A stretch of DNA of 64,000 bases from Planctomycetota bacterium. GTDB lineage: Bacteria; Planctomycetota; B15-G4; SIAN01. Each line of letters opens with the position of its first letter. Position 1 is the stretch's first letter. Where the stretch lies: assembly GCA_031409275.1 (NCBI GenBank), contig JANNXA010000051.1:192001-256000 (forward strand), in the 5' to 3' direction. Below the pieces are notes generated by a model. That model did no database searches. It saw only the letters and a list, made by a program, of their open reading frames with translations, and was not told where the DNA came from. A program made the translations under genes and the position numbers. Shown one piece after another: positions 1 to 64,000 of the stretch.

Positions 1-14
1 GACGAAGCGGCGGG

Positions 15-23
15 AATCTAGCA
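15..23 (-). promoter_or_regulatory. Possible extended -10 promoter (TGcTAGATT) for a gene left of the window
   Basis: Minus strand reads TGC-TAGATT, matching TGn-TAnnnT; the downstream gene is outside the window. Confidence 0.3.
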
Positions 24-114
24 ACCGTGGCGGCGCCGGCTAGCCACCCCCGCATCCACGACGGTTCGCAGCGCCGATTCGGGCACCTGCCCCAACTCCG
101 CCCTTCGAAAAAAG

Positions 115-298
115 ACCTCCGCCTGAGTGCCGTCGCCCATGGTGCGAACTTTGAACCCGACAACGAGGTGGGCGCCTACCCGGCTCGCGAAGAAGTCCGT
201 CTCAAGGTAGGACGGCTGGACTTGCTGCCGAGGAGTCGGCTCCCAAGTTGATTCGTCAAGGTCAAAGAATTGACGCGAGCGTCGAACACGGCAGAGGT
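115..298 (-). ncRNA. ssrS: 6S RNA (SsrS)
   Basis: 184-nt intergenic rod downstream of pheT. Terminal arms ACCUCUGCC/GGCGGAGGU pair with a G-U only on the minus strand. Inner arms CUUUGACC/GGUUCAAAG pair. A U-tract (CTTTTTT) follows the 3' arm. Size and fold match 6S RNA; no covariance search run. Confidence 0.75.
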
Positions 299-386
299 GC
301 TTCGATCATTGCCGTCGACTCACCCGCGAACCGCCTGGTGCGCCGACGCGCCGAATATAGCCCTCGATCAAGGCTCCGCTCGCGCG

Positions 387-2783
387 TCAGCTCCGCAGTC
401 GGATGCCTCGCGCGGCAAGGCTGGCGACGATGCGCTGCTGGATCGGCTCGATCTCGGCGTCGGTCAAGGTGCGATCGTCGACGCGGTACACGAGTCGGAA
501 CGCGAGCGACCGCTGGCCGGGCTCGATCCCCTTGCCTCGGTAGACGTCGAACAGCTCGATCGACAGCAGCGGCCCCCCGGCCGCGGAACGAATCACCTGC
601 TCGACCGTCGCGACTTCGATCCCGTCGGGCGTGATCAACGCCAGATCGCGACGGGTCGGTGGGAACGTCGACAGGGAGCGCATTCGCCGCACCGAGCGCG
701 CAACGGTCGCCAGCTTCTCGAGGTCGAGCTCGGCCAAGGCGGCGCGCTCGTTGATGTCGAAGCGCCGCGCCATTTCGGGATGGAGCTGGGCGAGCACTCC
801 GACGACGGCTCCCTCGACCACCACCTCGATCGCGCGGCCAGGATGGGCGAACGGCGGAGGAGCGACCGCCGTGCGCCCCTGCCAGGCGACTCCGAGGCGG
901 GCGAGGCAGCGTTCGACGTCGCCTCGAAGCTGAAGCACCAGCGCTTCCGCGTCGGCGTTTCGCTCGCAGCGCAGCAGCGCGGCGACACGCCGCTCGTGCG
1001 GTAACCCGTCGTTCTCGGCCGCCGGCAGCGGGTGGTACTCGCGCCCGCATTCGAACAGTCGCACGTCATCGAATTCGGCGAGGTTCCGCCGGGCGGCATC
1101 GAGCAGCCCGGGAGCGAGGCTCCGACGCATCCGCGTCGAATCGACGGTCAGCGAGTTGCGCAACTTGACGAATGGGCCGCCCGTGTCGCCGCCGTGGTAG
1201 AGCTCGACGTGGCGGTCGGTGGCGAAGGAATATCCAAGCGTCTCCGCGTAGGCGCACTCGTCCACCAGCGTGCGCACCAGTCGGCGCTCGATGGCCCGCG
1301 CCGGCGCGATCATTGGCGGCTTCACGGCGAGTCGAGGCAAGGACGGCTCGATGCGCTCGTAGCCCGAAAGACGGCCCACCTCCTCGATCAGGTCGTCCTC
1401 GTTCGTGACGTCGCGCCGTGACCGATGCGACGGAACGGTGACCGCGAGGCGCTCACCGTCGACGCGCACCTCGAATCCGATCGACTGCAGCTGCGACGCG
1501 ATCTCCGCGTCGGAGAGCTCGATCCCGAGCTTCGCGCGCGCACGCGACGGCCGCAGCGCGACCGACGGCGTGCGCGGATGCGAGCCGCCCGCCGCGGCGA
1601 ATCCCGGCTGCACGCGCACCGCCGGCGCGATCTGCTTCAGCAGCCACGCGTACCGTCGCAGCGCCTGTTCGGGCAACGCCGCGTCGAGCGTCTTCTCGAA
1701 GCGCGCGACCGCCTCGCTGCGCAATCCGAGTCGGGACGAGGTCTTGCGCACGCGCGCCGCCTCGAAACTCGCCGATTCGAGCAGCAGCCGTCGAGTCGTC
1801 GGACCGACCTCGCTCTCGTGGCCCCCCATCACGCCCGCGATGGCGATCGCACGTTCACCGTCGGCGATCACGAGGTCTTCGCCATCGAGGTCGCGCACCA
1901 CGCCATCGAGCGTGGTCAGCTTCTCGCCGGGCCGCCCGCGCCGAACGACGACCTTGCGTCCGCGCAACTTCTCCTCGTCGAAGGGATGAGTCGGCTGGCC
2001 GATCTCGAGCATCACGTAGTTGCTGAGATCGACGAGGAGCGACAACGGACGCATCCCTGCGGCTTCGAGTCGACGCGCCATCCACGGCGGCGTCGGCGGC
2101 ACCGAGTCGATCTCGATCCGGAGCGCGAGGTAGCACGGACACCCGACCGGGTCGTCGATGCGAACCGGAAAGGAGGATGGATCGGGGCGCAGCGCGGCGT
2201 CGACCGGCAGCTGCTTCAGCCCGCGGCCGAAGATCGCCGCGAGTTCGCGCGCGAAACCGTAGTGCCCCCACAGATCCGCGCGGTGGGTGATCGACTTGTT
2301 GTCGATCTCGAGCACGCTGTCGCGCACCCCCCAATAGTCGGCGAACGGCGCCCCGACGGGCGCATCGTCCGGAAGGACGAGGATGCCGTCATGCCCGCCC
2401 CCGAGCCCGAGTTCATCGGTGGAGCAGATCATCCCGTTGCTGAGCTGGCCGCGGATCTTGCGCGCCTCGAGCGTGAGCCCGTTGGGCAGCGTGCAGCCGA
2501 CCGGTGCGTAGGCGATCTTCTGTCCGGCGGCCACGTTGGGCGCACCGCAGACGACTTCGATCGGCCCAGCTCCGGCATCGACGCGGCAGCAGGAGAGTCG
2601 GTCGGCGTTCGGGTGCTTTTCGCGCTCGAGGACGTGTCCGACCTTGACCTGTTCGAGGCCGGCGCCGCGTCGCTCGATCCCCTCGATCAGCGCCGTCTTC
2701 ATCGTGAGCTTGCGCGCGATCTCGTCGGGATCGAGCCCGTCGAGATCGACATGGTCCGCCAGCCAGCGCAACGAGAGCTTCAT
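387..2783 (-). CDS. pheT: Phenylalanine--tRNA ligase beta subunit
   Basis: MKLSLRWL start, HPNADRL and VVCGAPN (tRNA-binding OB), B3/4, B5 (DLIEEVGR) and C-terminal FDX-ACB (LFDVYRG..SLAFRL); follows pheS. Confidence 0.98.
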   Translation of the reverse strand: MKLSLRWLADHVDLDGLDPDEIARKLTMKTALIEGIERRGAGLEQVKVGHVLEREKHPNADRLSCCRVDAGAGPIEVVCGAPNVAAGQKIAYAPVGCTLPNGLTLEARKIRGQLSNGMICSTDELGLGGGHDGILVLPDDAPVGAPFADYWGVRDSVLEIDNKSITHRADLWGHYGFARELAAIFGRGLKQLPVDAALRPDPSSFPVRIDDPVGCPCYLALRIEIDSVPPTPPWMARRLEAAGMRPLSLLVDLSNYVMLEIGQPTHPFDEEKLRGRKVVVRRGRPGEKLTTLDGVVRDLDGEDLVIADGERAIAIAGVMGGHESEVGPTTRRLLLESASFEAARVRKTSSRLGLRSEAVARFEKTLDAALPEQALRRYAWLLKQIAPAVRVQPGFAAAGGSHPRTPSVALRPSRARAKLGIELSDAEIASQLQSIGFEVRVDGERLAVTVPSHRSRRDVTNEDDLIEEVGRLSGYERIEPSLPRLAVKPPMIAPARAIERRLVRTLVDECAYAETLGYSFATDRHVELYHGGDTGGPFVKLRNSLTVDSTRMRRSLAPGLLDAARRNLAEFDDVRLFECGREYHPLPAAENDGLPHERRVAALLRCERNADAEALVLQLRGDVERCLARLGVAWQGRTAVAPPPFAHPGRAIEVVVEGAVVGVLAQLHPEMARRFDINERAALAELDLEKLATVARSVRRMRSLSTFPPTRRDLALITPDGIEVATVEQVIRSAAGGPLLSIELFDVYRGKGIEPGQRSLAFRLVYRVDDRTLTDAEIEPIQQRIVASLAARGIRLRS

Positions 2784-2784
2784 C

Positions 2785-3816
2785 TCAGAACTGCTCCAGG
2801 AAGCGCAGGTCGCCCGACATCACCCAACGGATGTCGGAGATCGCATGCCGCATCATCGTGAGCCGATCGATCCCGAGTCCGAACGCGAAACCGGTGAATC
2901 GCTCCGGATCGATGTTTCCCGCCTGCAGCACCTTCGGATGGACCATGCCGCAGCCGCACAGCTCGATCCAGCCGCTGCCCTTGCACGTCGCACAACCTCT
3001 GCCAGCGCAGAGCCGGCACTGGAAGTCGAGTTCGAGCCCCGGCTCGACGAACGGGAAGTGGTGCGGCCGCAATCGCGTCGCAACCCGCTCACCGAAGAGC
3101 CGCGCGAGCATCTCGTCGAGCACCGCCTTCAGGTGCGCGACCGAGATCCCCTCGTCGACGACGAGCCCCTCGAGCTGGTGGAAGGTGTGCTCGTGCGACG
3201 CATCCTGCGTCTCGTTGCGGAACACGCGGCCGGGTGCCACGACCCGCAACGGCGCGCCGAACTTGCGCATCGCGCGAACCTGCATCCCCGAAGTGTGCGT
3301 GCGCAGGACCGCGCCACCCTCGGCGTAGAAGGTGTCCTGGGTGTCGCGCGCCGGATGGTGCGGCGGGATGTTCAGCGCTTCGAAGTTGAAGAAGTCCGTC
3401 TCGATCTCGGGCCCATCGACGACCGTGAAGCCCATCGAATCGAACAGCTCCTCGAGCTCGCGCAGCACCGACTTGACCGGGTGTTCATGGCCGACGGCGC
3501 GCCGCGGCGCTGGCTGCGTCGGATCGATGCGATCGGCGGCGAGGGCGGCGGAGACTGCCGCCGATTCGAGTGCCGCCTTGCGAGCGGCGAGCTCCGCCTC
3601 GACCTGGCGCTTGGCGACGTTGCCCGCCTGACCCACCGACTTGCGGCCGGCGTCGTCGAGATCCTTCAGGCCGCGCAGGATCTGCGAGAGCTGCCCGGTC
3701 TTGCCGAGCACGTCGCGCTCGATCGCCTGAAGCGCCTCGAGCGAAGCCGCAACGGCGACCGCGGCGCGTGCCTGCGCCTCGATCGCGGTAATCGCCTGAA
3801 GGATCTGCTCGCTCAT
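2785..3816 (-). CDS. pheS: Phenylalanine--tRNA ligase alpha subunit
   Basis: NFEALNIP.HHPARD.QDTFY, LRTHTS, FHQLEG, FPFVEP, GFAFGLGIDRL motifs. Confidence 0.98.
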   Translation of the reverse strand: MSEQILQAITAIEAQARAAVAVAASLEALQAIERDVLGKTGQLSQILRGLKDLDDAGRKSVGQAGNVAKRQVEAELAARKAALESAAVSAALAADRIDPTQPAPRRAVGHEHPVKSVLRELEELFDSMGFTVVDGPEIETDFFNFEALNIPPHHPARDTQDTFYAEGGAVLRTHTSGMQVRAMRKFGAPLRVVAPGRVFRNETQDASHEHTFHQLEGLVVDEGISVAHLKAVLDEMLARLFGERVATRLRPHHFPFVEPGLELDFQCRLCAGRGCATCKGSGWIELCGCGMVHPKVLQAGNIDPERFTGFAFGLGIDRLTMMRHAISDIRWVMSGDLRFLEQF

Positions 3817-3893
3817 GTCCCCCGTCCGGACTCGCCCCGCGAACCTTCGGGCCGCGCTGCGAGGGGCGAATCCGGAGCGGGCGAACGCGGCGA

Positions 3894-4253
3894 TCAGGCC
3901 GCGATGGCGGCCTTTGCCTTGGCGACGAACTCGTCGAACTGGCCAGGAGCCTCGATGGCGATCGCCGCGAGGACCTTCCGGTTCACCATGACCTCGGCCC
4001 GCTTCAGGCCGTGCATGAACTGCGAGTACGAGATCCCTCGGTTGGTCAACGCAGCAGAGATGCGCGTGATCCAGAGCCGACGGAAGTCGCGCTTCTTGTT
4101 GCGCCGGTCGCGGTACGCGTAGCGATCCGCACGGATCGCGAACGCACGCGCCTGACGCTTCTTCTTGTGCAGGCTTCCCCGGAAGCCCTTCACCCGCTTC
4201 ATCAGGCGCTTGCGGCGCTTGAGACGGGTCACGACGCTTCGAACGCGCGGCAT
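3894..4253 (-). CDS. rplT: 50S ribosomal protein L20
   Basis: MPRV start, YAYRDRR.KKRDFRRLWITRI.AA, SYSQF..GL, NRKVLA. Confidence 0.98.
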   Translation of the reverse strand: MPRVRSVVTRLKRRKRLMKRVKGFRGSLHKKKRQARAFAIRADRYAYRDRRNKKRDFRRLWITRISAALTNRGISYSQFMHGLKRAEVMVNRKVLAAIAIEAPGQFDEFVAKAKAAIAA

Positions 4254-4302
4254 GTCTACTTACTCCAACGAATCGATCTGGAACGGCGGACGTAGCGCCG
4301 AC

Positions 4303-4503
4303 TCAGAGGCTCGGGCTCAACAGCTGCATGTACGACTTGTAGTAGTGCTTCGGCACTTCCTTCGGACGCCGCAGCTTGCGACGACGCTTGGAGCGCTTGC
4401 CCGACATCAGGTGGCGGCGCCCTTCACGGAAGTGCATGAGTTTGCCGGTACCGGTCACTTTGATCCGGCGCTTCAGCGACTTCTTGGTCTTCATCTTCGG
4501 CAC
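4303..4503 (-). CDS. rpmI: 50S ribosomal protein L35
   Basis: MPKMKTKK..KRR.KVTGTGK; GTG start with GGAGGT SD; lies between infC and rplT. Confidence 0.97.
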
Positions 4504-4554
4504 GACACATACCTCCGAGGGCGCGAGGGGTCCGTGGGGCGGGAAGCGTCCGGC

Positions 4555-5262
4555 TCAGGGAGCCGGAGGAGCAATCGCCGTCGGCGGCCGAATCTCTTCG
4601 GCAGCCTGCACGATCTCGGCCTGGTGGACTTGGTTCTCTGCTGGGGTGGTCGGTTTCTCGTCCTGCTTCTTCTCGTCTTGCTTCGCGTGCTTCTTCGTCT
4701 CGTGGCCCTCGGCATCGTCGCCGTGGCCCTTCTTCGGTTCCGGTTTCGGCGGTGCGGTCGAGCGCAACAAGAGCGAGAGGCGACGCCCCTCCATCTTCGG
4801 CGGTCGATCGACTTTCGAAACGTCGGCCAGCTTCACGATGAAGGCGTCCATGACCACTTTCGCGACGTCCATGTGGGACATCTCGCGGCCACGGAACAGC
4901 ATCGTGACCTGGACCTGGTCGCCTTCGAGGAGGAAGTCGCGCGCTTGCTTCGCCTTGTAGCTCACGTCGTGCTCAGCGATCTTCGGCCGCAGCCGAATCT
5001 CCTTGAGCTCGACCTTGTGCTGCTTGCGCTTGGAATCGTGCTCCTTCTTCTTCAGCGTGTAGAGGAACTTGCCGTAGTCCATGATCTTGCAGACGGGCGG
5101 TCGCGCGTCGGGCGAGACCTCAACGAGGTCGAGTCCCTTCTCGTACGCCATCTGCCGCGCCACTTCGGTGTCGACCACGCCAGCCATGGCGCCGGCGTCG
5201 TCGATCAACCGCACCTGGCGGATGCGGATCATGTCGTTGATTCGGTACTGATGCGCTGACGT
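4555..5262 (-). CDS. infC: Translation initiation factor IF-3 with ~65-aa C-terminal extension; probable non-canonical ACG start
   Basis: RINDMIR.RQVRLID, DLVEVSP.A.PPVCKIMDYGKF, LKEIRLRP.I..HD, FRGRE. Start placed at ACG 7 nt after GGAGGG; the ORF-track start at 5313 falls inside the leader hairpin. Confidence 0.95.
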   Translation of the reverse strand, partial: TSAHQYRINDMIRIRQVRLIDDAGAMAGVVDTEVARQMAYEKGLDLVEVSPDARPPVCKIMDYGKFLYTLKKKEHDSKRKQHKVELKEIRLRPKIAEHDVSYKAKQARDFLLEGDQVQVTMLFRGREMSHMDVAKVVMDAFIVKLADVSKVDRPPKMEGRRLSLLLRSTAPPKPEPKKGHGDDAEGHETKKHAKQDEKKQDEKPTTPAENQVHQAEIVQAAEEIRPPTAIAPPAP

Positions 5263-5290
5263 ACGCCGTCCCTCCGAACACCCAAAACGC

Positions 5291-5369
5291 AACCCGCGGT
5301 CAGCTTGAGCCACCTCGCCCCGAGTGCACTCAGGGGAAGCACGAGGAAGCTCAGTTGAGCCCGCGGGTC
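5291..5369 (-). promoter_or_regulatory. Long hairpin in the infC-rpmI-rplT 5' leader (candidate cis-regulatory RNA)
   Basis: Nested pairings ACCCGCGG/CCGCGGGU, UGAGC/GCUCA, CCUCG/CGAGG, CCCC..GAGU/ACUC.GGGG between the promoter and the SD. Confidence 0.5.
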
Positions 5370-5405
5370 AATCGATCCGCTTCGCCCTGGCGAAACGGGC
5401 GCGGC

Positions 5406-5434
5406 ATCCTAGGGGCGCCCCCCTCGGGGATCAA
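5406..5434 (-). promoter_or_regulatory. Sigma70-type promoter for infC-rpmI-rplT
   Basis: TTGATC-N17-TAGGAT on the minus strand in the thrS-infC intergenic region. Confidence 0.6.
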
Positions 5435-5498
5435 GGTGTCGCCGCGTCGGACCTCGCTGCGCCCCGCCGCACCCCCTCCGCTGGAGGCGATCCCGCCC

Positions 5499-7415
5499 TC
5501 AGCTCTTCGCGGCCACTTCGCCCAGGAGCCGAGCCAGGAACGCCTCGAACGGCTGCGCCCCCTGGTCGCCGGCGCCCCGGGCGCGCACGGCGACGGCGCC
5601 CGTGTCGCGCTCGCGCGCCCCGAGGACGAGGATGTAGGGCACCTTCTCGAGCGACGCGTCGCGAATCTTCGCCCCCATCTTGTCGGTGCGATCGTCGACC
5701 TCGACGCGCAGACCGGCGGCCTGGAGCCGCGCTCCGACGTCGCGGGCGTAGGGAAGGACCTCCTCCGCCACCGGCACCACCTTCACCTGCACCGGCGAGA
5801 GCCACAGCGGCAGGCTGCCCGCCGTGTGCTCGAGGTAGACGCCGATGAAGCGCTCGAGCGACCCGAGCATCGCGCGGTGGACCACGACCGGCCGCTTGAC
5901 CGTTCCATCCTGCGCGTTGAAGTGCAGGTCGAAGCGCTCGCCGAGGTTGAAATCGAGCTGGAACGTCGAGAGCTGCCACGCGCGTCCGATGGCGTCGCGC
6001 ACCTGGAAGTCGATCTTCGGTCCGTAGAAGGCGCCGTCGCCCGGGTTCAGCGTGTACTTCTGGCCGAGGCGGTCGAGCTGCTCGAACAGCGTGCTCTCCG
6101 CCTTCTTCCAGAGCTCGTCGGAACCGACCGACTTCGCCGGGCGCGTGCCGACCAGGACGGTCGGATCGGGAAGCCCGAGGTCCTTGTAGATCCGCCGCTG
6201 CAGCGCGAAGCAGTTCTCGATCTCGGCGCCGATGCTCTCCGGTGCCATGAAGATGTGACCATCGTCCTGCGCGAAGGTGCGCACGCGGGTCAGGCCGGCG
6301 ACGACGCCGCTGCGCTCGAAACGATGGAGGCGGCCGAAGTCGGCGAATCGCAGCGGCAACTCGCGATAGCTGCGCCCCTTGCCGGCGAACATCAGCGCAT
6401 GGGCGGGGCAGTTCATCGGCTTGACGCCGAACTCCCGATCCTCCGCCTCGGTGAAGTACATGTTCTCTTTGTAGTTGTCGTAGTGCCCCGAGATCTTGAA
6501 GAGCTCGGTCGCGAAGATCTGCGGAGTGATCACTTCCTGGTAGCCGAACTCGACGTAGAGGCTGCGCACGTAGGCGATCAACGCGTTGTAGAGCCAGGCG
6601 CCCTTGGGCATGAAGAAGGGGCTCGCCGGCGCGAGCGGATGGAACATGAAGAGGCCGAGTTCCTTGCCGACCTTGCGGTGGTCGCGGCGCACCGCTTCTT
6701 CGCGCGCCTTCAGGTGCTCTTCGAGCGACTTGGCATCGACGAACGCGGTGCCGTAGATGCGCTGCAGCATCGGCCGCTTCTCGTCGCCGCGCCAATAGGC
6801 GCCCGCGATCGACAGCAGCTTGAAGTGCTTGATGCGGCCCGTGGACGGCACGTGCGGACCGGTGCAGAGGTCGGTGAACTCGCCCTGCGTGTAGAAGCTG
6901 ATCGAGGCGTCGGCGGCGAGCCCTTCGATCAGCTCGCGCTTGTAGGGGTCGTGGCGTTCGTTCGCCCACGCGAGCGCCGCTTCCCGCGACAGGACCGATC
7001 GGGACAACGGGAAGTCGGCGGCCGCCGCCGCCTTCATCTCCGCCTCGATCTTCTCGAGATCCTCGGGCTCGAGCTGACGCGGCAGCTCCATGTCGTAGTA
7101 GAAGCCGTTCTCGATCACCGGCCCGACGCCGAACTTCGCCTCGGGATAGAGGCGCTTGACCGCCTGCGCGAGCAGATGGGCGCACGAGTGGCGCACCACG
7201 TCCTGCGCTTCCGGGTCGGCCTCGGTGACGAAGCGCACCTTGGCGTCGGCGTCGAGGCTGCGATGGAGGTCCATCACCGTCCCGTCGACCACCGCGGCGA
7301 TCGCCTTCTTGCCCAGCGAGATGGCGATCGTTCGCGCCAGGACGCCGAGGTTCACGCCTCGTTCAGGTTCGAGCACCTTGCCGTCGGGCAGGGTCACGCG
7401 GATCGTTGCGGCCAT
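5499..7415 (-). CDS. thrS: Threonine--tRNA ligase
   Basis: TGS domain, RHSCAHLLAQA, DLCTGPH, GAYWRGD, RDHRK.G, KPMNCP, GAFYGPKID, HRAMLGSLERF. Confidence 0.98.
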   Translation of the reverse strand: MAATIRVTLPDGKVLEPERGVNLGVLARTIAISLGKKAIAAVVDGTVMDLHRSLDADAKVRFVTEADPEAQDVVRHSCAHLLAQAVKRLYPEAKFGVGPVIENGFYYDMELPRQLEPEDLEKIEAEMKAAAAADFPLSRSVLSREAALAWANERHDPYKRELIEGLAADASISFYTQGEFTDLCTGPHVPSTGRIKHFKLLSIAGAYWRGDEKRPMLQRIYGTAFVDAKSLEEHLKAREEAVRRDHRKVGKELGLFMFHPLAPASPFFMPKGAWLYNALIAYVRSLYVEFGYQEVITPQIFATELFKISGHYDNYKENMYFTEAEDREFGVKPMNCPAHALMFAGKGRSYRELPLRFADFGRLHRFERSGVVAGLTRVRTFAQDDGHIFMAPESIGAEIENCFALQRRIYKDLGLPDPTVLVGTRPAKSVGSDELWKKAESTLFEQLDRLGQKYTLNPGDGAFYGPKIDFQVRDAIGRAWQLSTFQLDFNLGERFDLHFNAQDGTVKRPVVVHRAMLGSLERFIGVYLEHTAGSLPLWLSPVQVKVVPVAEEVLPYARDVGARLQAAGLRVEVDDRTDKMGAKIRDASLEKVPYILVLGARERDTGAVAVRARGAGDQGAQPFEAFLARLLGEVAAKS

Positions 7416-7467
7416 GGCGTTCTCGTCGCTCTCGTGAAATCGGGGAACGGGGGATCAGGGACGGGGA

Positions 7468-9261
7468 TCAGGGAACCGGCGGCAGGTCGAAGCGGAGCTT
7501 CAGGTCACGCGTCGCGCGTTCGTCGGCGAGCGTCGGCGCGCCGGTCATGAGGCAGACCGCCGTCGCCGTCTTCGGGAATGCGATCACTTCGCGGATGTTG
7601 TCGGCTTCGAGCAGCAGCGCGATCAGTCGATCGAGCCCGATGCCGATGCCGCCGTGCGGCGGTGCGCCGTACTCGAAGGCCTCGAGCATGAAGCCGAACT
7701 TGCGCTGCGCCGCCTCGGGTGCGAGCCCGACGGCATCGAACACGCGCTGCTGGAGCGCGCGATCGTGGATGCGGATCGACCCGGAGCCGAGCTCCCATCC
7801 GTTCATCACCAGGTCGTAGGCACGCGCGCTGACGGCGCCTGGCTCGGCGGTGATCTGACCCGGGTACTTCTCGATGGGCGTCGTGAACGGGTGGTGAGCC
7901 GCCTTCCACGTCTTCTCGTCTTCGTCGTACTCGAACAGCGGGAACTCGACGACCCAGCACAGCTCGAGCGTTCCCTTCTTCACGCCGCCGAAACGTTCGC
8001 CGAGCTGGCGGCGGACTTCCGCGAGCGCCGCGCACGCGACCTTCAGCCGGTCGGCCACGAACAGCAGCAGGTCGCCCGGCAGCGCGCCGAGCCGGGCGAG
8101 GATCGCCTTGCCGGCTGGGTCCTCGAGCCCCTTCGCCACGCCGCCCGCGGCCTTGCCCGTGGCATCGAGCTTGGTCCACGCCAGCCCCTTCGCGCCGAGC
8201 TCCTTCGCCTTGCCTTCGAGCGCCTCGATCTCCTTCCGGGACATCGCCTCGCCACCGGGCACGCGCAGGCCGCGCAGGACGCCACCCGCGTCGACCGCGC
8301 CGCGGAAGATCTTGAAGTCGCTGCTCTTCGCTTCGGCGCTGACATCGGCGATCTGCAACGCGTTGCGCAGATCGGGCTTGTCGCAGCCATAGCGCAGCAT
8401 CGACTCGGCGTGGGTGATGCGCCGGAACGGTTGCGGCACCGCGATTCCGGTCGACTCCTTGATGGCGTGCGCGACCGCCGACTCGACCGTCGCGAAGATC
8501 AGCTCCTCGTCGGGGAAGCTCATCTCGAGGTCGAGCTGGGTGAACTCGGGCTGGCGATCGGCGCGCAGGTCTTCGTCGCGCATGCAGCGCGCGATCTGGA
8601 AGTACTTGTCGTAGCCCGCCACCATCAAGAGCTGCTTGAAGATCTGCGGCGATTGCGGCAGCGCGTAGCAATGGCCGGGATAGAGGCGGCTCGGCACGAA
8701 GTACTCGCGCGCGCCTTCCGGGGTCGCCTTGGTCAGGAAGGGCGTCTCGACCTCGACGAACTGCTGGCGAGTGAAGTCGTTGCGGATCGCCTGCATGAAA
8801 CGATGGCGGAACATCAGGTTGCGCTGCATCTGCGGCCGGCGCAGGTCGAGGTAGCGGTACTTGAGGCGCACCTCCTCGGAGACCTTCGCTTCGTCGCGGA
8901 TCTCGAAGGGCGGGGTGCGCGAGCGGTTCAGGATCTCGAGGCGATCGGCGGCGAGCTCGACGGCGCCGGTCACGCGGTCGGCATTGACGTTCTCTGCGGG
9001 ACGCGCGCGCACAAGGCCGCTGACGGCCACGACGTCCTCGGGGCGCAGCGACTGTGCATCGGCGAGGAGCCGTGGATCGGCATCGCCGAAGAAGACCTGA
9101 GTCAGACCGTAACGATCGCGCAGGTCGCCGAAGACGAAATGCGCGTGGTCGCGAGTGGTGTGGATCCAGCCGTTCAGCGTGACCCGCTGGCCCACGTGCT
9201 CGAGCCGCAGCTCGCCGCACGTGTGGGTCCGCCGCGTGAAGGCGGTGCCGCCGTCGCTCAT
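7468..9261 (-). CDS. aspS: Aspartate--tRNA ligase (bacterial type; RDH motif hints at non-discriminating)
   Basis: [62 protein letters not shown]. Start ATG 9261 after GGAG; the ORF-track start overlaps atpC. Confidence 0.97.
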
Positions 9262-9325
9262 CTCCGCGCTCCTGCGAAAGGGCGCGGAGCATAGCGCCCG
9301 AGGTGGGCGCGGCCGACGGCGCGGA

Positions 9326-9745
9326 CTACTCGAGGCCCGGGAACTGCGCGGCGGAGAGGCGAACCAGCGAGCGACGCAACGCCGCTTCCGCGCGGGCGTG
9401 ATCGACCTTGCTGCCGCGGTCGCGCAGCCGATCCTTGGCGCGCTGCTGCGCCTTCGCGGCGCGCGCCGCATCGATCTGCTTCCTGCTGTTGCAGAAGTCG
9501 ACGAGCACACGCACGCCGGTGCGGCGCACTTCGACGAACCCCTCGCCCACCGCGAAGATCCGCTCCTTGCCATCCTCGCCGCGCAGCCGCAGCAGGCCGG
9601 CATCGAGCGCGGCGACGAGCGGCGCGTGACGCGCCAGCACGCCGAAGCTCCCCTTCTTGCCGGGCAGCTTGAGCGAGGTCACGCGGCCTCGATAGGACGA
9701 GCCGTCGGGCGTGATCACCTCGAAGTCGAAGGGCGTTTGCGCCAT
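9326..9745 (-). CDS. atpC: ATP synthase F1 epsilon subunit
   Basis: EVITPDG, LPG..G.FGVL..HAPL, GFVEV, ID..RA..A..RA helical C-terminus. Confidence 0.96.
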
Positions 9746-9751
9746 GACCGA

Positions 9752-12251
<2,500 letters not shown>

Positions 12252-12254
12252 GCG

Positions 12255-13799
<1,545 letters not shown>

Positions 13800-13862
13800 C
13801 GGCTGATTCCTGTTTTGATCGAGGCGTCTGCGACGACGCGGGGTCGCTGCGGACGCAGCAGG

Positions 13863-14426
13863 CTATTGCAACGCCACGCGAAGGAGATCATCGCGCATCC
13901 CGGCGAGCCGGCGTCGCGCCGACCCGTCGAGCAGCATCGATCCCACCTTCACGCGCACGCCGCCGAGCAAGGTCGCATCCACCGTCTCTTGCAGCGTGAT
14001 CTTCTTGCGAGTCAGCTCGCCGAGGCGAGCGATCAGGTCCGCGCGCGCGGTCGCGTCGAGCGGAGCAGCCGAGACGACCTCGGCCACCGCTTCGCCGCGT
14101 TGCTCGCGCAACAGCCCTGCGAACTCCTCGGCCGAGAGCGGCAGCACCCGCTCGCGGCGTCGATCGAGGAGGAAATGGAGGAAGTCGCGGGTGAGCGGCT
14201 GCGCCGTGGCTGGCAGCAACCGGTCCGCGACGCCGCGCTTCGCCGCCAACTCGACGCGCGGGTCGAGCAGCGTCGCGAGGAGGGCAGGCTCGCTCGCCAG
14301 CTTCTGCAACAAGCGCTCGAGGTCCTGCAGCACGGCATCGGCCGCACCCTGCTCGAGCGCAAGCTCGAACAGCGCGCGGACGTAGCGGCGAGCGATGGTC
14401 CGTTCGGTCACGGTGTCAGTCGCCAC
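13863..14426 (-). CDS. atpH: ATP synthase F1 delta subunit
   Basis: ARRY.RALFE, VD..LLGG..V.VG...LDGS; lies between atpF and atpA. Confidence 0.95.
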   Translation of the reverse strand: MATDTVTERTIARRYVRALFELALEQGAADAVLQDLERLLQKLASEPALLATLLDPRVELAAKRGVADRLLPATAQPLTRDFLHFLLDRRRERVLPLSAEEFAGLLREQRGEAVAEVVSAAPLDATARADLIARLGELTRKKITLQETVDATLLGGVRVKVGSMLLDGSARRRLAGMRDDLLRVALQ

Positions 14427-14943
14427 GCTTCATCAGGGCGATCGCTTCGGAGGCCAGTCGACGGTTGTCGTCCTGACCGACGTTGCGGCCCAGCACCGTC
14501 CCGGCCGCCTCGATCGAGAGATCGACGGCCAGCACGCGCATCTCCTCCATCGCCTGCTGTTTCGCGAGCGCGATCTCCTCGCGCGCGCGCACCAGCAGCT
14601 TGTCGGCCTGCGCACGGGCGTCGGCCTCGAGCTCCTTGGAGAGCTTCTCGCCGCGCGCCCGCGTCTCCTCGACGATGCGGTCCGCCTTGATGTAGGCCTC
14701 CTTCAGCTTCGCATCAGTCTCGGCCGCAGCTCGCCTCGCCTCGACCTCGGCCCGCTCCGCCTTCCCGAGCCCCTCTTCGATCTTCTTCTCGCGGGTCTCG
14801 AGCGCCGCGATCAGCGGGCGCCACGCGACCTTGGAAAGGATGAACGCGACCAGCCCGAAGACGGCCCAGGTCCAGAACAGCGTTCCGGGGTCGTACTTGA
14901 GCGGGTCCCAGTCGATGAGAAGCGAAAGTGAGCAAGCGGTCAT
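14416..14943 (-). CDS. atpF: ATP synthase F0 subunit b
   Basis: PGTLFWT..F....FIL.K.AW.P....LE.RE..I; single TM followed by coiled coil. Confidence 0.95.
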   Translation of the reverse strand: MTACSLSLLIDWDPLKYDPGTLFWTWAVFGLVAFILSKVAWRPLIAALETREKKIEEGLGKAERAEVEARRAAAETDAKLKEAYIKADRIVEETRARGEKLSKELEADARAQADKLLVRAREEIALAKQQAMEEMRVLAVDLSIEAAGTVLGRNVGQDDNRRLASEAIALMKRGD

Positions 14944-15032
14944 GCCGAGGCTCCGCGGGCCCGCCGGTCAAGGCGAGCCCAAAGCTGCGGTCGTACGGTC
15001 TGCGATCGAGCGGTGCTGGAGGACGGGTCGGA

Positions 15033-15314
15033 TCACATGAAGATCGCGAGCATGCAGGTGATGATCGCGAGCAGCGTGACGCCTTCGATGAGGGCCGCGG
15101 CGAGCAGCATGCCGCCACGGATGTCGCCGGCAGCCTCCGGCTGACGGGAGATGCCCTCCATCGCCGCCGAGGCAAGGCGCGCGATGCCGGACGCACCGCC
15201 CACGATGCAAAGGCCGGCGCCGATCGCCGCCGCGGCGTTCTTCAGGCCGAAGTTGAAGACCTCGGTCTTCGGCGCGTCCTGAACCAGGGTCACCAGCGAA
15301 ACGAGAAGGTCCAT
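15033..15314 (-). CDS. atpE: ATP synthase F0 subunit c (H+-type)
   Basis: IGAGL..GG.SG helix, RQPE loop, AAALIEG carboxylate; start ATG 15314 (or GTG 15317). Confidence 0.96.
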   Translation of the reverse strand: MDLLVSLVTLVQDAPKTEVFNFGLKNAAAAIGAGLCIVGGASGIARLASAAMEGISRQPEAAGDIRGGMLLAAALIEGVTLLAIITCMLAIFM

Positions 15315-15433
15315 CACCGAGTCTCCGTGTCCGGCGCCCTCTCGGGCGCCCGCCCATGCGCCCTCGCGGGCGCGTGCCATGCGCTCTCGCGAGCGCGTGC
15401 TTGTTTGTTGCCAGAAGTCGTCGAGCCGTCCGC

Positions 15434-16408
15434 TCAGTGCTCCGGGTGGACAGCCGCGCCGACGAAGAGGATCGAAAGGTAGGTGAAGATGTAGGCCTGA
15501 ATGAAGGCCACCAAGAGCTCGAGGAAGGTCAGGAAGACGTTGAACCCGACCCCGACCGCACCGATCGCATAGCTCTGGAACAGATAGATCAGGCCGTAGA
15601 CCGTCAGCATCGCGAGGTGGCCACCCACCATGTTCGCGAAGAGACGAATGGTGAGTGCGATCGGCTTGATGATCAGGCCGAGCACCTCGATCGGATACAT
15701 GATGCAGAGGATCGCAAGTCGCATCGCCTTCATGCCGACGCTGTCGCCGAGATGGATCGGCGGCGCGAGCCCGACGATGTAGTGGCCGAGCCCCTGCTCC
15801 TTGATCCCCCCGTAGAGGATCGCAGTGAACGTGGTCAGCGCGAGCCCGCCGGTGACCCAGAAGTTCGCCGTGGCCGTGGTCGGGAAGTGCATCGAGCGGA
15901 AGAAATCGAAGTTCGGCAGGATGCCGAACAGGTTCATCAGCAGGATGCAGAAGAACTGGGTCAGGAAGAGCGGCAGGAAGGGGCGACCGTGGTGCTCGCC
16001 GATGTTGGCGTAGACCATGTCGTTCTTGACGAACGCCACCAGCGCCTCAAGGGCGTTCTGGAGCGGGCCACGCGCGACGAGTCCGTCCGACTTGCGCTTC
16101 CGGGCGAGCCAGGTGAAGGCGATCCCGACGATTGCCGCCGCGATCAGCAGCGCGAGGTTGTGGTTGGTGAAGTGGAACGGGATCGGACCGAGCGTGAGGT
16201 AGGGCTCGTGGGTGTACGGGTGAGCGAAGAGGTGCTCGTAGATGCCCGTCATCATCTCGGCCGACGGCATCGCCTCGGCGGCAGCGTGACCCGCCGCCTC
16301 GACCGCCCCGTGGCCACCCTCGTGCTGGGCACCTTCGCCCGCAACGGTGAGGAGCGGGAGCGCCGGCGCGAGGATCTGGGTGAAGAGCGCGGTCGCGAGC
16401 TGGATCAC
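15434..16408 (-). CDS. atpB: ATP synthase F0 subunit a
   Basis: QNALE, N.FG..P, TATAN, KPIALTIRLFANM..GH, LELLVAFIQAYIF..L. Confidence 0.97.
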   Translation of the reverse strand: MIQLATALFTQILAPALPLLTVAGEGAQHEGGHGAVEAAGHAAAEAMPSAEMMTGIYEHLFAHPYTHEPYLTLGPIPFHFTNHNLALLIAAAIVGIAFTWLARKRKSDGLVARGPLQNALEALVAFVKNDMVYANIGEHHGRPFLPLFLTQFFCILLMNLFGILPNFDFFRSMHFPTTATANFWVTGGLALTTFTAILYGGIKEQGLGHYIVGLAPPIHLGDSVGMKAMRLAILCIMYPIEVLGLIIKPIALTIRLFANMVGGHLAMLTVYGLIYLFQSYAIGAVGVGFNVFLTFLELLVAFIQAYIFTYLSILFVGAAVHPEH

Positions 16409-16701
16409 CCTTTCATCTCCTGTTTCCGACCGCGCGAAGCCCGGAAGAGTCGCAAGCCGTCGACCACGGCAGCCGCGAACGATGCCGCGCCGACCGTGAA
16501 AACCAACGCGATGCGATGCTCCGTACCGCTCACCAACAGGAGCACGACCAGGAGCACCACGAGGAACAGTCGCACTCCCATTGCTGCGAGGTGCGCTTTC
16601 TCTCGAGTCATTTGCAAGACGCGCGCCACGACGCTCGTCGTCCCGAAGAACAGCGCCATCGTGAGCGCGGCCACGAACACGATCTGCAGCAGCAACGTCA
16701 T
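16405..16701 (-). CDS. atpI: ATP synthase protein I-like small membrane protein
   Basis: 98 aa with about three hydrophobic segments; overlaps atpB by 4 nt; called mainly by position. Confidence 0.6.
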   Translation of the reverse strand: MTLLLQIVFVAALTMALFFGTTSVVARVLQMTREKAHLAAMGVRLFLVVLLVVLLLVSGTEHRIALVFTVGAASFAAAVVDGLRLFRASRGRKQEMKG

Positions 16702-16964
16702 CTGCCCGTCCCGTCGCCCCCGCTGTCCCGCCGCCGCTCGCTGCGTTCCAGCGCCTGCAACGTCCGGATCACCGCCACGCCCCCCGCCACTCCGCCGAGG
16801 AGGCCGAGCGCCACCGTGAAGACGATCGGCCGGAAGCCAAGCGCCCGGTCGAGCGCCAGACCACCTAGAACTCCAGCCACCACGGCGACGGCAAAGCCGC
16901 TGCCGAGTGCGCTCGCGACCGCGAAGCCGCGAGCCATCGCCTGCAACGACCGCGTCGGGCCCAT
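16698..16964 (-). CDS. AtpZ/AtpI family (ATPase gene 1) membrane protein
   Basis: G...G..LDR..G..P.F....LG motif with two TM helices; first gene of the atp operon. Confidence 0.8.
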   Translation of the reverse strand: MGPTRSLQAMARGFAVASALGSGFAVAVVAGVLGGLALDRALGFRPIVFTVALGLLGGVAGGVAVIRTLQALERSERRRDSGGDGTGR

Positions 16965-17006
16965 CACCACCCTTCCGCGAATCGATCCAAACCCAGAAGG
17001 GGCGGG

Positions 17007-17036
17007 ACGATAGCGACGGGCGACCCTGCGAGGCAA
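17007..17036 (-). promoter_or_regulatory. Possible sigma70 promoter of the atp operon
   Basis: TTGCCT-N18-TATCGT on the minus strand about 45 nt upstream of the first atp gene. Confidence 0.4.
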
Positions 17037-17171
17037 CGCCGCGCCGCCCGCGTGCGGAGGGCAAGGAGTTCCTCCCCGGCGCTTCCGACGGAAAACTGTC
17101 GGAACCGGCGGGCGCCTCGCTCTTACCTTTCACCGTCGGGACGGCGCGCGACGCGCCCCACGAAAGGCGGC

Positions 17172-17762
17172 ATGGACGACCTCGACCTCGCAACCCTCGA
17201 ACTGGCCCGCGCCGGCGACCTCGACGCGTATCGGGCCTTCGTGAAAGCGTACGAGCGCCCGATCCACCACACCGTGTGGCGTCTCGTCGGCAGTCGCTTC
17301 TCCGCCGAGGTCGAGGACATCTCGCAGGACATCTTCATCAAGCTATTCCGCGCGCTGCCGCAGTTCGACCTGGCGCGCGGAACGAAGCTGTCGAGCTGGG
17401 TCTTCACCTTCGTCAAGAACTACTGCTTCGACGTGCTGAAGCGGCGACGGCTGCCGACCATCTCGCTCGATGCCGGGGAGGACGGCGGAACGCTGCCCAT
17501 CGCCTCCCGTACGCGCAGCCCCGGAGACGAACTGTCGACGCGCGAAGTGCAGGATGCCATCGCCCGCGCGGTCGACCTGCTCCCGCGCGAGCAGAAGCTC
17601 GCCTTCGTGCTGCGCGAGTACGAGGGGCTCGCCTACGCCGAGATCGCCACCATCTCGTGCTGCTCCGAAGGCACCATCAAGTCGCGAATCCACCGCGCGA
17701 AGGAAGCGCTTCGCTTCCGCTTGCGCCATCTGCTCTTCGATCTCGAAGGAGAGCACTCGTGA
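17172..17762 (+). CDS. ECF RNA polymerase sigma factor
   Basis: A..GD..A....V..Y, EDISQD.FIK, SSW.....KNYCFD.L, LP......FVLRE.EGL.Y.EIA......GTIKSRIHRA; ATG 17172 after AAAGG. Confidence 0.95.
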   Translation: MDDLDLATLELARAGDLDAYRAFVKAYERPIHHTVWRLVGSRFSAEVEDISQDIFIKLFRALPQFDLARGTKLSSWVFTFVKNYCFDVLKRRRLPTISLDAGEDGGTLPIASRTRSPGDELSTREVQDAIARAVDLLPREQKLAFVLREYEGLAYAEIATISCCSEGTIKSRIHRAKEALRFRLRHLLFDLEGEHS

Positions 17763-18565
17763 GTCGTCTACCCCCCGCCATGAATTGCGACCTCTTCCGC
17801 CAGCAGATCCACTTCCGCCACGAGATCGAGCCCGCGATGCGTGCCGCGTTCGATCTCCACGCCACTGGCTGCGTGCGCTGCCATGAATGGCTGCTCGAGA
17901 GCGAGCGGCTCGACGACCTGCTGTTGCAGTGGCGGGCGCCCGCGCCCTCCGTGCGCAGCGGCGGCGAGTTCGCCGACGGAGTGCTGCGCGGCGTGCGCGG
18001 CGAAGGGCCGATCGCTGGATGCGCCGAAACGACGGCGTCGCTCCACCACCTGCTGGCCGGCGACCTCGAGCCGTGGCTCGCGGCACGCGTCGAGCGCCAC
18101 CTCGAACAGTGCCGCGACTGCTCCGAGCACCGCGACGAAGCGCGTCAGTCGCGATCGCTGTGGCTGGCATGGAGCGCGCCCGATCCCTCCGAGAGCTTCG
18201 CCGATCGACTGATCCGCCGGCTCGAGCCGGAGACGCGCGCGGCGCGCCGCCGGCGGGCGCTCGTCGAGTGGGCGTTCGGGCCGATCCATGTGCCGCGCGC
18301 GGCGGCGGCGCTGGTGCTCACGTCGATCACGCTCCTTTCGCTCGGATTGCTGCAATCGCGCCAGGGCGGCGCCAACCGTACGCCGCCGGACATCCGCGCC
18401 GGCACGGACACCGGCACGCTGCCGATCCGCCACGCCGTCGTCCCGATCGAACCGGCGCAGTTCGCGCCCGGTGGCCGCGGCGACCCGACCGGCAGCCTCT
18501 CGCGCGACGTCCGTCGCCATCGCGACGGCACCTTGCGTTCGACCTTGAGCGGTGGAGAGAAGTAA
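17759..18565 (+). CDS. Membrane-anchored anti-sigma factor with two zf-HC2 (ZAS) domains
   Basis: HATGCVRC and HLEQCRDC HxxxCxxC motifs, then a TM helix. GTG overlaps the sigma stop (GTGA) with a GAAGGAG SD; alternative ATG at 17780. Confidence 0.85.
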   Translation: MSRLPPAMNCDLFRQQIHFRHEIEPAMRAAFDLHATGCVRCHEWLLESERLDDLLLQWRAPAPSVRSGGEFADGVLRGVRGEGPIAGCAETTASLHHLLAGDLEPWLAARVERHLEQCRDCSEHRDEARQSRSLWLAWSAPDPSESFADRLIRRLEPETRAARRRRALVEWAFGPIHVPRAAAALVLTSITLLSLGLLQSRQGGANRTPPDIRAGTDTGTLPIRHAVVPIEPAQFAPGGRGDPTGSLSRDVRRHRDGTLRSTLSGGEK

Positions 18566-18569
18566 GCGA

Positions 18570-20078
18570 ATGGTCTCCGTGCTGCTCAGTTTCTGGATGG
18601 CGCTCGCGAATCCGGAATGGATCACGAGCGCGTTCGACGATGAGCCGCCGACCAGCGGCGTCGTCACGCGCCAGGTCGCCGACCCGGTCGACGTCGCTCG
18701 CGTCGAGGAGTTGGTGCGGCGCCACGACGCCGCGATCCTCGGCCGCGACCGCGCGAGCGCCGCCGCCGATTTCGCCGACGGCTTCGAATCGAGCGACTTC
18801 CACTGCCGCAACGCGCAGGAACTGCTCGACCGCTTCGACGCCTTCGTCGTCGCGAATCGCGACCTGCAGTTCGAGAGCAAGGTCCTGCAGACGGAACGGG
18901 TCGGCGGCTTCCTCGTCGCCGACGTCCAGCGCACGGTCAAGGCGACCTGCAACGAGAGCGGCGCGTCGGTCGAAGAGACCGCGTGCGAGACGCTGGTGAT
19001 CGACGCGCGCGGCGAGCGATTGCGGATTCGCGGCCTGTTCGAGAACGAGTCGAGCAAGTCGGCGCGCCTCGATCGGGTGCGACGCCGCTACGACGGTGGC
19101 GATGCGCTGCTCTACAGCGTCGCGCTACCGGAGCCGTTCGTGCCGGTACCGCGGACGCCGCCGGGAGCCGCGCTCGACGACCTGCTGCTCCTCGACCCGG
19201 CGCACGACGCCCAGCTCGGACTGATGCTGTTCGACCCGACGCTCGATCAGTCGCTCGGCGACCTGCTCTTCAGCGACCTCGCCGGCCCCACCGCGAAGTT
19301 CCTGATCGAGCCGGCGCGCTTCGAGCGTGCGCCCCCGGCGTTCAGCCAGGCGCAGGTCGCCGAGGTCGAGTACGCGCCGGGCGCCGACGCCCCTGATGCT
19401 CCGACGTTCCGCGAACGGGCGATCTACCTGTCGCCCGACGGTCGCATGATTTTCGCGGCCTGGGTGCGAGCACCGGTGGCGCACTTCGAAGCGGTGAAGG
19501 GGAAGGTCGACCAGCTGGCGCGCTCGCTGCGACTCGCCGACGTGCGACCCGGCCGCCCCTATTCCACCGCGCTGCTCGACGCCAACCCGCGCTGGAAGAC
19601 CTTCACTGACGGCATCTTCCGACCCGACGCCGCGCCGATCGACCTCGTCCTGCCGACCGGCCTGGCCGCGACGCCACTGCTCGGCGATCACATCCTGCGC
19701 CTGCGGTTGCGGCTGCTGGACGACCCGAACTCGACGATCATCGTGCGCGTCTTCCCGCGCGGGGAGGGGCGCATCTCGGCGCAGTCGATCCTCGAGAAGT
19801 CGGTCGCGCGAATGGTGCAGTTCGCGTGCGCCGAAGGGGCCGGCGGCGACAGCAAGCGCGAAGAAGGCTTTGTCGACGTCCTGGGTGCCCACGGCGACTG
19901 GCGCGGCGTCGAGATCCGCTGCCAGGACGGTTCGCGACGCAGCTATCAGATCGTCGCCGTCGACCACGCCGACTGCCATGTGCAAGTGCAGATGCTGCCG
20001 GGATCGAGCCAGCAGCAACTGCAGGCGGCGGCGTTGCGGCGAGTGCTCGAAGGGTTGCGCGTGCGACCCGACCGCTGA
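18570..20078 (+). CDS. Exported hypothetical protein (possible N-terminal NTF2/SnoaL-like domain)
   Basis: Short hydrophobic N-terminus; starts 4 nt after the anti-sigma stop; coding-like GC3; fold guess only. Confidence 0.7.
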   Translation: MVSVLLSFWMALANPEWITSAFDDEPPTSGVVTRQVADPVDVARVEELVRRHDAAILGRDRASAAADFADGFESSDFHCRNAQELLDRFDAFVVANRDLQFESKVLQTERVGGFLVADVQRTVKATCNESGASVEETACETLVIDARGERLRIRGLFENESSKSARLDRVRRRYDGGDALLYSVALPEPFVPVPRTPPGAALDDLLLLDPAHDAQLGLMLFDPTLDQSLGDLLFSDLAGPTAKFLIEPARFERAPPAFSQAQVAEVEYAPGADAPDAPTFRERAIYLSPDGRMIFAAWVRAPVAHFEAVKGKVDQLARSLRLADVRPGRPYSTALLDANPRWKTFTDGIFRPDAAPIDLVLPTGLAATPLLGDHILRLRLRLLDDPNSTIIVRVFPRGEGRISAQSILEKSVARMVQFACAEGAGGDSKREEGFVDVLGAHGDWRGVEIRCQDGSRRSYQIVAVDHADCHVQVQMLPGSSQQQLQAAALRRVLEGLRVRPDR

Positions 20079-20120
20079 GGTCACCGGCGCGCCAAGGCGC
20101 CTCGATTCGGCGAGGCGCGG

Positions 20121-20591
20121 TCAGCCGCCCTTCTTCTTGCGCGCCTCGAGTTCGGCCCGTTTCGCTTCGTCGGCCGCGATCGCGGCCTCGAGCGCCGCGT
20201 TCTCCTGCTGCAACTGCTCGAGGCGAGCCTTGCCCTCGGACTGCGCTTTCGTCGCGCTGTCGATGGCACGCCCGGTGGCGGCCTGCTCGTCGCCGAGCTT
20301 GCGCACCTGGTCGCGCATCGTCTGCAGGGCCGTGAGGCGTTCGCGGTGCTCGGCGGCGAGCCCCTCTTCGGCGGCGATCAGTTCGCCGATCCGCGCCTCG
20401 AGCAGGCGGGCGTGGAGCACCTCCTCCGCGTGCCGATCGCGCAACTGCTCGACGGCGGCCTTCGAATTCGAAGCGCGGATGACGGCGAAGACTTCCGGTT
20501 CCGGCGGCGGATCCGATTCGGGCGCCGGCCCCGTGGAGAGCGGGGTGCAGGCGACGGCGAAGAGCAGAACCAGCGGCAGGCAGCGATGCAT
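20121..20591 (-). CDS. Coiled-coil lipoprotein
   Basis: MHRCLPLVLLFAVA-C lipobox, Pro-rich linker, long E/A/R/Q heptad region. Confidence 0.7.
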   Translation of the reverse strand: MHRCLPLVLLFAVACTPLSTGPAPESDPPPEPEVFAVIRASNSKAAVEQLRDRHAEEVLHARLLEARIGELIAAEEGLAAEHRERLTALQTMRDQVRKLGDEQAATGRAIDSATKAQSEGKARLEQLQQENAALEAAIAADEAKRAELEARKKKGG

Positions 20592-20715
20592 GCGGAAGCC
20601 CCAGCCTTGACCGGGAAGCGGTTGCCTCGGCGAGGCCGCGATGCTAACCGCCTCGACCGCTATGCTCGCCCCCCCTTTCCGACACCCCCTCCACAGATTC
20701 GAGAGAGCGAGCGCG

Positions 20716-21192
20716 ATGATCGAACGCACCCTCATCATCCTGAAGCCCGATGCCATCCAGCGCGGCCTGTCCGGCCGCATCCTCACGCGGTTCGAGGAGA
20801 AGGGGCTGAAGGTGGTCGCGGCCAAGTTCACGGTCCTGCCGCGCGCCCTCGTCGAGAAGCACTACGAGCCGCACAAGAGCAAGCCGTTCTATCCCGGTCT
20901 CGTCGACTACATGTCGAAGGGCCCCGTGCTCGTGCTCTGCTTCGAGGGACCGTTCTGCATCGAGGCGTCGCGCAAGCTGATGGGTGCCACGTTCGGATAC
21001 AAGGCCGAGCCCGGCACGATCCGCGGCGACTTCACCGCAAGCAAGGGCATGAACCTCGTGCATGGCTCCGACAGCGTCGAGTCGGCCACGCGCGAAGTCG
21101 CGCTGTTCTTCAAGCCCGAGGAGTTGGTGAACTATGAGCTGCAGAACGCGCCGTGGATGTGCAGCGACGAAGATCGCAAGTCGGCGAGCTGA
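20716..21192 (+). CDS. ndk: Nucleoside diphosphate kinase
   Basis: ERTL.ILKPDA.QRGL.G.I..RFE.KG, HY..H..KPF, GTIRGDF, NLVHGSDS. Confidence 0.98.
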   Translation: MIERTLIILKPDAIQRGLSGRILTRFEEKGLKVVAAKFTVLPRALVEKHYEPHKSKPFYPGLVDYMSKGPVLVLCFEGPFCIEASRKLMGATFGYKAEPGTIRGDFTASKGMNLVHGSDSVESATREVALFFKPEELVNYELQNAPWMCSDEDRKSAS

Positions 21193-22183
21193 GCCGCCGA
21201 TCCGCTCGCGCCGACTCGCTCGACTCCTTCTCCTGCTCTGCCTCCCGCTGGGCCTCCCGCTGGGCTTCTCGCTGGCGGGCTGCCTGTCGCAGGAGGAGGA
21301 GAATCGCGTCATCACGCATCAGGTCAGCTCGAAGGCGTTCTACGAAGTCGGCGACTTCGCGCGCGCCGAAGACCAATGCCGACGCGGCCTGGCCATCGAC
21401 GATGGCAACGAGAACCTGCAGCTCATGCTCGGCTACGCGCTGCTGCGCCAGGCCGACCGCGCCAAGATCGAGGAAGCGGTCACGCGCTTCGCAGCCCAGT
21501 CGGGGCCATTCGGCGCGGACGATTGGCGCGTCGATCTCGGCTACGGCATGTCGCTGCAGCAACTCGCCCGCCTGTGCGCCGAGGACCCGGCGCCCGCCCA
21601 GAAGGAGCGCGTTGCCGAGCTGCGCGAGAACGCGCGTGAAACGCTCGAGCGCGCCGCGAACGCCTCTGCCGCCAAGAACAACACGCCTGCCGACGTGCCC
21701 TTCCACCTTTCGCTGCTCGACCTCGAGGAGGGCAAGCTCGAACTGTTCCATCGCCACGCCATCGACGCGATGGCCAAGCTCGAGACGCAGGAGAAGGTCT
21801 TCGCCGCCCAGCTTTCGCAGCAGATGGGCGAGACCGAGCGGCAGCGCACCGATCGCGACCGCGCGGTCAACGCGTCGCGCGGCCGTCGGCTGGCACGCGA
21901 GCTGGCCCGCGTGAGCTGGGACCAGAAGGACCACGCGACGGCCTCGATGGCGATGGAGAAACTCGAGCGCTTCGGAGCGCTCGACCGCGCCGACTACTTC
22001 ACGCGCGCGCGCATCCGCGAGGAGCTCGGGGACGACGAGCGCGCCGTGGCCGACTACTCGAAGTTCATCGAGCTCTCGCCCGACCAGGTCGACGACACGG
22101 TCGGACGCGCGGTGACCGCGTTGACGCGGCTGCGGTCGCGACTCGCGGAGAAGCGCACCGCCACGCCGCCCGGAGGATCATGA
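21134..22183 (+). CDS. TPR-containing lipoprotein (start uncertain)
   Basis: RRLARLLLLL...SLAG-C lipobox; TPR-like helices; stop overlaps rnpA start (ATGA). The only canonical start lies 59 nt inside ndk. Confidence 0.75.
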   Translation: MSCRTRRGCAATKIASRRAEPPIRSRRLARLLLLLCLPLGLPLGFSLAGCLSQEEENRVITHQVSSKAFYEVGDFARAEDQCRRGLAIDDGNENLQLMLGYALLRQADRAKIEEAVTRFAAQSGPFGADDWRVDLGYGMSLQQLARLCAEDPAPAQKERVAELRENARETLERAANASAAKNNTPADVPFHLSLLDLEEGKLELFHRHAIDAMAKLETQEKVFAAQLSQQMGETERQRTDRDRAVNASRGRRLARELARVSWDQKDHATASMAMEKLERFGALDRADYFTRARIREELGDDERAVADYSKFIELSPDQVDDTVGRAVTALTRLRSRLAEKRTATPPGGS

Positions 22184-22599
22184 ACGCTCCCGCGGACTTC
22201 CGCTTCCGCCGCGAGGATCGGGTGCTGCACAAGTCGGAGTTCGACCTCGCATTCGCCGCCGGATGGCGCGCCTTCGCGCAGGGACTCGTGATCTACCTGC
22301 GGGACGCCGACCTGGGCCGCCCGCGCATCGGACTCGTGACGTCACGGAAGTTCGGCAACGCCGTCCACCGCAATCGCGCGCGCCGATTGCTCCGCGAAGC
22401 GTTCCGCCTCGAGCGTGCGCAGCTGCCGCCGCTCGACATCGTGGCGCTGCCGCAGCCGGGACGCTTCCCCGACAGTTGCGCGAAGGTGCGGCGCGCCTTG
22501 CTGGAAGCGGTCGCGCGCGCGCGCAAGGCGACGCCGCGTCCGCGGCCGGTCGAAGCGAAGCCAGGCTCGTCCGCGAGCGGCGCCGGATCCGAGTCGTGA
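22180..22599 (+). CDS. rnpA: Ribonuclease P protein component
   Basis: F....R.....EF...F, RIGLVTSRKFGNAVHRNRARRLLREAFR (RNR motif). Confidence 0.95.
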   Translation: MNAPADFRFRREDRVLHKSEFDLAFAAGWRAFAQGLVIYLRDADLGRPRIGLVTSRKFGNAVHRNRARRLLREAFRLERAQLPPLDIVALPQPGRFPDSCAKVRRALLEAVARARKATPRPRPVEAKPGSSASGAGSES

Positions 22600-22826
22600 A
22601 GCGGCTGCTGCTGGCAACCGTGAGCCTCTACCAACGCACGCTTTCGTTGGTGATTCCGGTGCAGTGCCGCTTCTATCCGTCGTGCTCGTGCTACTTCCAC
22701 GAGGCCGTCGAACGCCACGGCGTGCTGCGCGGCAGCGCGCTCGGGATCTGGCGGGTGCTGCGTTGCCAGCCCTTCGGCGGATCGGGCTACGACCCGGTCG
22801 CGGAACGAAACGACGGGCAGAAGTAG
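22596..22826 (+). CDS. yidD: Membrane protein insertion efficiency factor YidD
   Basis: YQR.LS, CRFYPSCS.Y..EA...HG...G.....WR.LRC.PF...GYDPV; GTG overlaps the rnpA stop. Confidence 0.95.
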   Translation: MKRLLLATVSLYQRTLSLVIPVQCRFYPSCSCYFHEAVERHGVLRGSALGIWRVLRCQPFGGSGYDPVAERNDGQK

Positions 22827-22833
22827 CCGTTAG

Positions 22834-23008
22834 CCCGCTTGATTCACGAGCCCCGTCGCGAGGCGACGGGATGTCGGCGCAAGACGAGGAGGGAAATCGC
22901 GGCTCCGACGATGCGGGTCTGCCGACCCGCTGAGGAAGGAACGCGGTTCTCGGACGACGTCGTGCGTCGACAGACCGAGCCACTGCAGGGGCTCGTGAAT
23001 CAAGCGGG
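22834..23008. mobile_element. MITE, 175 bp, with 21-bp perfect TIRs and a 4-bp TTAG target duplication
   Basis: CCCGCTTGATTCACGAGCCCC (22834-22854) and its exact reverse complement (22988-23008); TTAG at 22830-22833 and 23009-23012; no transposase inside. Confidence 0.85.
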
Positions 23009-25132
23009 TTAGTAGTAGTAGCCGTCCGCGGAGCTCGACCCGGTCGCCCCGTCGTTCAGCCGCACCTGCGGATGGTGGCGGCGGATGAGCTGCGCCATCG
23101 CGAACGGGTTCTCGTAGGCCGGAACCTTCGCGCCGCCCATCTGCCGGAAGCCGAACAGCATCGGGTTGTCGATGCGACTCCACTCGCTCTTGAGCTCGCG
23201 CTCGGCCGCCTCGCGATCCTTCGCCGACATGCTGCTGAGGTCGGGCAGTTCGCGACTGCGGACCATGGCGACGTAGGCGGAGGAGTCGGCGTCATTCACC
23301 AGCACCTGCGGCAGGACCGCGCCGGCACGCAGCGCCATCAACATCGACTCGCCGTTGCCATCCGGCGAGAAGCGGTTCTGACGCAGCAGGAAGCGCTCGG
23401 CGCCGCTGAAGCGATCGTTGAAGTACCAGGTCGAGGAGACATCGCGGCGCTGCGGGGCGAGTGACTTCACCTCGAGGCCGAGCGCCTTGGCGTGTTCGGC
23501 GAAGCGGGCGGTGTAGGCCTTGCCTGCGACGGCCGCCACGTGGCGCGCGTAGGCGCGCTGATGGAACTCGCGCTGCTGCTTCTTGCCATCGGCGTCGAGC
23601 ACCTTGTCGGCCTCGACCTTCGCGACCAGCTCGTCGCGCTCCTTGGCGAAGGCGGCGAGCGTTTCGGGCGCCAGCGCCTTCTCGCCATCCGCGATCAGCA
23701 AGGCGAGGAGCTCATCGCCCTTGGCGAGCGCCTTCTCCTTCGCGTGGTCGCCGATCCACTGGGTGAGCACCTCTGCCTTCACTTCCGCGTAGGGCTTGGG
23801 CTCGGCGGGCTTGGCGGCCGCCGCGAGGCGCACCACGTAGCCCCACTTGCGATCGCCCGTCGGCAACACCGACTGCGTGCGGATGCCCGCGGTGCCGGGC
23901 GCCGACAAGCCGCGAACCATGAACTGGAGCGAGCTGTCCTTCGGCGGATCGAGCTCGGCGAGCTGCTTCATCTCGAGGTCGGAGTGGGCCGTGATGGTGA
24001 AACCGAAGCGAGCGGCCTGCTCGGCGAAGGCGGCGTTCTCCTTCGCGACGCGATCGGCGAGCGCCGCGGTCACGGCCTGCTTCGCCGCGTCGTCGGCATC
24101 GGGCTTCGCCTCTTCGACCGCCGGGAGCGCCGCGACCGCGACGTCGAACTCGGCGCGCACCTTCTCGAGCGTCGCCTTGAGCTGGCGGTCCTTCTTCATC
24201 TTGGCGCGCGCTTCCGGCGTGACGTCGGCCGCCGTCGCCGGGATCTTGGTCCGATCACCGAAGTAGCGCAGCGCGTCGCGCTTGCCGTCGGCGAGATAGT
24301 CGTCGTCGGTCAGGTCCACCGCGCTGACGAGGTCGGCGGCGACGGAGGCCGGATCCCATGCATCGGCGTCGACGAGGATGAACTCCACCGAGTAGCGCTC
24401 GCCGCGCGTGTACTTCTCCGCGACGACGTTCGCGTCGAGGCCCTTGAACCACGCCTCGAGGTCGACATCGGACGGCGGCGCGGCCGCGAGCTCGCTCTTG
24501 AACCGCTCGAAGCTGAGTTCGACGTAGTCGATCCCGACCTGGGTCGCCTTCGGCGTGTAGAGCTGCCCGAGCCGGACCGGGTCGATCACCCGCACGCCCT
24601 GCTGCGCGCGCATCACCGCTTCCACCCGGCAGAGTTCGCCGAGCCGGAACTCGAGGCGCTGCTCGGAGAGCCGGCTGCGAGCGAGCATCGCCGCGAAGTC
24701 GGTCACCGTGAGCTGGATCTGAGGATTGCGCCGCTGGACGAACTGCTTGAAGCGGGTGACGAGCTCCGTCGCGCGCTCGGTCGGCGTCACGATCCCGACC
24801 TCATCGGCGTCGGCGAGCAGCATCAAGTGCGCGTAGGTGCGGTCGCCTTCGCTCAGCGAGGAGTAGGGGTCGTAGCCCTCGACCTGCGCGAAGATCGCGG
24901 AAGCGCCGGGGAGTTCGACCGACGCGGCGGCGAGCGTCTCGTCGTCGATGTTGACCGTCTTGCCGCTGCTCGTCTGGAACGAGAGCTTCGCGCCGCCGGT
25001 CCCGCCGAAGAGCTTCGCGGCGAGCGTCGTCATCGCGCCGGTGACGTTGAAGGTGAGCAGCGAGAAGAGCGTCAGGACCAGGAAGATCCCGAGGTACTTC
25101 GCGTTGTGCTTGTGGAAGTGCTGGAAGGCCAT
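23009..25132 (-). CDS. PpiD/SurA-like membrane-anchored periplasmic chaperone (divergent)
   Basis: N-terminal F..H.K + TM anchor, long helical body, idYV.l, P.D..L..WF....Y, P.PY.EVK.EV...W segments typical of PpiD-like proteins; no clear parvulin active site. Confidence 0.6.
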   Translation of the reverse strand: MAFQHFHKHNAKYLGIFLVLTLFSLLTFNVTGAMTTLAAKLFGGTGGAKLSFQTSSGKTVNIDDETLAAASVELPGASAIFAQVEGYDPYSSLSEGDRTYAHLMLLADADEVGIVTPTERATELVTRFKQFVQRRNPQIQLTVTDFAAMLARSRLSEQRLEFRLGELCRVEAVMRAQQGVRVIDPVRLGQLYTPKATQVGIDYVELSFERFKSELAAAPPSDVDLEAWFKGLDANVVAEKYTRGERYSVEFILVDADAWDPASVAADLVSAVDLTDDDYLADGKRDALRYFGDRTKIPATAADVTPEARAKMKKDRQLKATLEKVRAEFDVAVAALPAVEEAKPDADDAAKQAVTAALADRVAKENAAFAEQAARFGFTITAHSDLEMKQLAELDPPKDSSLQFMVRGLSAPGTAGIRTQSVLPTGDRKWGYVVRLAAAAKPAEPKPYAEVKAEVLTQWIGDHAKEKALAKGDELLALLIADGEKALAPETLAAFAKERDELVAKVEADKVLDADGKKQQREFHQRAYARHVAAVAGKAYTARFAEHAKALGLEVKSLAPQRRDVSSTWYFNDRFSGAERFLLRQNRFSPDGNGESMLMALRAGAVLPQVLVNDADSSAYVAMVRSRELPDLSSMSAKDREAAERELKSEWSRIDNPMLFGFRQMGGAKVPAYENPFAMAQLIRRHHPQVRLNDGATGSSSADGYYY

Positions 25133-25198
25133 GGATCGATCTCACGCCGCGACCGCACGCCGCGGTTGCCGGGGCGTGGAGAGGCCAAAAGGGCGGGG

Positions 25199-25207
25199 AG
25201 TCTAGCA
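25199..25207 (-). promoter_or_regulatory. Extended -10 promoter (TGcTAGACT) upstream of the PpiD-like gene
   Basis: TGn-TAnnnT match about 67 nt upstream of ATG 25132. Confidence 0.4.
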
Positions 25208-25295
25208 CCCCCCGGGGGGAAGTCGCGCCCGCAGCCGGACGAGCCGCTCGGTTCGCGGCGGCGCAACGCAGGGGAACCGGGCCGCGGACGAGCGG

Positions 25296-26090
25296 TCAGG
25301 CCGCTCCCGCCGAAGTCGCCGCATCCGCGGAGGGGTCGTCGACAGCACCGTCGGAGCGCGCCTCGCTCGCCGGGCCGCCCTCGCCGTCCGCCGCGCCGTC
25401 GCTGGCGATCGACTCCGCCGTTCCGGCCGCACCCTCATCTGCGAGCGCCTCGTCCGCGACCGCCTCGTCGACGACGACGCCGTCGACTTCCGCCGCTGGT
25501 TCGTCGCTGGTCGCCAGAGGTTCCGGCAACTTCGGCGGCGCGCGCCCGGGGAAGACCGTCGGCAGGTCTTCGAGGCTCGCGAGCCCGAAGTGGTCGAGGA
25601 ACTTCTTGGTGGTGCCGTACTGGAGCGGCCGCCCGACGACTTCGGCGCGACCGACCATCTTCACGAGGCGCCGCTCTTGCAGGAGCTTCAACACCGGCCC
25701 GACCTGGACCCCGCGCACCGCCTCGATCTCCGCGCGCGTGGCCGGCTGCCGATAGGCGACGATGGCCAGCGTCTCGAGCGCCGCGGACGAAAGACGCTCC
25801 TTCTCGGACCGACTGAAGAGCCGCGACAGGAACGGCGCGTACTCGGGCCGCGTCACCAGTCGCCAGCCGCCGGCAATCTCGACCAGCATCAGCGGTGAGC
25901 GCTTCGTCTCGTAGCTGCGCTGCAGCGCCTCGATCGCCGCGCTGACACGCTCGACCTTCAGGTGTCCGATCGCGCGCGCCATCCGCTGCGCCGACAACGA
26001 TTCGTGCGCCGCGAAGAGCATCGATTCGAGGATCGGCAGGAGATCGTCCGCATCCTCGGGCAGCGGAGTCGGTGCGTCAGCGTCGCTCAT
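25296..26090 (-). CDS. scpB: SMC-Scp complex subunit ScpB with acidic C-terminal tail
   Basis: LESMLFAA, EIAGGW.L.T, LS.AALETLAIVAYRQP.TRAEIE.VRGV, GRP..YGTT..FL..FGL.SL.DLP. Confidence 0.96.
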   Translation of the reverse strand: MSDADAPTPLPEDADDLLPILESMLFAAHESLSAQRMARAIGHLKVERVSAAIEALQRSYETKRSPLMLVEIAGGWRLVTRPEYAPFLSRLFSRSEKERLSSAALETLAIVAYRQPATRAEIEAVRGVQVGPVLKLLQERRLVKMVGRAEVVGRPLQYGTTKKFLDHFGLASLEDLPTVFPGRAPPKLPEPLATSDEPAAEVDGVVVDEAVADEALADEGAAGTAESIASDGAADGEGGPASEARSDGAVDDPSADAATSAGAA

Positions 26091-27075
26091 CGTTCGATTC
26101 CAGTCCGTGGAAGCGGATCTCGTGGCGGCCTTCCATCAGGCGCATCCACGCTTCGAGTTCAGTCGGCGCCAAAGCGCGCCCATCCAGCAGCTGTTCGATC
26201 GCCGCCGTGCGCGCCGAAAGGTCGCCGCCATCCGGCGGAAGTCGGGCGAGCAACTGCACGATCCGCCAGCGCGTGCCGTCCGCCGTCGCGATCTCCTGCA
26301 CCGGCGAGCACTGGCCGAGCTCGAGCCCTTCGGTCTGCTCGAAGAGCGGCGATGGCAAGTCGCTCGGCAGCGGCGGGTAGAGCCCCCCCTCGCGAGCGCT
26401 CGCGTCCTCCGAGTGCTGCCGTGCGAGGGCGGCGAAGTCCGCGCCCTGACCGAGCTTGCGCAGGAGTTCGTCGGCGAGAGCGCGATCCTTCACGCGCAGC
26501 AGCCTCAGTTGCACGCGCGGATGCTGGGCGAGTTCGTGCAGCACCACTCGTTCGAGCAGCAGCGAGCGCTCCAGCGTCGCGCGCGCGACCGCGGCGTAGG
26601 CCTCGCGATCGATCCCCCAGGTCGCCAGCACGTGGGCCGCGAGGTCGCGCTTCCCTTTCGACGCCTCGGCGATCCGCCGCTCCTGCTCCGCCAGCAGCCT
26701 CACCAGTTCGCGATCGACGACCGCCGTCGGCACCGCAATGCCGATCGCCGCGGCTTCGGCGGCCGCAAGACGATCGAGCACCAGCTGCCGAACGGCGTTG
26801 TTCGCCTCATCCGGCGCCGAAAGCAGCAGCAGCCGGAACGCGGATCCGGCATCGATCGCGACGCCGTCGACCGCGGCAACCGAGGCGAGTCTGGCGTCCG
26901 GGGTCGCCGCCGTCACCGCAACGCGCGGCGGCGCAGCCGCAGGCTCGGTCGGCGGCGCGTCGCCCGGGGAGGGGGTCTGCGCGCATGCGGCGACGAGCGC
27001 CGCGGCCGCCAGCCCGCCACCCCGACTGCGATACGAACGCCAACGCCCCACCACGTCGTCTCCCGTGCCCGTCAT
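26077..27075 (-). CDS. Parvulin (PpiC-type) peptidyl-prolyl isomerase / foldase lipoprotein
   Basis: ALVAA-C lipobox, SurA-like helical region, GADFAALARQHSED.SA..GG, L..G..SP; start uncertain (27075-27093 or a later GTG). Confidence 0.8.
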   Translation of the reverse strand: MTGTGDDVVGRWRSYRSRGGGLAAAALVAACAQTPSPGDAPPTEPAAAPPRVAVTAATPDARLASVAAVDGVAIDAGSAFRLLLLSAPDEANNAVRQLVLDRLAAAEAAAIGIAVPTAVVDRELVRLLAEQERRIAEASKGKRDLAAHVLATWGIDREAYAAVARATLERSLLLERVVLHELAQHPRVQLRLLRVKDRALADELLRKLGQGADFAALARQHSEDASAREGGLYPPLPSDLPSPLFEQTEGLELGQCSPVQEIATADGTRWRIVQLLARLPPDGGDLSARTAAIEQLLDGRALAPTELEAWMRLMEGRHEIRFHGLESNDERR

Positions 27076-27139
27076 GTTCAAGCGGAGGCGCACACTACCC
27101 GCAGCGCGCCGCCGCGACGGTGGAGGGCGCGGTGGACCG

Positions 27140-28648
27140 TCAGTGGAATCGCAGGAGCCGATCGATGCCCAGGCTCTTGCAGCGCGAGCACGGGATCATC
27201 TTGTCCTCGCCCCCGCGCTCGAAGTAGCGGATGACGCCGGTACCGACGCACTGCACGCAGGCGCGCGCCTCGACCTTCATCACCTTGACGGCCGCGTCGT
27301 GGTCGGCCCACCACGCGAGCAGGTACTGGATGCGCTCGTCGGTGCTGGTCGCGGTCCACCACTCGTCGTCGGTGGGCGGAACATCGGCGATCTCCGGCCC
27401 GCGCTTCTCCGGCTTCTTCTTGTTGCCCTTGTTCTTGGCCGCCTCCTCCTGCTCCTTGCGCTTGGCCTCGAGGATCTTCTTGATGCGGTCGAGGTAGTCG
27501 GCGCCGCTCGCGCTGTCGTCGCCCGCGTTCGGATCGGCCTTCTTCGCAGTGGGATCCTCGGCCACGAGCCCCTTCTGGATCGCCTCGATCGAGCCGAGCG
27601 TGAAGGTGCCGGCGCCGTAGTTGGCGTAGTGCGGCGAGCCGGTCATGCGCTCCGGATCCTGCCATTGGGCGAGGACCTCCTTCGCATCGACGCCGAGCTG
27701 CTTGGCGGTCGCCTCCGCGGCGAGGTTGCTGCCCTCGAGCTCGATGCGCTGGCGCGCCTGCTTGAGACCGATCCCCGCCTCGGTCGCGATCTGGCGCGCG
27801 ACGCGCTCGGCGTGGACGAAGAAGTGGACGATCGTCTCCTGCTTCAGCCACTTCTCGCGCTGCTTGGCGATGACGCGCCGCGACTTCTCGAACTCGGCGC
27901 GCAGACCCGATCCCGGCTTCTTGGTGAGGAAGGCGTCGATCAGCGTGAGCGCCGCGTCATAGCGCTCGCGCTGTGCGAAGCGTTGCGCCTTGGCGAGCTC
28001 GCCGGAATCCTCGCTCGACTCGAGGCGCAACGTCGCCCGCTTGCTCTTGCCTTCGATGATGTCCGCCTTGAAATCCGGTTCAAGCTCGCTGACCCGCGCG
28101 AGGTGCTCCTTGGTGCGCGCCCAGAGCTGCAGGCTCTCGCAGAAGAGCGCGAGGTTGTAGTGGTCGAGCGCGCTCTGCGGGTTCTTCGCCGCGAGCTCCT
28201 GCGCGTAGAGCGCCTCGCCGTCGTAGACATCGAGCGCGTCGACCTGCACCGGCGTGATCGAGCGCACGTTGCTGCGGTTGAACTCCCAGGTCTGCACCCG
28301 TTGGCGCAGCTTGAAGGTCTGGGTGCCCTGCTCGACGATGATCCCGGTGTACTCCTGCCCGCCGACGAGGCGCACCTGCATCGCCTCGACCAGCACCGTC
28401 TCGGGCTCATCAGGCAGGTAGCCGCGCGAGGCTCGCAGGCGCCGCGCATCCTCCGGCGCCATCTGATCGAACGCGAGATCGAGCAGCGCCCCGTCGTCGA
28501 CGCGGCGCGCCTTCACGCCTTTCGCCTCGTCGAACTCGAGGACCTCGATCACCACCTCGGTGCCGACCTTGAGTCGCACCACCTCGGGCCCGCCATCCCG
28601 CGCCAGCAGCGCGACGCTCGCCAGTACGATCGAAACGAAGCTCGTCAT
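27140..28648 (-). CDS. Exported protein with SHD1-like/beta domains, TPR helices and a C-terminal CxxCxGxG..CxxC knuckle
   Basis: Signal-like N-terminus; DGALLDLAFDQMAPED; HYNLALFC...L.....H....ELEPD; CVQCVGTG...CSRCKSLG. Confidence 0.75.
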   Translation of the reverse strand: MTSFVSIVLASVALLARDGGPEVVRLKVGTEVVIEVLEFDEAKGVKARRVDDGALLDLAFDQMAPEDARRLRASRGYLPDEPETVLVEAMQVRLVGGQEYTGIIVEQGTQTFKLRQRVQTWEFNRSNVRSITPVQVDALDVYDGEALYAQELAAKNPQSALDHYNLALFCESLQLWARTKEHLARVSELEPDFKADIIEGKSKRATLRLESSEDSGELAKAQRFAQRERYDAALTLIDAFLTKKPGSGLRAEFEKSRRVIAKQREKWLKQETIVHFFVHAERVARQIATEAGIGLKQARQRIELEGSNLAAEATAKQLGVDAKEVLAQWQDPERMTGSPHYANYGAGTFTLGSIEAIQKGLVAEDPTAKKADPNAGDDSASGADYLDRIKKILEAKRKEQEEAAKNKGNKKKPEKRGPEIADVPPTDDEWWTATSTDERIQYLLAWWADHDAAVKVMKVEARACVQCVGTGVIRYFERGGEDKMIPCSRCKSLGIDRLLRFH

Positions 28649-28702
28649 CGGCAGCTCCTCGACTCAGTTGCACCGTGGATTGCGATCATTCCTTCGACCT
28701 CG

Positions 28703-29161
28703 TCACTTCATCGACCAGAGGCGCGCGGCATCGACCTTCGCCGAGCGCAATCGCGGCAGCACCCGCTCCAACTTCTGGGTGCGCACTCTGCCGCCTTGTT
28801 TCCAGCTCACTTCGACGACCAGGAGGAAGAGCCCCCCTCCCGGCGCGGCGCGAACGTTCCATCGATAGCTCAGTTCGGGGCGCCCGGGCACCGGCTGCGG
28901 CGCGGCAAGCTCCGGCAGCGCGCCGTTTCCGTCGGGCGCCTGCTCGGCGAGCTCCCGCGCCGCGAGCAGCAGGACCTCCTCGGCCGCATCGGCGGCGAGC
29001 GCCATCGACTGCGAATCCTGGTGCAGGCGCGTACCGGTCGACAGCAGTGCCAGCACGCTGACGATGCCGACCAGGAAGATCGTCAGCGCCGCCATCACCT
29101 CGAGCAAGGTGAAGCCGGCGGCGGAGCGGCGGCGGCAAGAGACGCTCGCTGGCGCGCTCAT
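28703..29161 (-). CDS. Minor (pseudo)pilin, GspI/PilV-like
   Basis: RRRSAAG|FTLLEVMAAL class III signal peptide; ~150 aa with YRW.V and VEVSW strands. Confidence 0.85.
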   Translation of the reverse strand: MSAPASVSCRRRSAAGFTLLEVMAALTIFLVGIVSVLALLSTGTRLHQDSQSMALAADAAEEVLLLAARELAEQAPDGNGALPELAAPQPVPGRPELSYRWNVRAAPGGGLFLLVVEVSWKQGGRVRTQKLERVLPRLRSAKVDAARLWSMK

Positions 29162-30390
29162 CGGCGCTCTCCGCGATCGTCGCGCGGCATCAGGTCCCCG
29201 CGACCACACGACAGCGCGATCGTCCGCTCGAAGCGTCGCCCGGTCAGCACCTTGGTGCCCGCGAGGTGGATGCTCGGCGCGGTGCCGTAGAGCCCGCGGC
29301 GCGTCAGCAGCAACGTGCTGCCGTCGCTTTCCGCGACCTCGACCCACTCCTGCCCGAGCTTCAGGACGCGCGCGTCGGTCCCGAGCTTCTTCAGGTAGCG
29401 CCCGTTTTGAACGTCGACGCGCAACGTGCCCGTCGACGCCGGCACGTCGCTGGCGAGCTCCGCCGAAGGCGACTCGCCGGGTGGCGGCGCCACCACCAGC
29501 GTGATGCGCACCGCACTCGGGAAGACGTCGTCATCGGCCAGAGCGCGCGACGTCGGCCCGCGCCCGTGCCGGAATCCGCTGAAGCCCTCGCCCGCCGGAA
29601 GCAATCCGCGCGTCGAATCCCACAGCGCGAGCGGTCCGCCCGCATCCGGCCCTGCCGCGAGGTCGCGGACGGTGTCGTCGATGAAGGCCAACGAGAAGAG
29701 CAGCACGTTCTCGGCGAGCGGCTCGAGCGGCGCGCGCGCCAGCCCGCCATCGTCGGCCAACGCCTGCGCGAAGAGCGAGTCGGGCCCGCCCGGCGGCGAC
29801 ATCAGGGCACGCCACAAGACCATGCGCCCTTCGTAGCCGGGACGCGGATCGGGCTGCGGAACGAGCGCCTCTTCGACCAGCCCTTCGGTGGCGAAGAAGC
29901 GCGCGTCGGGCGAGTCGATGGAGCCGACGTAGGGAACGGCGCCCGCCACGCCCGGCACCCGATCGTCAGCGGCGTTGCCGCCATTGGCGATGTCGATGCC
30001 CGCGCGACGCAACTGCGGGTGGGCGCGCTCCTCGACGAGCTGGCGAACGAAGACGAGCCGCTGCGCCTGGAAGTCGCGCGTCGAGTCGCCATCGGCGTCG
30101 AGCGTGATCATGTCGCAATAGAACTTCACCCGCGGCTCACCGTCGCCGCCGTCGACCGACGCGGCGTGGCGCAGTTCGTTGCCGAGCCGATCGAGCAGCG
30201 CCGCCGCCTGCTCGCTCTCGTCGCGGCCGCGCTCGCCGTTGTTCCACAAGTCGAGCCCGCCGCCGAGCACTTGCAGCACCATCCCGGCCAGGCCGAGGAA
30301 GATCGCCATCGCGGCGAGCAGCTCGACGAGCGTGAGGCCGGCCGCGCGACGCCGCGCCGAGCGTGAGGAACATGAGGAGCGCGGCGCCAT
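29158..30390 (-). CDS. Minor (pseudo)pilin, GspJ/PilW-like, with inserted beta module
   Basis: RRRAAG|LTLVELLAAMAIF; L...LR.A; LAENVL.F, P.AVRITL and RFERTI.L typical of GspJ. Confidence 0.85.
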   Translation of the reverse strand: MAPRSSCSSRSARRRAAGLTLVELLAAMAIFLGLAGMVLQVLGGGLDLWNNGERGRDESEQAAALLDRLGNELRHAASVDGGDGEPRVKFYCDMITLDADGDSTRDFQAQRLVFVRQLVEERAHPQLRRAGIDIANGGNAADDRVPGVAGAVPYVGSIDSPDARFFATEGLVEEALVPQPDPRPGYEGRMVLWRALMSPPGGPDSLFAQALADDGGLARAPLEPLAENVLLFSLAFIDDTVRDLAAGPDAGGPLALWDSTRGLLPAGEGFSGFRHGRGPTSRALADDDVFPSAVRITLVVAPPPGESPSAELASDVPASTGTLRVDVQNGRYLKKLGTDARVLKLGQEWVEVAESDGSTLLLTRRGLYGTAPSIHLAGTKVLTGRRFERTIALSCGRGDLMPRDDRGERR

Positions 30391-33300
30391 CAGCGCGACT
30401 CCTCATGCCGAAGCACGACGCGGTCGGCGAGGTACTCGACGGCGACTGCCTCGAGCAACGGCGCGCGCTTCCACGAGTTGCGCGCGAACTCGACCGGATC
30501 GAATGCCCCCTCGCGGTAGTCGACGTTGAAGCGGACGCGCAACAGGTCGCCCTGCCGATCGAGGAGGTTGGGTTTCTCGCGCGTTCCGGGCGAATCGAAG
30601 ACGAAGAGGTCGGGGTCGAGCGCCGGGTCGCCAGCGAAGTTGCCGCGTCCCTGCACGCGTACGGTGGCGATGAGGCGGGCGAGCGGATCGCCCTTCGACT
30701 CGCTCCAGGTCAGCGCGTGGTAGAGGCCGCGTCGCGCGGCCACCTGCAGCTCGAGCGTCGCGAGTTCGGGGATCTCGCAACGATCCTGGTAGCCGTCGGC
30801 GTAGCGGTAGGGCCAGAAGAAGACGACGCTGTCGGCCGCATGCGTCATCACCGGGGTGCCGTAGCGACCGCGGAAGGCCGCATCGCCCGTCGTGCGCGAG
30901 CTCCTGCCCGTGGGATCGTCGAGGTAGGTCGGCACGTAGAGCGACGCCGGCCCGCCGTTGCCGGCGCGGCCCGAGTAGGCGAGCACTTCCTGGTCGATCA
31001 TCACGCAGCCGTGCGGCGGAAAGCCGGCCGGATCGGTCAGCGCGATCTGCTCGTCGCTGGTCGACATGCCGCCAGCGAGGCGCGTCATCACCAGCCACGG
31101 CAGGACGTAGCCCGTCTCGCCCGGGCCGTGGTAACCCGTGTCTCCGCCGAAGCGCAGGCGGCCATCGGCGGCGATCTGCTGCACCACCGGCTGCCCGAGG
31201 TTGCGCTCGCCGCCGATGATGAACTCGTCGCCGAACTGCCAGACGCAGGCGTCCTGATGCAGCGAAACGGTCGCGCCGATCTGGCCGAACTGATCATGCG
31301 GGAAGCGCAGCAGGTCATCGGCGATCTCGAAGCGATCCGATTCGGTCGCGGCGATCTCGCGATTCAAGACGTGCATGCCGTGGGCGAAGATCGGCTGCGG
31401 ATCCTCGGCGGCGAAGATCCGGACCTCATCGACCTTCGCGCCGTCCCCGCCGCCGCCTCCGCCACCGGCGCTGCCGCCGACGGTCAGTTCGCTCGCCCCG
31501 TCCCAACGGCTCGGCAGCTCGCCCGACGGAAACTTCAGGATGCGCGCGAAGTTGCGCGAGTCGGAAGAGAAGGTGAGGTTCGCGACGATGTTGGTCGCGT
31601 TCGTGTTGGCGATGCCGAGACTCGGCGGGACCACGAAGCGCGTCGCGGCCGACTCGGCCAACAGCGCGACGTGGCATTCGCCCGCCCAGTCCTCCGCGCT
31701 GTCCTGCGACCACGCGTAGTTCAGGAAGTGGCGCTCGGGGCGCTCGTTGAAGGCGCCGACGATCGTGATCTCGTCGTAGCGACCGGGTTTCGGTCCGCTG
31801 CGGGCCACGCGGAAGACGGGGTAGACGCTCTCACCGCTGCCGTGCTTCTTGTCCTTCGCGCCGGTGTCGAGCACGCCGCGAAACGCGAGCGCGTGCGGAG
31901 GCGAGTTGCCAAGGCGCATGTCGGGATCGCCGCCGAGGAGGTTCTCCTGATTCAGCGCCTCGACGAAGTCGTCGTAGGCGGACTGTCCCAACTTGAAGTT
32001 GCCGGGGCTCGCGGCGATGGCGTAGAGGTAGTCGGTGGTGTTGAGGCTGGGGTCCCACGTGTCGGAGCGGCCGCTCGGACGGTTGAAGCCGCACGCGACC
32101 TGCTCGGCGGCGAAGAGGCGCTTCGCATCGGAGCGCAGCAGGTTCATCGCACCATTCTGGTCCTGCACGATCGAGTCGTAGCGGATCCACTCGGTCGGAT
32201 CGAAGACGCCGTCGCCGCTGGGCGACCCGATCTGCGCCATCTCGCAGCGGTCCTCGGCGCCGGTGACCTGTTCCGGCACGAGCAGCGCCGTCTTCACGTT
32301 GCCGGTGACGACGACGCTGAGCGGAACCACCAGCGTGGTGAACTCGGCGGGAACGTAGTCGGCGAAGACGCGCTTGTTGGGGGCGACCACGAACGCGTGG
32401 CGCTCGCAGAAGTGGAAGACGGTGTTGGTGTTCGGCGCTGCGGTCGCCGAGAACTCACCGAGGTCGGTGTTCGCGAGCTCCGCGGCCACCACTTGCCCGC
32501 GCCGGACGTTGGTCAGCTGAGTGCCGTCGAAACCGCCGTAGTGGATGATCTCCACGCCGTTGACCCAACTCTTGGTCGTGGTCTTGAACGAGTCGAGCTG
32601 GCCGGCCTGGTTGTTCTGGTCGTCGCGCGGGGTGAGCGTGCCGAAGTAGTAGCCGATCAGCGCCGCGTAGCCGCCCCCCTTCGAGAGCGGTCCATCGGCG
32701 GGCAGCTTGCCGCCGTCGAGCGCGCTGACGCCGATGGCGTTGACGTCCGCGTCGAAGCCGCGGCCGAGGTTGATCGGCTGCGGTGGACCGCCACCGCCGC
32801 CGCCACGCTGCTGCACGTCCATCTCGATCTGGACCTGCGCCATGCTGGAGGCGACTTTGGCTACGCCCCACGCGGGCAACCCGTCGGCGCCCAGCGTCGC
32901 GCTGCCCGCGGGCACATCGGTGACGAGGCGCGCGGAGTAGCCGTAGAGCTCGACTCCTTCGCTGCTCGGATGGCTGACCCCGGTGGCGCCACCGCCGCCC
33001 GATCCCGACTGCTGCTGCAGCGAGAGCGCCGGTCGCAATCCGCCGAAGTGGTTCTTGTCATCACGCGACACGGTGAAGGTCGAGCCGCTCACCGCGCTGT
33101 ACTCGACCACCTCGTTGCCGACCCGCACCGCGCCGCGCGGCGGGAACTTCGCCGTGCCGTCGGCCAGTCGCTTGACGTCGACAGGGATGCGCGCGGTCCC
33201 TTGCGTCGAAGCGGTGAAGCTGCCGGAGAGGCGCGTGTAGTGCGACCACTTGCCGCGCGGCTTGCCATCGACGAAGAGCGCCATCTGGCCGGCGCGATTG

Positions 33301-35459
33301 CCGCGACAGAAGGCGGTCACGTGGTACCAGGTGTCCGCTTCCAGCACGAGCCCATCGGTGAAGTCGTAGACGAGCTTCGACGTGTAGAGGTCGTCCTGCG
33401 ACGCGCGCAGGAACGCATCGTTCACCTCGAACTCGAGCCGCGACTTGACGAAGCGCAGCCGCACGCGATCGGAGAGGTCGGGGTTGCTCGCCTGAGCGTT
33501 GCACTTCCAGTCGAAGAGCGTCTGTTCGCCGCCGAGGTCGCGGCCGGGGTTCCACCACATCGAGACGCCGAACGGTCGCGGTCGCTCGACGCCCGACACG
33601 TTCTGGGAGATCGCGACGCCCGGATTGCTGCCGTCCGGCTTGAAGCTCTGCGGCCCTTCGGAGAGGCGCCAACCTTCGGCGTCGGTGGAGACGATGTCAC
33701 CGCGGCGACCGTCGAAGTGCCAGGTGCGGTCGAAGTTCACGGCCTGCAGGTCGTACCACGCCGTGACCAGCCGAGCGCCGCTGTCGGTCACCTCTTCGGA
33801 CGGGAAGCGCGAGCGCGGCGCCGACATCGCCAGCAAGCGGGTCGGCGGATCGGCGGCGCCGAGTCCGCCGCTGAAGAAGTTGAGGTTCTCCGGAGCGGTC
33901 GTCCAGCCGCGCGCCATGCGGTTCAGCCGCCACGGCTCGTCGAAGTCGCGCTGCGTCTTGAAGAGCCGCACGCTGCGGCCGGCACCCGCGGTCGCCACCA
34001 TCTCGCGCACGAAGGCGCGTGCTCGCTCGCGGCCGTTCAGCTCGAAGTTGAGGCTCGCGGCGGTGCGCACCTCGACGAGCCCATCGCTCGCGTAGCAGAA
34101 GGGGGCCGTGCCGTACTCGAGGTCGTAGCAGCCCGAGTGCTCGGCGTTCAGCAGGATGGCGAGCCGCTGCTCGCCTTCGAGGTTCTTCTCGCGTTCCACC
34201 ATCGAGTCGAGCAGCGTGATCAGCTCGCGCATTCCAGGCAGAGGCCGCGCGCGCTCGATGCGCTCGGCGACCCGCTCGGCCGCGGCGCGATTGACCTCGC
34301 GCGTGGCGCCGCGCAGCTTCAACCCCTCCATCAGCAGCACCAGCGTCTCGCGCGAGGCGCTGTTGATGTTCACCGCATGCGGCAGCAGGAACTCGACCTG
34401 CGCCTGTCCCGCCGCGGCGTCGATCAGCAGCGGCATCTCGAGCTGCAACGACGCGCCGTCGTCGCGCTGGCTGCTGCGCAGCACGATGCCGTAGTCGCTG
34501 CGCCCGCCGAAGGCGGTGACCTTCGCCAACGTGCCGCGACCGGCGAACTGCCCCTGCCCGATGCGCAGCTCGCTGCTGGTGCCGCTGGTGATCTCCGACA
34601 GCACGCGCTGCGGGTTGCCGAAACGGGCGCGATTGCCATCGAGCGCGTCGACCGTCGCGAACTGTTCGAGGCGGGCGCGCGCCTCGACGCTCAGCGCACC
34701 CTGGCCGAGGCGTTCGATGGCCAGCGCGTGGAGCGGCGTGTCGAAGCGCGACTCCTGGCCCTGCACGGCCTTGTAGAGCCAGTTCGCCACCATCCAGGCA
34801 CGGAAGTCGAGGACATCGGTGCCCGCGTCATGTTCGCGCGGCTCGAGGTTCATCGTGGCCGGCATCCACACACCGGGCACGACCGCCGGACGGCGCAGGT
34901 CGAAGACGCTGCTGCCTTCCTTGCGTGCGTAGTAGGTGATCTCGCCGTCGATCCAGAGGAAGCCCGAGTCCTGCAGGAAATCGCCGTCGGCCAGCCGCAC
35001 CTGCTTGTCCTCGGGCGTCAGCTTCGACGAGAGCGTCGTCGCCATTCCCAGCAGTCGCGCCACCAGGAAGAGATTGGCGGCGTTCAGGTCGATGCGGCCC
35101 GACTGATCCTCGATCGCCGCGGAAAGTAGGCGGCCGCGCGGCCCGAGGTCCTCGATGCCCAGCAGGCGCGCCGTCGCCTCGACGTCGATCGTCATCTCGT
35201 CGGCCGCGTCGCTCCAGGGCGTCTCGTCGCGATCGGGAGCCGTTTCTCCCATGTGCGTCAACGCGAGGTCGCGCACCGCCAACGCGGAACGACGCGCTTC
35301 ATCGTCGCCGACGCGGAAGGCGACGCCGCCCTGCTCGTGGCGCATCGACAAAGCGAACGGGATCGCCACCGAGATCAGGCAGACCAGCACCGCAAGCACC
35401 AGCGGCAGCGCCACGCCGCGCTGGTCGCGAGATTCGTTCATGAGCATGCTCCGGATCAC
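30390..35459 (-). CDS. Giant GspK/PilX-like minor pilin with LamG-like domain and repeated beta modules (~1690 aa)
   Basis: QRG|VALPLVL (no Glu5, K-type), EDQSGRIDLNAA and VNINSAS GspK motifs; LamG elements SMWWNP, WYHV, LFVDG, VDEVRI; start may be 35447 or 35441. Confidence 0.85.
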   Translation of the reverse strand: MIRSMLMNESRDQRGVALPLVLAVLVCLISVAIPFALSMRHEQGGVAFRVGDDEARRSALAVRDLALTHMGETAPDRDETPWSDAADEMTIDVEATARLLGIEDLGPRGRLLSAAIEDQSGRIDLNAANLFLVARLLGMATTLSSKLTPEDKQVRLADGDFLQDSGFLWIDGEITYYARKEGSSVFDLRRPAVVPGVWMPATMNLEPREHDAGTDVLDFRAWMVANWLYKAVQGQESRFDTPLHALAIERLGQGALSVEARARLEQFATVDALDGNRARFGNPQRVLSEITSGTSSELRIGQGQFAGRGTLAKVTAFGGRSDYGIVLRSSQRDDGASLQLEMPLLIDAAAGQAQVEFLLPHAVNINSASRETLVLLMEGLKLRGATREVNRAAAERVAERIERARPLPGMRELITLLDSMVEREKNLEGEQRLAILLNAEHSGCYDLEYGTAPFCYASDGLVEVRTAASLNFELNGRERARAFVREMVATAGAGRSVRLFKTQRDFDEPWRLNRMARGWTTAPENLNFFSGGLGAADPPTRLLAMSAPRSRFPSEEVTDSGARLVTAWYDLQAVNFDRTWHFDGRRGDIVSTDAEGWRLSEGPQSFKPDGSNPGVAISQNVSGVERPRPFGVSMWWNPGRDLGGEQTLFDWKCNAQASNPDLSDRVRLRFVKSRLEFEVNDAFLRASQDDLYTSKLVYDFTDGLVLEADTWYHVTAFCRGNRAGQMALFVDGKPRGKWSHYTRLSGSFTASTQGTARIPVDVKRLADGTAKFPPRGAVRVGNEVVEYSAVSGSTFTVSRDDKNHFGGLRPALSLQQQSGSGGGGATGVSHPSSEGVELYGYSARLVTDVPAGSATLGADGLPAWGVAKVASSMAQVQIEMDVQQRGGGGGGPPQPINLGRGFDADVNAIGVSALDGGKLPADGPLSKGGGYAALIGYYFGTLTPRDDQNNQAGQLDSFKTTTKSWVNGVEIIHYGGFDGTQLTNVRRGQVVAAELANTDLGEFSATAAPNTNTVFHFCERHAFVVAPNKRVFADYVPAEFTTLVVPLSVVVTGNVKTALLVPEQVTGAEDRCEMAQIGSPSGDGVFDPTEWIRYDSIVQDQNGAMNLLRSDAKRLFAAEQVACGFNRPSGRSDTWDPSLNTTDYLYAIAASPGNFKLGQSAYDDFVEALNQENLLGGDPDMRLGNSPPHALAFRGVLDTGAKDKKHGSGESVYPVFRVARSGPKPGRYDEITIVGAFNERPERHFLNYAWSQDSAEDWAGECHVALLAESAATRFVVPPSLGIANTNATNIVANLTFSSDSRNFARILKFPSGELPSRWDGASELTVGGSAGGGGGGGDGAKVDEVRIFAAEDPQPIFAHGMHVLNREIAATESDRFEIADDLLRFPHDQFGQIGATVSLHQDACVWQFGDEFIIGGERNLGQPVVQQIAADGRLRFGGDTGYHGPGETGYVLPWLVMTRLAGGMSTSDEQIALTDPAGFPPHGCVMIDQEVLAYSGRAGNGGPASLYVPTYLDDPTGRSSRTTGDAAFRGRYGTPVMTHAADSVVFFWPYRYADGYQDRCEIPELATLELQVAARRGLYHALTWSESKGDPLARLIATVRVQGRGNFAGDPALDPDLFVFDSPGTREKPNLLDRQGDLLRVRFNVDYREGAFDPVEFARNSWKRAPLLEAVAVEYLADRVVLRHEESR

Positions 35460-36532
35460 TGCACATCCCCGAGCAGACCGACACGAATCCAGGTGGAGAT
35501 CGGCTTCTTGTCCGGCTCGCTGGCCGGCGTCAGAAGTTCGAGTTCGGCGGGCGCCTGATGGAATCGCGGATCGAGCGCGCCATCCGGCCCGAAGCCCACC
35601 AGGCGGTTGCCGGTCCCAAGCTCCATGTCGCGCAGCTCCTGGGAATCACCGGCGAAGATGCCCCACTTGAGTTCGTCGACCACGAATCCCGCGGCCTCGT
35701 CGTAGCTGCCGATCAGCAACGAGGTGCCGGGATCGGGCAGGAAGGGCGCGCGTACCGCCAACGCGAGTTCCGCGACCACGGCGTCGTCCGCGGTGAGCCG
35801 CAGCTGCGCGCCGTCGAAGGTCACCGCCAGCTTGACGAAACGGCCCGCGATCAGGATCGGCTCGGTACTCGAGACCGACTGGAACGCGGGCCGCGGATCG
35901 CCCGCCGAATCGCGCACCTCGACCTGCACCTGGACGCTGACGCCGCCATCGGCGGTCGCCTGCACCAGCAGCGACTTGCCCTTGGTGAAGAGGACCTGGC
36001 TGCGACGCTGATCGACGGCGAGGAAGGCCTCGAGCGCGAAGCCGTCGCGCGACTCGAAGGCCGGAGTGGGCAGCAGCTCGATCCACGACTTCTCGCGATC
36101 GGAGAGGCGGACCGCCTTGCCGACCACTCCTTGCGCGAACTCCTCGAGCCCCGCACCGCGACCGTCGGTTGGCCAGCCCGAGAGGTCGGTCGCTTCGAAG
36201 TGCCAGCCCGCGATGGTCTTGCGGCCGACCGCGCTCACCTGCGGCCACGTTTCGTCGTTGCCCGCCTCGAGGCGCACGGTCGCCGGCGCGTTCTCGGCGA
36301 TGGCGAACAGGCGCGCCTGGCGCAGCGCATCGAGGACGGCGCGGCGGGCGATGTCGCGGCTCGGGATGCTGCGGCGGAAGGCGCCGACCGAAATGCCCAT
36401 CAGCACGCCGACGATCGCCAGCACCACCAGCATCTCGATCAGCGTGAAGCCGCGCGGGGCGGCACGCCGTCCCGTGGCAAGCGGCGCCACGCGCGGGCGC
36501 GGCAGCAGCGGCCTAGAAGTTGGTGACGTCAT
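35456..36532 (-). CDS. Minor (pseudo)pilin, GspH/FimT-like, with inserted LamG-like domain
   Basis: RG|FTLIEMLVVLAI; LRQAR..AI; W.FE..G..GKA, F.LEAF, LAVTFDG..LRL..D, LLIG..VDELK; C-terminal F.PDG. Confidence 0.85.
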   Translation of the reverse strand: MTSPTSRPLLPRPRVAPLATGRRAAPRGFTLIEMLVVLAIVGVLMGISVGAFRRSIPSRDIARRAVLDALRQARLFAIAENAPATVRLEAGNDETWPQVSAVGRKTIAGWHFEATDLSGWPTDGRGAGLEEFAQGVVGKAVRLSDREKSWIELLPTPAFESRDGFALEAFLAVDQRRSQVLFTKGKSLLVQATADGGVSVQVQVEVRDSAGDPRPAFQSVSSTEPILIAGRFVKLAVTFDGAQLRLTADDAVVAELALAVRAPFLPDPGTSLLIGSYDEAAGFVVDELKWGIFAGDSQELRDMELGTGNRLVGFGPDGALDPRFHQAPAELELLTPASEPDKKPISTWIRVGLLGDVQ

Positions 36533-37142
36533 CCTCGGTCCCGAAGATGCGGTCGCTGCCGGCCGAGATCAGCTGGTAGCGATCGGCATTGGCCCAACCA
36601 CCGGTCTTCTCCGACTTGCGCGCGGTGACGCGCTGCTCGGGATCGTTCGGATCGGCAGGATCCGCCATCAGGTAGCGCGCTTCCTTGCCGTAGCAGTCGG
36701 GCGTGAAGTAGGCGATCGGGTTGCCCCATCCGTCGACCACTTCCATCAGCTTCGTGACGCCCGCGTCGCGGTGGTAGGGCGTCGCGGTCGCATCGTCGTC
36801 GGTGTTCTCGATCGACGCGTCGCGGACGTTGTTCCCTTCCGGATAGCTCTTGGCGTGCAGCGCCACGTAGAGCGCCTCGGCCCCCTCATTGAGGTCGTTG
36901 TCGGCGCGCACTTTCTGCGGCGCCAGCATGCACGGAGGCGGGCCGCCCTTCTTCGTCTCGTACGACGTGATCAGGATCTCGAGCTCGGCGATGGTGGCCG
37001 AGGTCTTGGTGACGTAGCCCTGCTCCTTCTGACGGCCGAAGGCGAAGATCGCGAGGCTCATCAGCAAGCCCAGGATCGCCAGGACGGCCAGCACTTCGAT
37101 CAGGGTGAAACCCTGCATTCGTCGCCTTCGCTGCGGTCCCAT
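36513..37142 (-). CDS. Major (pseudo)pilin, GspG-like
   Basis: RRRRMQG|FTLIEVLAVLAILGLL; Y....G.PP; DGWGNP..Y and YQLISAG.D..FGTEDD..NF (T2SS G C-terminus). Confidence 0.9.
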   Translation of the reverse strand: MGPQRRRRMQGFTLIEVLAVLAILGLLMSLAIFAFGRQKEQGYVTKTSATIAELEILITSYETKKGGPPPCMLAPQKVRADNDLNEGAEALYVALHAKSYPEGNNVRDASIENTDDDATATPYHRDAGVTKLMEVVDGWGNPIAYFTPDCYGKEARYLMADPADPNDPEQRVTARKSEKTGGWANADRYQLISAGSDRIFGTEDDVTNF

Positions 37143-37186
37143 CGCCGAGCTCCTCTGCTGCACCCCGATCGCGCGTCGCGGCGTCG

Positions 37187-39898
37187 TCACTGCGCCAGGA
37201 ACTCGATGCGGCGCGCCTTCTCGAGCTTCACGTCGCACGTCTTGCCGCCGGCCGCGGCGCCGAAGAAGAGCGCCGAGATCTGCTGGCGCGTGCGCCCCTT
37301 CCAAGGGGCCATCTCGACCGGCGCTCCGGCCGGCGTGCCGTCGATCAGGAACTGGAATTTCTCGTTGCCGCGTTCCTGCCGCCGCAGCGTGATGCGGACC
37401 ACGTCGCCCGCCTTCGCGGTGTGCGTGCCGATCTTCACGAAGGCCTCGTCGCCGACGTGCTCGCATCGCTGCAGCAGGACGCTGCCATCGACATCGAGCG
37501 CCAGGGTCAACGCCGCGCGCAGTCGCGGCGCCTGGCCGGTCGCGCCGGCCATGTAGTGGACGAGCCCCATGCCCATGCGCCCCTGATGCGTCGGCGCGAA
37601 CTGGCACTCGACCTCGAGCTCGTGGAAGAGCGACAGCTCGACGTCGCGCGCCAGGTAGGTCCAGTTGGCGATGTCGTTGCCGGGCTTCTGCACTCCGGAG
37701 ATGCGCACGTTGCCGGGCGGCGTCGACTTGAGGTCGAGACCGAAACGCGTCTCCGCGCTCCAGCCGTTGCCGACCTCGGCCCACTGCAGCGTGTCCTCCC
37801 AGATCTGCTTGCTCTCGAGGTCGAGCACGGCCGCCAGCCAGCGCGTCGCGTAGGCGACGTCGTCGACCGGGGCGTTCTTCAGCTCGTCTTTCACCTGCAC
37901 CCACAGTTGCTGCGCCGTCGCGCTCTCGCCCGCCTCGTAGGCGCAGTAGGCCAGGCCGAGCAACGATTCGCTGGTGGCGCGCTTGGCCTGCAGCGCCTCG
38001 AAGAGCGTGCGCGCACGGCCGACGTCGCCGGCGACGAGGTGGGCGTGCGCCAGCAGGAGGCGCGTCTCGTCGCGATCCTCGCGCGCCAGCGACTCCTCGA
38101 AGTAGCGGCGGGCGTCCGCGCCGGCGCCAGCTTGCAGCGCGACGAAACCGAGCTCGTTGAAGAGGTCGGGGAAGCCAGCGCCGAGCTCGAGCGAGCGGCG
38201 CAGCTCGACGCGCGCCCCCTCCAGATCACCGGACTGCCGCAGCAGTCGGCCGAGGAAGTAGCGCACGAAGGCGTCATCGGGTGCACGCGCCGCCGCGTCG
38301 CGCGCACGCACGATCGCGTCGTCGAGATGGCCCGTCACCGAGCGAAGCTCCGCTTCGGCGACGGTCGCAGCGCCGGCCAGCAGTGGATCGACGAGCGCCA
38401 CTCGCTGCAGGTCGAGGCGGGCCTGATCGAAGGCACGCAGCCGCGTGCGCACGATGCCGAGGCCAAGCAGCGCCTCCGCCTCGGCGCGCGGCGCGTGGAC
38501 CGCGGCCAACAGCCGCGCGTAGCTGCCCTCGGCGTCGGTGAAGCGGCCGAGCGCGAAGTCGGCGGCGCCTTCGAGACGGAATCCCAGGAGCGACTGCGCG
38601 TCGATCTTGAGGATGCGCTTCGCCTCCTCCAGAGCGCGCGGCGCATCGCCCCGCTCGAGCAAGGCGGCGCCACCCTCCGCGATCACTTCCATGCGTTGCT
38701 CGGCGGTGCTCGACGACTGCTCGGCCTGGCTGAATTGCTGCAGCGCCAGTTCGACGCTCTCCGGCGAACCTTCGTCGAGCAGCGCGCGACCGTACGCCAC
38801 GCGCGCTTCGCGTTCGGTCGGGAAGCGTTGGACGGCGGCCGCGAGGCCGGCGAGGGCGCCCGAACGGGCGCCGGCGCGCTGCAACCAGCGCGCGTGGCGA
38901 ACGGCGAGGCCGGCGCTTTCGATCCCGGCCGCGCGCGCCTTCTGCAGCACCTGCAACTCGGCCTCGAAGTCGAGCAGCGCCGCGCGCGCGTCAGCGAGGA
39001 GCTCGTAGGTGCGCGACTGCCGCGGATCGAGGTCGATCCACTTCTCGAGCCGCGCGACCGCGCTGCGGTAGCAGGCCGCGTCTTCGGCACCGAGCGCCAG
39101 TGCGAGCGCCGCCGCATCGAGGAGGCGCGGGAGGTTCGCGCTGCTCCACTGCGACTCCGGCAGCGCCCGCAACGCGAGCTCGGCGCGATTGAACGGGGTG
39201 TTCGCGAAGTGGATGCCGTCGGGCTTCAACCGGTCGCGTTCCAGCGAGCCGCCGATCATGACGCGGTTGGTCTTCGGGTCGATGCGCGTGAACTCGATCT
39301 TCTCGGTCAGTCGCTCGAGCAGGCGGAACTTGTCCGCATTCTTGATCACGACGTACCACGGGCGCGGATCGGTGGCGAGGTCGAGCCAGTCGAAGCGCTT
39401 CTGGAGCTCTTCGTCGACGCTGCCGGCAGTGGACGACGCGACCGCGGGTGCCGCCGCAGGTGCTGCCGCCGGCGCGGCCGCGGACGCTGCGTCCGCCGTG
39501 TCGCCCGCGGGTGCCGTGTCGGCGGGGAACGCGTGCGGCGTCACTTGTGTCGGCTGGCGATAGAGGCCAAGTCGCGCCAGCGCGGCCGACGGCGAAAGCG
39601 GCGGCGGGACGTAGCTTGGGTCGCGCAACGGCGGGCGCTCGAGCTCGGCGGGCGGCATGGGCAGCCAATCGCGCGGCTCGCGGAAGACCTCGCGTCCGCT
39701 GCGCGCCCAGTCGCTGGCGCGCAGCGCGCCTCGCGGCGCGCGAGCAACGTCGGTGTACGCCAGCGCCTCGGCAGCGGGCGCTTTGCCGTTCTGCACGATC
39801 GGGGTCTTGAAATCTTCCGTCAGCAGCAGCGTCGCCAGCAGACCCGTCAGACCGACGCTGCTGAAGAAGAAGAGCTGCTCTTTTCCTGGGCGCGCCAT
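37187..39898 (-). CDS. Membrane-anchored multi-TPR protein with C-terminal beta-sandwich-like domain
   Basis: N-terminal hydrophobic segment, Pro/Ala-rich linker, many TPR-like repeats, beta-rich last ~200 aa; translationally coupled to the PilO-like gene. Confidence 0.8.
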   Translation of the reverse strand: MARPGKEQLFFFSSVGLTGLLATLLLTEDFKTPIVQNGKAPAAEALAYTDVARAPRGALRASDWARSGREVFREPRDWLPMPPAELERPPLRDPSYVPPPLSPSAALARLGLYRQPTQVTPHAFPADTAPAGDTADAASAAAPAAAPAAAPAVASSTAGSVDEELQKRFDWLDLATDPRPWYVVIKNADKFRLLERLTEKIEFTRIDPKTNRVMIGGSLERDRLKPDGIHFANTPFNRAELALRALPESQWSSANLPRLLDAAALALALGAEDAACYRSAVARLEKWIDLDPRQSRTYELLADARAALLDFEAELQVLQKARAAGIESAGLAVRHARWLQRAGARSGALAGLAAAVQRFPTEREARVAYGRALLDEGSPESVELALQQFSQAEQSSSTAEQRMEVIAEGGAALLERGDAPRALEEAKRILKIDAQSLLGFRLEGAADFALGRFTDAEGSYARLLAAVHAPRAEAEALLGLGIVRTRLRAFDQARLDLQRVALVDPLLAGAATVAEAELRSVTGHLDDAIVRARDAAARAPDDAFVRYFLGRLLRQSGDLEGARVELRRSLELGAGFPDLFNELGFVALQAGAGADARRYFEESLAREDRDETRLLLAHAHLVAGDVGRARTLFEALQAKRATSESLLGLAYCAYEAGESATAQQLWVQVKDELKNAPVDDVAYATRWLAAVLDLESKQIWEDTLQWAEVGNGWSAETRFGLDLKSTPPGNVRISGVQKPGNDIANWTYLARDVELSLFHELEVECQFAPTHQGRMGMGLVHYMAGATGQAPRLRAALTLALDVDGSVLLQRCEHVGDEAFVKIGTHTAKAGDVVRITLRRQERGNEKFQFLIDGTPAGAPVEMAPWKGRTRQQISALFFGAAAGGKTCDVKLEKARRIEFLAQ

Positions 39899-40692
39899 CA
39901 GGGCTTCTCCTCGAAGTCGCTCGGCTCGCCATCCCGTTTCTCGATCTGCAGCGCGGTCACCGACAGGTCGAGCTGCAACATGCCGAGCTCTCCCTTCACG
40001 GGCTTGACGCGCGTCTGGTCGATCGCGAGGAAGGGCGCGCTCGAACGCGCCGCCCCATCGACGACGGCGGTCAGCAGCGAACGGATCGCCTTCTCGCCGC
40101 CGATCACCTCGAAGCGGACGCGCACCTCGGAAAGGAAGCCGGCCGCCTTGCCGCGGGCACGCGAGTCGTCCTCGATCTGGATCGCACCGATGCGACGGAC
40201 GCCGGCGCTGATCGACTCGATGACCACCTGCTGGACCACGTCGAGCGCGATCAGCTGCCGGCGGATCTCCTCCGGCTCGGTCGGCGCCATGTCCTTCAGG
40301 CCGAGCGCCTCGGGCACGCGGATGTCCTGTCGCTCGGCCGCCTCGACCAGCGCGCGCGACGTCTCGCGATGACGCTTGAAGAAGAAGCCGCGCGGATTGG
40401 CCTCGCCCGCGGGGACCTGGAAGGCGGCGCCCGGCGCGTGGCGCATCGTCTTCACCAGCTCGGCGTAGCGCTCGCGCAGCGAATCGACATCTTCCTGCAC
40501 GTCGCGCACGAGGTCGTCGCCGATGCGGTCACTCTTCCCGAGCCCTTGCGCGGTGCGCGCCGAAGCGAAGACCACGCCTTCGTAGTCCCACTGCGACTGC
40601 ACCACGCCGCGGCCGATCAGCAGCAGCAGCAGCGCGCCGGCGACGATGAGGATGAAGCGCTTGTGTTGCGCCCAGAGGTCGGCGAGGTCCAT
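39898..40692 (-). CDS. PilO/GspM-like alignment protein
   Basis: N-terminal TM, coiled segment, ferredoxin-like C-terminus (VRVRFEV.G....R.LL, FL.I....V, LDLSV); directly follows PilM-PilN. Confidence 0.7.
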   Translation of the reverse strand: MDLADLWAQHKRFILIVAGALLLLLIGRGVVQSQWDYEGVVFASARTAQGLGKSDRIGDDLVRDVQEDVDSLRERYAELVKTMRHAPGAAFQVPAGEANPRGFFFKRHRETSRALVEAAERQDIRVPEALGLKDMAPTEPEEIRRQLIALDVVQQVVIESISAGVRRIGAIQIEDDSRARGKAAGFLSEVRVRFEVIGGEKAIRSLLTAVVDGAARSSAPFLAIDQTRVKPVKGELGMLQLDLSVTALQIEKRDGEPSDFEEKP

Positions 40693-42374
40693 CAGCGTCC
40701 CCCTGACGTCGTGCGAGTCGAGGCGCCCTTGGCTGCCGGTGCAGCCGCTTCGGCTTCGGGATCGGGTGGCGGCGCCGCGAGCCAGTTGAGGTTCAGGCGG
40801 TACTCGATCTGCCCGCCCTTTGCCGTCTGGGTCTCGACGACGTCCGCGGGCCGGAAGTCGCTTTCGGCTCCCAGCGCGCGCACCGACTCGACGAATGCCG
40901 CGTAGCTCTCATCGACGGAACGCGTCCCGCGCGACTTGCCGGCGCCATCGACAACGATCAGCGGCCGCTTGGTGGCGCGGTCGCGTGCGGCGCTCTTCTG
41001 TTCCTGCAGCTCCAGCGTGAAACCGGCGACCCACAGGTCCTCCGGCAACTCGCTGGCCAGCAGGCCGAGCGCCCTCACCACGCTGTCGCCGGCCGCCTTG
41101 CGTTTCTCCAGCACGTCGACTTTGGCGGCGAGTTCGCTGCGCTCGGTGCGCAGCTTCTCGAGGAGGCTCGCGTTGTTGGCGCGCTTGCGCGACTCGTTGG
41201 TGATGCGCCCGGCAGCGGCGGTGGCGACATGGAAGCGCTCCTGGCACTTCCACGCGTAGAGGCCGAGGTAGGCCAGCACGACGACGAGCGCGCCGACCGT
41301 GAAGGCGTGCTTGCCCTTCCATTCGCGGCGGCGCTTCTCCGCGCCGGTCAGCAGCTCGACCGACCACGACTCCGAGTCGGCGCCCATCACCGCGAGGCCG
41401 AGCGCGACCGCCATGTCGCGGCTGCCGGCCCCTTCGACGGCGAGTCCGGCGTCGGCGAGCGGATCGAAGAGCTGGACCGGGACGCCGAGGCTTCCGGCGA
41501 GGTACTCGTCGAGCCCCTTCATCGCGGAGCTGCCGCCGGTGAGCCACACCTTGGAGAGGTTCAGCTGGTTCAGCTGCATCTGCGACTTCGCGAGCTGCAG
41601 CGTCGACTGCACCATGCTGAAGAGACGGCCGGCGGCACCTTCGAGCGCGTAGCTCAGCTTCTCCGCCTGCGGGGTGAGGCCCGAACGCTTGTCGCGCGGA
41701 CGCAGGTCGCCAAGCTCGAGCTTGAGGCTCTCCGCCTTCGCCTTGCTGACGCTGAACTGCTCGGCGATGGCGTCGGTGAGCGTCTCGCCGCCCGTGCTGA
41801 CGCTGCGCGCGTAGAGGAGATCGCCATCGCGCAGGAGCGCGAAGTCGGACGAGTTCTTGCCGATCGACACGATCAGCACGTCGCCGCTGGTCGCCGGCCC
41901 GAACACCCGGAAGGCGTGGAAGAGCGCGATCGCGTTCGGCGTGAAGTGGCGCGCCGAGAGGCCCGAAGTTTCGAGTTCGGCCGAGCGCTCCTCGATGCGC
42001 TGCTCGCGCGACAACGCCAGCAGGACGATGTCGTCGTTGGTGAGGTCGGCGCGCGATGGCATCACGTTGAAGTCGGCGGCGAGCGTGTCGCCCGACTGGT
42101 TGCGGATCTCGTCGAGCTCGAAGGCGACGATCTTCTTCAGCTGGAAGTCCGCGACCGGCGGCACTTGCTGGTACTTGATGACCAGGTCCTTGCCGGTGAG
42201 GCCGAGCACGGCCTGCTTCGACTTGAAGCCGGCGGAGCGCAGTGCGCCGCCGAGTTCGCCGCCGGCAGGAAGCGCGCACGCGCGCACCGGCACCAGCGCG
42301 CCGCCCTGCATTTCGACCTCGACGGCCTTGATGGTGGCGCTGCCTTCGTCGATCCCGAGTCCGCGCGCGCCCAT
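40692..42374 (-). CDS. pilM: PilM-PilN fusion protein
   Basis: LGIDEGS..IKAVE actin-like start, IG...S, GG..LTDAI...F.....AE.LK, VWLTGGSS...GL.EYL...L..PV..FDP, AVALGLA; then TM, coiled coil and PilN-like LP.DLWV..F segment. Confidence 0.85.
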   Translation of the reverse strand: MGARGLGIDEGSATIKAVEVEMQGGALVPVRACALPAGGELGGALRSAGFKSKQAVLGLTGKDLVIKYQQVPPVADFQLKKIVAFELDEIRNQSGDTLAADFNVMPSRADLTNDDIVLLALSREQRIEERSAELETSGLSARHFTPNAIALFHAFRVFGPATSGDVLIVSIGKNSSDFALLRDGDLLYARSVSTGGETLTDAIAEQFSVSKAKAESLKLELGDLRPRDKRSGLTPQAEKLSYALEGAAGRLFSMVQSTLQLAKSQMQLNQLNLSKVWLTGGSSAMKGLDEYLAGSLGVPVQLFDPLADAGLAVEGAGSRDMAVALGLAVMGADSESWSVELLTGAEKRRREWKGKHAFTVGALVVVLAYLGLYAWKCQERFHVATAAAGRITNESRKRANNASLLEKLRTERSELAAKVDVLEKRKAAGDSVVRALGLLASELPEDLWVAGFTLELQEQKSAARDRATKRPLIVVDGAGKSRGTRSVDESYAAFVESVRALGAESDFRPADVVETQTAKGGQIEYRLNLNWLAAPPPDPEAEAAAPAAKGASTRTTSGGR

Positions 42375-42375
42375 G

Positions 42376-44679
42376 TCAGCGCCCCTCCCCGTTCGCCCGT
42401 TCCGGTGCCACCGACTCGCCACGAGCCTCGCGCGCGGCGAGCGTGTCGGAGTAGCTGCGTTGCAGCTCCTCGAGCAGCTCGGCGGCGGTCGCGGCGCGCA
42501 GCGGCGCCGGCGCCTGCTGCGCCTGGTAGGCGCGCGCCAACCGCAGCAGTCGCGCCGCCTCCTGCTCGCGCCGCTCGCGCTCCATCCCGGCCGCCACCGT
42601 CTTCATCCGTTCGACGCGACGGCCGAGTTCGCGCGCCGCCTCGAGTCCTTCGGTCTGCGCCAGCAGCGCGTCCGCGCGCGCCAGCACCCGGCGGTAGTGA
42701 TCGAGGCTGCCGAGGAACTCGGCACCGATCGCCTCCGACTCGACCGCGGCGAGATCCGCCTCGAGCTTGGGAACGATCTCCGACTCGAGCTTGCGCGCCA
42801 ACTCGCCGCTCTTGTCGTCATGCGGCAGCCGCTCGCGCAACTCGCGCAACTTGGCGAGCGCCGCTCCGGCATGACCGCCGCGCCACTCCTCCTGCGCCTT
42901 CGCATAAAGGTCGCTCGCCTCGCGGCGTTGCGCCTCGAACCCGGCGCGCAACTCGACCGTCGTCGTCGTCGTGACGGAGAGTTCGAGGCGAAGCGCGTCA
43001 CCCCGGAGGACGCCGACCACCTTGCATGGCGGATCGAGCGCCAGCTCGAAGCGCTCGGCTGCAGCGCCGAAGAAGATCTCCTTCACGGCGTCGATTTCGA
43101 AGGCGCCGAAGCGTCGCTCGGTGCCCGCTGCGCCGCGCAAGGTGACGCCTTGAGCGGCCGTTTCGGGCGAAACCTGCGCGGCGAAGCCGGCGGCGTTGAA
43201 CGGCGCCGAACCGGGGTCGAGCGTGAGCGTCGTCCCCGACGCGGTGGCGCGCGCGGCAAACCCTCCGGGCGGCAGTTCGACGCGCGCGGCCGGCTGATCG
43301 CCGGCGGCAACGAGACCGCCTCCGAACGGGACGAACAGCTCGGCGAGCACCGCGTGGTGATCGACGAACCAGGCCCCTGGGCCGCGCGGCCGAAGGGTCA
43401 ATTCACCGAACGCCGTGGAATCCGTCGACGCGTTGCCCGGGCCGATCGCGAGATCGTCGAGCGCGACGCGACCGCTGCCGCGCGCGACGACGACCACTTC
43501 GACCGCCTTCGCCCAAGCGGGCGGCAGGAGGGTGGCGTTGAACGCCGCGAAATCGCCGCCGGACTGTTGCGCGACGATCACGCTCCACTCCAATGCGCTC
43601 TCGGCGTCGTCACCGCTGCGGAACCGCAGCGCAACGCTGCCGAACGCGCCGTCGTCGACCGCCAGCTGACCGGTCACTTGGAGCGGAGTCGGCGTTGCGA
43701 GCACCAGCTTCTGGCGCCGCGAACTGACGGCGCAGCCGTCGGCCACGTCCGCGGTCAGCGCGAAGCTGCCCGAGTGCGCACGGCCTCGGCGCGCAGAGAA
43801 TCCGTCGCCGAGTTCCGCGCCCCAGAGCGAGTCGACGCTCCCGGAATCCTCGAACGACCAGTCATCGACCAGCAGGGTTCCGCGCGGCGCCGGCGGCACG
43901 ACCCGACCACTCGTGGGCGGCGCGTCGCCCGACGCGCCTTTCATGAAGTACCACGTCGCCGCGCCGCCGACCGCGAGCACGACCCCGGCGAGGCCCACGA
44001 GCGCCCCCGCTTTGCTCTTCTCCGGCGGCAGCGCCGCGCGTGCCGGCGCCGATGCCGACGCGGCGTCGCCCCCGGTCGAACCCGTCAACGGCACCGCGCC
44101 GCGCTTCAGATCGACGAAGGTGAACTCATTGGCGCCGAGCCGTACGCGATCGCCGTGCGAGAGCGCCACCTCGGTGGTCACTTTCTGATCGTCGAGGAAG
44201 CTGCCATTGGTGCTGCCGAGGTCGCGCAGGACGTAGCCGTCGCCCTCGCGCACCACCTCGAGATGGACGCCCGAAACCTTGACGTCGATGAAGGCCACGC
44301 TGTTCTCGGGACGGCGCCCCAGCGTGGTGCGAGCTCCCGACAACGGCACGTCGCGGCCGGAGTGCTCGCCGGCCGTGAAACGGATCACGCAGTCGGCATC
44401 GCGAGCATGGAACGTCAGCGTGACGCCGCCCACGCGGATGCGGTCGCCGTCCGCGAGGAACTGCTCGGTGACCTTCTCGCCGTTCAGCAGCGTGCCGTTG
44501 CTGCTGCCGAGATCGCGCACGAGGTAGCCGTCGCCGCGCCGCTCGAACTCGCAGTGGCGCCGCGAGATCCCCTTGTCGTCGAGGACGAGTTCGACCCCCT
44601 CGACCCGTCCCACGACGAGTCGATCGCCTAGAACGACGTCGCGAGAGCCGTCGGGTCCCGAAATCACCAGTCGAGCCAT
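42376..44679 (-). CDS. Tandem FHA-domain membrane protein with extracytoplasmic CBM-like and helical domains
   Basis: Two FHA domains (GR..SRRH..DLGSSNGT; GR..SGVH..DLGSTNGS), TM helix, WSFE...W...AHSG.F CBM4/9-like start, TPR-like C-terminus; ATG 44679. Confidence 0.9.
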   Translation of the reverse strand: MARLVISGPDGSRDVVLGDRLVVGRVEGVELVLDDKGISRRHCEFERRGDGYLVRDLGSSNGTLLNGEKVTEQFLADGDRIRVGGVTLTFHARDADCVIRFTAGEHSGRDVPLSGARTTLGRRPENSVAFIDVKVSGVHLEVVREGDGYVLRDLGSTNGSFLDDQKVTTEVALSHGDRVRLGANEFTFVDLKRGAVPLTGSTGGDAASASAPARAALPPEKSKAGALVGLAGVVLAVGGAATWYFMKGASGDAPPTSGRVVPPAPRGTLLVDDWSFEDSGSVDSLWGAELGDGFSARRGRAHSGSFALTADVADGCAVSSRRQKLVLATPTPLQVTGQLAVDDGAFGSVALRFRSGDDAESALEWSVIVAQQSGGDFAAFNATLLPPAWAKAVEVVVVARGSGRVALDDLAIGPGNASTDSTAFGELTLRPRGPGAWFVDHHAVLAELFVPFGGGLVAAGDQPAARVELPPGGFAARATASGTTLTLDPGSAPFNAAGFAAQVSPETAAQGVTLRGAAGTERRFGAFEIDAVKEIFFGAAAERFELALDPPCKVVGVLRGDALRLELSVTTTTTVELRAGFEAQRREASDLYAKAQEEWRGGHAGAALAKLRELRERLPHDDKSGELARKLESEIVPKLEADLAAVESEAIGAEFLGSLDHYRRVLARADALLAQTEGLEAARELGRRVERMKTVAAGMERERREQEAARLLRLARAYQAQQAPAPLRAATAAELLEELQRSYSDTLAAREARGESVAPERANGEGR

Positions 44680-44898
44680 CACGCGGACTCCGCTTGCCGA
44701 CTGCGCCGATCGGGTCGGCTGGCGACCCGACCGCCGTTGCGCTCCCTGAGCGCCCTCCCCCGGGAAGGACGCCCCTTCTATGCCGCGGCGCGCGTTTGCG
44801 TAACAACAATTCGTGCGGCATCGCACACGGAATCCGCACAATAGTGCTATTTCAGATCCGTCGCGATCGCAGCTCGCGAGCGCGCGAACGAGGCACGC

Positions 44899-46314
44899 TC
44901 AGACCAGCGCCATGACCACGTAATAGATCGGCAGGGCGAACAGCAGCAGGAGCGCGGAGTAGCCGAGGATCTCGCGCGCCTTGGCACCGGTGATCGAGAG
45001 CAGCGCCAGCGCCCAGAACGGCTGGATCATGTTCGTGGCCTCGTCGCCGTATGCGACAAGCATCACGGCGCGCGCGGGATCGAGGCCGAGATCGATGGCG
45101 CTCTGGCCGGCGATGCCACCCTGGATCGCCCATTGCCCGCCGCCCGACGGGACGAAGCAGTTGAGCAGCGCGGCCGACGTGAAGGTGACCCAGGAGTAGG
45201 CCGTCTGCAGCGGCAGCCCGAAGTCGGCGAGCGCGCGGACGAGCGTCGTGCCGCTCTCGGCGAAGGCGCGTCCGACTCCGCTCTCCGCCAGCAGACCCAG
45301 GATCCCGTAGTAGAAGGGGAACTGCAGCAGGATCCCCGACAGTTCGCCGCCCGCCTCGCCAAAGGCGCGCGCGTAGCGGTTCACGCTGCCGTGCAGCAAG
45401 ACGCCGAGCGCGAGGAAGGCGACGATCACGCTCGACAAGGAGATCGCGCCAGCGACTCCGCGCGTCGCGACCAGTCGCACCAGACTGCCGACGGCAAGCA
45501 GCACGACGCCGATCGCCAAAGCGCGCGAGTCATCGAGGCGCTCCGCGGGAGTCGCCGCCGCCGCCGCTGGAAGCGCAGACGAGTCGCCCGGCAGCGACCA
45601 CACCGGCAACGGCTCGCTCGCGGTCGACCGGCTCCGCGCCAGCCACGCGAACCAACAGGGCAGCGCCACCAGGAACACGGCGTTGAGCACGAGGTTCAGC
45701 GGCGAGAAGAGCGTGCGGGTGGTCGGGACCGTGCCGTAGATCGCCACGAAGTCGTGAGTCGATTGGGAGACGGAGAGCGGTGCCGAGCCCGACAGTCCGC
45801 CATGCCAGACCATCATGCTGGAGTACGCCGCCGCGCAGAGCAGCGGATAGTTCCAGCGCTCTCCGCGATCGCGAGAAACGCGGTAGACCTCGCGCGCGAA
45901 GACCGACGCGACCACGAGGCCGAAGCCCCAATTGAGCCACGCCGCCACCATCGCGACCAGCGTGGTCAAGGCAGCCGCGGTCGTCTCTCGTTGCGGCCAC
46001 GCCGCCATGCGCCGCAACCAGCGCGCAACCGGTGGCGCCGAAGCCAACGCGTGGCCCGTCGCCAGCACCAGGCACATCTGCAGCGCGAAGGCGAAACCGC
46101 CGCTCGCCACGAAGCCACCCGGCGACTTGTCGCGCCCGTACCAGAACAGCAGCAGATCGCCGCTGCGCGCGAAAAGTCCTTGGCCCGGCGGCCGCCCGAT
46201 GCAGAGCCCCAGCGCAAACGCCACCGCTGTCAGCAGCAACGCGAAGACGAACGGGCTCGGAATGAAACGCGCGACGAACCAGGCGAAACGAGCCGTCGCG
46301 CCCCCGCGGCTCAT
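44899..46314 (-). CDS. atoE: Short-chain fatty acid transporter (AtoE family)
   Basis: P.PFVFA.LLT, FALQM.L.L.TG.ALA, NWGFGL, YPLL.AAAY, WHGGLSGSAPL, QFPFY.GI, N.FVPSGGGQW, NMIQPFWAL.LL. Confidence 0.92.
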   Translation of the reverse strand: MSRGGATARFAWFVARFIPSPFVFALLLTAVAFALGLCIGRPPGQGLFARSGDLLLFWYGRDKSPGGFVASGGFAFALQMCLVLATGHALASAPPVARWLRRMAAWPQRETTAAALTTLVAMVAAWLNWGFGLVVASVFAREVYRVSRDRGERWNYPLLCAAAYSSMMVWHGGLSGSAPLSVSQSTHDFVAIYGTVPTTRTLFSPLNLVLNAVFLVALPCWFAWLARSRSTASEPLPVWSLPGDSSALPAAAAATPAERLDDSRALAIGVVLLAVGSLVRLVATRGVAGAISLSSVIVAFLALGVLLHGSVNRYARAFGEAGGELSGILLQFPFYYGILGLLAESGVGRAFAESGTTLVRALADFGLPLQTAYSWVTFTSAALLNCFVPSGGGQWAIQGGIAGQSAIDLGLDPARAVMLVAYGDEATNMIQPFWALALLSITGAKAREILGYSALLLLFALPIYYVVMALV

Positions 46315-46333
46315 CGACGCGCCTCGACGCCGT

Positions 46334-47263
46334 TCACTTCGGCATGCGCGCGAGCACGATGACGATGCCGATGACGACGAAGGCGCCGATCGCGGCAACG
46401 ATCAGGATCGTCTTGCGCTGGCGCTCGACGAGTTCCTCGAAGCGCTGGCGATGCTCGTCCTGCCCGCGGCGAAACTCGGTGATCAGGCTGCTCTGAGCCC
46501 GCTGCGCGCCATCGACGAGTCCGCGCACCGACTGCCCGACCGACTCGACCGACGTCTTCACCGAGGCGGCCGCTTCGGTCTGCTTCTCGATGCGCGCGCC
46601 GATGCCGTCGACGAGAGTCGGCAGTTGGCCGAGCTTCTCGGTGGCCGCATGCGCCGCCTCGCTCTGCTTCTCCATCGACCCGCGCAGATCGCGCAACATG
46701 TCGAGGTTGACCCGTTCCGCCTCGACGAGCCCTTCGAGCACGCGCGGCAGCGCCTGCAGGCGATCCGCCACGAGTTCGGTCGAGCGCTGCTGCTGCGTCA
46801 ACTTCTCATCGATCGAGGTGAGCAGCGTCGACAGGTTCTTCAGCCCCTCGCTGACCTTGAGCGACAGCTCTTCCTGCGGCGCCATCTTGGTGGTCCGCAC
46901 GAGGTCGTCGTCGCGCTCGCGCGACGGCCGCGGCGCGGGCACGGATACTGACGGCGCGTTCGATGACACCTCGACGTTGGACGGCGGCGAGGCCGAGGCG
47001 TCCGCGGCGATCGGTGCAACCGTTGCCGATGACGATGCCGATCCCGTCGGGGCTGCCGCCGCTTGCAGGCGACGCGGGATAATCTGCTCCGGCTCCGGCG
47101 CCCGCTCGATCGCGAGGGGGCGCGCGTTGCGGGTCATCGACGCCGGCACCTTCAACGATGCCGCCGTTTCTCCGCGGTAGCGTGAGGGCGAAGCGACGAC
47201 CGTCGGAGCGGCCTGCGCCGCCTTCTTCTTTCCAAACAGCTCGGCCAACCAGGAAAGGCGCAC
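46334..47263 (-). CDS. Tail-anchored coiled-coil membrane protein
   Basis: GTG start (MRLSWLAELFGKKK), Ala/Pro/Ser linker, ~150-aa coiled coil, single C-terminal TM helix. Confidence 0.75.
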   Translation of the reverse strand: MRLSWLAELFGKKKAAQAAPTVVASPSRYRGETAASLKVPASMTRNARPLAIERAPEPEQIIPRRLQAAAAPTGSASSSATVAPIAADASASPPSNVEVSSNAPSVSVPAPRPSRERDDDLVRTTKMAPQEELSLKVSEGLKNLSTLLTSIDEKLTQQQRSTELVADRLQALPRVLEGLVEAERVNLDMLRDLRGSMEKQSEAAHAATEKLGQLPTLVDGIGARIEKQTEAAASVKTSVESVGQSVRGLVDGAQRAQSSLITEFRRGQDEHRQRFEELVERQRKTILIVAAIGAFVVIGIVIVLARMPK

Positions 47264-47264
47264 G

Positions 47265-49601
47265 ATGAAGTCCCCGAGGGTGGAAATGGGAGCGCGCGGG
47301 AATCTAGCTGCACCGCGCAAACGGCGCGAGTGGCGCCTCCTTTGCGCTTTCGTTTCGATCCGAACGGCTGCCGCACCCGCGGGCGCGCTGATCGTCGGGG
47401 CGGCCGCGGCCGTTGCGCAAGATCAAGAAGCAGTGCGCCCGGAGCTCCCGACGGCGGGAACGAAGGCGATGGCGGAGCGACTCGCGAAAGCCGCGATCAC
47501 CGCCGACGTCGACCCGACGATCTTCCGCAACACGCGACGTCTCGCGGTGCTCGACGAACAGCTCGCCACGGCCACGAAGGAGCAGCGACGCCCGCTCGAG
47601 AACGCGCGCGCGCGGCAATTGCTGAACGTCGGCCGCACCGAGGAAGCGGTGGCCGCGCTTGAAGAGCTGCGCACCAAGATGCGCAAGTCCGGCAATGCCA
47701 ATCCGAAGGTGCTCGAAGAGACGGAGAGCCTGCTTGCGATCTCGTGGCTGCGGCTTGGCGAACAGGAGAACTGCCTCGCTCGCCACGGTCCCGAGAGCTG
47801 CATCGCGCCGTTCTCCGAGGCCGCCCGCCATCAGCTGACGCGTGGCGCCGAGCACGCGTTCGTCGAGCTGTCGGCGATCCTCGACGCGAGACCGGACGAC
47901 ACCGGCGCTCGCTGGCTCCTCAACCTCGCCGCGATGGCGCTCGGAACGTGGCCCGACGGCGTTCCTGAAGCGCGGCGCATCGCGCCAGAAGCGTTCGCTT
48001 CGGACGCCCCATTCCAGCGCTTCGTCGATGTTGGCGGGAGCGCCGGACTCGCCGTCGATGGGCTGTCGGGAGGCGCGGTCGCCGACGACTTCGATCGCGA
48101 CGGCTTCATCGACGTGATGGCCTCGTCGTGGGGACTCTCGGATCCACTGCGCGTCTGGCGCAACAACGGTGACGGCACCTTCGAGGAACGCACCGCGACG
48201 TGCGGCCTCGACGGCATCCACGGCGGACTGAACCTCGTCTCGGGCGACTTTAACAACGACGGATTCGTCGATGTCTTCGTTCCGCGCGGCGCCTGGCTGC
48301 GCTCGAACGGGCAGCTCCCCAATTCGCTGCTGATCAACCGCGGCGACTTCACGTTCGACGACGTCTCCTTCGCCGCGGGCATCCGCACCGAAGCCCCGAC
48401 CCAGGCCGTCGCCGTGGCCGACTTCGACCTCGACGGCTGGCTCGACCTCTACATCGGCAACGAGTCGAGCGGCGAGGCGCGCTACCCGTGTGAACTCTGG
48501 CAGAACCAGCGCAACGGCACGTTCAAGAACGTGGCCGCTGCAGCGGGCGTCGACTTCGAAGTCTTCGTGAAGGGCGTCACGGCGACCGATGCCGACGGGG
48601 ACGGACGCCCCGACCTTTTCCTCTCGATCATGGGCTCGAGCAACCGGCTGCTGCGCAACGTCGCTCCGTCCAAAGCCGCCGCGGGCGGCGCACCGCCCCG
48701 ATTCGAGGACATCTCGAAGCGCGCCGGCATCGATGGTCCGAAGCTGAGTTTCCCGTGCTGGTCGTTCGACTTCGACAACGATGGCGACGACGACCTGCTC
48801 TGCGCTTCATACGTCGACTTGAACGAGCGCCAGGCGGACGACGTTGGCCGCATGCTGCTGGGATTGCCACTCCACGCGGAGGGCAGCGCGCTCTACCGCA
48901 ATCGAGGCCACGGAACGTACGACGAGATCGGCCAGCAGGCAGGCCTTGGCGACATCGTCCTTTCGATGGGTTGCAATTTCGGTGACCTCGACAACGACGG
49001 TTGGCTCGACGCCGTCTTCGGCAACGGCGACCCTGACTACCGCACGCTGCTGCCCAATCGCGCGCTGAAGAACGACGGCGGCAAGCGCTTCCTCGACGTC
49101 ACCACCAACGGCGGCTTCGGTCATCTGCAGAAGGGGCACGGCGTCGCCTTCGCCGACTTCGACAACGACGGCGACCAGGACGTCTACGAGGTCCTTGGTG
49201 GCGCGTTCGAGGGCGATTTCTTCCGCCGCATCCTGCTCGAGAATCCCGGCAACGGAAACCACTGGCTCACCGTCGAACTCGTCGGGACCAGGAGCAACCG
49301 TTCCGGAATCGGAACGCGCATCGCGGTGAACGTGACGACCCCTGCCGGTCCGCGCACGATTCGAGTCACGGGCGGCAGCGGCGGCAGCTTCGGCGCCTCT
49401 TCGCTGCAGCAGGAGATCGGTCTCGGCGATGCGACTTCAATCGAGTCGATCGAGCTTTGGTGGCCCGCCTCCAACACTCGCCAGGAGTTCACCGGCGTCG
49501 CACTCGATCAGAAAGTGCGCATCGCGGAGGACGCGCCCGCGCCGATCGCCGTGCCGATGAAGTCCTTCCAGTTCACGCGCGCCGCACTCAGCACCAAGTA
49601 G
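47265..49601 (+). CDS. CRTAC1 / ASPIC-UnbV family protein with FG-GAP repeats and N-terminal TPR-like region
   Basis: Repeated DFD.DG..D motifs, GHLQKGHGVAFAD, NHWL..L.G..SNR.GIG.RI, GLG.A..I...WP; start uncertain. Confidence 0.92.
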   Translation: MKSPRVEMGARGNLAAPRKRREWRLLCAFVSIRTAAAPAGALIVGAAAAVAQDQEAVRPELPTAGTKAMAERLAKAAITADVDPTIFRNTRRLAVLDEQLATATKEQRRPLENARARQLLNVGRTEEAVAALEELRTKMRKSGNANPKVLEETESLLAISWLRLGEQENCLARHGPESCIAPFSEAARHQLTRGAEHAFVELSAILDARPDDTGARWLLNLAAMALGTWPDGVPEARRIAPEAFASDAPFQRFVDVGGSAGLAVDGLSGGAVADDFDRDGFIDVMASSWGLSDPLRVWRNNGDGTFEERTATCGLDGIHGGLNLVSGDFNNDGFVDVFVPRGAWLRSNGQLPNSLLINRGDFTFDDVSFAAGIRTEAPTQAVAVADFDLDGWLDLYIGNESSGEARYPCELWQNQRNGTFKNVAAAAGVDFEVFVKGVTATDADGDGRPDLFLSIMGSSNRLLRNVAPSKAAAGGAPPRFEDISKRAGIDGPKLSFPCWSFDFDNDGDDDLLCASYVDLNERQADDVGRMLLGLPLHAEGSALYRNRGHGTYDEIGQQAGLGDIVLSMGCNFGDLDNDGWLDAVFGNGDPDYRTLLPNRALKNDGGKRFLDVTTNGGFGHLQKGHGVAFADFDNDGDQDVYEVLGGAFEGDFFRRILLENPGNGNHWLTVELVGTRSNRSGIGTRIAVNVTTPAGPRTIRVTGGSGGSFGASSLQQEIGLGDATSIESIELWWPASNTRQEFTGVALDQKVRIAEDAPAPIAVPMKSFQFTRAALSTK

Positions 49602-49636
49602 TTCTCGCCGCCGCGCCGCCCACTGAGTTCCCGCGC

Positions 49637-49819
49637 CGCGTGCTGCGCTCCTGCGCAGCCACGCGCCCCACCACCTCACCCGCGTGCTGCGCTCCTGCGC
49701 AGCCACGCGCCCCACCACCTCACCCGCGTGCTGCGCTCCTGCGCAGCCACGCGCCCCACCACCTCGCGCGCGTGCTGCGCTCCTGCGCAGCCACGCGCCC
49801 CACCACCTCGCGCGCGTGC
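49637..49819. repeat. Tandem array of a 44-bp palindromic unit (4 copies plus a 7-bp partial)
   Basis: Unit CGCGTGCTGCGCTCCTGCGCAGCCACGCGCCCCACCACCTC(ACC/GCG) at 49637, 49681, 49725 and 49769. Confidence 0.95.
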
Positions 49820-49831
49820 GCTGCGGAGGTT

Positions 49832-49959
49832 GGGCTTCAGCTGCGAACGGCGCACCGCGCCCGTTCGTCAGCTGCAAGCCCCGCGAGGCGAGCTGCGCAC
49901 CGCGCAGTCTCGCCGGCGCGCCGTTCTGCTGCGGGCCACCGGCCCGTCAGCAGCAACGG
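49832..49959. other. Three ACC-loop hairpins with single-nucleotide bulges (REP-like / structured 3' region between convergent genes)
   Basis: Hairpins at 49832-49881, 49887-49914 and 49921-49959, each with loop ACC and unpaired pyrimidines only on the 3' arm (+ strand). Confidence 0.7.
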
Positions 49960-49960
49960 T

Positions 49961-51463
49961 TTAGTAGGCCTTCGCGAACACCACCCACTGCTCCGTCTCT
50001 TTCCCCGTCCCGATCGCCTTCGCCTTCTCTCCGCAGTCTTCCTTGCGGATGCAGCGAATCGTCGCTTTGCACTCCTCCTTCACCTTTGCCTCGACCGCCG
50101 CATCGCCATCCCACGGCGCCAGCACGAAGCCGCCCTTCTCTTCGATCGTCTGCACCAGCTCTTCGTAGGTGTGGACGCGACGAATGCTCGCGTCGCGGAA
50201 GGCCTTCGCCTTGGCGAAGAGCGCGGCCTGGATCTCTTCCAGCAGCATCGGCAACCGCGTCTCGAGGCCCGCCACATCGACGATCTGCTTCTCGCCGCCA
50301 TCGCGACGCGCCAGCACGCACTTGCCCGCCGCCACATCGCGCGGCCCGACCTCGAGGCGGAGCGGGACGCCGCGCAGCTCCCAGTCGTTGAACTTGTAGC
50401 CCGGCTTGAACTGCTCGCGGTCATCGACGTGCACGCGCACGCCGGCGCCCTTCAGCTTCGTGACCAGCGCGTCGACGTAGCTCGTCACCGCGAGCTTCTC
50501 TTCGTCCTTGCGCCAGATCGGGATGATCACGGCCTGGATCGGTGCGAGCCGCGGCGGCAGCACCAGCCCCTTGTCGTCGCTGTGGGTCATCACGAGGCCG
50601 CCGATCAGGCGCGTCGACACGCCCCACGACGTCGTCCACGCGTGCTGCTTCTGGCCATCGCGTCCGCTGAACTGGATCTCGAAGGCCTTCGCGAAGTTCT
50701 GGCCGAGGAAGTGCGACGTGCCCGCCTGCAGCGCCTTGCCGTCCTGCATCAGCGCCTCGATGCACCAGGTGTCGATGGCGCCGGCGAAGCGCTCGGCCGG
50801 GCTCTTCATGCCGACCAGCACCGGCATCGCGAGGAACTCCTCGGCGACCTTGCGATAGACCTCGATCATCTGGAGCGTTTCGGCGACCGCTTCGGCCTCC
50901 GTTTCGTGGGCCGTGTGCCCCTCCTGCCAGAAGAACTCGGTCGTGCGCAGGAACAAGCGCGTGCGCATCTCCCAGCGCACGACGTTCGCCCACTGGTTGA
51001 TGAGGATCGGCAGATCACGCCAGCTCTGCACCCACTTGGCGTACATCGAACCGATGATCGTCTCGGAGGTCGGCCGCACGATCAGCGGCTCCTCGAGCTT
51101 GCTCTCGGGATCGGGCTCGATGCCGTTGGGGCCCGCCTTCAAGCGGTAGTGCGTGACGACGGCGCACTCCTTGGCGAACCCCTCGACGTGGCTCGCCTCC
51201 TTCGCCAGGAACGAGAGCGGAATGAGGAGCGGGAACTGGGCGTTCTGGTGGCCGGTCGCTTTGAAGAAGCCGTCGAAGATGTCGCGGATCTTCTCCCAGA
51301 GCGCCCAGCCATAGGGGCGCACCACCATGCAGCCCTTGACGGGCGAGTAGTCCGCGAGCTCCGCCTTCAGCACGAGGTCCTGGTACCAAAGGGCGTAGTC
51401 GGTGGCGCGGGGAGTGACGCCGAGGTTCTTGTCCTTCGACGACGGTTGCTGCGAGTCGGCCAT
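49961..51463 (-). CDS. proS: Proline--tRNA ligase, archaeal/eukaryote-like type
   Basis: WY.D.V..A.LADYSPVKG, KEA.HVEGFAKE, RPTSET, QWANVVRWE, FLRT.EF.WQEGHT, QAGTSH.LGQNF, C-terminal FAKAY; no INS editing domain. Confidence 0.97.
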   Translation of the reverse strand: MADSQQPSSKDKNLGVTPRATDYALWYQDLVLKAELADYSPVKGCMVVRPYGWALWEKIRDIFDGFFKATGHQNAQFPLLIPLSFLAKEASHVEGFAKECAVVTHYRLKAGPNGIEPDPESKLEEPLIVRPTSETIIGSMYAKWVQSWRDLPILINQWANVVRWEMRTRLFLRTTEFFWQEGHTAHETEAEAVAETLQMIEVYRKVAEEFLAMPVLVGMKSPAERFAGAIDTWCIEALMQDGKALQAGTSHFLGQNFAKAFEIQFSGRDGQKQHAWTTSWGVSTRLIGGLVMTHSDDKGLVLPPRLAPIQAVIIPIWRKDEEKLAVTSYVDALVTKLKGAGVRVHVDDREQFKPGYKFNDWELRGVPLRLEVGPRDVAAGKCVLARRDGGEKQIVDVAGLETRLPMLLEEIQAALFAKAKAFRDASIRRVHTYEELVQTIEEKGGFVLAPWDGDAAVEAKVKEECKATIRCIRKEDCGEKAKAIGTGKETEQWVVFAKAY

Positions 51464-51570
51464 GTCGATCCATCCGAGGGCGCGGCGCCGCGGCGATTCC
51501 GCGGCGGCTTGGGAAAACGGCGGAGGATAGCCGCGCCCGGCGAGCCGCCACCGCGCTGGCCACTGCCCGC

Positions 51571-51599
51571 TTCCCTCGCCGCCCTCCGGTCGGTTTAAT
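51571..51599 (+). promoter_or_regulatory. Possible sigma70 promoter for tRNA-Ala
   Basis: TTCCCT-N17-TTTAAT followed by a GC-rich discriminator. Confidence 0.3.
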
Positions 51600-51702
51600 C
51601 CCGCCCCTTCGATGCAGGCGGCGCGCTCGTGGCGCTGCACCGCACCGGTGCCCCAACACCGACGCGGGCGTCGAAGACGACAGCGACCGAAGCACTTCGC
51701 GT

Positions 51703-51778
51703 GGGGCGTTAGCTCAGCTGGGAGAGCGTCAGGATGGCATTCTGAAGGTCAAGGGTTCGATCCCCTTACGCTCCACCA
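51703..51778 (+). tRNA. tRNA-Ala (GGC)
   Basis: 76-nt cloverleaf; G3:U70 identity pair, anticodon loop AU-GGC-AU (A32-U38), TTCGATC T-loop, A73 discriminator, encoded CCA. Confidence 0.98.
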
Positions 51779-52066
51779 CTCGTCGTTCCCGTTCGCCGCG
51801 CAGTCTGCGCCTCGGTCCAGCGCCCGCCGCCGATCGCAATCGGGTGGCGCCTTCGCTCGCGCGGCACCGCATCATCGAACGCGCACCGGCAACGCGTGAT
51901 CTTGCCGCGGACTACCACCCGCGGGCCTGAAGCGAGTCAACGCGTCGCCGCGCTCGTCCGCGCGGCAACGCGACCAGCGCCACGACCGCGACTCGTCACC
52001 TCGATTCGCCCGTCGTGGCACGCTCCACGCGATGCTTGCGACGACGACTCGCCGGCGAGCGGCCCG

Positions 52067-52555
52067 TCACTTCTTCGGGCGGGGCACGTGTTGGTCGATG
52101 AGGATCGGGTTCCCGTCCGGATCGCTCATCGTGAAGCTCGCAGGTCCTGACGTCGATTCGTCCGCGGTCGTCGTCAGGACGAGTCCGCGACTCTTGAGCT
52201 CGCGCTGGAGATCACGCACGTCATCGAAGTCGGGCAGCGTCGCGCACGTCCGGTCCCAGCCCGGGTTGTAGGTCAGGAGGTTCTTCTCGAACATGCCTTG
52301 GAACAGCCCGATCGTGCTGGTCTCGTTCTGGAGGATCACCCACTTCTGCGCCGGAACGCCGCCGCTCTTCCGAAAGCCGAGCTTTTCGTAGAACGCTTGC
52401 GACGCGGCGAGGTCCTTCACCGCCAGGCTCACGGAGAAGTTGCCGAGCCGGATGGGCGCGTCGGCTGCCGTGGTTTTCTGGTTCGCCTGGGTGGCATGCA
52501 TCGACGCATAGCCACCGACGAAGCACGCGCACAAGCTGAGCATGAGTCGAGTCAC
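52067..52555 (-). CDS. VOC/glyoxalase-like protein with signal-like N-terminal extension
   Basis: LGNFSVSLAVKDL.AS..FYEKLGF, IGLFQGMFE.N.LT.NPGW, GPASF...DPDGNPILIDQH. Confidence 0.9.
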   Translation of the reverse strand: MTRLMLSLCACFVGGYASMHATQANQKTTAADAPIRLGNFSVSLAVKDLAASQAFYEKLGFRKSGGVPAQKWVILQNETSTIGLFQGMFEKNLLTYNPGWDRTCATLPDFDDVRDLQRELKSRGLVLTTTADESTSGPASFTMSDPDGNPILIDQHVPRPKK

Positions 52556-52724
52556 CGGCAGCTCCCACTTCGACCTGAGGATCGAGGGACGTTCACGCGC
52601 GAACGTCGACGCGCCGCGAACATAACGCCGAAGCGGTCTCCCCTCGTGCGCGCCCGGGTGAACCGCACCGAAGGCGCTTCGCCAGTCGTTTGAGAAGCAG
52701 CGTGGCCTCGACCGAGCTCCGGCG

Positions 52725-54401
52725 TCAGTGCCCCACCACCAGCTGCAGCCCCGCGCTCGCCGACTGCCCCTTCGCGGCGCCCGGGTCCACGATCAAGGAC
52801 TGCACGAAGAACTCGAGCCCGCAGAGCGCCACGTCGTCGTCGAGGTCCTCGGAGAGCGTGACGCCGCCCACCGGCAGCGTGACCGGGATCGCCAGGATCG
52901 GGAGCACGAGCAGGTCGCCGCCCTTCTTCAGTGGGATCGAGGCTGCCGTGTTCCCCACCAGCACGATGGCGAGCGTCGTCGTCGTGGCCGAGCTGCCAAC
53001 GTCGACGTCCAACGTCGTGCCGCTCACGGGCAGCGTCCGCGCGACAAGCGCCGGCACGCCGAGCGCGCCAGGAAATCCTGCGCCGTAGCTCGTCGCGCTC
53101 GCCAACACACAGCGATCGCGAACGAAGAGATCGTCGACGCCATTGGCATCGCCCGTGACGAGGTTCGTTGCAGCGCTCGCGAACGCCACCGCAAGGCCGT
53201 CGGGCGCGATCACCGCCGTCGCGCTGGCTCCGTTCGCCTGCGCCCCGAGGCTGTCGACACTGACTCGCTCGGTGATTCCGCTCGCCCGTTCATGGACGAA
53301 GAGATCGTCGACGCCGTTGCTGTCGTTGGCGACGAGGTTCGCCGCGCTGCTGCTGAACGCCACCACGGCGCCATCGGCGGAGATCGAGGGCGCGAAGCTG
53401 TCGAGCGCCCCTTCGACACCGCTCGAGTCGACGCTGACGCGAGCGGTCGTCGCCGCCACTCGGTCGCGCACGAACAGGTCGCGGCAGCCGTTCGTGTCGC
53501 TCGCCACGAGGTCGGTGGCAAAGCTCGCGAAGGCGATGAAGAGCCCGTCGCCCGAGATCGATGGCGACTCGCTCGCGCCGTTGGCGTCGCTGCCGGAGCG
53601 GTCGAGGCTGACTCGCTCGGTGACGGCCGCGCTGCGATCGTGCACGAAGATGTCGGCGAGCGCATTGGCGTCCGCCGCGACGAGGTTGCTCGCCTGGCTC
53701 ACAAAGGCGACGCGGAGCCCGTCCGCGGAGATCGAAGGCGTGTCGCTTGCGCCGTTGGCCTGGACGCCCGCCGAGTCGAGACTGACCCGCCGGCTGAGGC
53801 CGGTGGTGCGGTCATGCACGAAGACGTCGCGCACGCCGTTGGTGTCGCCGCCGATCAACTGCGTGTTGTCCGTTGCGAACGCGACCTGCTGTCCGTCGGC
53901 CGAGAGCGCGGGAGAGGAGGCGTCGCCGTCGCCCTGAACGCACTTGCAGACCACGCTGACGCGAGTGGTGCCGCCGGTCGCGCGGTCGTGGACGAAGATG
54001 TCGGCGTGGGCATTCGTGTCGTTGGTGACGAGGTTGGTGGCGAAGCTCTGGAAGGCGACGATCTGCCCATCGGACGAGAGCGCCGGAGTGAAGCTGCCGC
54101 CGTTGCCCTCGACGCCGCTCGAATCGATGCTGACTCGTTCGATCAGGCCAGTGGTGCGATCGACCACGAAGACGTCGGAGACGCCGTTGTTGTCGCCCGC
54201 AACCAGGTTCGGCGCATCGCTCGCGAAGGCCACGACGCGGCCGTCGGCCGACGTCGCCGGGGAGCGACTGGCACCGGTTCCCTCGACCCCCGCCCCGTCC
54301 ACGCTGACCCGAACCGTCTGCTGGGCGAAGAGCGGGGCCTGCGCGAACAGGGCGATCCACGCCACGCCGAGCGACCTGCCGACCGTCCGACCGAGATCCA
54401 T
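52725..54401 (-). CDS. Secreted TolB-like (PD40) beta-propeller repeat protein with distinct C-terminal domain
   Basis: Signal peptide; seven repeats of RVS.D..G..GNG.S..P..SADG..VAF.S.A.NLV..D.NG..D.FV.DR. Confidence 0.9.
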   Translation of the reverse strand: MDLGRTVGRSLGVAWIALFAQAPLFAQQTVRVSVDGAGVEGTGASRSPATSADGRVVAFASDAPNLVAGDNNGVSDVFVVDRTTGLIERVSIDSSGVEGNGGSFTPALSSDGQIVAFQSFATNLVTNDTNAHADIFVHDRATGGTTRVSVVCKCVQGDGDASSPALSADGQQVAFATDNTQLIGGDTNGVRDVFVHDRTTGLSRRVSLDSAGVQANGASDTPSISADGLRVAFVSQASNLVAADANALADIFVHDRSAAVTERVSLDRSGSDANGASESPSISGDGLFIAFASFATDLVASDTNGCRDLFVRDRVAATTARVSVDSSGVEGALDSFAPSISADGAVVAFSSSAANLVANDSNGVDDLFVHERASGITERVSVDSLGAQANGASATAVIAPDGLAVAFASAATNLVTGDANGVDDLFVRDRCVLASATSYGAGFPGALGVPALVARTLPVSGTTLDVDVGSSATTTTLAIVLVGNTAASIPLKKGGDLLVLPILAIPVTLPVGGVTLSEDLDDDVALCGLEFFVQSLIVDPGAAKGQSASAGLQLVVGH

Positions 54402-54449
54402 CGAGTTCTCCCGTTCCTTCTGGTGCGTCCTGCGGATCGAGTGCAAAGC

Positions 54450-54464
54450 GCAACTTGCCTGCCA
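54450..54464 (-). promoter_or_regulatory. Sigma54 (-24/-12) promoter upstream of the propeller gene
   Basis: TGGCAGGCAAGTTGC with GG-N10-GC spacing, about 50 nt upstream of ATG 54401. Confidence 0.6.
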
Positions 54465-54640
54465 CTCCCGAGCAGAGGCCGCCAACTGCTCCGTGGGCAC
54501 GCCGTACCGCGACCGGGGAATCGAGCCCGACTGGTGGTGCGAGCGGAGTGCCGCGTGCCACCGCTGCGGAGGACGGCCTCTGGCCGCGCTTCGGCGCGCG
54601 AATCGCCTCAGCAGCACGACCCTTCGCCCCGGAGCTTCCG

Positions 54641-56806
54641 ATGTCCGCCACACCGCTGCCGCCGCGTCCCGTCGGGCTCGACGCCTTGTTCCGCCCGCGG
54701 GCGGTCGCCGTCGTCGGTGCGTCGCGATCGGGAAGCGGCGTCGGCTACCTCGCGTTGAAGAAGCTGCTGGCCGGCGGTTTCCACGGGGCGGTCATTCCGG
54801 TCCATCCGAGCGCGCGCTCGATCGCCTCCGTCGCGGCGGTTCCTTCCATCGCGGAGTTGCCCGCCGACGTCGACCTCGCCGTGCTGGCGGTTCCTGCGCC
54901 GCTCGTCGAGGAGGTCGTGATCGCCTGCGCGAAGAAGGGGATCGGGGGCGTCATCGTCTTGTCGGCCGGCTTCGCGGAGATCGATGCGGCTGGCAAGGCG
55001 CGCGAGGCGCGAGTGCGCGACGTGATCCGCGCCCACGGCATGCGGATGGTGGGACCCAACTGCCTCGGCCTGCTGAACACCGATCCCGAGATCTCGCTCG
55101 ACGCCACCTTCGCACCGGTGGAGCCGCTGCCCGGTCGCGTCGCGATGGCTTCGCAGAGCGGAGCGCTCGGCGTCGCCATCCTCGAGACGGCGCGCGAACT
55201 CGACCTCGGCCTCTCCGCGTTCGTCAGCGTCGGCAACAAGGCCGACGTGTCGGGCAACGACCTGCTCGAGTACTGGGAAGACGATCCGCGCACCGACCTC
55301 ATCCTGCTCTACCTCGAGTCGTTCGGCAATCCGCGCCGCTTCGCATCGATCGCACGGCGCATCACGCGCAAGAAACCGATCCTGGCGGTGAAGGCGGGGC
55401 GCACGAAGGCGGGCCAGCGCGCTGCCGGCTCGCACACCGCGGCGCTCGCCGCACCGGAGCGCTGCGTCGAAGCGCTGTTCCGCCATTGCGGCGTGCTGCG
55501 CGTGGCGACGCTCGAGGAGATGTTCGATGCGGCGACGTTGCTCGCCCATCAGCCGCTGCCGCGCGGCCATCGAGTGGCGGTGCTCACCAACGCCGGTGGT
55601 CCCGGCACCCTCTGCGCCGACGCCTGCGAGTCCGAAGGACTGCTCCTGCCCGAACTCGTTGCCGCCACGCATCGCGCGCTCGAAGCGGCGCTCCCCCACG
55701 CCGCGAGCCTCGTCAATCCGGTCGACCTTTCGGCGCCGGCGACCGCGGAGGACTACCGCCGCGCGCTCCCGCTGCTGCTCGACGATCCGAACATCGACGC
55801 GGTCATCGTGCTGTTCGTGTCGGCCGGCGTGATCGACGTCGACAGCATCGCGATGGCGATCAAGGCGGGTCGGCGCGCCGCGCATGGCGGCCGCGCCAAG
55901 CCGATGGCGACCTGCTTCGTCGGCAAACGCGGCATTCCGGCGGCACTCTCGAGCGACGCGGAATCGGTCCCGTCCTATCGCTTCCCCGAATCGGCGGCGC
56001 GCGCGCTCGCTTGCGCGGTGCGGCGCTCCGAATGGCTGGCGCAACCCGTCGGGGTCGAGCCGACGCTGAGCGACGTCGATGTGAAGACGGCGCAAGCGCT
56101 GGTGCGCTCGGCGTTGGCCCATCGCGGTCCGGGCTGGCTGACGCCATGCGAGCAGGAGAATCTGCTCGCCGCCTTCGGGATCCCCCACCTGCGCAGCACG
56201 CTCTGCCGCGACGCGGAGGCTGCGGTGGCCGCCGCTGCGGCGCTCGATGGCCCCGTCGCCGTGAAGCTCGCCTCCGCCACGCTGGTCCACAAGAGCGAAT
56301 GGAACGGCGTGCACCTGAACGTGCTGGGTGCCGCCGCCGTGCGCCGCGCCTGTGCCGCGATCGAGGCGCGCCTGGTCGCGGCGGGCCGCCGCGATGAGCT
56401 GCTCGGCTACACCGTGGCGCCGATGGCAGCAGCCGGGATCGACACGTTGGTGGGCCTCTACGCCGATCCGAACTTCGGCCCGCTGCTGGCGTTCGGCCTC
56501 GGCGGGGTCACCACCGAGTTGATGAACGACACCGCGTTCCGGCTCGTCCCGCTGACCGACGCGGAGGCGCAGCGCATGGTCGGCTCGATCAAGGGAGTCG
56601 AGCTGCTGCGTGGATTCCGAGGCGCGCCGCTCGCCGACGAACCGGCGCTCGTCGACCTCGTGCTCCGCGTGGCACGCCTCGCCGTCGAGCTCCCTGAAGT
56701 GCAGGAGCTCGATCTGAATCCGGTACGCGTCTTCGAGCGCGGCCGCGGCGCCTGCGCGCTCGATGCTCGCATCCGCATCGGCGCGCCACCCGCGGCCGCG
56801 ACCTGA
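54641..56806 (+). CDS. Acetate/acyl--CoA ligase (ADP-forming) family protein, fused alpha-beta
   Basis: LF.P..VAV.GAS, GPNCLG, SQSGA, GNKADV, SHT (phospho-His), TNAGGPG, NPVD, D..FGP...FG.GG, ELDLNP; no GNAT domain. Confidence 0.92.
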   Translation: MSATPLPPRPVGLDALFRPRAVAVVGASRSGSGVGYLALKKLLAGGFHGAVIPVHPSARSIASVAAVPSIAELPADVDLAVLAVPAPLVEEVVIACAKKGIGGVIVLSAGFAEIDAAGKAREARVRDVIRAHGMRMVGPNCLGLLNTDPEISLDATFAPVEPLPGRVAMASQSGALGVAILETARELDLGLSAFVSVGNKADVSGNDLLEYWEDDPRTDLILLYLESFGNPRRFASIARRITRKKPILAVKAGRTKAGQRAAGSHTAALAAPERCVEALFRHCGVLRVATLEEMFDAATLLAHQPLPRGHRVAVLTNAGGPGTLCADACESEGLLLPELVAATHRALEAALPHAASLVNPVDLSAPATAEDYRRALPLLLDDPNIDAVIVLFVSAGVIDVDSIAMAIKAGRRAAHGGRAKPMATCFVGKRGIPAALSSDAESVPSYRFPESAARALACAVRRSEWLAQPVGVEPTLSDVDVKTAQALVRSALAHRGPGWLTPCEQENLLAAFGIPHLRSTLCRDAEAAVAAAAALDGPVAVKLASATLVHKSEWNGVHLNVLGAAAVRRACAAIEARLVAAGRRDELLGYTVAPMAAAGIDTLVGLYADPNFGPLLAFGLGGVTTELMNDTAFRLVPLTDAEAQRMVGSIKGVELLRGFRGAPLADEPALVDLVLRVARLAVELPEVQELDLNPVRVFERGRGACALDARIRIGAPPAAAT

Positions 56807-56818
56807 TCGCCGCGGACC

Positions 56819-57301
56819 TCAGGTCGGGAAGACCGCCAGCAGATCGAGCGTGGTGACGATGCCGATCGGCCGTCGTTGCGCATCGATGACCACGAGACGA
56901 TGCACCTTCTCGTCGGCCATCCGGCGCGCCACCGTGACGAGCTTCTCCGACGACTTCGCCGTGATCGGCTCGACCGTCATGACGTCGTCGACGATGCCGA
57001 GACGTGCCACATCGATGTCGACCTTCGAGGTCGCGTCGGCCGTCAGCAGGTCGAGCCACTGTTCGTCGTGGCGCGCCTCCGCGGGCCCCTCGAGGAGACG
57101 CCGCAAGAGGTCCGTGCGCGAGACCACGCCGACGAGGCGCAGCTGGTCATCGACCACTGGCAACCCGGAGACCTCGTGCTGATCGAGCAGTTCCGCTACT
57201 TCACGCAGCGTCGAGCCGCGCTCGACGACGATCGGGTCGCGGGTCATCAGATCCTCGACCGTCGGCTGGCCGAGCTTCGCGCGCTTGGGGACGGTCGTCA
57301 T
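56819..57301 (-). CDS. CBS domain pair protein
   Basis: V.DLMTRDP, SGLPVVD...LVGVVS.TDL, V.DVMT, HRL.V.D...PIGIVT..DL. Confidence 0.92.
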   Translation of the reverse strand: MTTVPKRAKLGQPTVEDLMTRDPIVVERGSTLREVAELLDQHEVSGLPVVDDQLRLVGVVSRTDLLRRLLEGPAEARHDEQWLDLLTADATSKVDIDVARLGIVDDVMTVEPITAKSSEKLVTVARRMADEKVHRLVVIDAQRRPIGIVTTLDLLAVFPT

Positions 57302-57477
57302 GGCTCGCTCCAGAAGGGTTCCGCTGGACGAGCGACGGACTGCAACGCGTGGGCCGTGGGTCGAGGAGGCAGGGCGCCAACGGCAACGCGGGCGCGGCGC
57401 GGCACGCCGTCCTGCTTTGGTGGGAGACGGATCCCGCGGCGGTTCGCGAGACGGGATCGACTCCCCGCTGCCCGCGC

Positions 57478-58401
57478 TCACCGCCCCTTGCGCACGAGGC
57501 CGCGGTGGCGCAGGTTCTCGAAGACGGCGCGCGCCGACGGGCTCTTGTTCAAGGTGTAGAAGTGGATCCCCGGTGCGCCGCCGCGCAGCAACTGCTCGCA
57601 CTGCGCGGTGGCATGGTCGATGCCGACGTTCATGACGACCTGCGGATCGTCGCGAACGCGATCGAGCCGCTCGCGCAGATCCAACGGAATCGACGCGCCG
57701 CACATCGAGGTGAAGCGCTCGAGCTGCTCGACGTTGGTGACCGGCATCACGCCCGGCACGATCGGCACGCGGATGCCCGCCGCACGCGCGCGCTCGACGA
57801 ACGTGAAGTAGAGCGCTGGATCGAAGAAGAGCTGAGTCAACAGGAAGCGGACGCCGGCATCGACTTTCGCCTTCAAGTGCGCGACACCCGCGGTGAGGTC
57901 GCGCGTCTCGGGATGGCCTTCCGGGTAGCACGCACCGCCGATGGCGAAGCGGCCGTCGCGACGCACGAAGTCGGCGAGCTCGCTGGCGAAACGGAAGCCG
58001 CCGGCAGTCGCCTCGAACCCCTTCGCCCCCTTCGGCGGATCGCCGCGCAGGGCGAGCACGTTCGCGATGCCGGCGGCATGCAGCCGATCGAGCACCCCGG
58101 CGAGTTCCTCGCGAGTCGCCCCCACGCAGGTGAGGTGAGCCATCGGCAGCAGCGACCAGTCCCGGCGGATGCGCCCGACCAGTTCGACCGTCTTCTCGCG
58201 GGTCGTGCCGCCTGCCCCGTAGGTGACCGACACGAAAGCCGGGTGGAGCGGCTCGAGCTTGCGCAGCGCATCGTCGAGCTGAGCGTCCGCATCGGCGCTC
58301 TTCGGCGGGAAGAACTCGAAGCTCACCACGGGTTCGCCGCGCGCGACGCCGCGGTCGTAGAGCTCGTCGATGCGTCCGTGGGAGGCGTTGGGCGTCGGCA
58401 T
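57478..58401 (-). CDS. metF: 5,10-methylenetetrahydrofolate reductase
   Basis: SFEFFPPK, FVSVTYGAGG, AHLTC, LALRGDPP, YPEGH, KVDAG...TQLFFD, HFYTLN. Confidence 0.97.
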   Translation of the reverse strand: MPTPNASHGRIDELYDRGVARGEPVVSFEFFPPKSADADAQLDDALRKLEPLHPAFVSVTYGAGGTTREKTVELVGRIRRDWSLLPMAHLTCVGATREELAGVLDRLHAAGIANVLALRGDPPKGAKGFEATAGGFRFASELADFVRRDGRFAIGGACYPEGHPETRDLTAGVAHLKAKVDAGVRFLLTQLFFDPALYFTFVERARAAGIRVPIVPGVMPVTNVEQLERFTSMCGASIPLDLRERLDRVRDDPQVVMNVGIDHATAQCEQLLRGGAPGIHFYTLNKSPSARAVFENLRHRGLVRKGR

Positions 58402-58507
58402 GGGGCGGGGATTGTAGGCGCATCAAAGCCCTGGGCAGAAACGGAAGGTCGAGCTATTTCGTGGCTCGAAGCCCGGAAGTTCACTCCAGAAGAAGAAGGG
58501 GAACACC

Positions 58508-60610
58508 ATGGTCTTGAACGCTGTTTCGTTTCGAACGAGCCTCGCAGGTGCGGCGTTCGTCGCCGCGTTCGCCGCGATGCCCACGGCGCATGCCGGCGAT
58601 TGGTACGTGGACGCCAAGGCGAACTGCGCACAAGGCAACGGCAGCGCGGCGAAACCGTACTGCACGATCGCCGCGGCGATCACGGCCGCCATCGACGGCG
58701 ACACGATCCACATCGCTCCGGCAACCTACGTCGAGAGCCTCACGGTTTCGGAGTCGCTCAACCTCATCGGCACCGCGGGGGCCGCAACGACGATCCTCAG
58801 CGGCAGCGGCGTTTCACGGATCCTCAACCACAGAGGGGGCGTGAGCGTCTCGCTGCAAGGACTCTCGCTTCGCTCCGGAGCACCCGGAATCGAGGTGATC
58901 CATGGCGGCGACTTGACGCTGACCGATTGCACCGTGAGCAACTGCTCGCTGGCGACCGGCGGAGCCGCCGTGACCGCCGTCGATGCCGTGATCGTGATCG
59001 AGCGCTGCACCTTCGCCGACAACAAGGCGCTCGGAGGTGTCAATGCGACCGTTCCCGGTGGCGCGATCGACGCGACCCGCGGGAGCCTCACCCTGCTCGA
59101 TTCGACGTTCAGCCGCAACCAGGCCGGCGGCGTGGTCAACAAGTGCGGTCAAGGTGGCGCCATCAGCGCGTTCGACGGCACGCTCCTCATCGCGGAGCGC
59201 TGCACGTTCAACGACAACGCCTGCGTCGGAGGAGATGGCGGCGCCATCGCGCTCACCGAACTCAGCATCCTCGGCGTGCTCGCCGCTCCGGTGGACGCCA
59301 CCTTCAGCGGTTGCACGTTCACCGGCAACAACTCGGACACCAATGGCGCGGCCATCAAGGCGCGCAACGGCACCGAGTTCAAACTGACGGATTGCTACTT
59401 CAGTCGCAACTTTGCGTACTGCGGCGGCGCAATCGACTACTCGCTCGGAGCGCTCGTCGCGACGCGCCCCCTTGCGCTCACCCGCTGCAAGTTCATCGGC
59501 AACGGTGGCACCGACCATCGCGGCAACGGCGCCTGCGGAGGTGCCGTGCGCCAACGGTCCGGCGACCTGCGGCTTTCTGACTGCCTCTTCGAAGGCAACT
59601 TCGCCGGCGAAGGCAAGCGCTCCAATGGGATCGGCGGCGCCGTCGCGATGGTCGACGGCAGCGCGCTGCGATGCCGTTTCGTCGGCAACCGCGCCGAAGG
59701 CAGCAAGAACCTCATCGGCGGCAGCGGCGGTGCCATGGAGATCGAGGGGATCGTGACGCTGACCGATTGCATCCTCGAGCGCAACAACGCCACCAACCGC
59801 CTGAGCAACTTCGCCGGCGACGGCGGCGCGATCGTGGCCAGCGCTGGCTCGATCGTGACGCTCACGCGCTGCACGATCGCGGGCAACGTCGCCGACACCA
59901 CGCACGGCAACGCGAAGGGCGGCGGACATGGCGGCGGCATCTCGATCGCACCGACCGCGACGGTGTCGCTCGACCACACCATCGTCGCCAGCAACGTCGC
60001 CGAGGTCGTGGGCAATGACCTCCACGGAGTCGCCTCCCTCGTCGACTACAACTGCATCGGCGATACCGCCAAGGTGTCGTTCTCCACGACCGGGCCCAAC
60101 GACCTGCTCGATGTCGATCCGCAGTTCCTCGACCCGGCCAGCGGCGCCTACTCGCTGGCGCCGAGTTCCCCGTGCATCGACAGCGGCGATCCCTCGCTGC
60201 AGATCGCCGGCAAGGATGTCGAGGCGTTCCCGAGGACCCTCGATGGCGACCTCGATTCGCAACTGCGCATCGATCGCGGCGGCCACGAGTTCTGCCACGT
60301 GCGCCTCGCCATCAGCGGCAGCTTCACGCCGGGCGGCACGGTGACGGTCCGCTCGGACGGTCTCGCCGGCCTCGGCACCTTCCTGATCGTCGGCGCCGCC
60401 GAAGGGCTGCTGCCGCTGAACGGACTCGGCGAGCTCTACATCGAGCTGCTCCAGCCCTTCACGCTGCTGCCGTGGTTCGCGCTTCCGAGCAGCGTCGATG
60501 TCGACATCGATCCCTCGCTGCCCGTCCCCGCGACCTTCTACGTGCAGGAGTTCGCCTACGGCAGCGGCGCCGGCAACCTCTCCAACCTGCTGCGTCTCGA
60601 TTTCAAGTAA
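58508..60610 (+). CDS. Secreted right-handed parallel beta-helix protein (GGAI/FxxN repeats) with distinct C-terminal domain
   Basis: Signal peptide ending AHA; YVD...GNGS...PY.TI..AI; many C.F..N..GGAI repeats; DPQF....Y.L...SPCIDSG...PR..DGD. Confidence 0.9.
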   Translation: MVLNAVSFRTSLAGAAFVAAFAAMPTAHAGDWYVDAKANCAQGNGSAAKPYCTIAAAITAAIDGDTIHIAPATYVESLTVSESLNLIGTAGAATTILSGSGVSRILNHRGGVSVSLQGLSLRSGAPGIEVIHGGDLTLTDCTVSNCSLATGGAAVTAVDAVIVIERCTFADNKALGGVNATVPGGAIDATRGSLTLLDSTFSRNQAGGVVNKCGQGGAISAFDGTLLIAERCTFNDNACVGGDGGAIALTELSILGVLAAPVDATFSGCTFTGNNSDTNGAAIKARNGTEFKLTDCYFSRNFAYCGGAIDYSLGALVATRPLALTRCKFIGNGGTDHRGNGACGGAVRQRSGDLRLSDCLFEGNFAGEGKRSNGIGGAVAMVDGSALRCRFVGNRAEGSKNLIGGSGGAMEIEGIVTLTDCILERNNATNRLSNFAGDGGAIVASAGSIVTLTRCTIAGNVADTTHGNAKGGGHGGGISIAPTATVSLDHTIVASNVAEVVGNDLHGVASLVDYNCIGDTAKVSFSTTGPNDLLDVDPQFLDPASGAYSLAPSSPCIDSGDPSLQIAGKDVEAFPRTLDGDLDSQLRIDRGGHEFCHVRLAISGSFTPGGTVTVRSDGLAGLGTFLIVGAAEGLLPLNGLGELYIELLQPFTLLPWFALPSSVDVDIDPSLPVPATFYVQEFAYGSGAGNLSNLLRLDFK

Positions 60611-60619
60611 ACAGGGGGC

Positions 60620-61483
60620 GTGGAACACGCCATCGAGACGAGCGGGCTCACGGTCCGCTACCCCCACGGCATCGGCATCGAGTCGGTCGAGTTCTTCGTC
60701 GAGCGCGGCGAGCGATTCGGCTTCCTCGGCAAGAACGGCGCCGGCAAGACCACCACCATTCGCGTGCTGCTCGACCTGCTGCGTCCCGACGCAGGCAGCG
60801 CGCGGCTGCTGGGCGTCGACGTGCGTTCGGGCGGAAGCGAGCTGCGCAAGCGAGTGGGCTACCTGCCCGGCGATCTCGCGTTGCCAAGCGGGCTCACCGG
60901 CCGCCAGGCGCTCGATCTCTTCGCACGACTGCAAGGCAAGGAGCCGTGCCGGCGCGACCTCGTGATCGACCGGCTCGGATTCCCGCGGGTGGCGCTCGAC
61001 CGCAAGGTGCGCGGCTACTCGACCGGCATGCGCCAGATGATCGGCATCACGCTGGCGATGCAGCACGCACCCGAGCTGCTGATCCTCGATGAGCCGACCA
61101 GCGGGCTCGACCCGATGGTGCGCGACGCCTTCCTCGACCTCGTGCGCGAGTGCCCCGCCAACGGGCAGACGGTCCTGCTGTCGAGCCACGTGCTCGACGA
61201 GGTCGAGCGCTGCGCCGATCGCGTGGCGATCCTGCACCAGGGTCGGCTGCGCAAGATCGGCCGCATCGACGAGCTGCGGCGCGCGGCCCCCACCATCGCC
61301 ACGCTGACCTGGAGCGACGGCACCCGGAGTGCGATCGAAGGGCATGACGGCGCCGCGGCGCTGCTTGCCGCCGCTCATGCGCAAGCGCAGCGGCGGCCGG
61401 GCGAGCTGCGCGACGTCGAAGTGAAGACGCCCGGACTCGACGCGATCTTCCGCGCCGTCGTCGCCGCAAAGCCGCCTCGATGA
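60620..61483 (+). CDS. ABC transporter ATP-binding protein
   Basis: GKNGAGKTT Walker A, YSTGM signature, LLILDEPTSGLDP, SSH. Confidence 0.95.
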   Translation: MEHAIETSGLTVRYPHGIGIESVEFFVERGERFGFLGKNGAGKTTTIRVLLDLLRPDAGSARLLGVDVRSGGSELRKRVGYLPGDLALPSGLTGRQALDLFARLQGKEPCRRDLVIDRLGFPRVALDRKVRGYSTGMRQMIGITLAMQHAPELLILDEPTSGLDPMVRDAFLDLVRECPANGQTVLLSSHVLDEVERCADRVAILHQGRLRKIGRIDELRRAAPTIATLTWSDGTRSAIEGHDGAAALLAAAHAQAQRRPGELRDVEVKTPGLDAIFRAVVAAKPPR

Positions 61484-62307
61484 GCGCTCCCTTGATGCGA
61501 CTGCTGGCGCGCCGCTTCGCGCTGGGCTGCGGACTGTCGGCGTTGGTGCCGGTGCTGCTCGGCGTGATGACGGGCCACCTCTGGCCGCAATATCGCGAGC
61601 AACTCGCCGCGCTCGAGAAGTTCGGCTTCATGAAGATCGCGCAGACCTTCCTGCGCAGCGATCTGCTGCCGGCGGACTCGACTTCGTTCCTCTTCCAGCT
61701 TCCCTTCGTCCATCCGGTGACGATGCTGGCCCTGGTCGTCGCCATGGCGTTGCCGACGCTCGCCTTCCCGGCGGGCGCACGCGGTCGCGGGACGCTCGAC
61801 CTGCTGCTCGCTTCGCCGCTCTCGCGCGGGACGCTGGTCACCACCACGTTCCTCTTCACCGTGCCGTTCGCGGTGCTGCACGCCCTGGCGCCGCTGCTCG
61901 GCGTCTGGCTTGGCGGCGCACTCGCCGGAGTCGGCTCCGAACTCCCGTTCGCGGCGTTCTTCCGCGTCAGCTTCGAGACGTTCGCGCTCGCGATCTTCTT
62001 CTCCGGCCTGACGTTGCTGCTCTCGGTCGGACTGGCGCCGAAGCGAGCGCTGCGCGGCCCCGAAGGCGGAGGCGCGCTCGCGGCGCTGGCGGTCGTGGTG
62101 CTCTGGTCGCTGCTCGCCGAGATCGTCGCGACCTACTGGAAGGCGATCGCCTGGCTCAAGGTGGCGACTCCCTTCGGCTGGTTCGAACCACCGCAAGTCC
62201 TCGCCGGGGTGGCGAGCCCGTGGCGCGACGGCGGCGTGCTGCTCGCGGCGGGAGTCCTTTCATTCGCGCTCGCCTGGCGCAACGAGCGCGCGCGTCGCAG
62301 CGCGTGA
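61480..62307 (+). CDS. ABC-2 type transporter permease
   Basis: About six TM helices, RGTLDLLL..PLSR motif, TPF.W; overlaps the ATPase gene (ATGA). Confidence 0.9.
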   Translation: MSAPLMRLLARRFALGCGLSALVPVLLGVMTGHLWPQYREQLAALEKFGFMKIAQTFLRSDLLPADSTSFLFQLPFVHPVTMLALVVAMALPTLAFPAGARGRGTLDLLLASPLSRGTLVTTTFLFTVPFAVLHALAPLLGVWLGGALAGVGSELPFAAFFRVSFETFALAIFFSGLTLLLSVGLAPKRALRGPEGGGALAALAVVVLWSLLAEIVATYWKAIAWLKVATPFGWFEPPQVLAGVASPWRDGGVLLAAGVLSFALAWRNERARRSA

Positions 62308-62362
62308 GCCGCCGGTTGCGGGTCGGGCTAAGCTCGCGACCCCTTCCACCGGAGACGCGCCG

Positions 62363-63508
62363 ATGATCGAACGACTGCTGCTCGGGCCCGGACCGAGCAA
62401 CGTCCCGTACGAAGCGATGCTCGCGCTGCTGCGTCCGACGCTCGGGCACCTCGATCCCGACTTCCTGGCGACGATGCAGCACGTGCGCGAACGGCTGCAG
62501 CAGGTCTTCCAGACCAGGAACCCCCACACGCTCGCGGTCAGCGGCACCGGCACCGCCGGCATGGAGATGATGCTGACCAACCTGGTCGAGCCGGGCGACC
62601 GCGTCGTCGTGGTGGTGAACGGCTTCTTCGGCGGTCGCGGCGCCGAGATGGCGCGCCGACTCGGCGCCGACGTGATCGAGGTGAAAGCGGCCTGGGGGCA
62701 GCCGATCGACCCCGCCGCGGTCGATGCAGCGCTCGGGCAGGCGAAGACGGCGCTGCTCTATTTCGTGCATGCGGAGACCTCGACCGGAGTGCGCAACGAC
62801 GCCGCGGCGCTCGCCGCATGCGCGCGTCGGCGCGACGCGCTGGTGCTGATGGACTGCGTCACGTCGCTCGGCGGCCTGCCCGTCACCATCGACGCATTCG
62901 GCGTCGATGCCGCCTTCTCCGGTTCGCAGAAGTGCCTCGGTGCACCGTGCGGCCTCGCGCCCATCACCTTCGGCGCGCGCGCGCTGGCGAAGATCGCCGC
63001 ACGCAAGAAGCCGGTGCCCTCGATCTACTTCGACCTGCTCTGGCTCGAGAAGTATTGGGGCGCCGAGAAGAGCTACCACCACACGGCCCCGATCCAGAAC
63101 ATGTTCGCCTTCGAGGAGGCGCTGCGCCTGATCCTCGACGAGGGGCTCGAACGCCGCTTCGAGCGCCACGCGTCGGCGCACCGCGCGCTGGTCGCCGGCC
63201 TCGCCGCCATGGGCTTCGAACTGCTGCCGCCGATGGCCAACCGCCTGCCGATGTTGAACGCCGTCGTGCTGCCAGAAGGCCTCGACGAGCTCGCGCTGCG
63301 CAAGCGCCTGCTGCTGCACCACTCGATCGAGATCGGCGCCGGGCTCGGCGACTTGAAGGGCAAGATCCTGCGCATCGGCTTGATGGGGAAGAACGCGAAC
63401 CGCGCGGCGGTGATCACCTTCCTCGCCGCGTTCGAGGAGTCGCTGCGCACGCTCGGTCGCGCGCCCGCCAGCGGTGCCGGCGTCGCTGCCGCGCTCGCGG
63501 CGAGCTGA
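62363..63508 (+). CDS. Class V aminotransferase (alanine--glyoxylate / serine--pyruvate type)
   Basis: LLGPGPS, SGTGTAGME, NG.FG.R, HAETSTG, DCVTS.GG, SGSQKCL (PLP Lys), YHHT.P, RIGLMG. Confidence 0.95.
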   Translation: MIERLLLGPGPSNVPYEAMLALLRPTLGHLDPDFLATMQHVRERLQQVFQTRNPHTLAVSGTGTAGMEMMLTNLVEPGDRVVVVVNGFFGGRGAEMARRLGADVIEVKAAWGQPIDPAAVDAALGQAKTALLYFVHAETSTGVRNDAAALAACARRRDALVLMDCVTSLGGLPVTIDAFGVDAAFSGSQKCLGAPCGLAPITFGARALAKIAARKKPVPSIYFDLLWLEKYWGAEKSYHHTAPIQNMFAFEEALRLILDEGLERRFERHASAHRALVAGLAAMGFELLPPMANRLPMLNAVVLPEGLDELALRKRLLLHHSIEIGAGLGDLKGKILRIGLMGKNANRAAVITFLAAFEESLRTLGRAPASGAGVAAALAAS

Positions 63509-63515
63509 GCGAGCC

Positions 63516-64000
63516 GTGCGCGGCCGCTCTCGCGTCGCTGCGCTCGCGCTGCTCTTCGTTTCAGCGTTCGCGGTCGCGTGGTGGTGGACGTCGAGCGCAG
63601 GGGGGCGCGGGCCTGGCCGCGCGACCGAGCCGAAGGCCGGACGGGACGCGCTCGCGAATGCGGCGCGCTCCGATGCGGCGCCACTCGCGTCGCCGGCCAG
63701 CGCACGAGTCGCTGAACCGGACGTCGAGTTCGGCGCTGCGCCCGGACCCTCCACGGCGAGTGGACCCCGAGCGACGGTGATCGGTCGCGTGCACCGCGTG
63801 CGCGACGGCTCTCCCGTGCGCAACGGGACCGTCGTGCTCTCCTACATCGACTTCGCCGCGCGCGGCCTCGATGCCGCGAACTACGCCGCCCTCGACCCCG
63901 AGGCACGGGTCGCGCTGCACGACTTCGATGAGGCGCACCTCGACGCCGACGGCCGCTTCGTGCTCGAGCTTCCATGGCCCGGCGTGGTGCGTCGGGCGGT
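63516..64000 (+). CDS. Partial membrane-anchored protein, probably carboxypeptidase-regulatory-like domain (runs off the window)
   Basis: GTG 63516 open to the window end: TM (ALALLFVSAFAVAWWW), Ala/Pro linker, TVIGRV...DGSPV..GTV.L, DADGRFVL; not in the ORF track because it has no stop. Confidence 0.7.
   Translation, partial: MRGRSRVAALALLFVSAFAVAWWWTSSAGGRGPGRATEPKAGRDALANAARSDAAPLASPASARVAEPDVEFGAAPGPSTASGPRATVIGRVHRVRDGSPVRNGTVVLSYIDFAARGLDAANYAALDPEARVALHDFDEAHLDADGRFVLELPWPGVVRRA

Follow-up and report, generated by a model that had tools for sequence, protein, structure and literature searches.

The minus strand of the window, by which we mean the whole 64-kb stretch of planctomycete DNA that was analysed, carries an operon for an FHA protein, a PilM-PilN fusion (PilMN), a PilO-like protein, a TPR protein and five pilin-like proteins in the order G-H-K-J-I (Table 1). 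From the FHA gene to I, neighbouring genes are spaced by +1, -1, -1, +44, -20, -4, -1, and -4 nt, respectively, and the sizes, spacing and domain calls that a preliminary description had given for these nine genes were borne out by the ORFs, by profile matches and, for K, by structure, the PilO-like identity with weak support. However, that description let the unit end at I and missed the tenth gene that follows. None of the operon proteins matches a Tad/Flp family, PilM and GspK being matched instead, and PilB/GspE, PilC/GspF, secretin and PilD yield no match anywhere within the window, as had also been noted before.

Table 1. Genes of the operon with their positions in the window and the features on which their naming rests.
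Gene product	Size (aa)	Position	Strand	Features
FHA-FHA-TM protein with large periplasmic region	767	42376..44679	-	Pfam FHA x2, E 7.7e-37
PilM-PilN fusion, GspL/Amuc_1101-type architecture	560	40692..42374	-	PilM_2 1e-21; TM 357-375
PilO/GspM/Amuc_1100-like bitopic protein	264	39898..40692	-	TM 13-31; weak family matches; position after PilMN
Membrane-anchored TPR protein at the PilP/GspC position	903	37187..39898	-	AF2 model, pLDDT 84.3
G, probable major pilin with GspG-like ends	209	36513..37142	-	N-methyl motif; C-terminal motif
H, GspH-like minor pilin with inserted LamG domain	358	35456..36532	-	N-methyl motif; LamG
K, GspK-like tip pilin of giant size; LamG domain plus repeated beta modules akin to phage structural proteins	1689	30390..35459	-	
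J, GspJ-like minor pilin	410	29158..30390	-	N-methyl motif just under cut-off
I, GspI/PilV-like minor pilin	152	28703..29161	-	N-methyl motif
Tenth gene product, no known family	502	27140..28648	-	TPR-like middle; C-terminal CxxC...CxxC

Both FHA domains of the first protein have intact GR, SxxH and NG motifs and are followed by a transmembrane segment (224-242) and a periplasmic part consisting of a weakly CBM4/9-like beta domain (CBM_4_9 matched in 1 of 17 orthologs, E 0.015) and helical repeats; for this periplasmic part the nearest ESM Atlas entries score 0.80-0.84, i.e., below 0.9, and serve as a lead only. The tie to Ser/Thr signalling that had been proposed for the operon was overstated: the FHA residues are canonical, but the number of FHA domains in the protein varies with the lineage (two, one or none), and in one family (f4) they are lost while the operon is otherwise intact. 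A fusion of PilM and PilN corresponds to the domain layout of GspL. With a single PilMN profile, PilM of 3jc8 is matched at E 3e-36 and its PilN at E 1.6e-4, the latter through positions 348-469 of the fusion, in its PilN half, which match Myxococcus PilN. The best NCBIfam match is Amuc_1101_fam with 130 bits against a cut-off of 650, and no GspL family is matched at E<=0.1, though the domain layout is alike. PilMN is separate from the canonical PilM of the host genome in a tree which, like the pilin trees, is a quick tree without bootstrap. Among 20 orthologs of the PilO-like protein, six match GspM_XpsM and three Amuc_1100 (best E 0.002-0.004; 0.004 for Amuc_1100), which weakly suggests that the 264-aa protein may be a PilO/GspM; a PDB sequence search with its profile gave zero matches. 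The arrangement of a PilM-PilN fusion with a PilO/GspM-like gene behind it is already known from GspL-GspM and Amuc_1101-Amuc_1100, so that calling the operon a hybrid of type IV pilus and type II secretion system (T2SS) parts was an overstatement.

The AF2 model of the TPR protein predicts a transmembrane segment, a Pro-rich linker, a small beta domain, a TPR superhelix and a C-terminal ConA-like lectin-fold sandwich, with matches to TPR and to the GH43-C/L-type lectin fold (Z 15-17 over residues ~697-903); the small beta domain at 160-232, which bears on a likeness to the PilP lipoprotein, is barely covered by the fold searches. No homology was found between the TPR protein and the gene at the same position in a second PilMN locus of the genome (C36, see below), and its match to the tenth gene product is a generic TPR match and nothing more. 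The tenth gene itself follows I in 19 of 20 loci of the same order and in 24 of 40 loci across the phylum, and its four-Cys motif is found in 18 of 20 orthologs.

The model of K residues 1-850 has a pLDDT of 87.3, and its residues 44-493 best match GspK (3ci0_K, Z 13.0, rmsd 3.5, 236 residues aligned) and XcpX (5vtm_X, Z 12.6). As judged from this model, the 1,689-aa protein has a genuine GspK core with inserted LamG and phage-tail-like modules. PHROG virion structural or baseplate proteins are matched in up to 17 of 18 K orthologs, and the nearest ESM Atlas entries of residues 1400-1689 are unnamed phage proteins at 0.88, which again is below 0.9 and only a lead. A PDB sequence search with the K profile found nothing, and Foldseek of the K model against the PDB gave no match at E<=0.001; XcpGHIJK came in at rank 14. 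J ends in one copy of the beta module of K (J-K profile match, probability 90%, E 1.4e-6). The lectin decoration noted before is confirmed, since lectin-fold domains are present on H and K (LamG) and also on the TPR protein; by themselves these folds do not show sugar binding. For G, the C-terminus is of the GspG type noted before, having an invariant S-x-G-x-D...D-D motif and a weak match to GspG structures, but G is ~65 aa longer than GspG, reaches 42.9 bits with TIGR01710 (cut-off 88.85) and has no T2SSG Pfam match, and a quick tree sets it apart from the GspG group (support 86). It is also apart from the two PilA-like pilins of the host genome in a weakly resolved tree. H, I and J match the GspH, GspI and GspJ families with their N-termini alone and all under the cut-offs.

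The full gene order is conserved in 19 of 20 same-order loci and in 24 of 40 loci across Planctomycetota, whereby the FHA and TPR genes stay linked to the others, as had been expected; the loci L071-L150, which overlap other genomes and end 10 kb after PilMN, were excluded from these counts. Orthologs occur in more than half of a 301-genome sample of the phylum. Engelhardtia mirabilis Pla133 and Rohdeia mirabilis Pla163, both in culture, have them as well, whereas none were found in 15 genomes of family f8. In the order of the host genome the operon is single-copy and near-universal (39 of 40 relatives). K is absent from the operon in two families (f29, f55), which suggested that it might be dispensable, yet it is encoded elsewhere in the genome in all four cases tested (E<=1e-175). 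Because of this retention and the near-universal single copy, the former term “accessory” was too strong. No ATPase (E) or platform (F) gene is present in cis in any of 140 loci scanned, and no secretin in 139 of them, the single exception being a paralogous locus. In the literature searched the operon is undescribed, as had been supposed; it represents a conserved and as yet unclassified type IV filament system.

The core machine was predicted to be supplied in trans, and indeed the host genome encodes five PilB/GspE ATPases, six secretins and one peptidase outside the window. A locus on contig C36 comprises PilMN-PilO, two TPR-secretins and ExbB-ExbD-ExbD, without any pilin or ATPase, whereas an orphan PilB-PilT-PilB-PilC cluster (C29) lacks scaffold, pilins and secretin. 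Counted together, the operon (scaffold, pilins), C36 (scaffold, secretins) and C29 (motor) are complementary, which argues for one machine. Of the 161 genomes in which J has a strong ortholog, 153 carry a marker of the secretin locus at E<=1e-100, versus 20 of 109 J-negative genomes, the latter number rising to 62 of 109 at E<=1e-45. Moreover, the secretin locus lies <40 kb from PilMN in 19 genomes of seven families, i.e., in 19 of the 24 genomes with listed coordinates that have both on one contig and 19 of 88 core genomes; in the remaining five same-contig cases the distance is 270 kb to 2 Mb. In two further families (genomes G068 and G111) it adjoins a displaced H-K-J-I or J, and most genes that lead from the secretins to the FHA gene share a strand in three genomes (G112, G120, G051). 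Unrelated-looking genes (HAD hydrolase, amidotransferase) stand between the operon and the secretin locus, and neither in the host genome nor in its order was such linkage seen. Of the seven linked families included in the PilMN tree, six belong to a single clade, and the linkage may thus be one inherited arrangement. The secretin locus has a PilMN-PilO of its own and is also found where the operon is lacking. PilMN paralogs lying directly behind an Amuc_1098-like secretin in three families (f82, f35, f22) count in favour of a secretin partner, but as pointers to the partner secretin itself they were rejected, as they are deep sister paralogs and their secretin has no ortholog here. For the motor, the C29 PilB has an ortholog in all 49 operon-bearing genomes tested but also in 22 of 24 operon-negative ones, and its assignment is therefore made by elimination.

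From the observed gene content, the folds of K and of the TPR protein, the conservation, the co-occurrence and the clustering, we infer a partnership and a function as follows. The operon would provide the scaffold and the pilin set of a distinct type IV filament that is driven by the orphan C29 motor and exits via the pore of the two-secretin locus, a reading whose chances we put at about even. The secretin locus is the best candidate partner, and its link with the operon is newly drawn here. PilMN, the PilO-like protein and the anchored TPR and FHA proteins would form the inner-membrane alignment scaffold, with the TPR protein filling the role of PilP/GspC. PilD presumably cleaves G, H, I, J, and K, after which I-J-K with H may prime the filament and G polymerise beneath. 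The two PilB, two PilMN and two secretins could make up a pair of sibling halves within a single envelope apparatus. At the tip, the LamG/lectin-fold and phage-tail-like domains are predicted to bind large polymers or surfaces, which retraction would carry to the secretin, akin to Akkermansia MUL2, and the FHA domains may add an optional phospho-control of assembly.

A competing reading takes the operon as a second pseudopilus plus L/M set with which the resident T2SS, whose D-E-F-G-H-I-J locus is on contig C52, would handle other substrates. K has the GspK fold and G the GspG-type C-terminus, the C52-type locus ends at J, and K, L and M gave no match in the loci of any of 20 relatives, no dedicated GspM was found in the host genome, and the C52-type GspE co-occurs with the operon almost as well as the secretin marker (145 of 161 operon-bearing genomes). 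That the operon supplies the missing K, L and M is weakened by a stand-alone GspK (C14), a GspL-like gene (on C51, ~110 kb past the window) and a GspC-like gene (C49) of the host genome itself; a query with one protein recovered stand-alone GspK in just 17 of 38 genomes, but in 9 of 9 genomes of the same order. Furthermore, J and PilMN orthologs are present and a C52-type GspE at E<=1e-150 is missing in all seven f61 genomes, a single family, and G is outside the GspG group, so that we regard this reading as unlikely. A secretin-free endopilus that is scaffolded by the TPR and FHA proteins and pushes on or tethers the envelope from within the enlarged periplasm of planctomycetes is decidedly unlikely. 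It would fit the nearly complete lack of secretins in cis, the absence from the host genome of the secretin family of the sister paralogs and a tip of 1,689 aa that may be too bulky for a secretin channel; against it stand the strong co-occurrence and clustering with the TPR-secretins and the adhesin-like tip domains, which would make most sense outside the cell.

The same hardware might also serve a contact-triggered attack or cell-cell apparatus, in which FHA senses contact and the phage-tail-like modules dock. An FHA-rich type IV filament distributed over two clusters is the pattern of Myxococcus Kil (PMC8460266), a second FHA gene lies just upstream of the operon in several relatives, 28 Ser/Thr-kinase motifs were counted in the host genome and the K modules resemble phage structural proteins. 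However, with FHA domains gone from an intact operon in family f4, no toxin, immunity or lytic gene conserved as neighbour in the loci read, and a conservation in small and large genomes that fits a housekeeping envelope role, this job is very improbable. Finally, the operon might give the canonical type IVa pilus (T4aP, C49) another set of pilins and alignment proteins. In favour are PilM as the closest solved structure and the single PilD within the C49 cluster, but this reading is most improbable and already largely refuted, because an ortholog of the C49 PilB was not found in 14 of 49 operon-bearing genomes, two of them single-contig; C49 also encodes a PilM, N, O, Q, and PilA of its own.

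Returning to the filament that uses the C29 motor and the two-secretin pore, a bolder version, possible yet rather doubtful, would be that the operon and the ExbB-ExbD-ExbD locus formed an ancestral super-cluster of ~45 kb for one undescribed envelope-spanning importer of Planctomycetota. Here, an ATP-driven filament with a phage-tail-like, lectin-bearing GspK tip would haul cell material or polymers that are still intact through secretins which the proton-driven ExbBD motor opens, under FHA phospho-control. If true, the type IV filament superfamily would gain a new branch in which two motor types are coupled, and the importer would be a candidate for the uptake of macromolecules by deep-branching planctomycetes. 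The uptake of large polymers by planctomycetes depends on energy, follows a route that is still uncharacterised and has been linked to fibres and crateriform structures (PMC5394234). The orthologs in Pla133 and Pla163 make the system testable in culture, and since it was not found in family f8, the operon alone does not account for uptake in all planctomycetes.

Among the known systems, Kil of Myxococcus xanthus is likewise a type IV filament split over clusters with FHA proteins (PMC8460266), but is Tad-derived, whereas the operon has PilMN/PilO and T2SS-type pilins, and a killing role would be putative here. With the T4aP alignment complex the operon shares the actin-like PilM domain and the coiled-coil/ferredoxin-like part of PilN; it differs by the fusion of M and N, the TPR protein in place of PilP and the T2SS-like pilins. 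To the T2SS (GspG, H, I, J, K, L, M) it is similar in the five-pilin set, the true GspK fold and a putative M-like partner. Unlike a T2SS, it has the order G-H-K-J-I, a G of ~200 aa, a K with LamG and beta modules and no GspC, its locus lacks GspD, GspE, and GspF, it is not bound to the T2SS ATPase, as family f61 demonstrates, and an ordinary T2SS with its own G, H, I, J, K, L, and C is present in the same genome. Phage-structural-type modules on a GspK core are an unusual tip design. The MUL loci of Akkermansia mediate mucin transport, and MUL2 was proposed to act in attachment (PMC13174399). Like MUL2 (Amuc_1098-1102), the operon has a PilM-like gene followed by a putatively Amuc_1100-like gene and a motor outside the cluster, and it is the sister paralogs of its PilMN that carry the adjacent Amuc_1098-like secretin. 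In contrast to MUL2, it scores far below the Amuc family cut-offs, has no Amuc_1098-type secretin in the window or in the same-order loci, and adds the G-H-K-J-I set with its giant K, the TPR-lectin protein, the FHA protein and the tenth gene.

All nine genes of the preliminary description, running FHA, PilMN, PilO-like, TPR, G, H, K, J and I, are present as stated with domain calls upheld by Pfam and NCBIfam, and a tenth gene belongs to the same unit, coming after I in 19 of 20 loci of the same order and in 24 of 40 loci across the phylum. A PPIase gene and scpB usually lie downstream of it. Among 40 relatives of the same order, 39 carry a strong PilMN match; in 20 of these, selected for long contigs, the full nine-gene order is conserved in 19 loci, and the remaining one reaches a contig edge. 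The 40 phylum loci, chosen across families among the 150 matches listed in a search of 301 phylum genomes, show the full order in 24 cases, lack K alone in five and are cut off, partial or paralogous in 11. In this sample the J profile matched 192 genomes with a cut-off of E<=1e-12 and 161 with one of E<=1e-25, with no match in the 15 genomes of family f8. The named carriers are Planctomycetota, among them Engelhardtia mirabilis Pla133 and Rohdeia mirabilis Pla163. Where K is gone from the operon it is retained elsewhere in the genome (4/4 tested). The single-contig genome G209 (locus L193) has dispersed operon genes, with J alone, K ~370 kb off and several K-like paralogs of >1,000 aa each. 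Since the GC content is flat across the region (~0.69-0.72), the operon is not a recent island. No description of it was found in the literature searched, which covered few subscription papers; the supplementary gene tables of bioRxiv 10.1101/817700, a study reporting type IV pili encoded by Saltatorellota, may list some of the genes. The operon is real, old and widely conserved, and undescribed within that literature.

It is also a new variant inside the type IV filament superfamily. K residues 1-850 were modelled (pLDDT 87.3), the best two of 48,161 chains being GspK (Z 13.0) and XcpX (Z 12.6), and the model includes a LamG domain and an inserted beta barrel resembling phage tail and other proteins. 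The repeated K module, matching PHROG virion-structural and baseplate families in as many as 17 of the 18 orthologs, is present as a single copy at the J end. G has a GspG-type C-terminal motif, yet is longer than GspG and set apart from T2SS GspGs in a quick tree. In the second gene a single profile aligns with structures of PilM (E 3e-36) as well as of PilN (E 1.6e-4). Because GspL has the same PilM+PilN layout and the best family match is Akkermansia Amuc_1101, this fusion alone makes no hybrid, and the earlier label of hybrid T4P/T2SS parts was overstated. The third gene is weakly GspM/Amuc_1100-like. The TPR protein model (pLDDT 84.3) comprises an anchor, a linker, a small beta domain, a TPR superhelix and a ConA-like sandwich, the latter resembling GH43 C-terminal and L-type lectin domains (Z 15-17). 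A tie to Ser/Thr phosphorylation, also proposed before, was overstated too: the GR, SxxH and NG residues, which bind phosphothreonine, are intact in both FHA domains and 28 Ser/Thr-kinase motifs occur in the genome, but orthologs carry two, one or no FHA domain (none in the six family-f4 loci of L001-L020).

The core machine is probably, as had been supposed, supplied in trans: ATPase, platform and peptidase had no match in 140 loci scanned, a secretin occurred in one, a paralogous locus, and the genome (92.9% complete) holds five PilB/GspE ATPases elsewhere, besides four PilC/GspF, six secretins and one PilD.

Features around the operon and filament loci of the window's genome (G000; C, contig; L, locus)
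Feature	Position	Remark
Tenth operon gene	window 28648-27140	minus strand
PPIase-like gene, scpB, 707-aa PpiD-like gene	window 23009-27093	operon strand, after operon; often syntenic
Full T4aP cluster	C49	
T2SS cluster D-E-F-G-H-I-J	C52	
Complete second T2SS, D to M-like	G000:C55:26000-37000 (L026, L027)	lower codon bias
PilB-PilT-PilB-PilC	G000:C29:20600-26800 (L025)	without pilin, scaffold or secretin
PilMN-PilO-x-secretin-TPR-TPR-ExbB-ExbD-ExbD-sulfatase-secretin	G000:C36:78916-96477 (L029, L030)	without pilin or ATPase
Lone secretin	C27	
Stand-alone GspK	C14:~85800-87285	among scattered T2SS genes (L023, L171, L180, L022)
GspL-like gene	C51:~366750-368530	alone, apart from T2SS D-J cluster
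PDZ GspC-like gene	C49	alone, apart from T2SS D-J cluster

The ordinary T2SS is dispersed, with D to J together and GspK, GspL-like and GspC-like genes separate; no clear GspM for it was found in this genome. Its D-J cluster type has no K, L or M match and ends at J or a contig edge in 20 of 20 relatives, and as it stops at J, the operon was first suspected to complete this T2SS. The separate genes, and family f61, which has the operon without the corresponding GspE in 7/7 genomes, weakened this idea, and they likewise render a second endopilus of the T2SS unlikely. Two relatives (L157, L167) have two tandem gspD genes in the T2SS cluster. The second T2SS adjoins transposase- and terminase-like ORFs and is probably on a mobile element.

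The likely partner is the two-secretin locus. Its secretin type occurs in 153 of 161 operon-bearing genomes (strong J ortholog) versus 20 of 109 J-negative ones (E<=1e-100). It lies 8-39 kb from PilMN, on either strand, in 19 genomes of 7 families, against a chance expectation of ~2/88 by our own arithmetic, in which kin are not independent; these families fall mostly in one clade of the PilMN tree. PilMN and this secretin are far apart on the same contig in five cases and on different contigs in most genomes. In three genomes the order is secretin, HAD hydrolase, what we take from its motif to be an amidotransferase-like gene, TPR/other large protein, second FHA gene, operon. Sister PilMN paralogs stand directly behind an Amuc_1098-like secretin and pilin (L068, L215, L216, L218, L226, L229, L213); those of family f82 have H-K-J-I and a two-component pair upstream. 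Given how often the operon and the two-secretin locus occur and lie together, a secretin-free periplasmic filament is quite improbable. A contact apparatus like the Tad-like Kil of Myxococcus xanthus (PMC8460266) is slightly less probable still. That the operon is an accessory of the T4aP is very doubtful, as in 14 of 49 genomes with the operon the T4aP PilB was not found. The operon is no standard T2SS or T4aP with its remaining genes scattered, the alternative named in the preliminary description, and its order is conserved.

We consider it about an even chance that the operon provides scaffold and pilins of a distinct type IV filament, for which the two-secretin locus would supply the pore and the orphan PilB-PilT-PilB-PilC cluster the motor. 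The apparatus might consist of two sibling halves, matched by two PilB, two PilMN and two secretins. The PilB ortholog of the motor cluster occurs in 49/49 operon-bearing genomes, yet 22 of 24 genomes lacking the operon have it as well, the cluster being near-universal across the phylum sample; its PilC seemingly lacks the usual N-terminal segment. Such a filament may bind polymers or surfaces and then draw them in, a role suggested by the modelled folds and by analogy to MUL2, the Akkermansia Amuc_1098-1102 cluster. A less likely version would join the operon and the two-secretin locus into one importer powered by both ATP and protons. Published work describes MUL1/MUL2 (PMC13174399), the Amuc_1100 fold and Amuc_1098 as PilQ (PMC13119276), and uptake and fibres in planctomycetes (PMC5394234).
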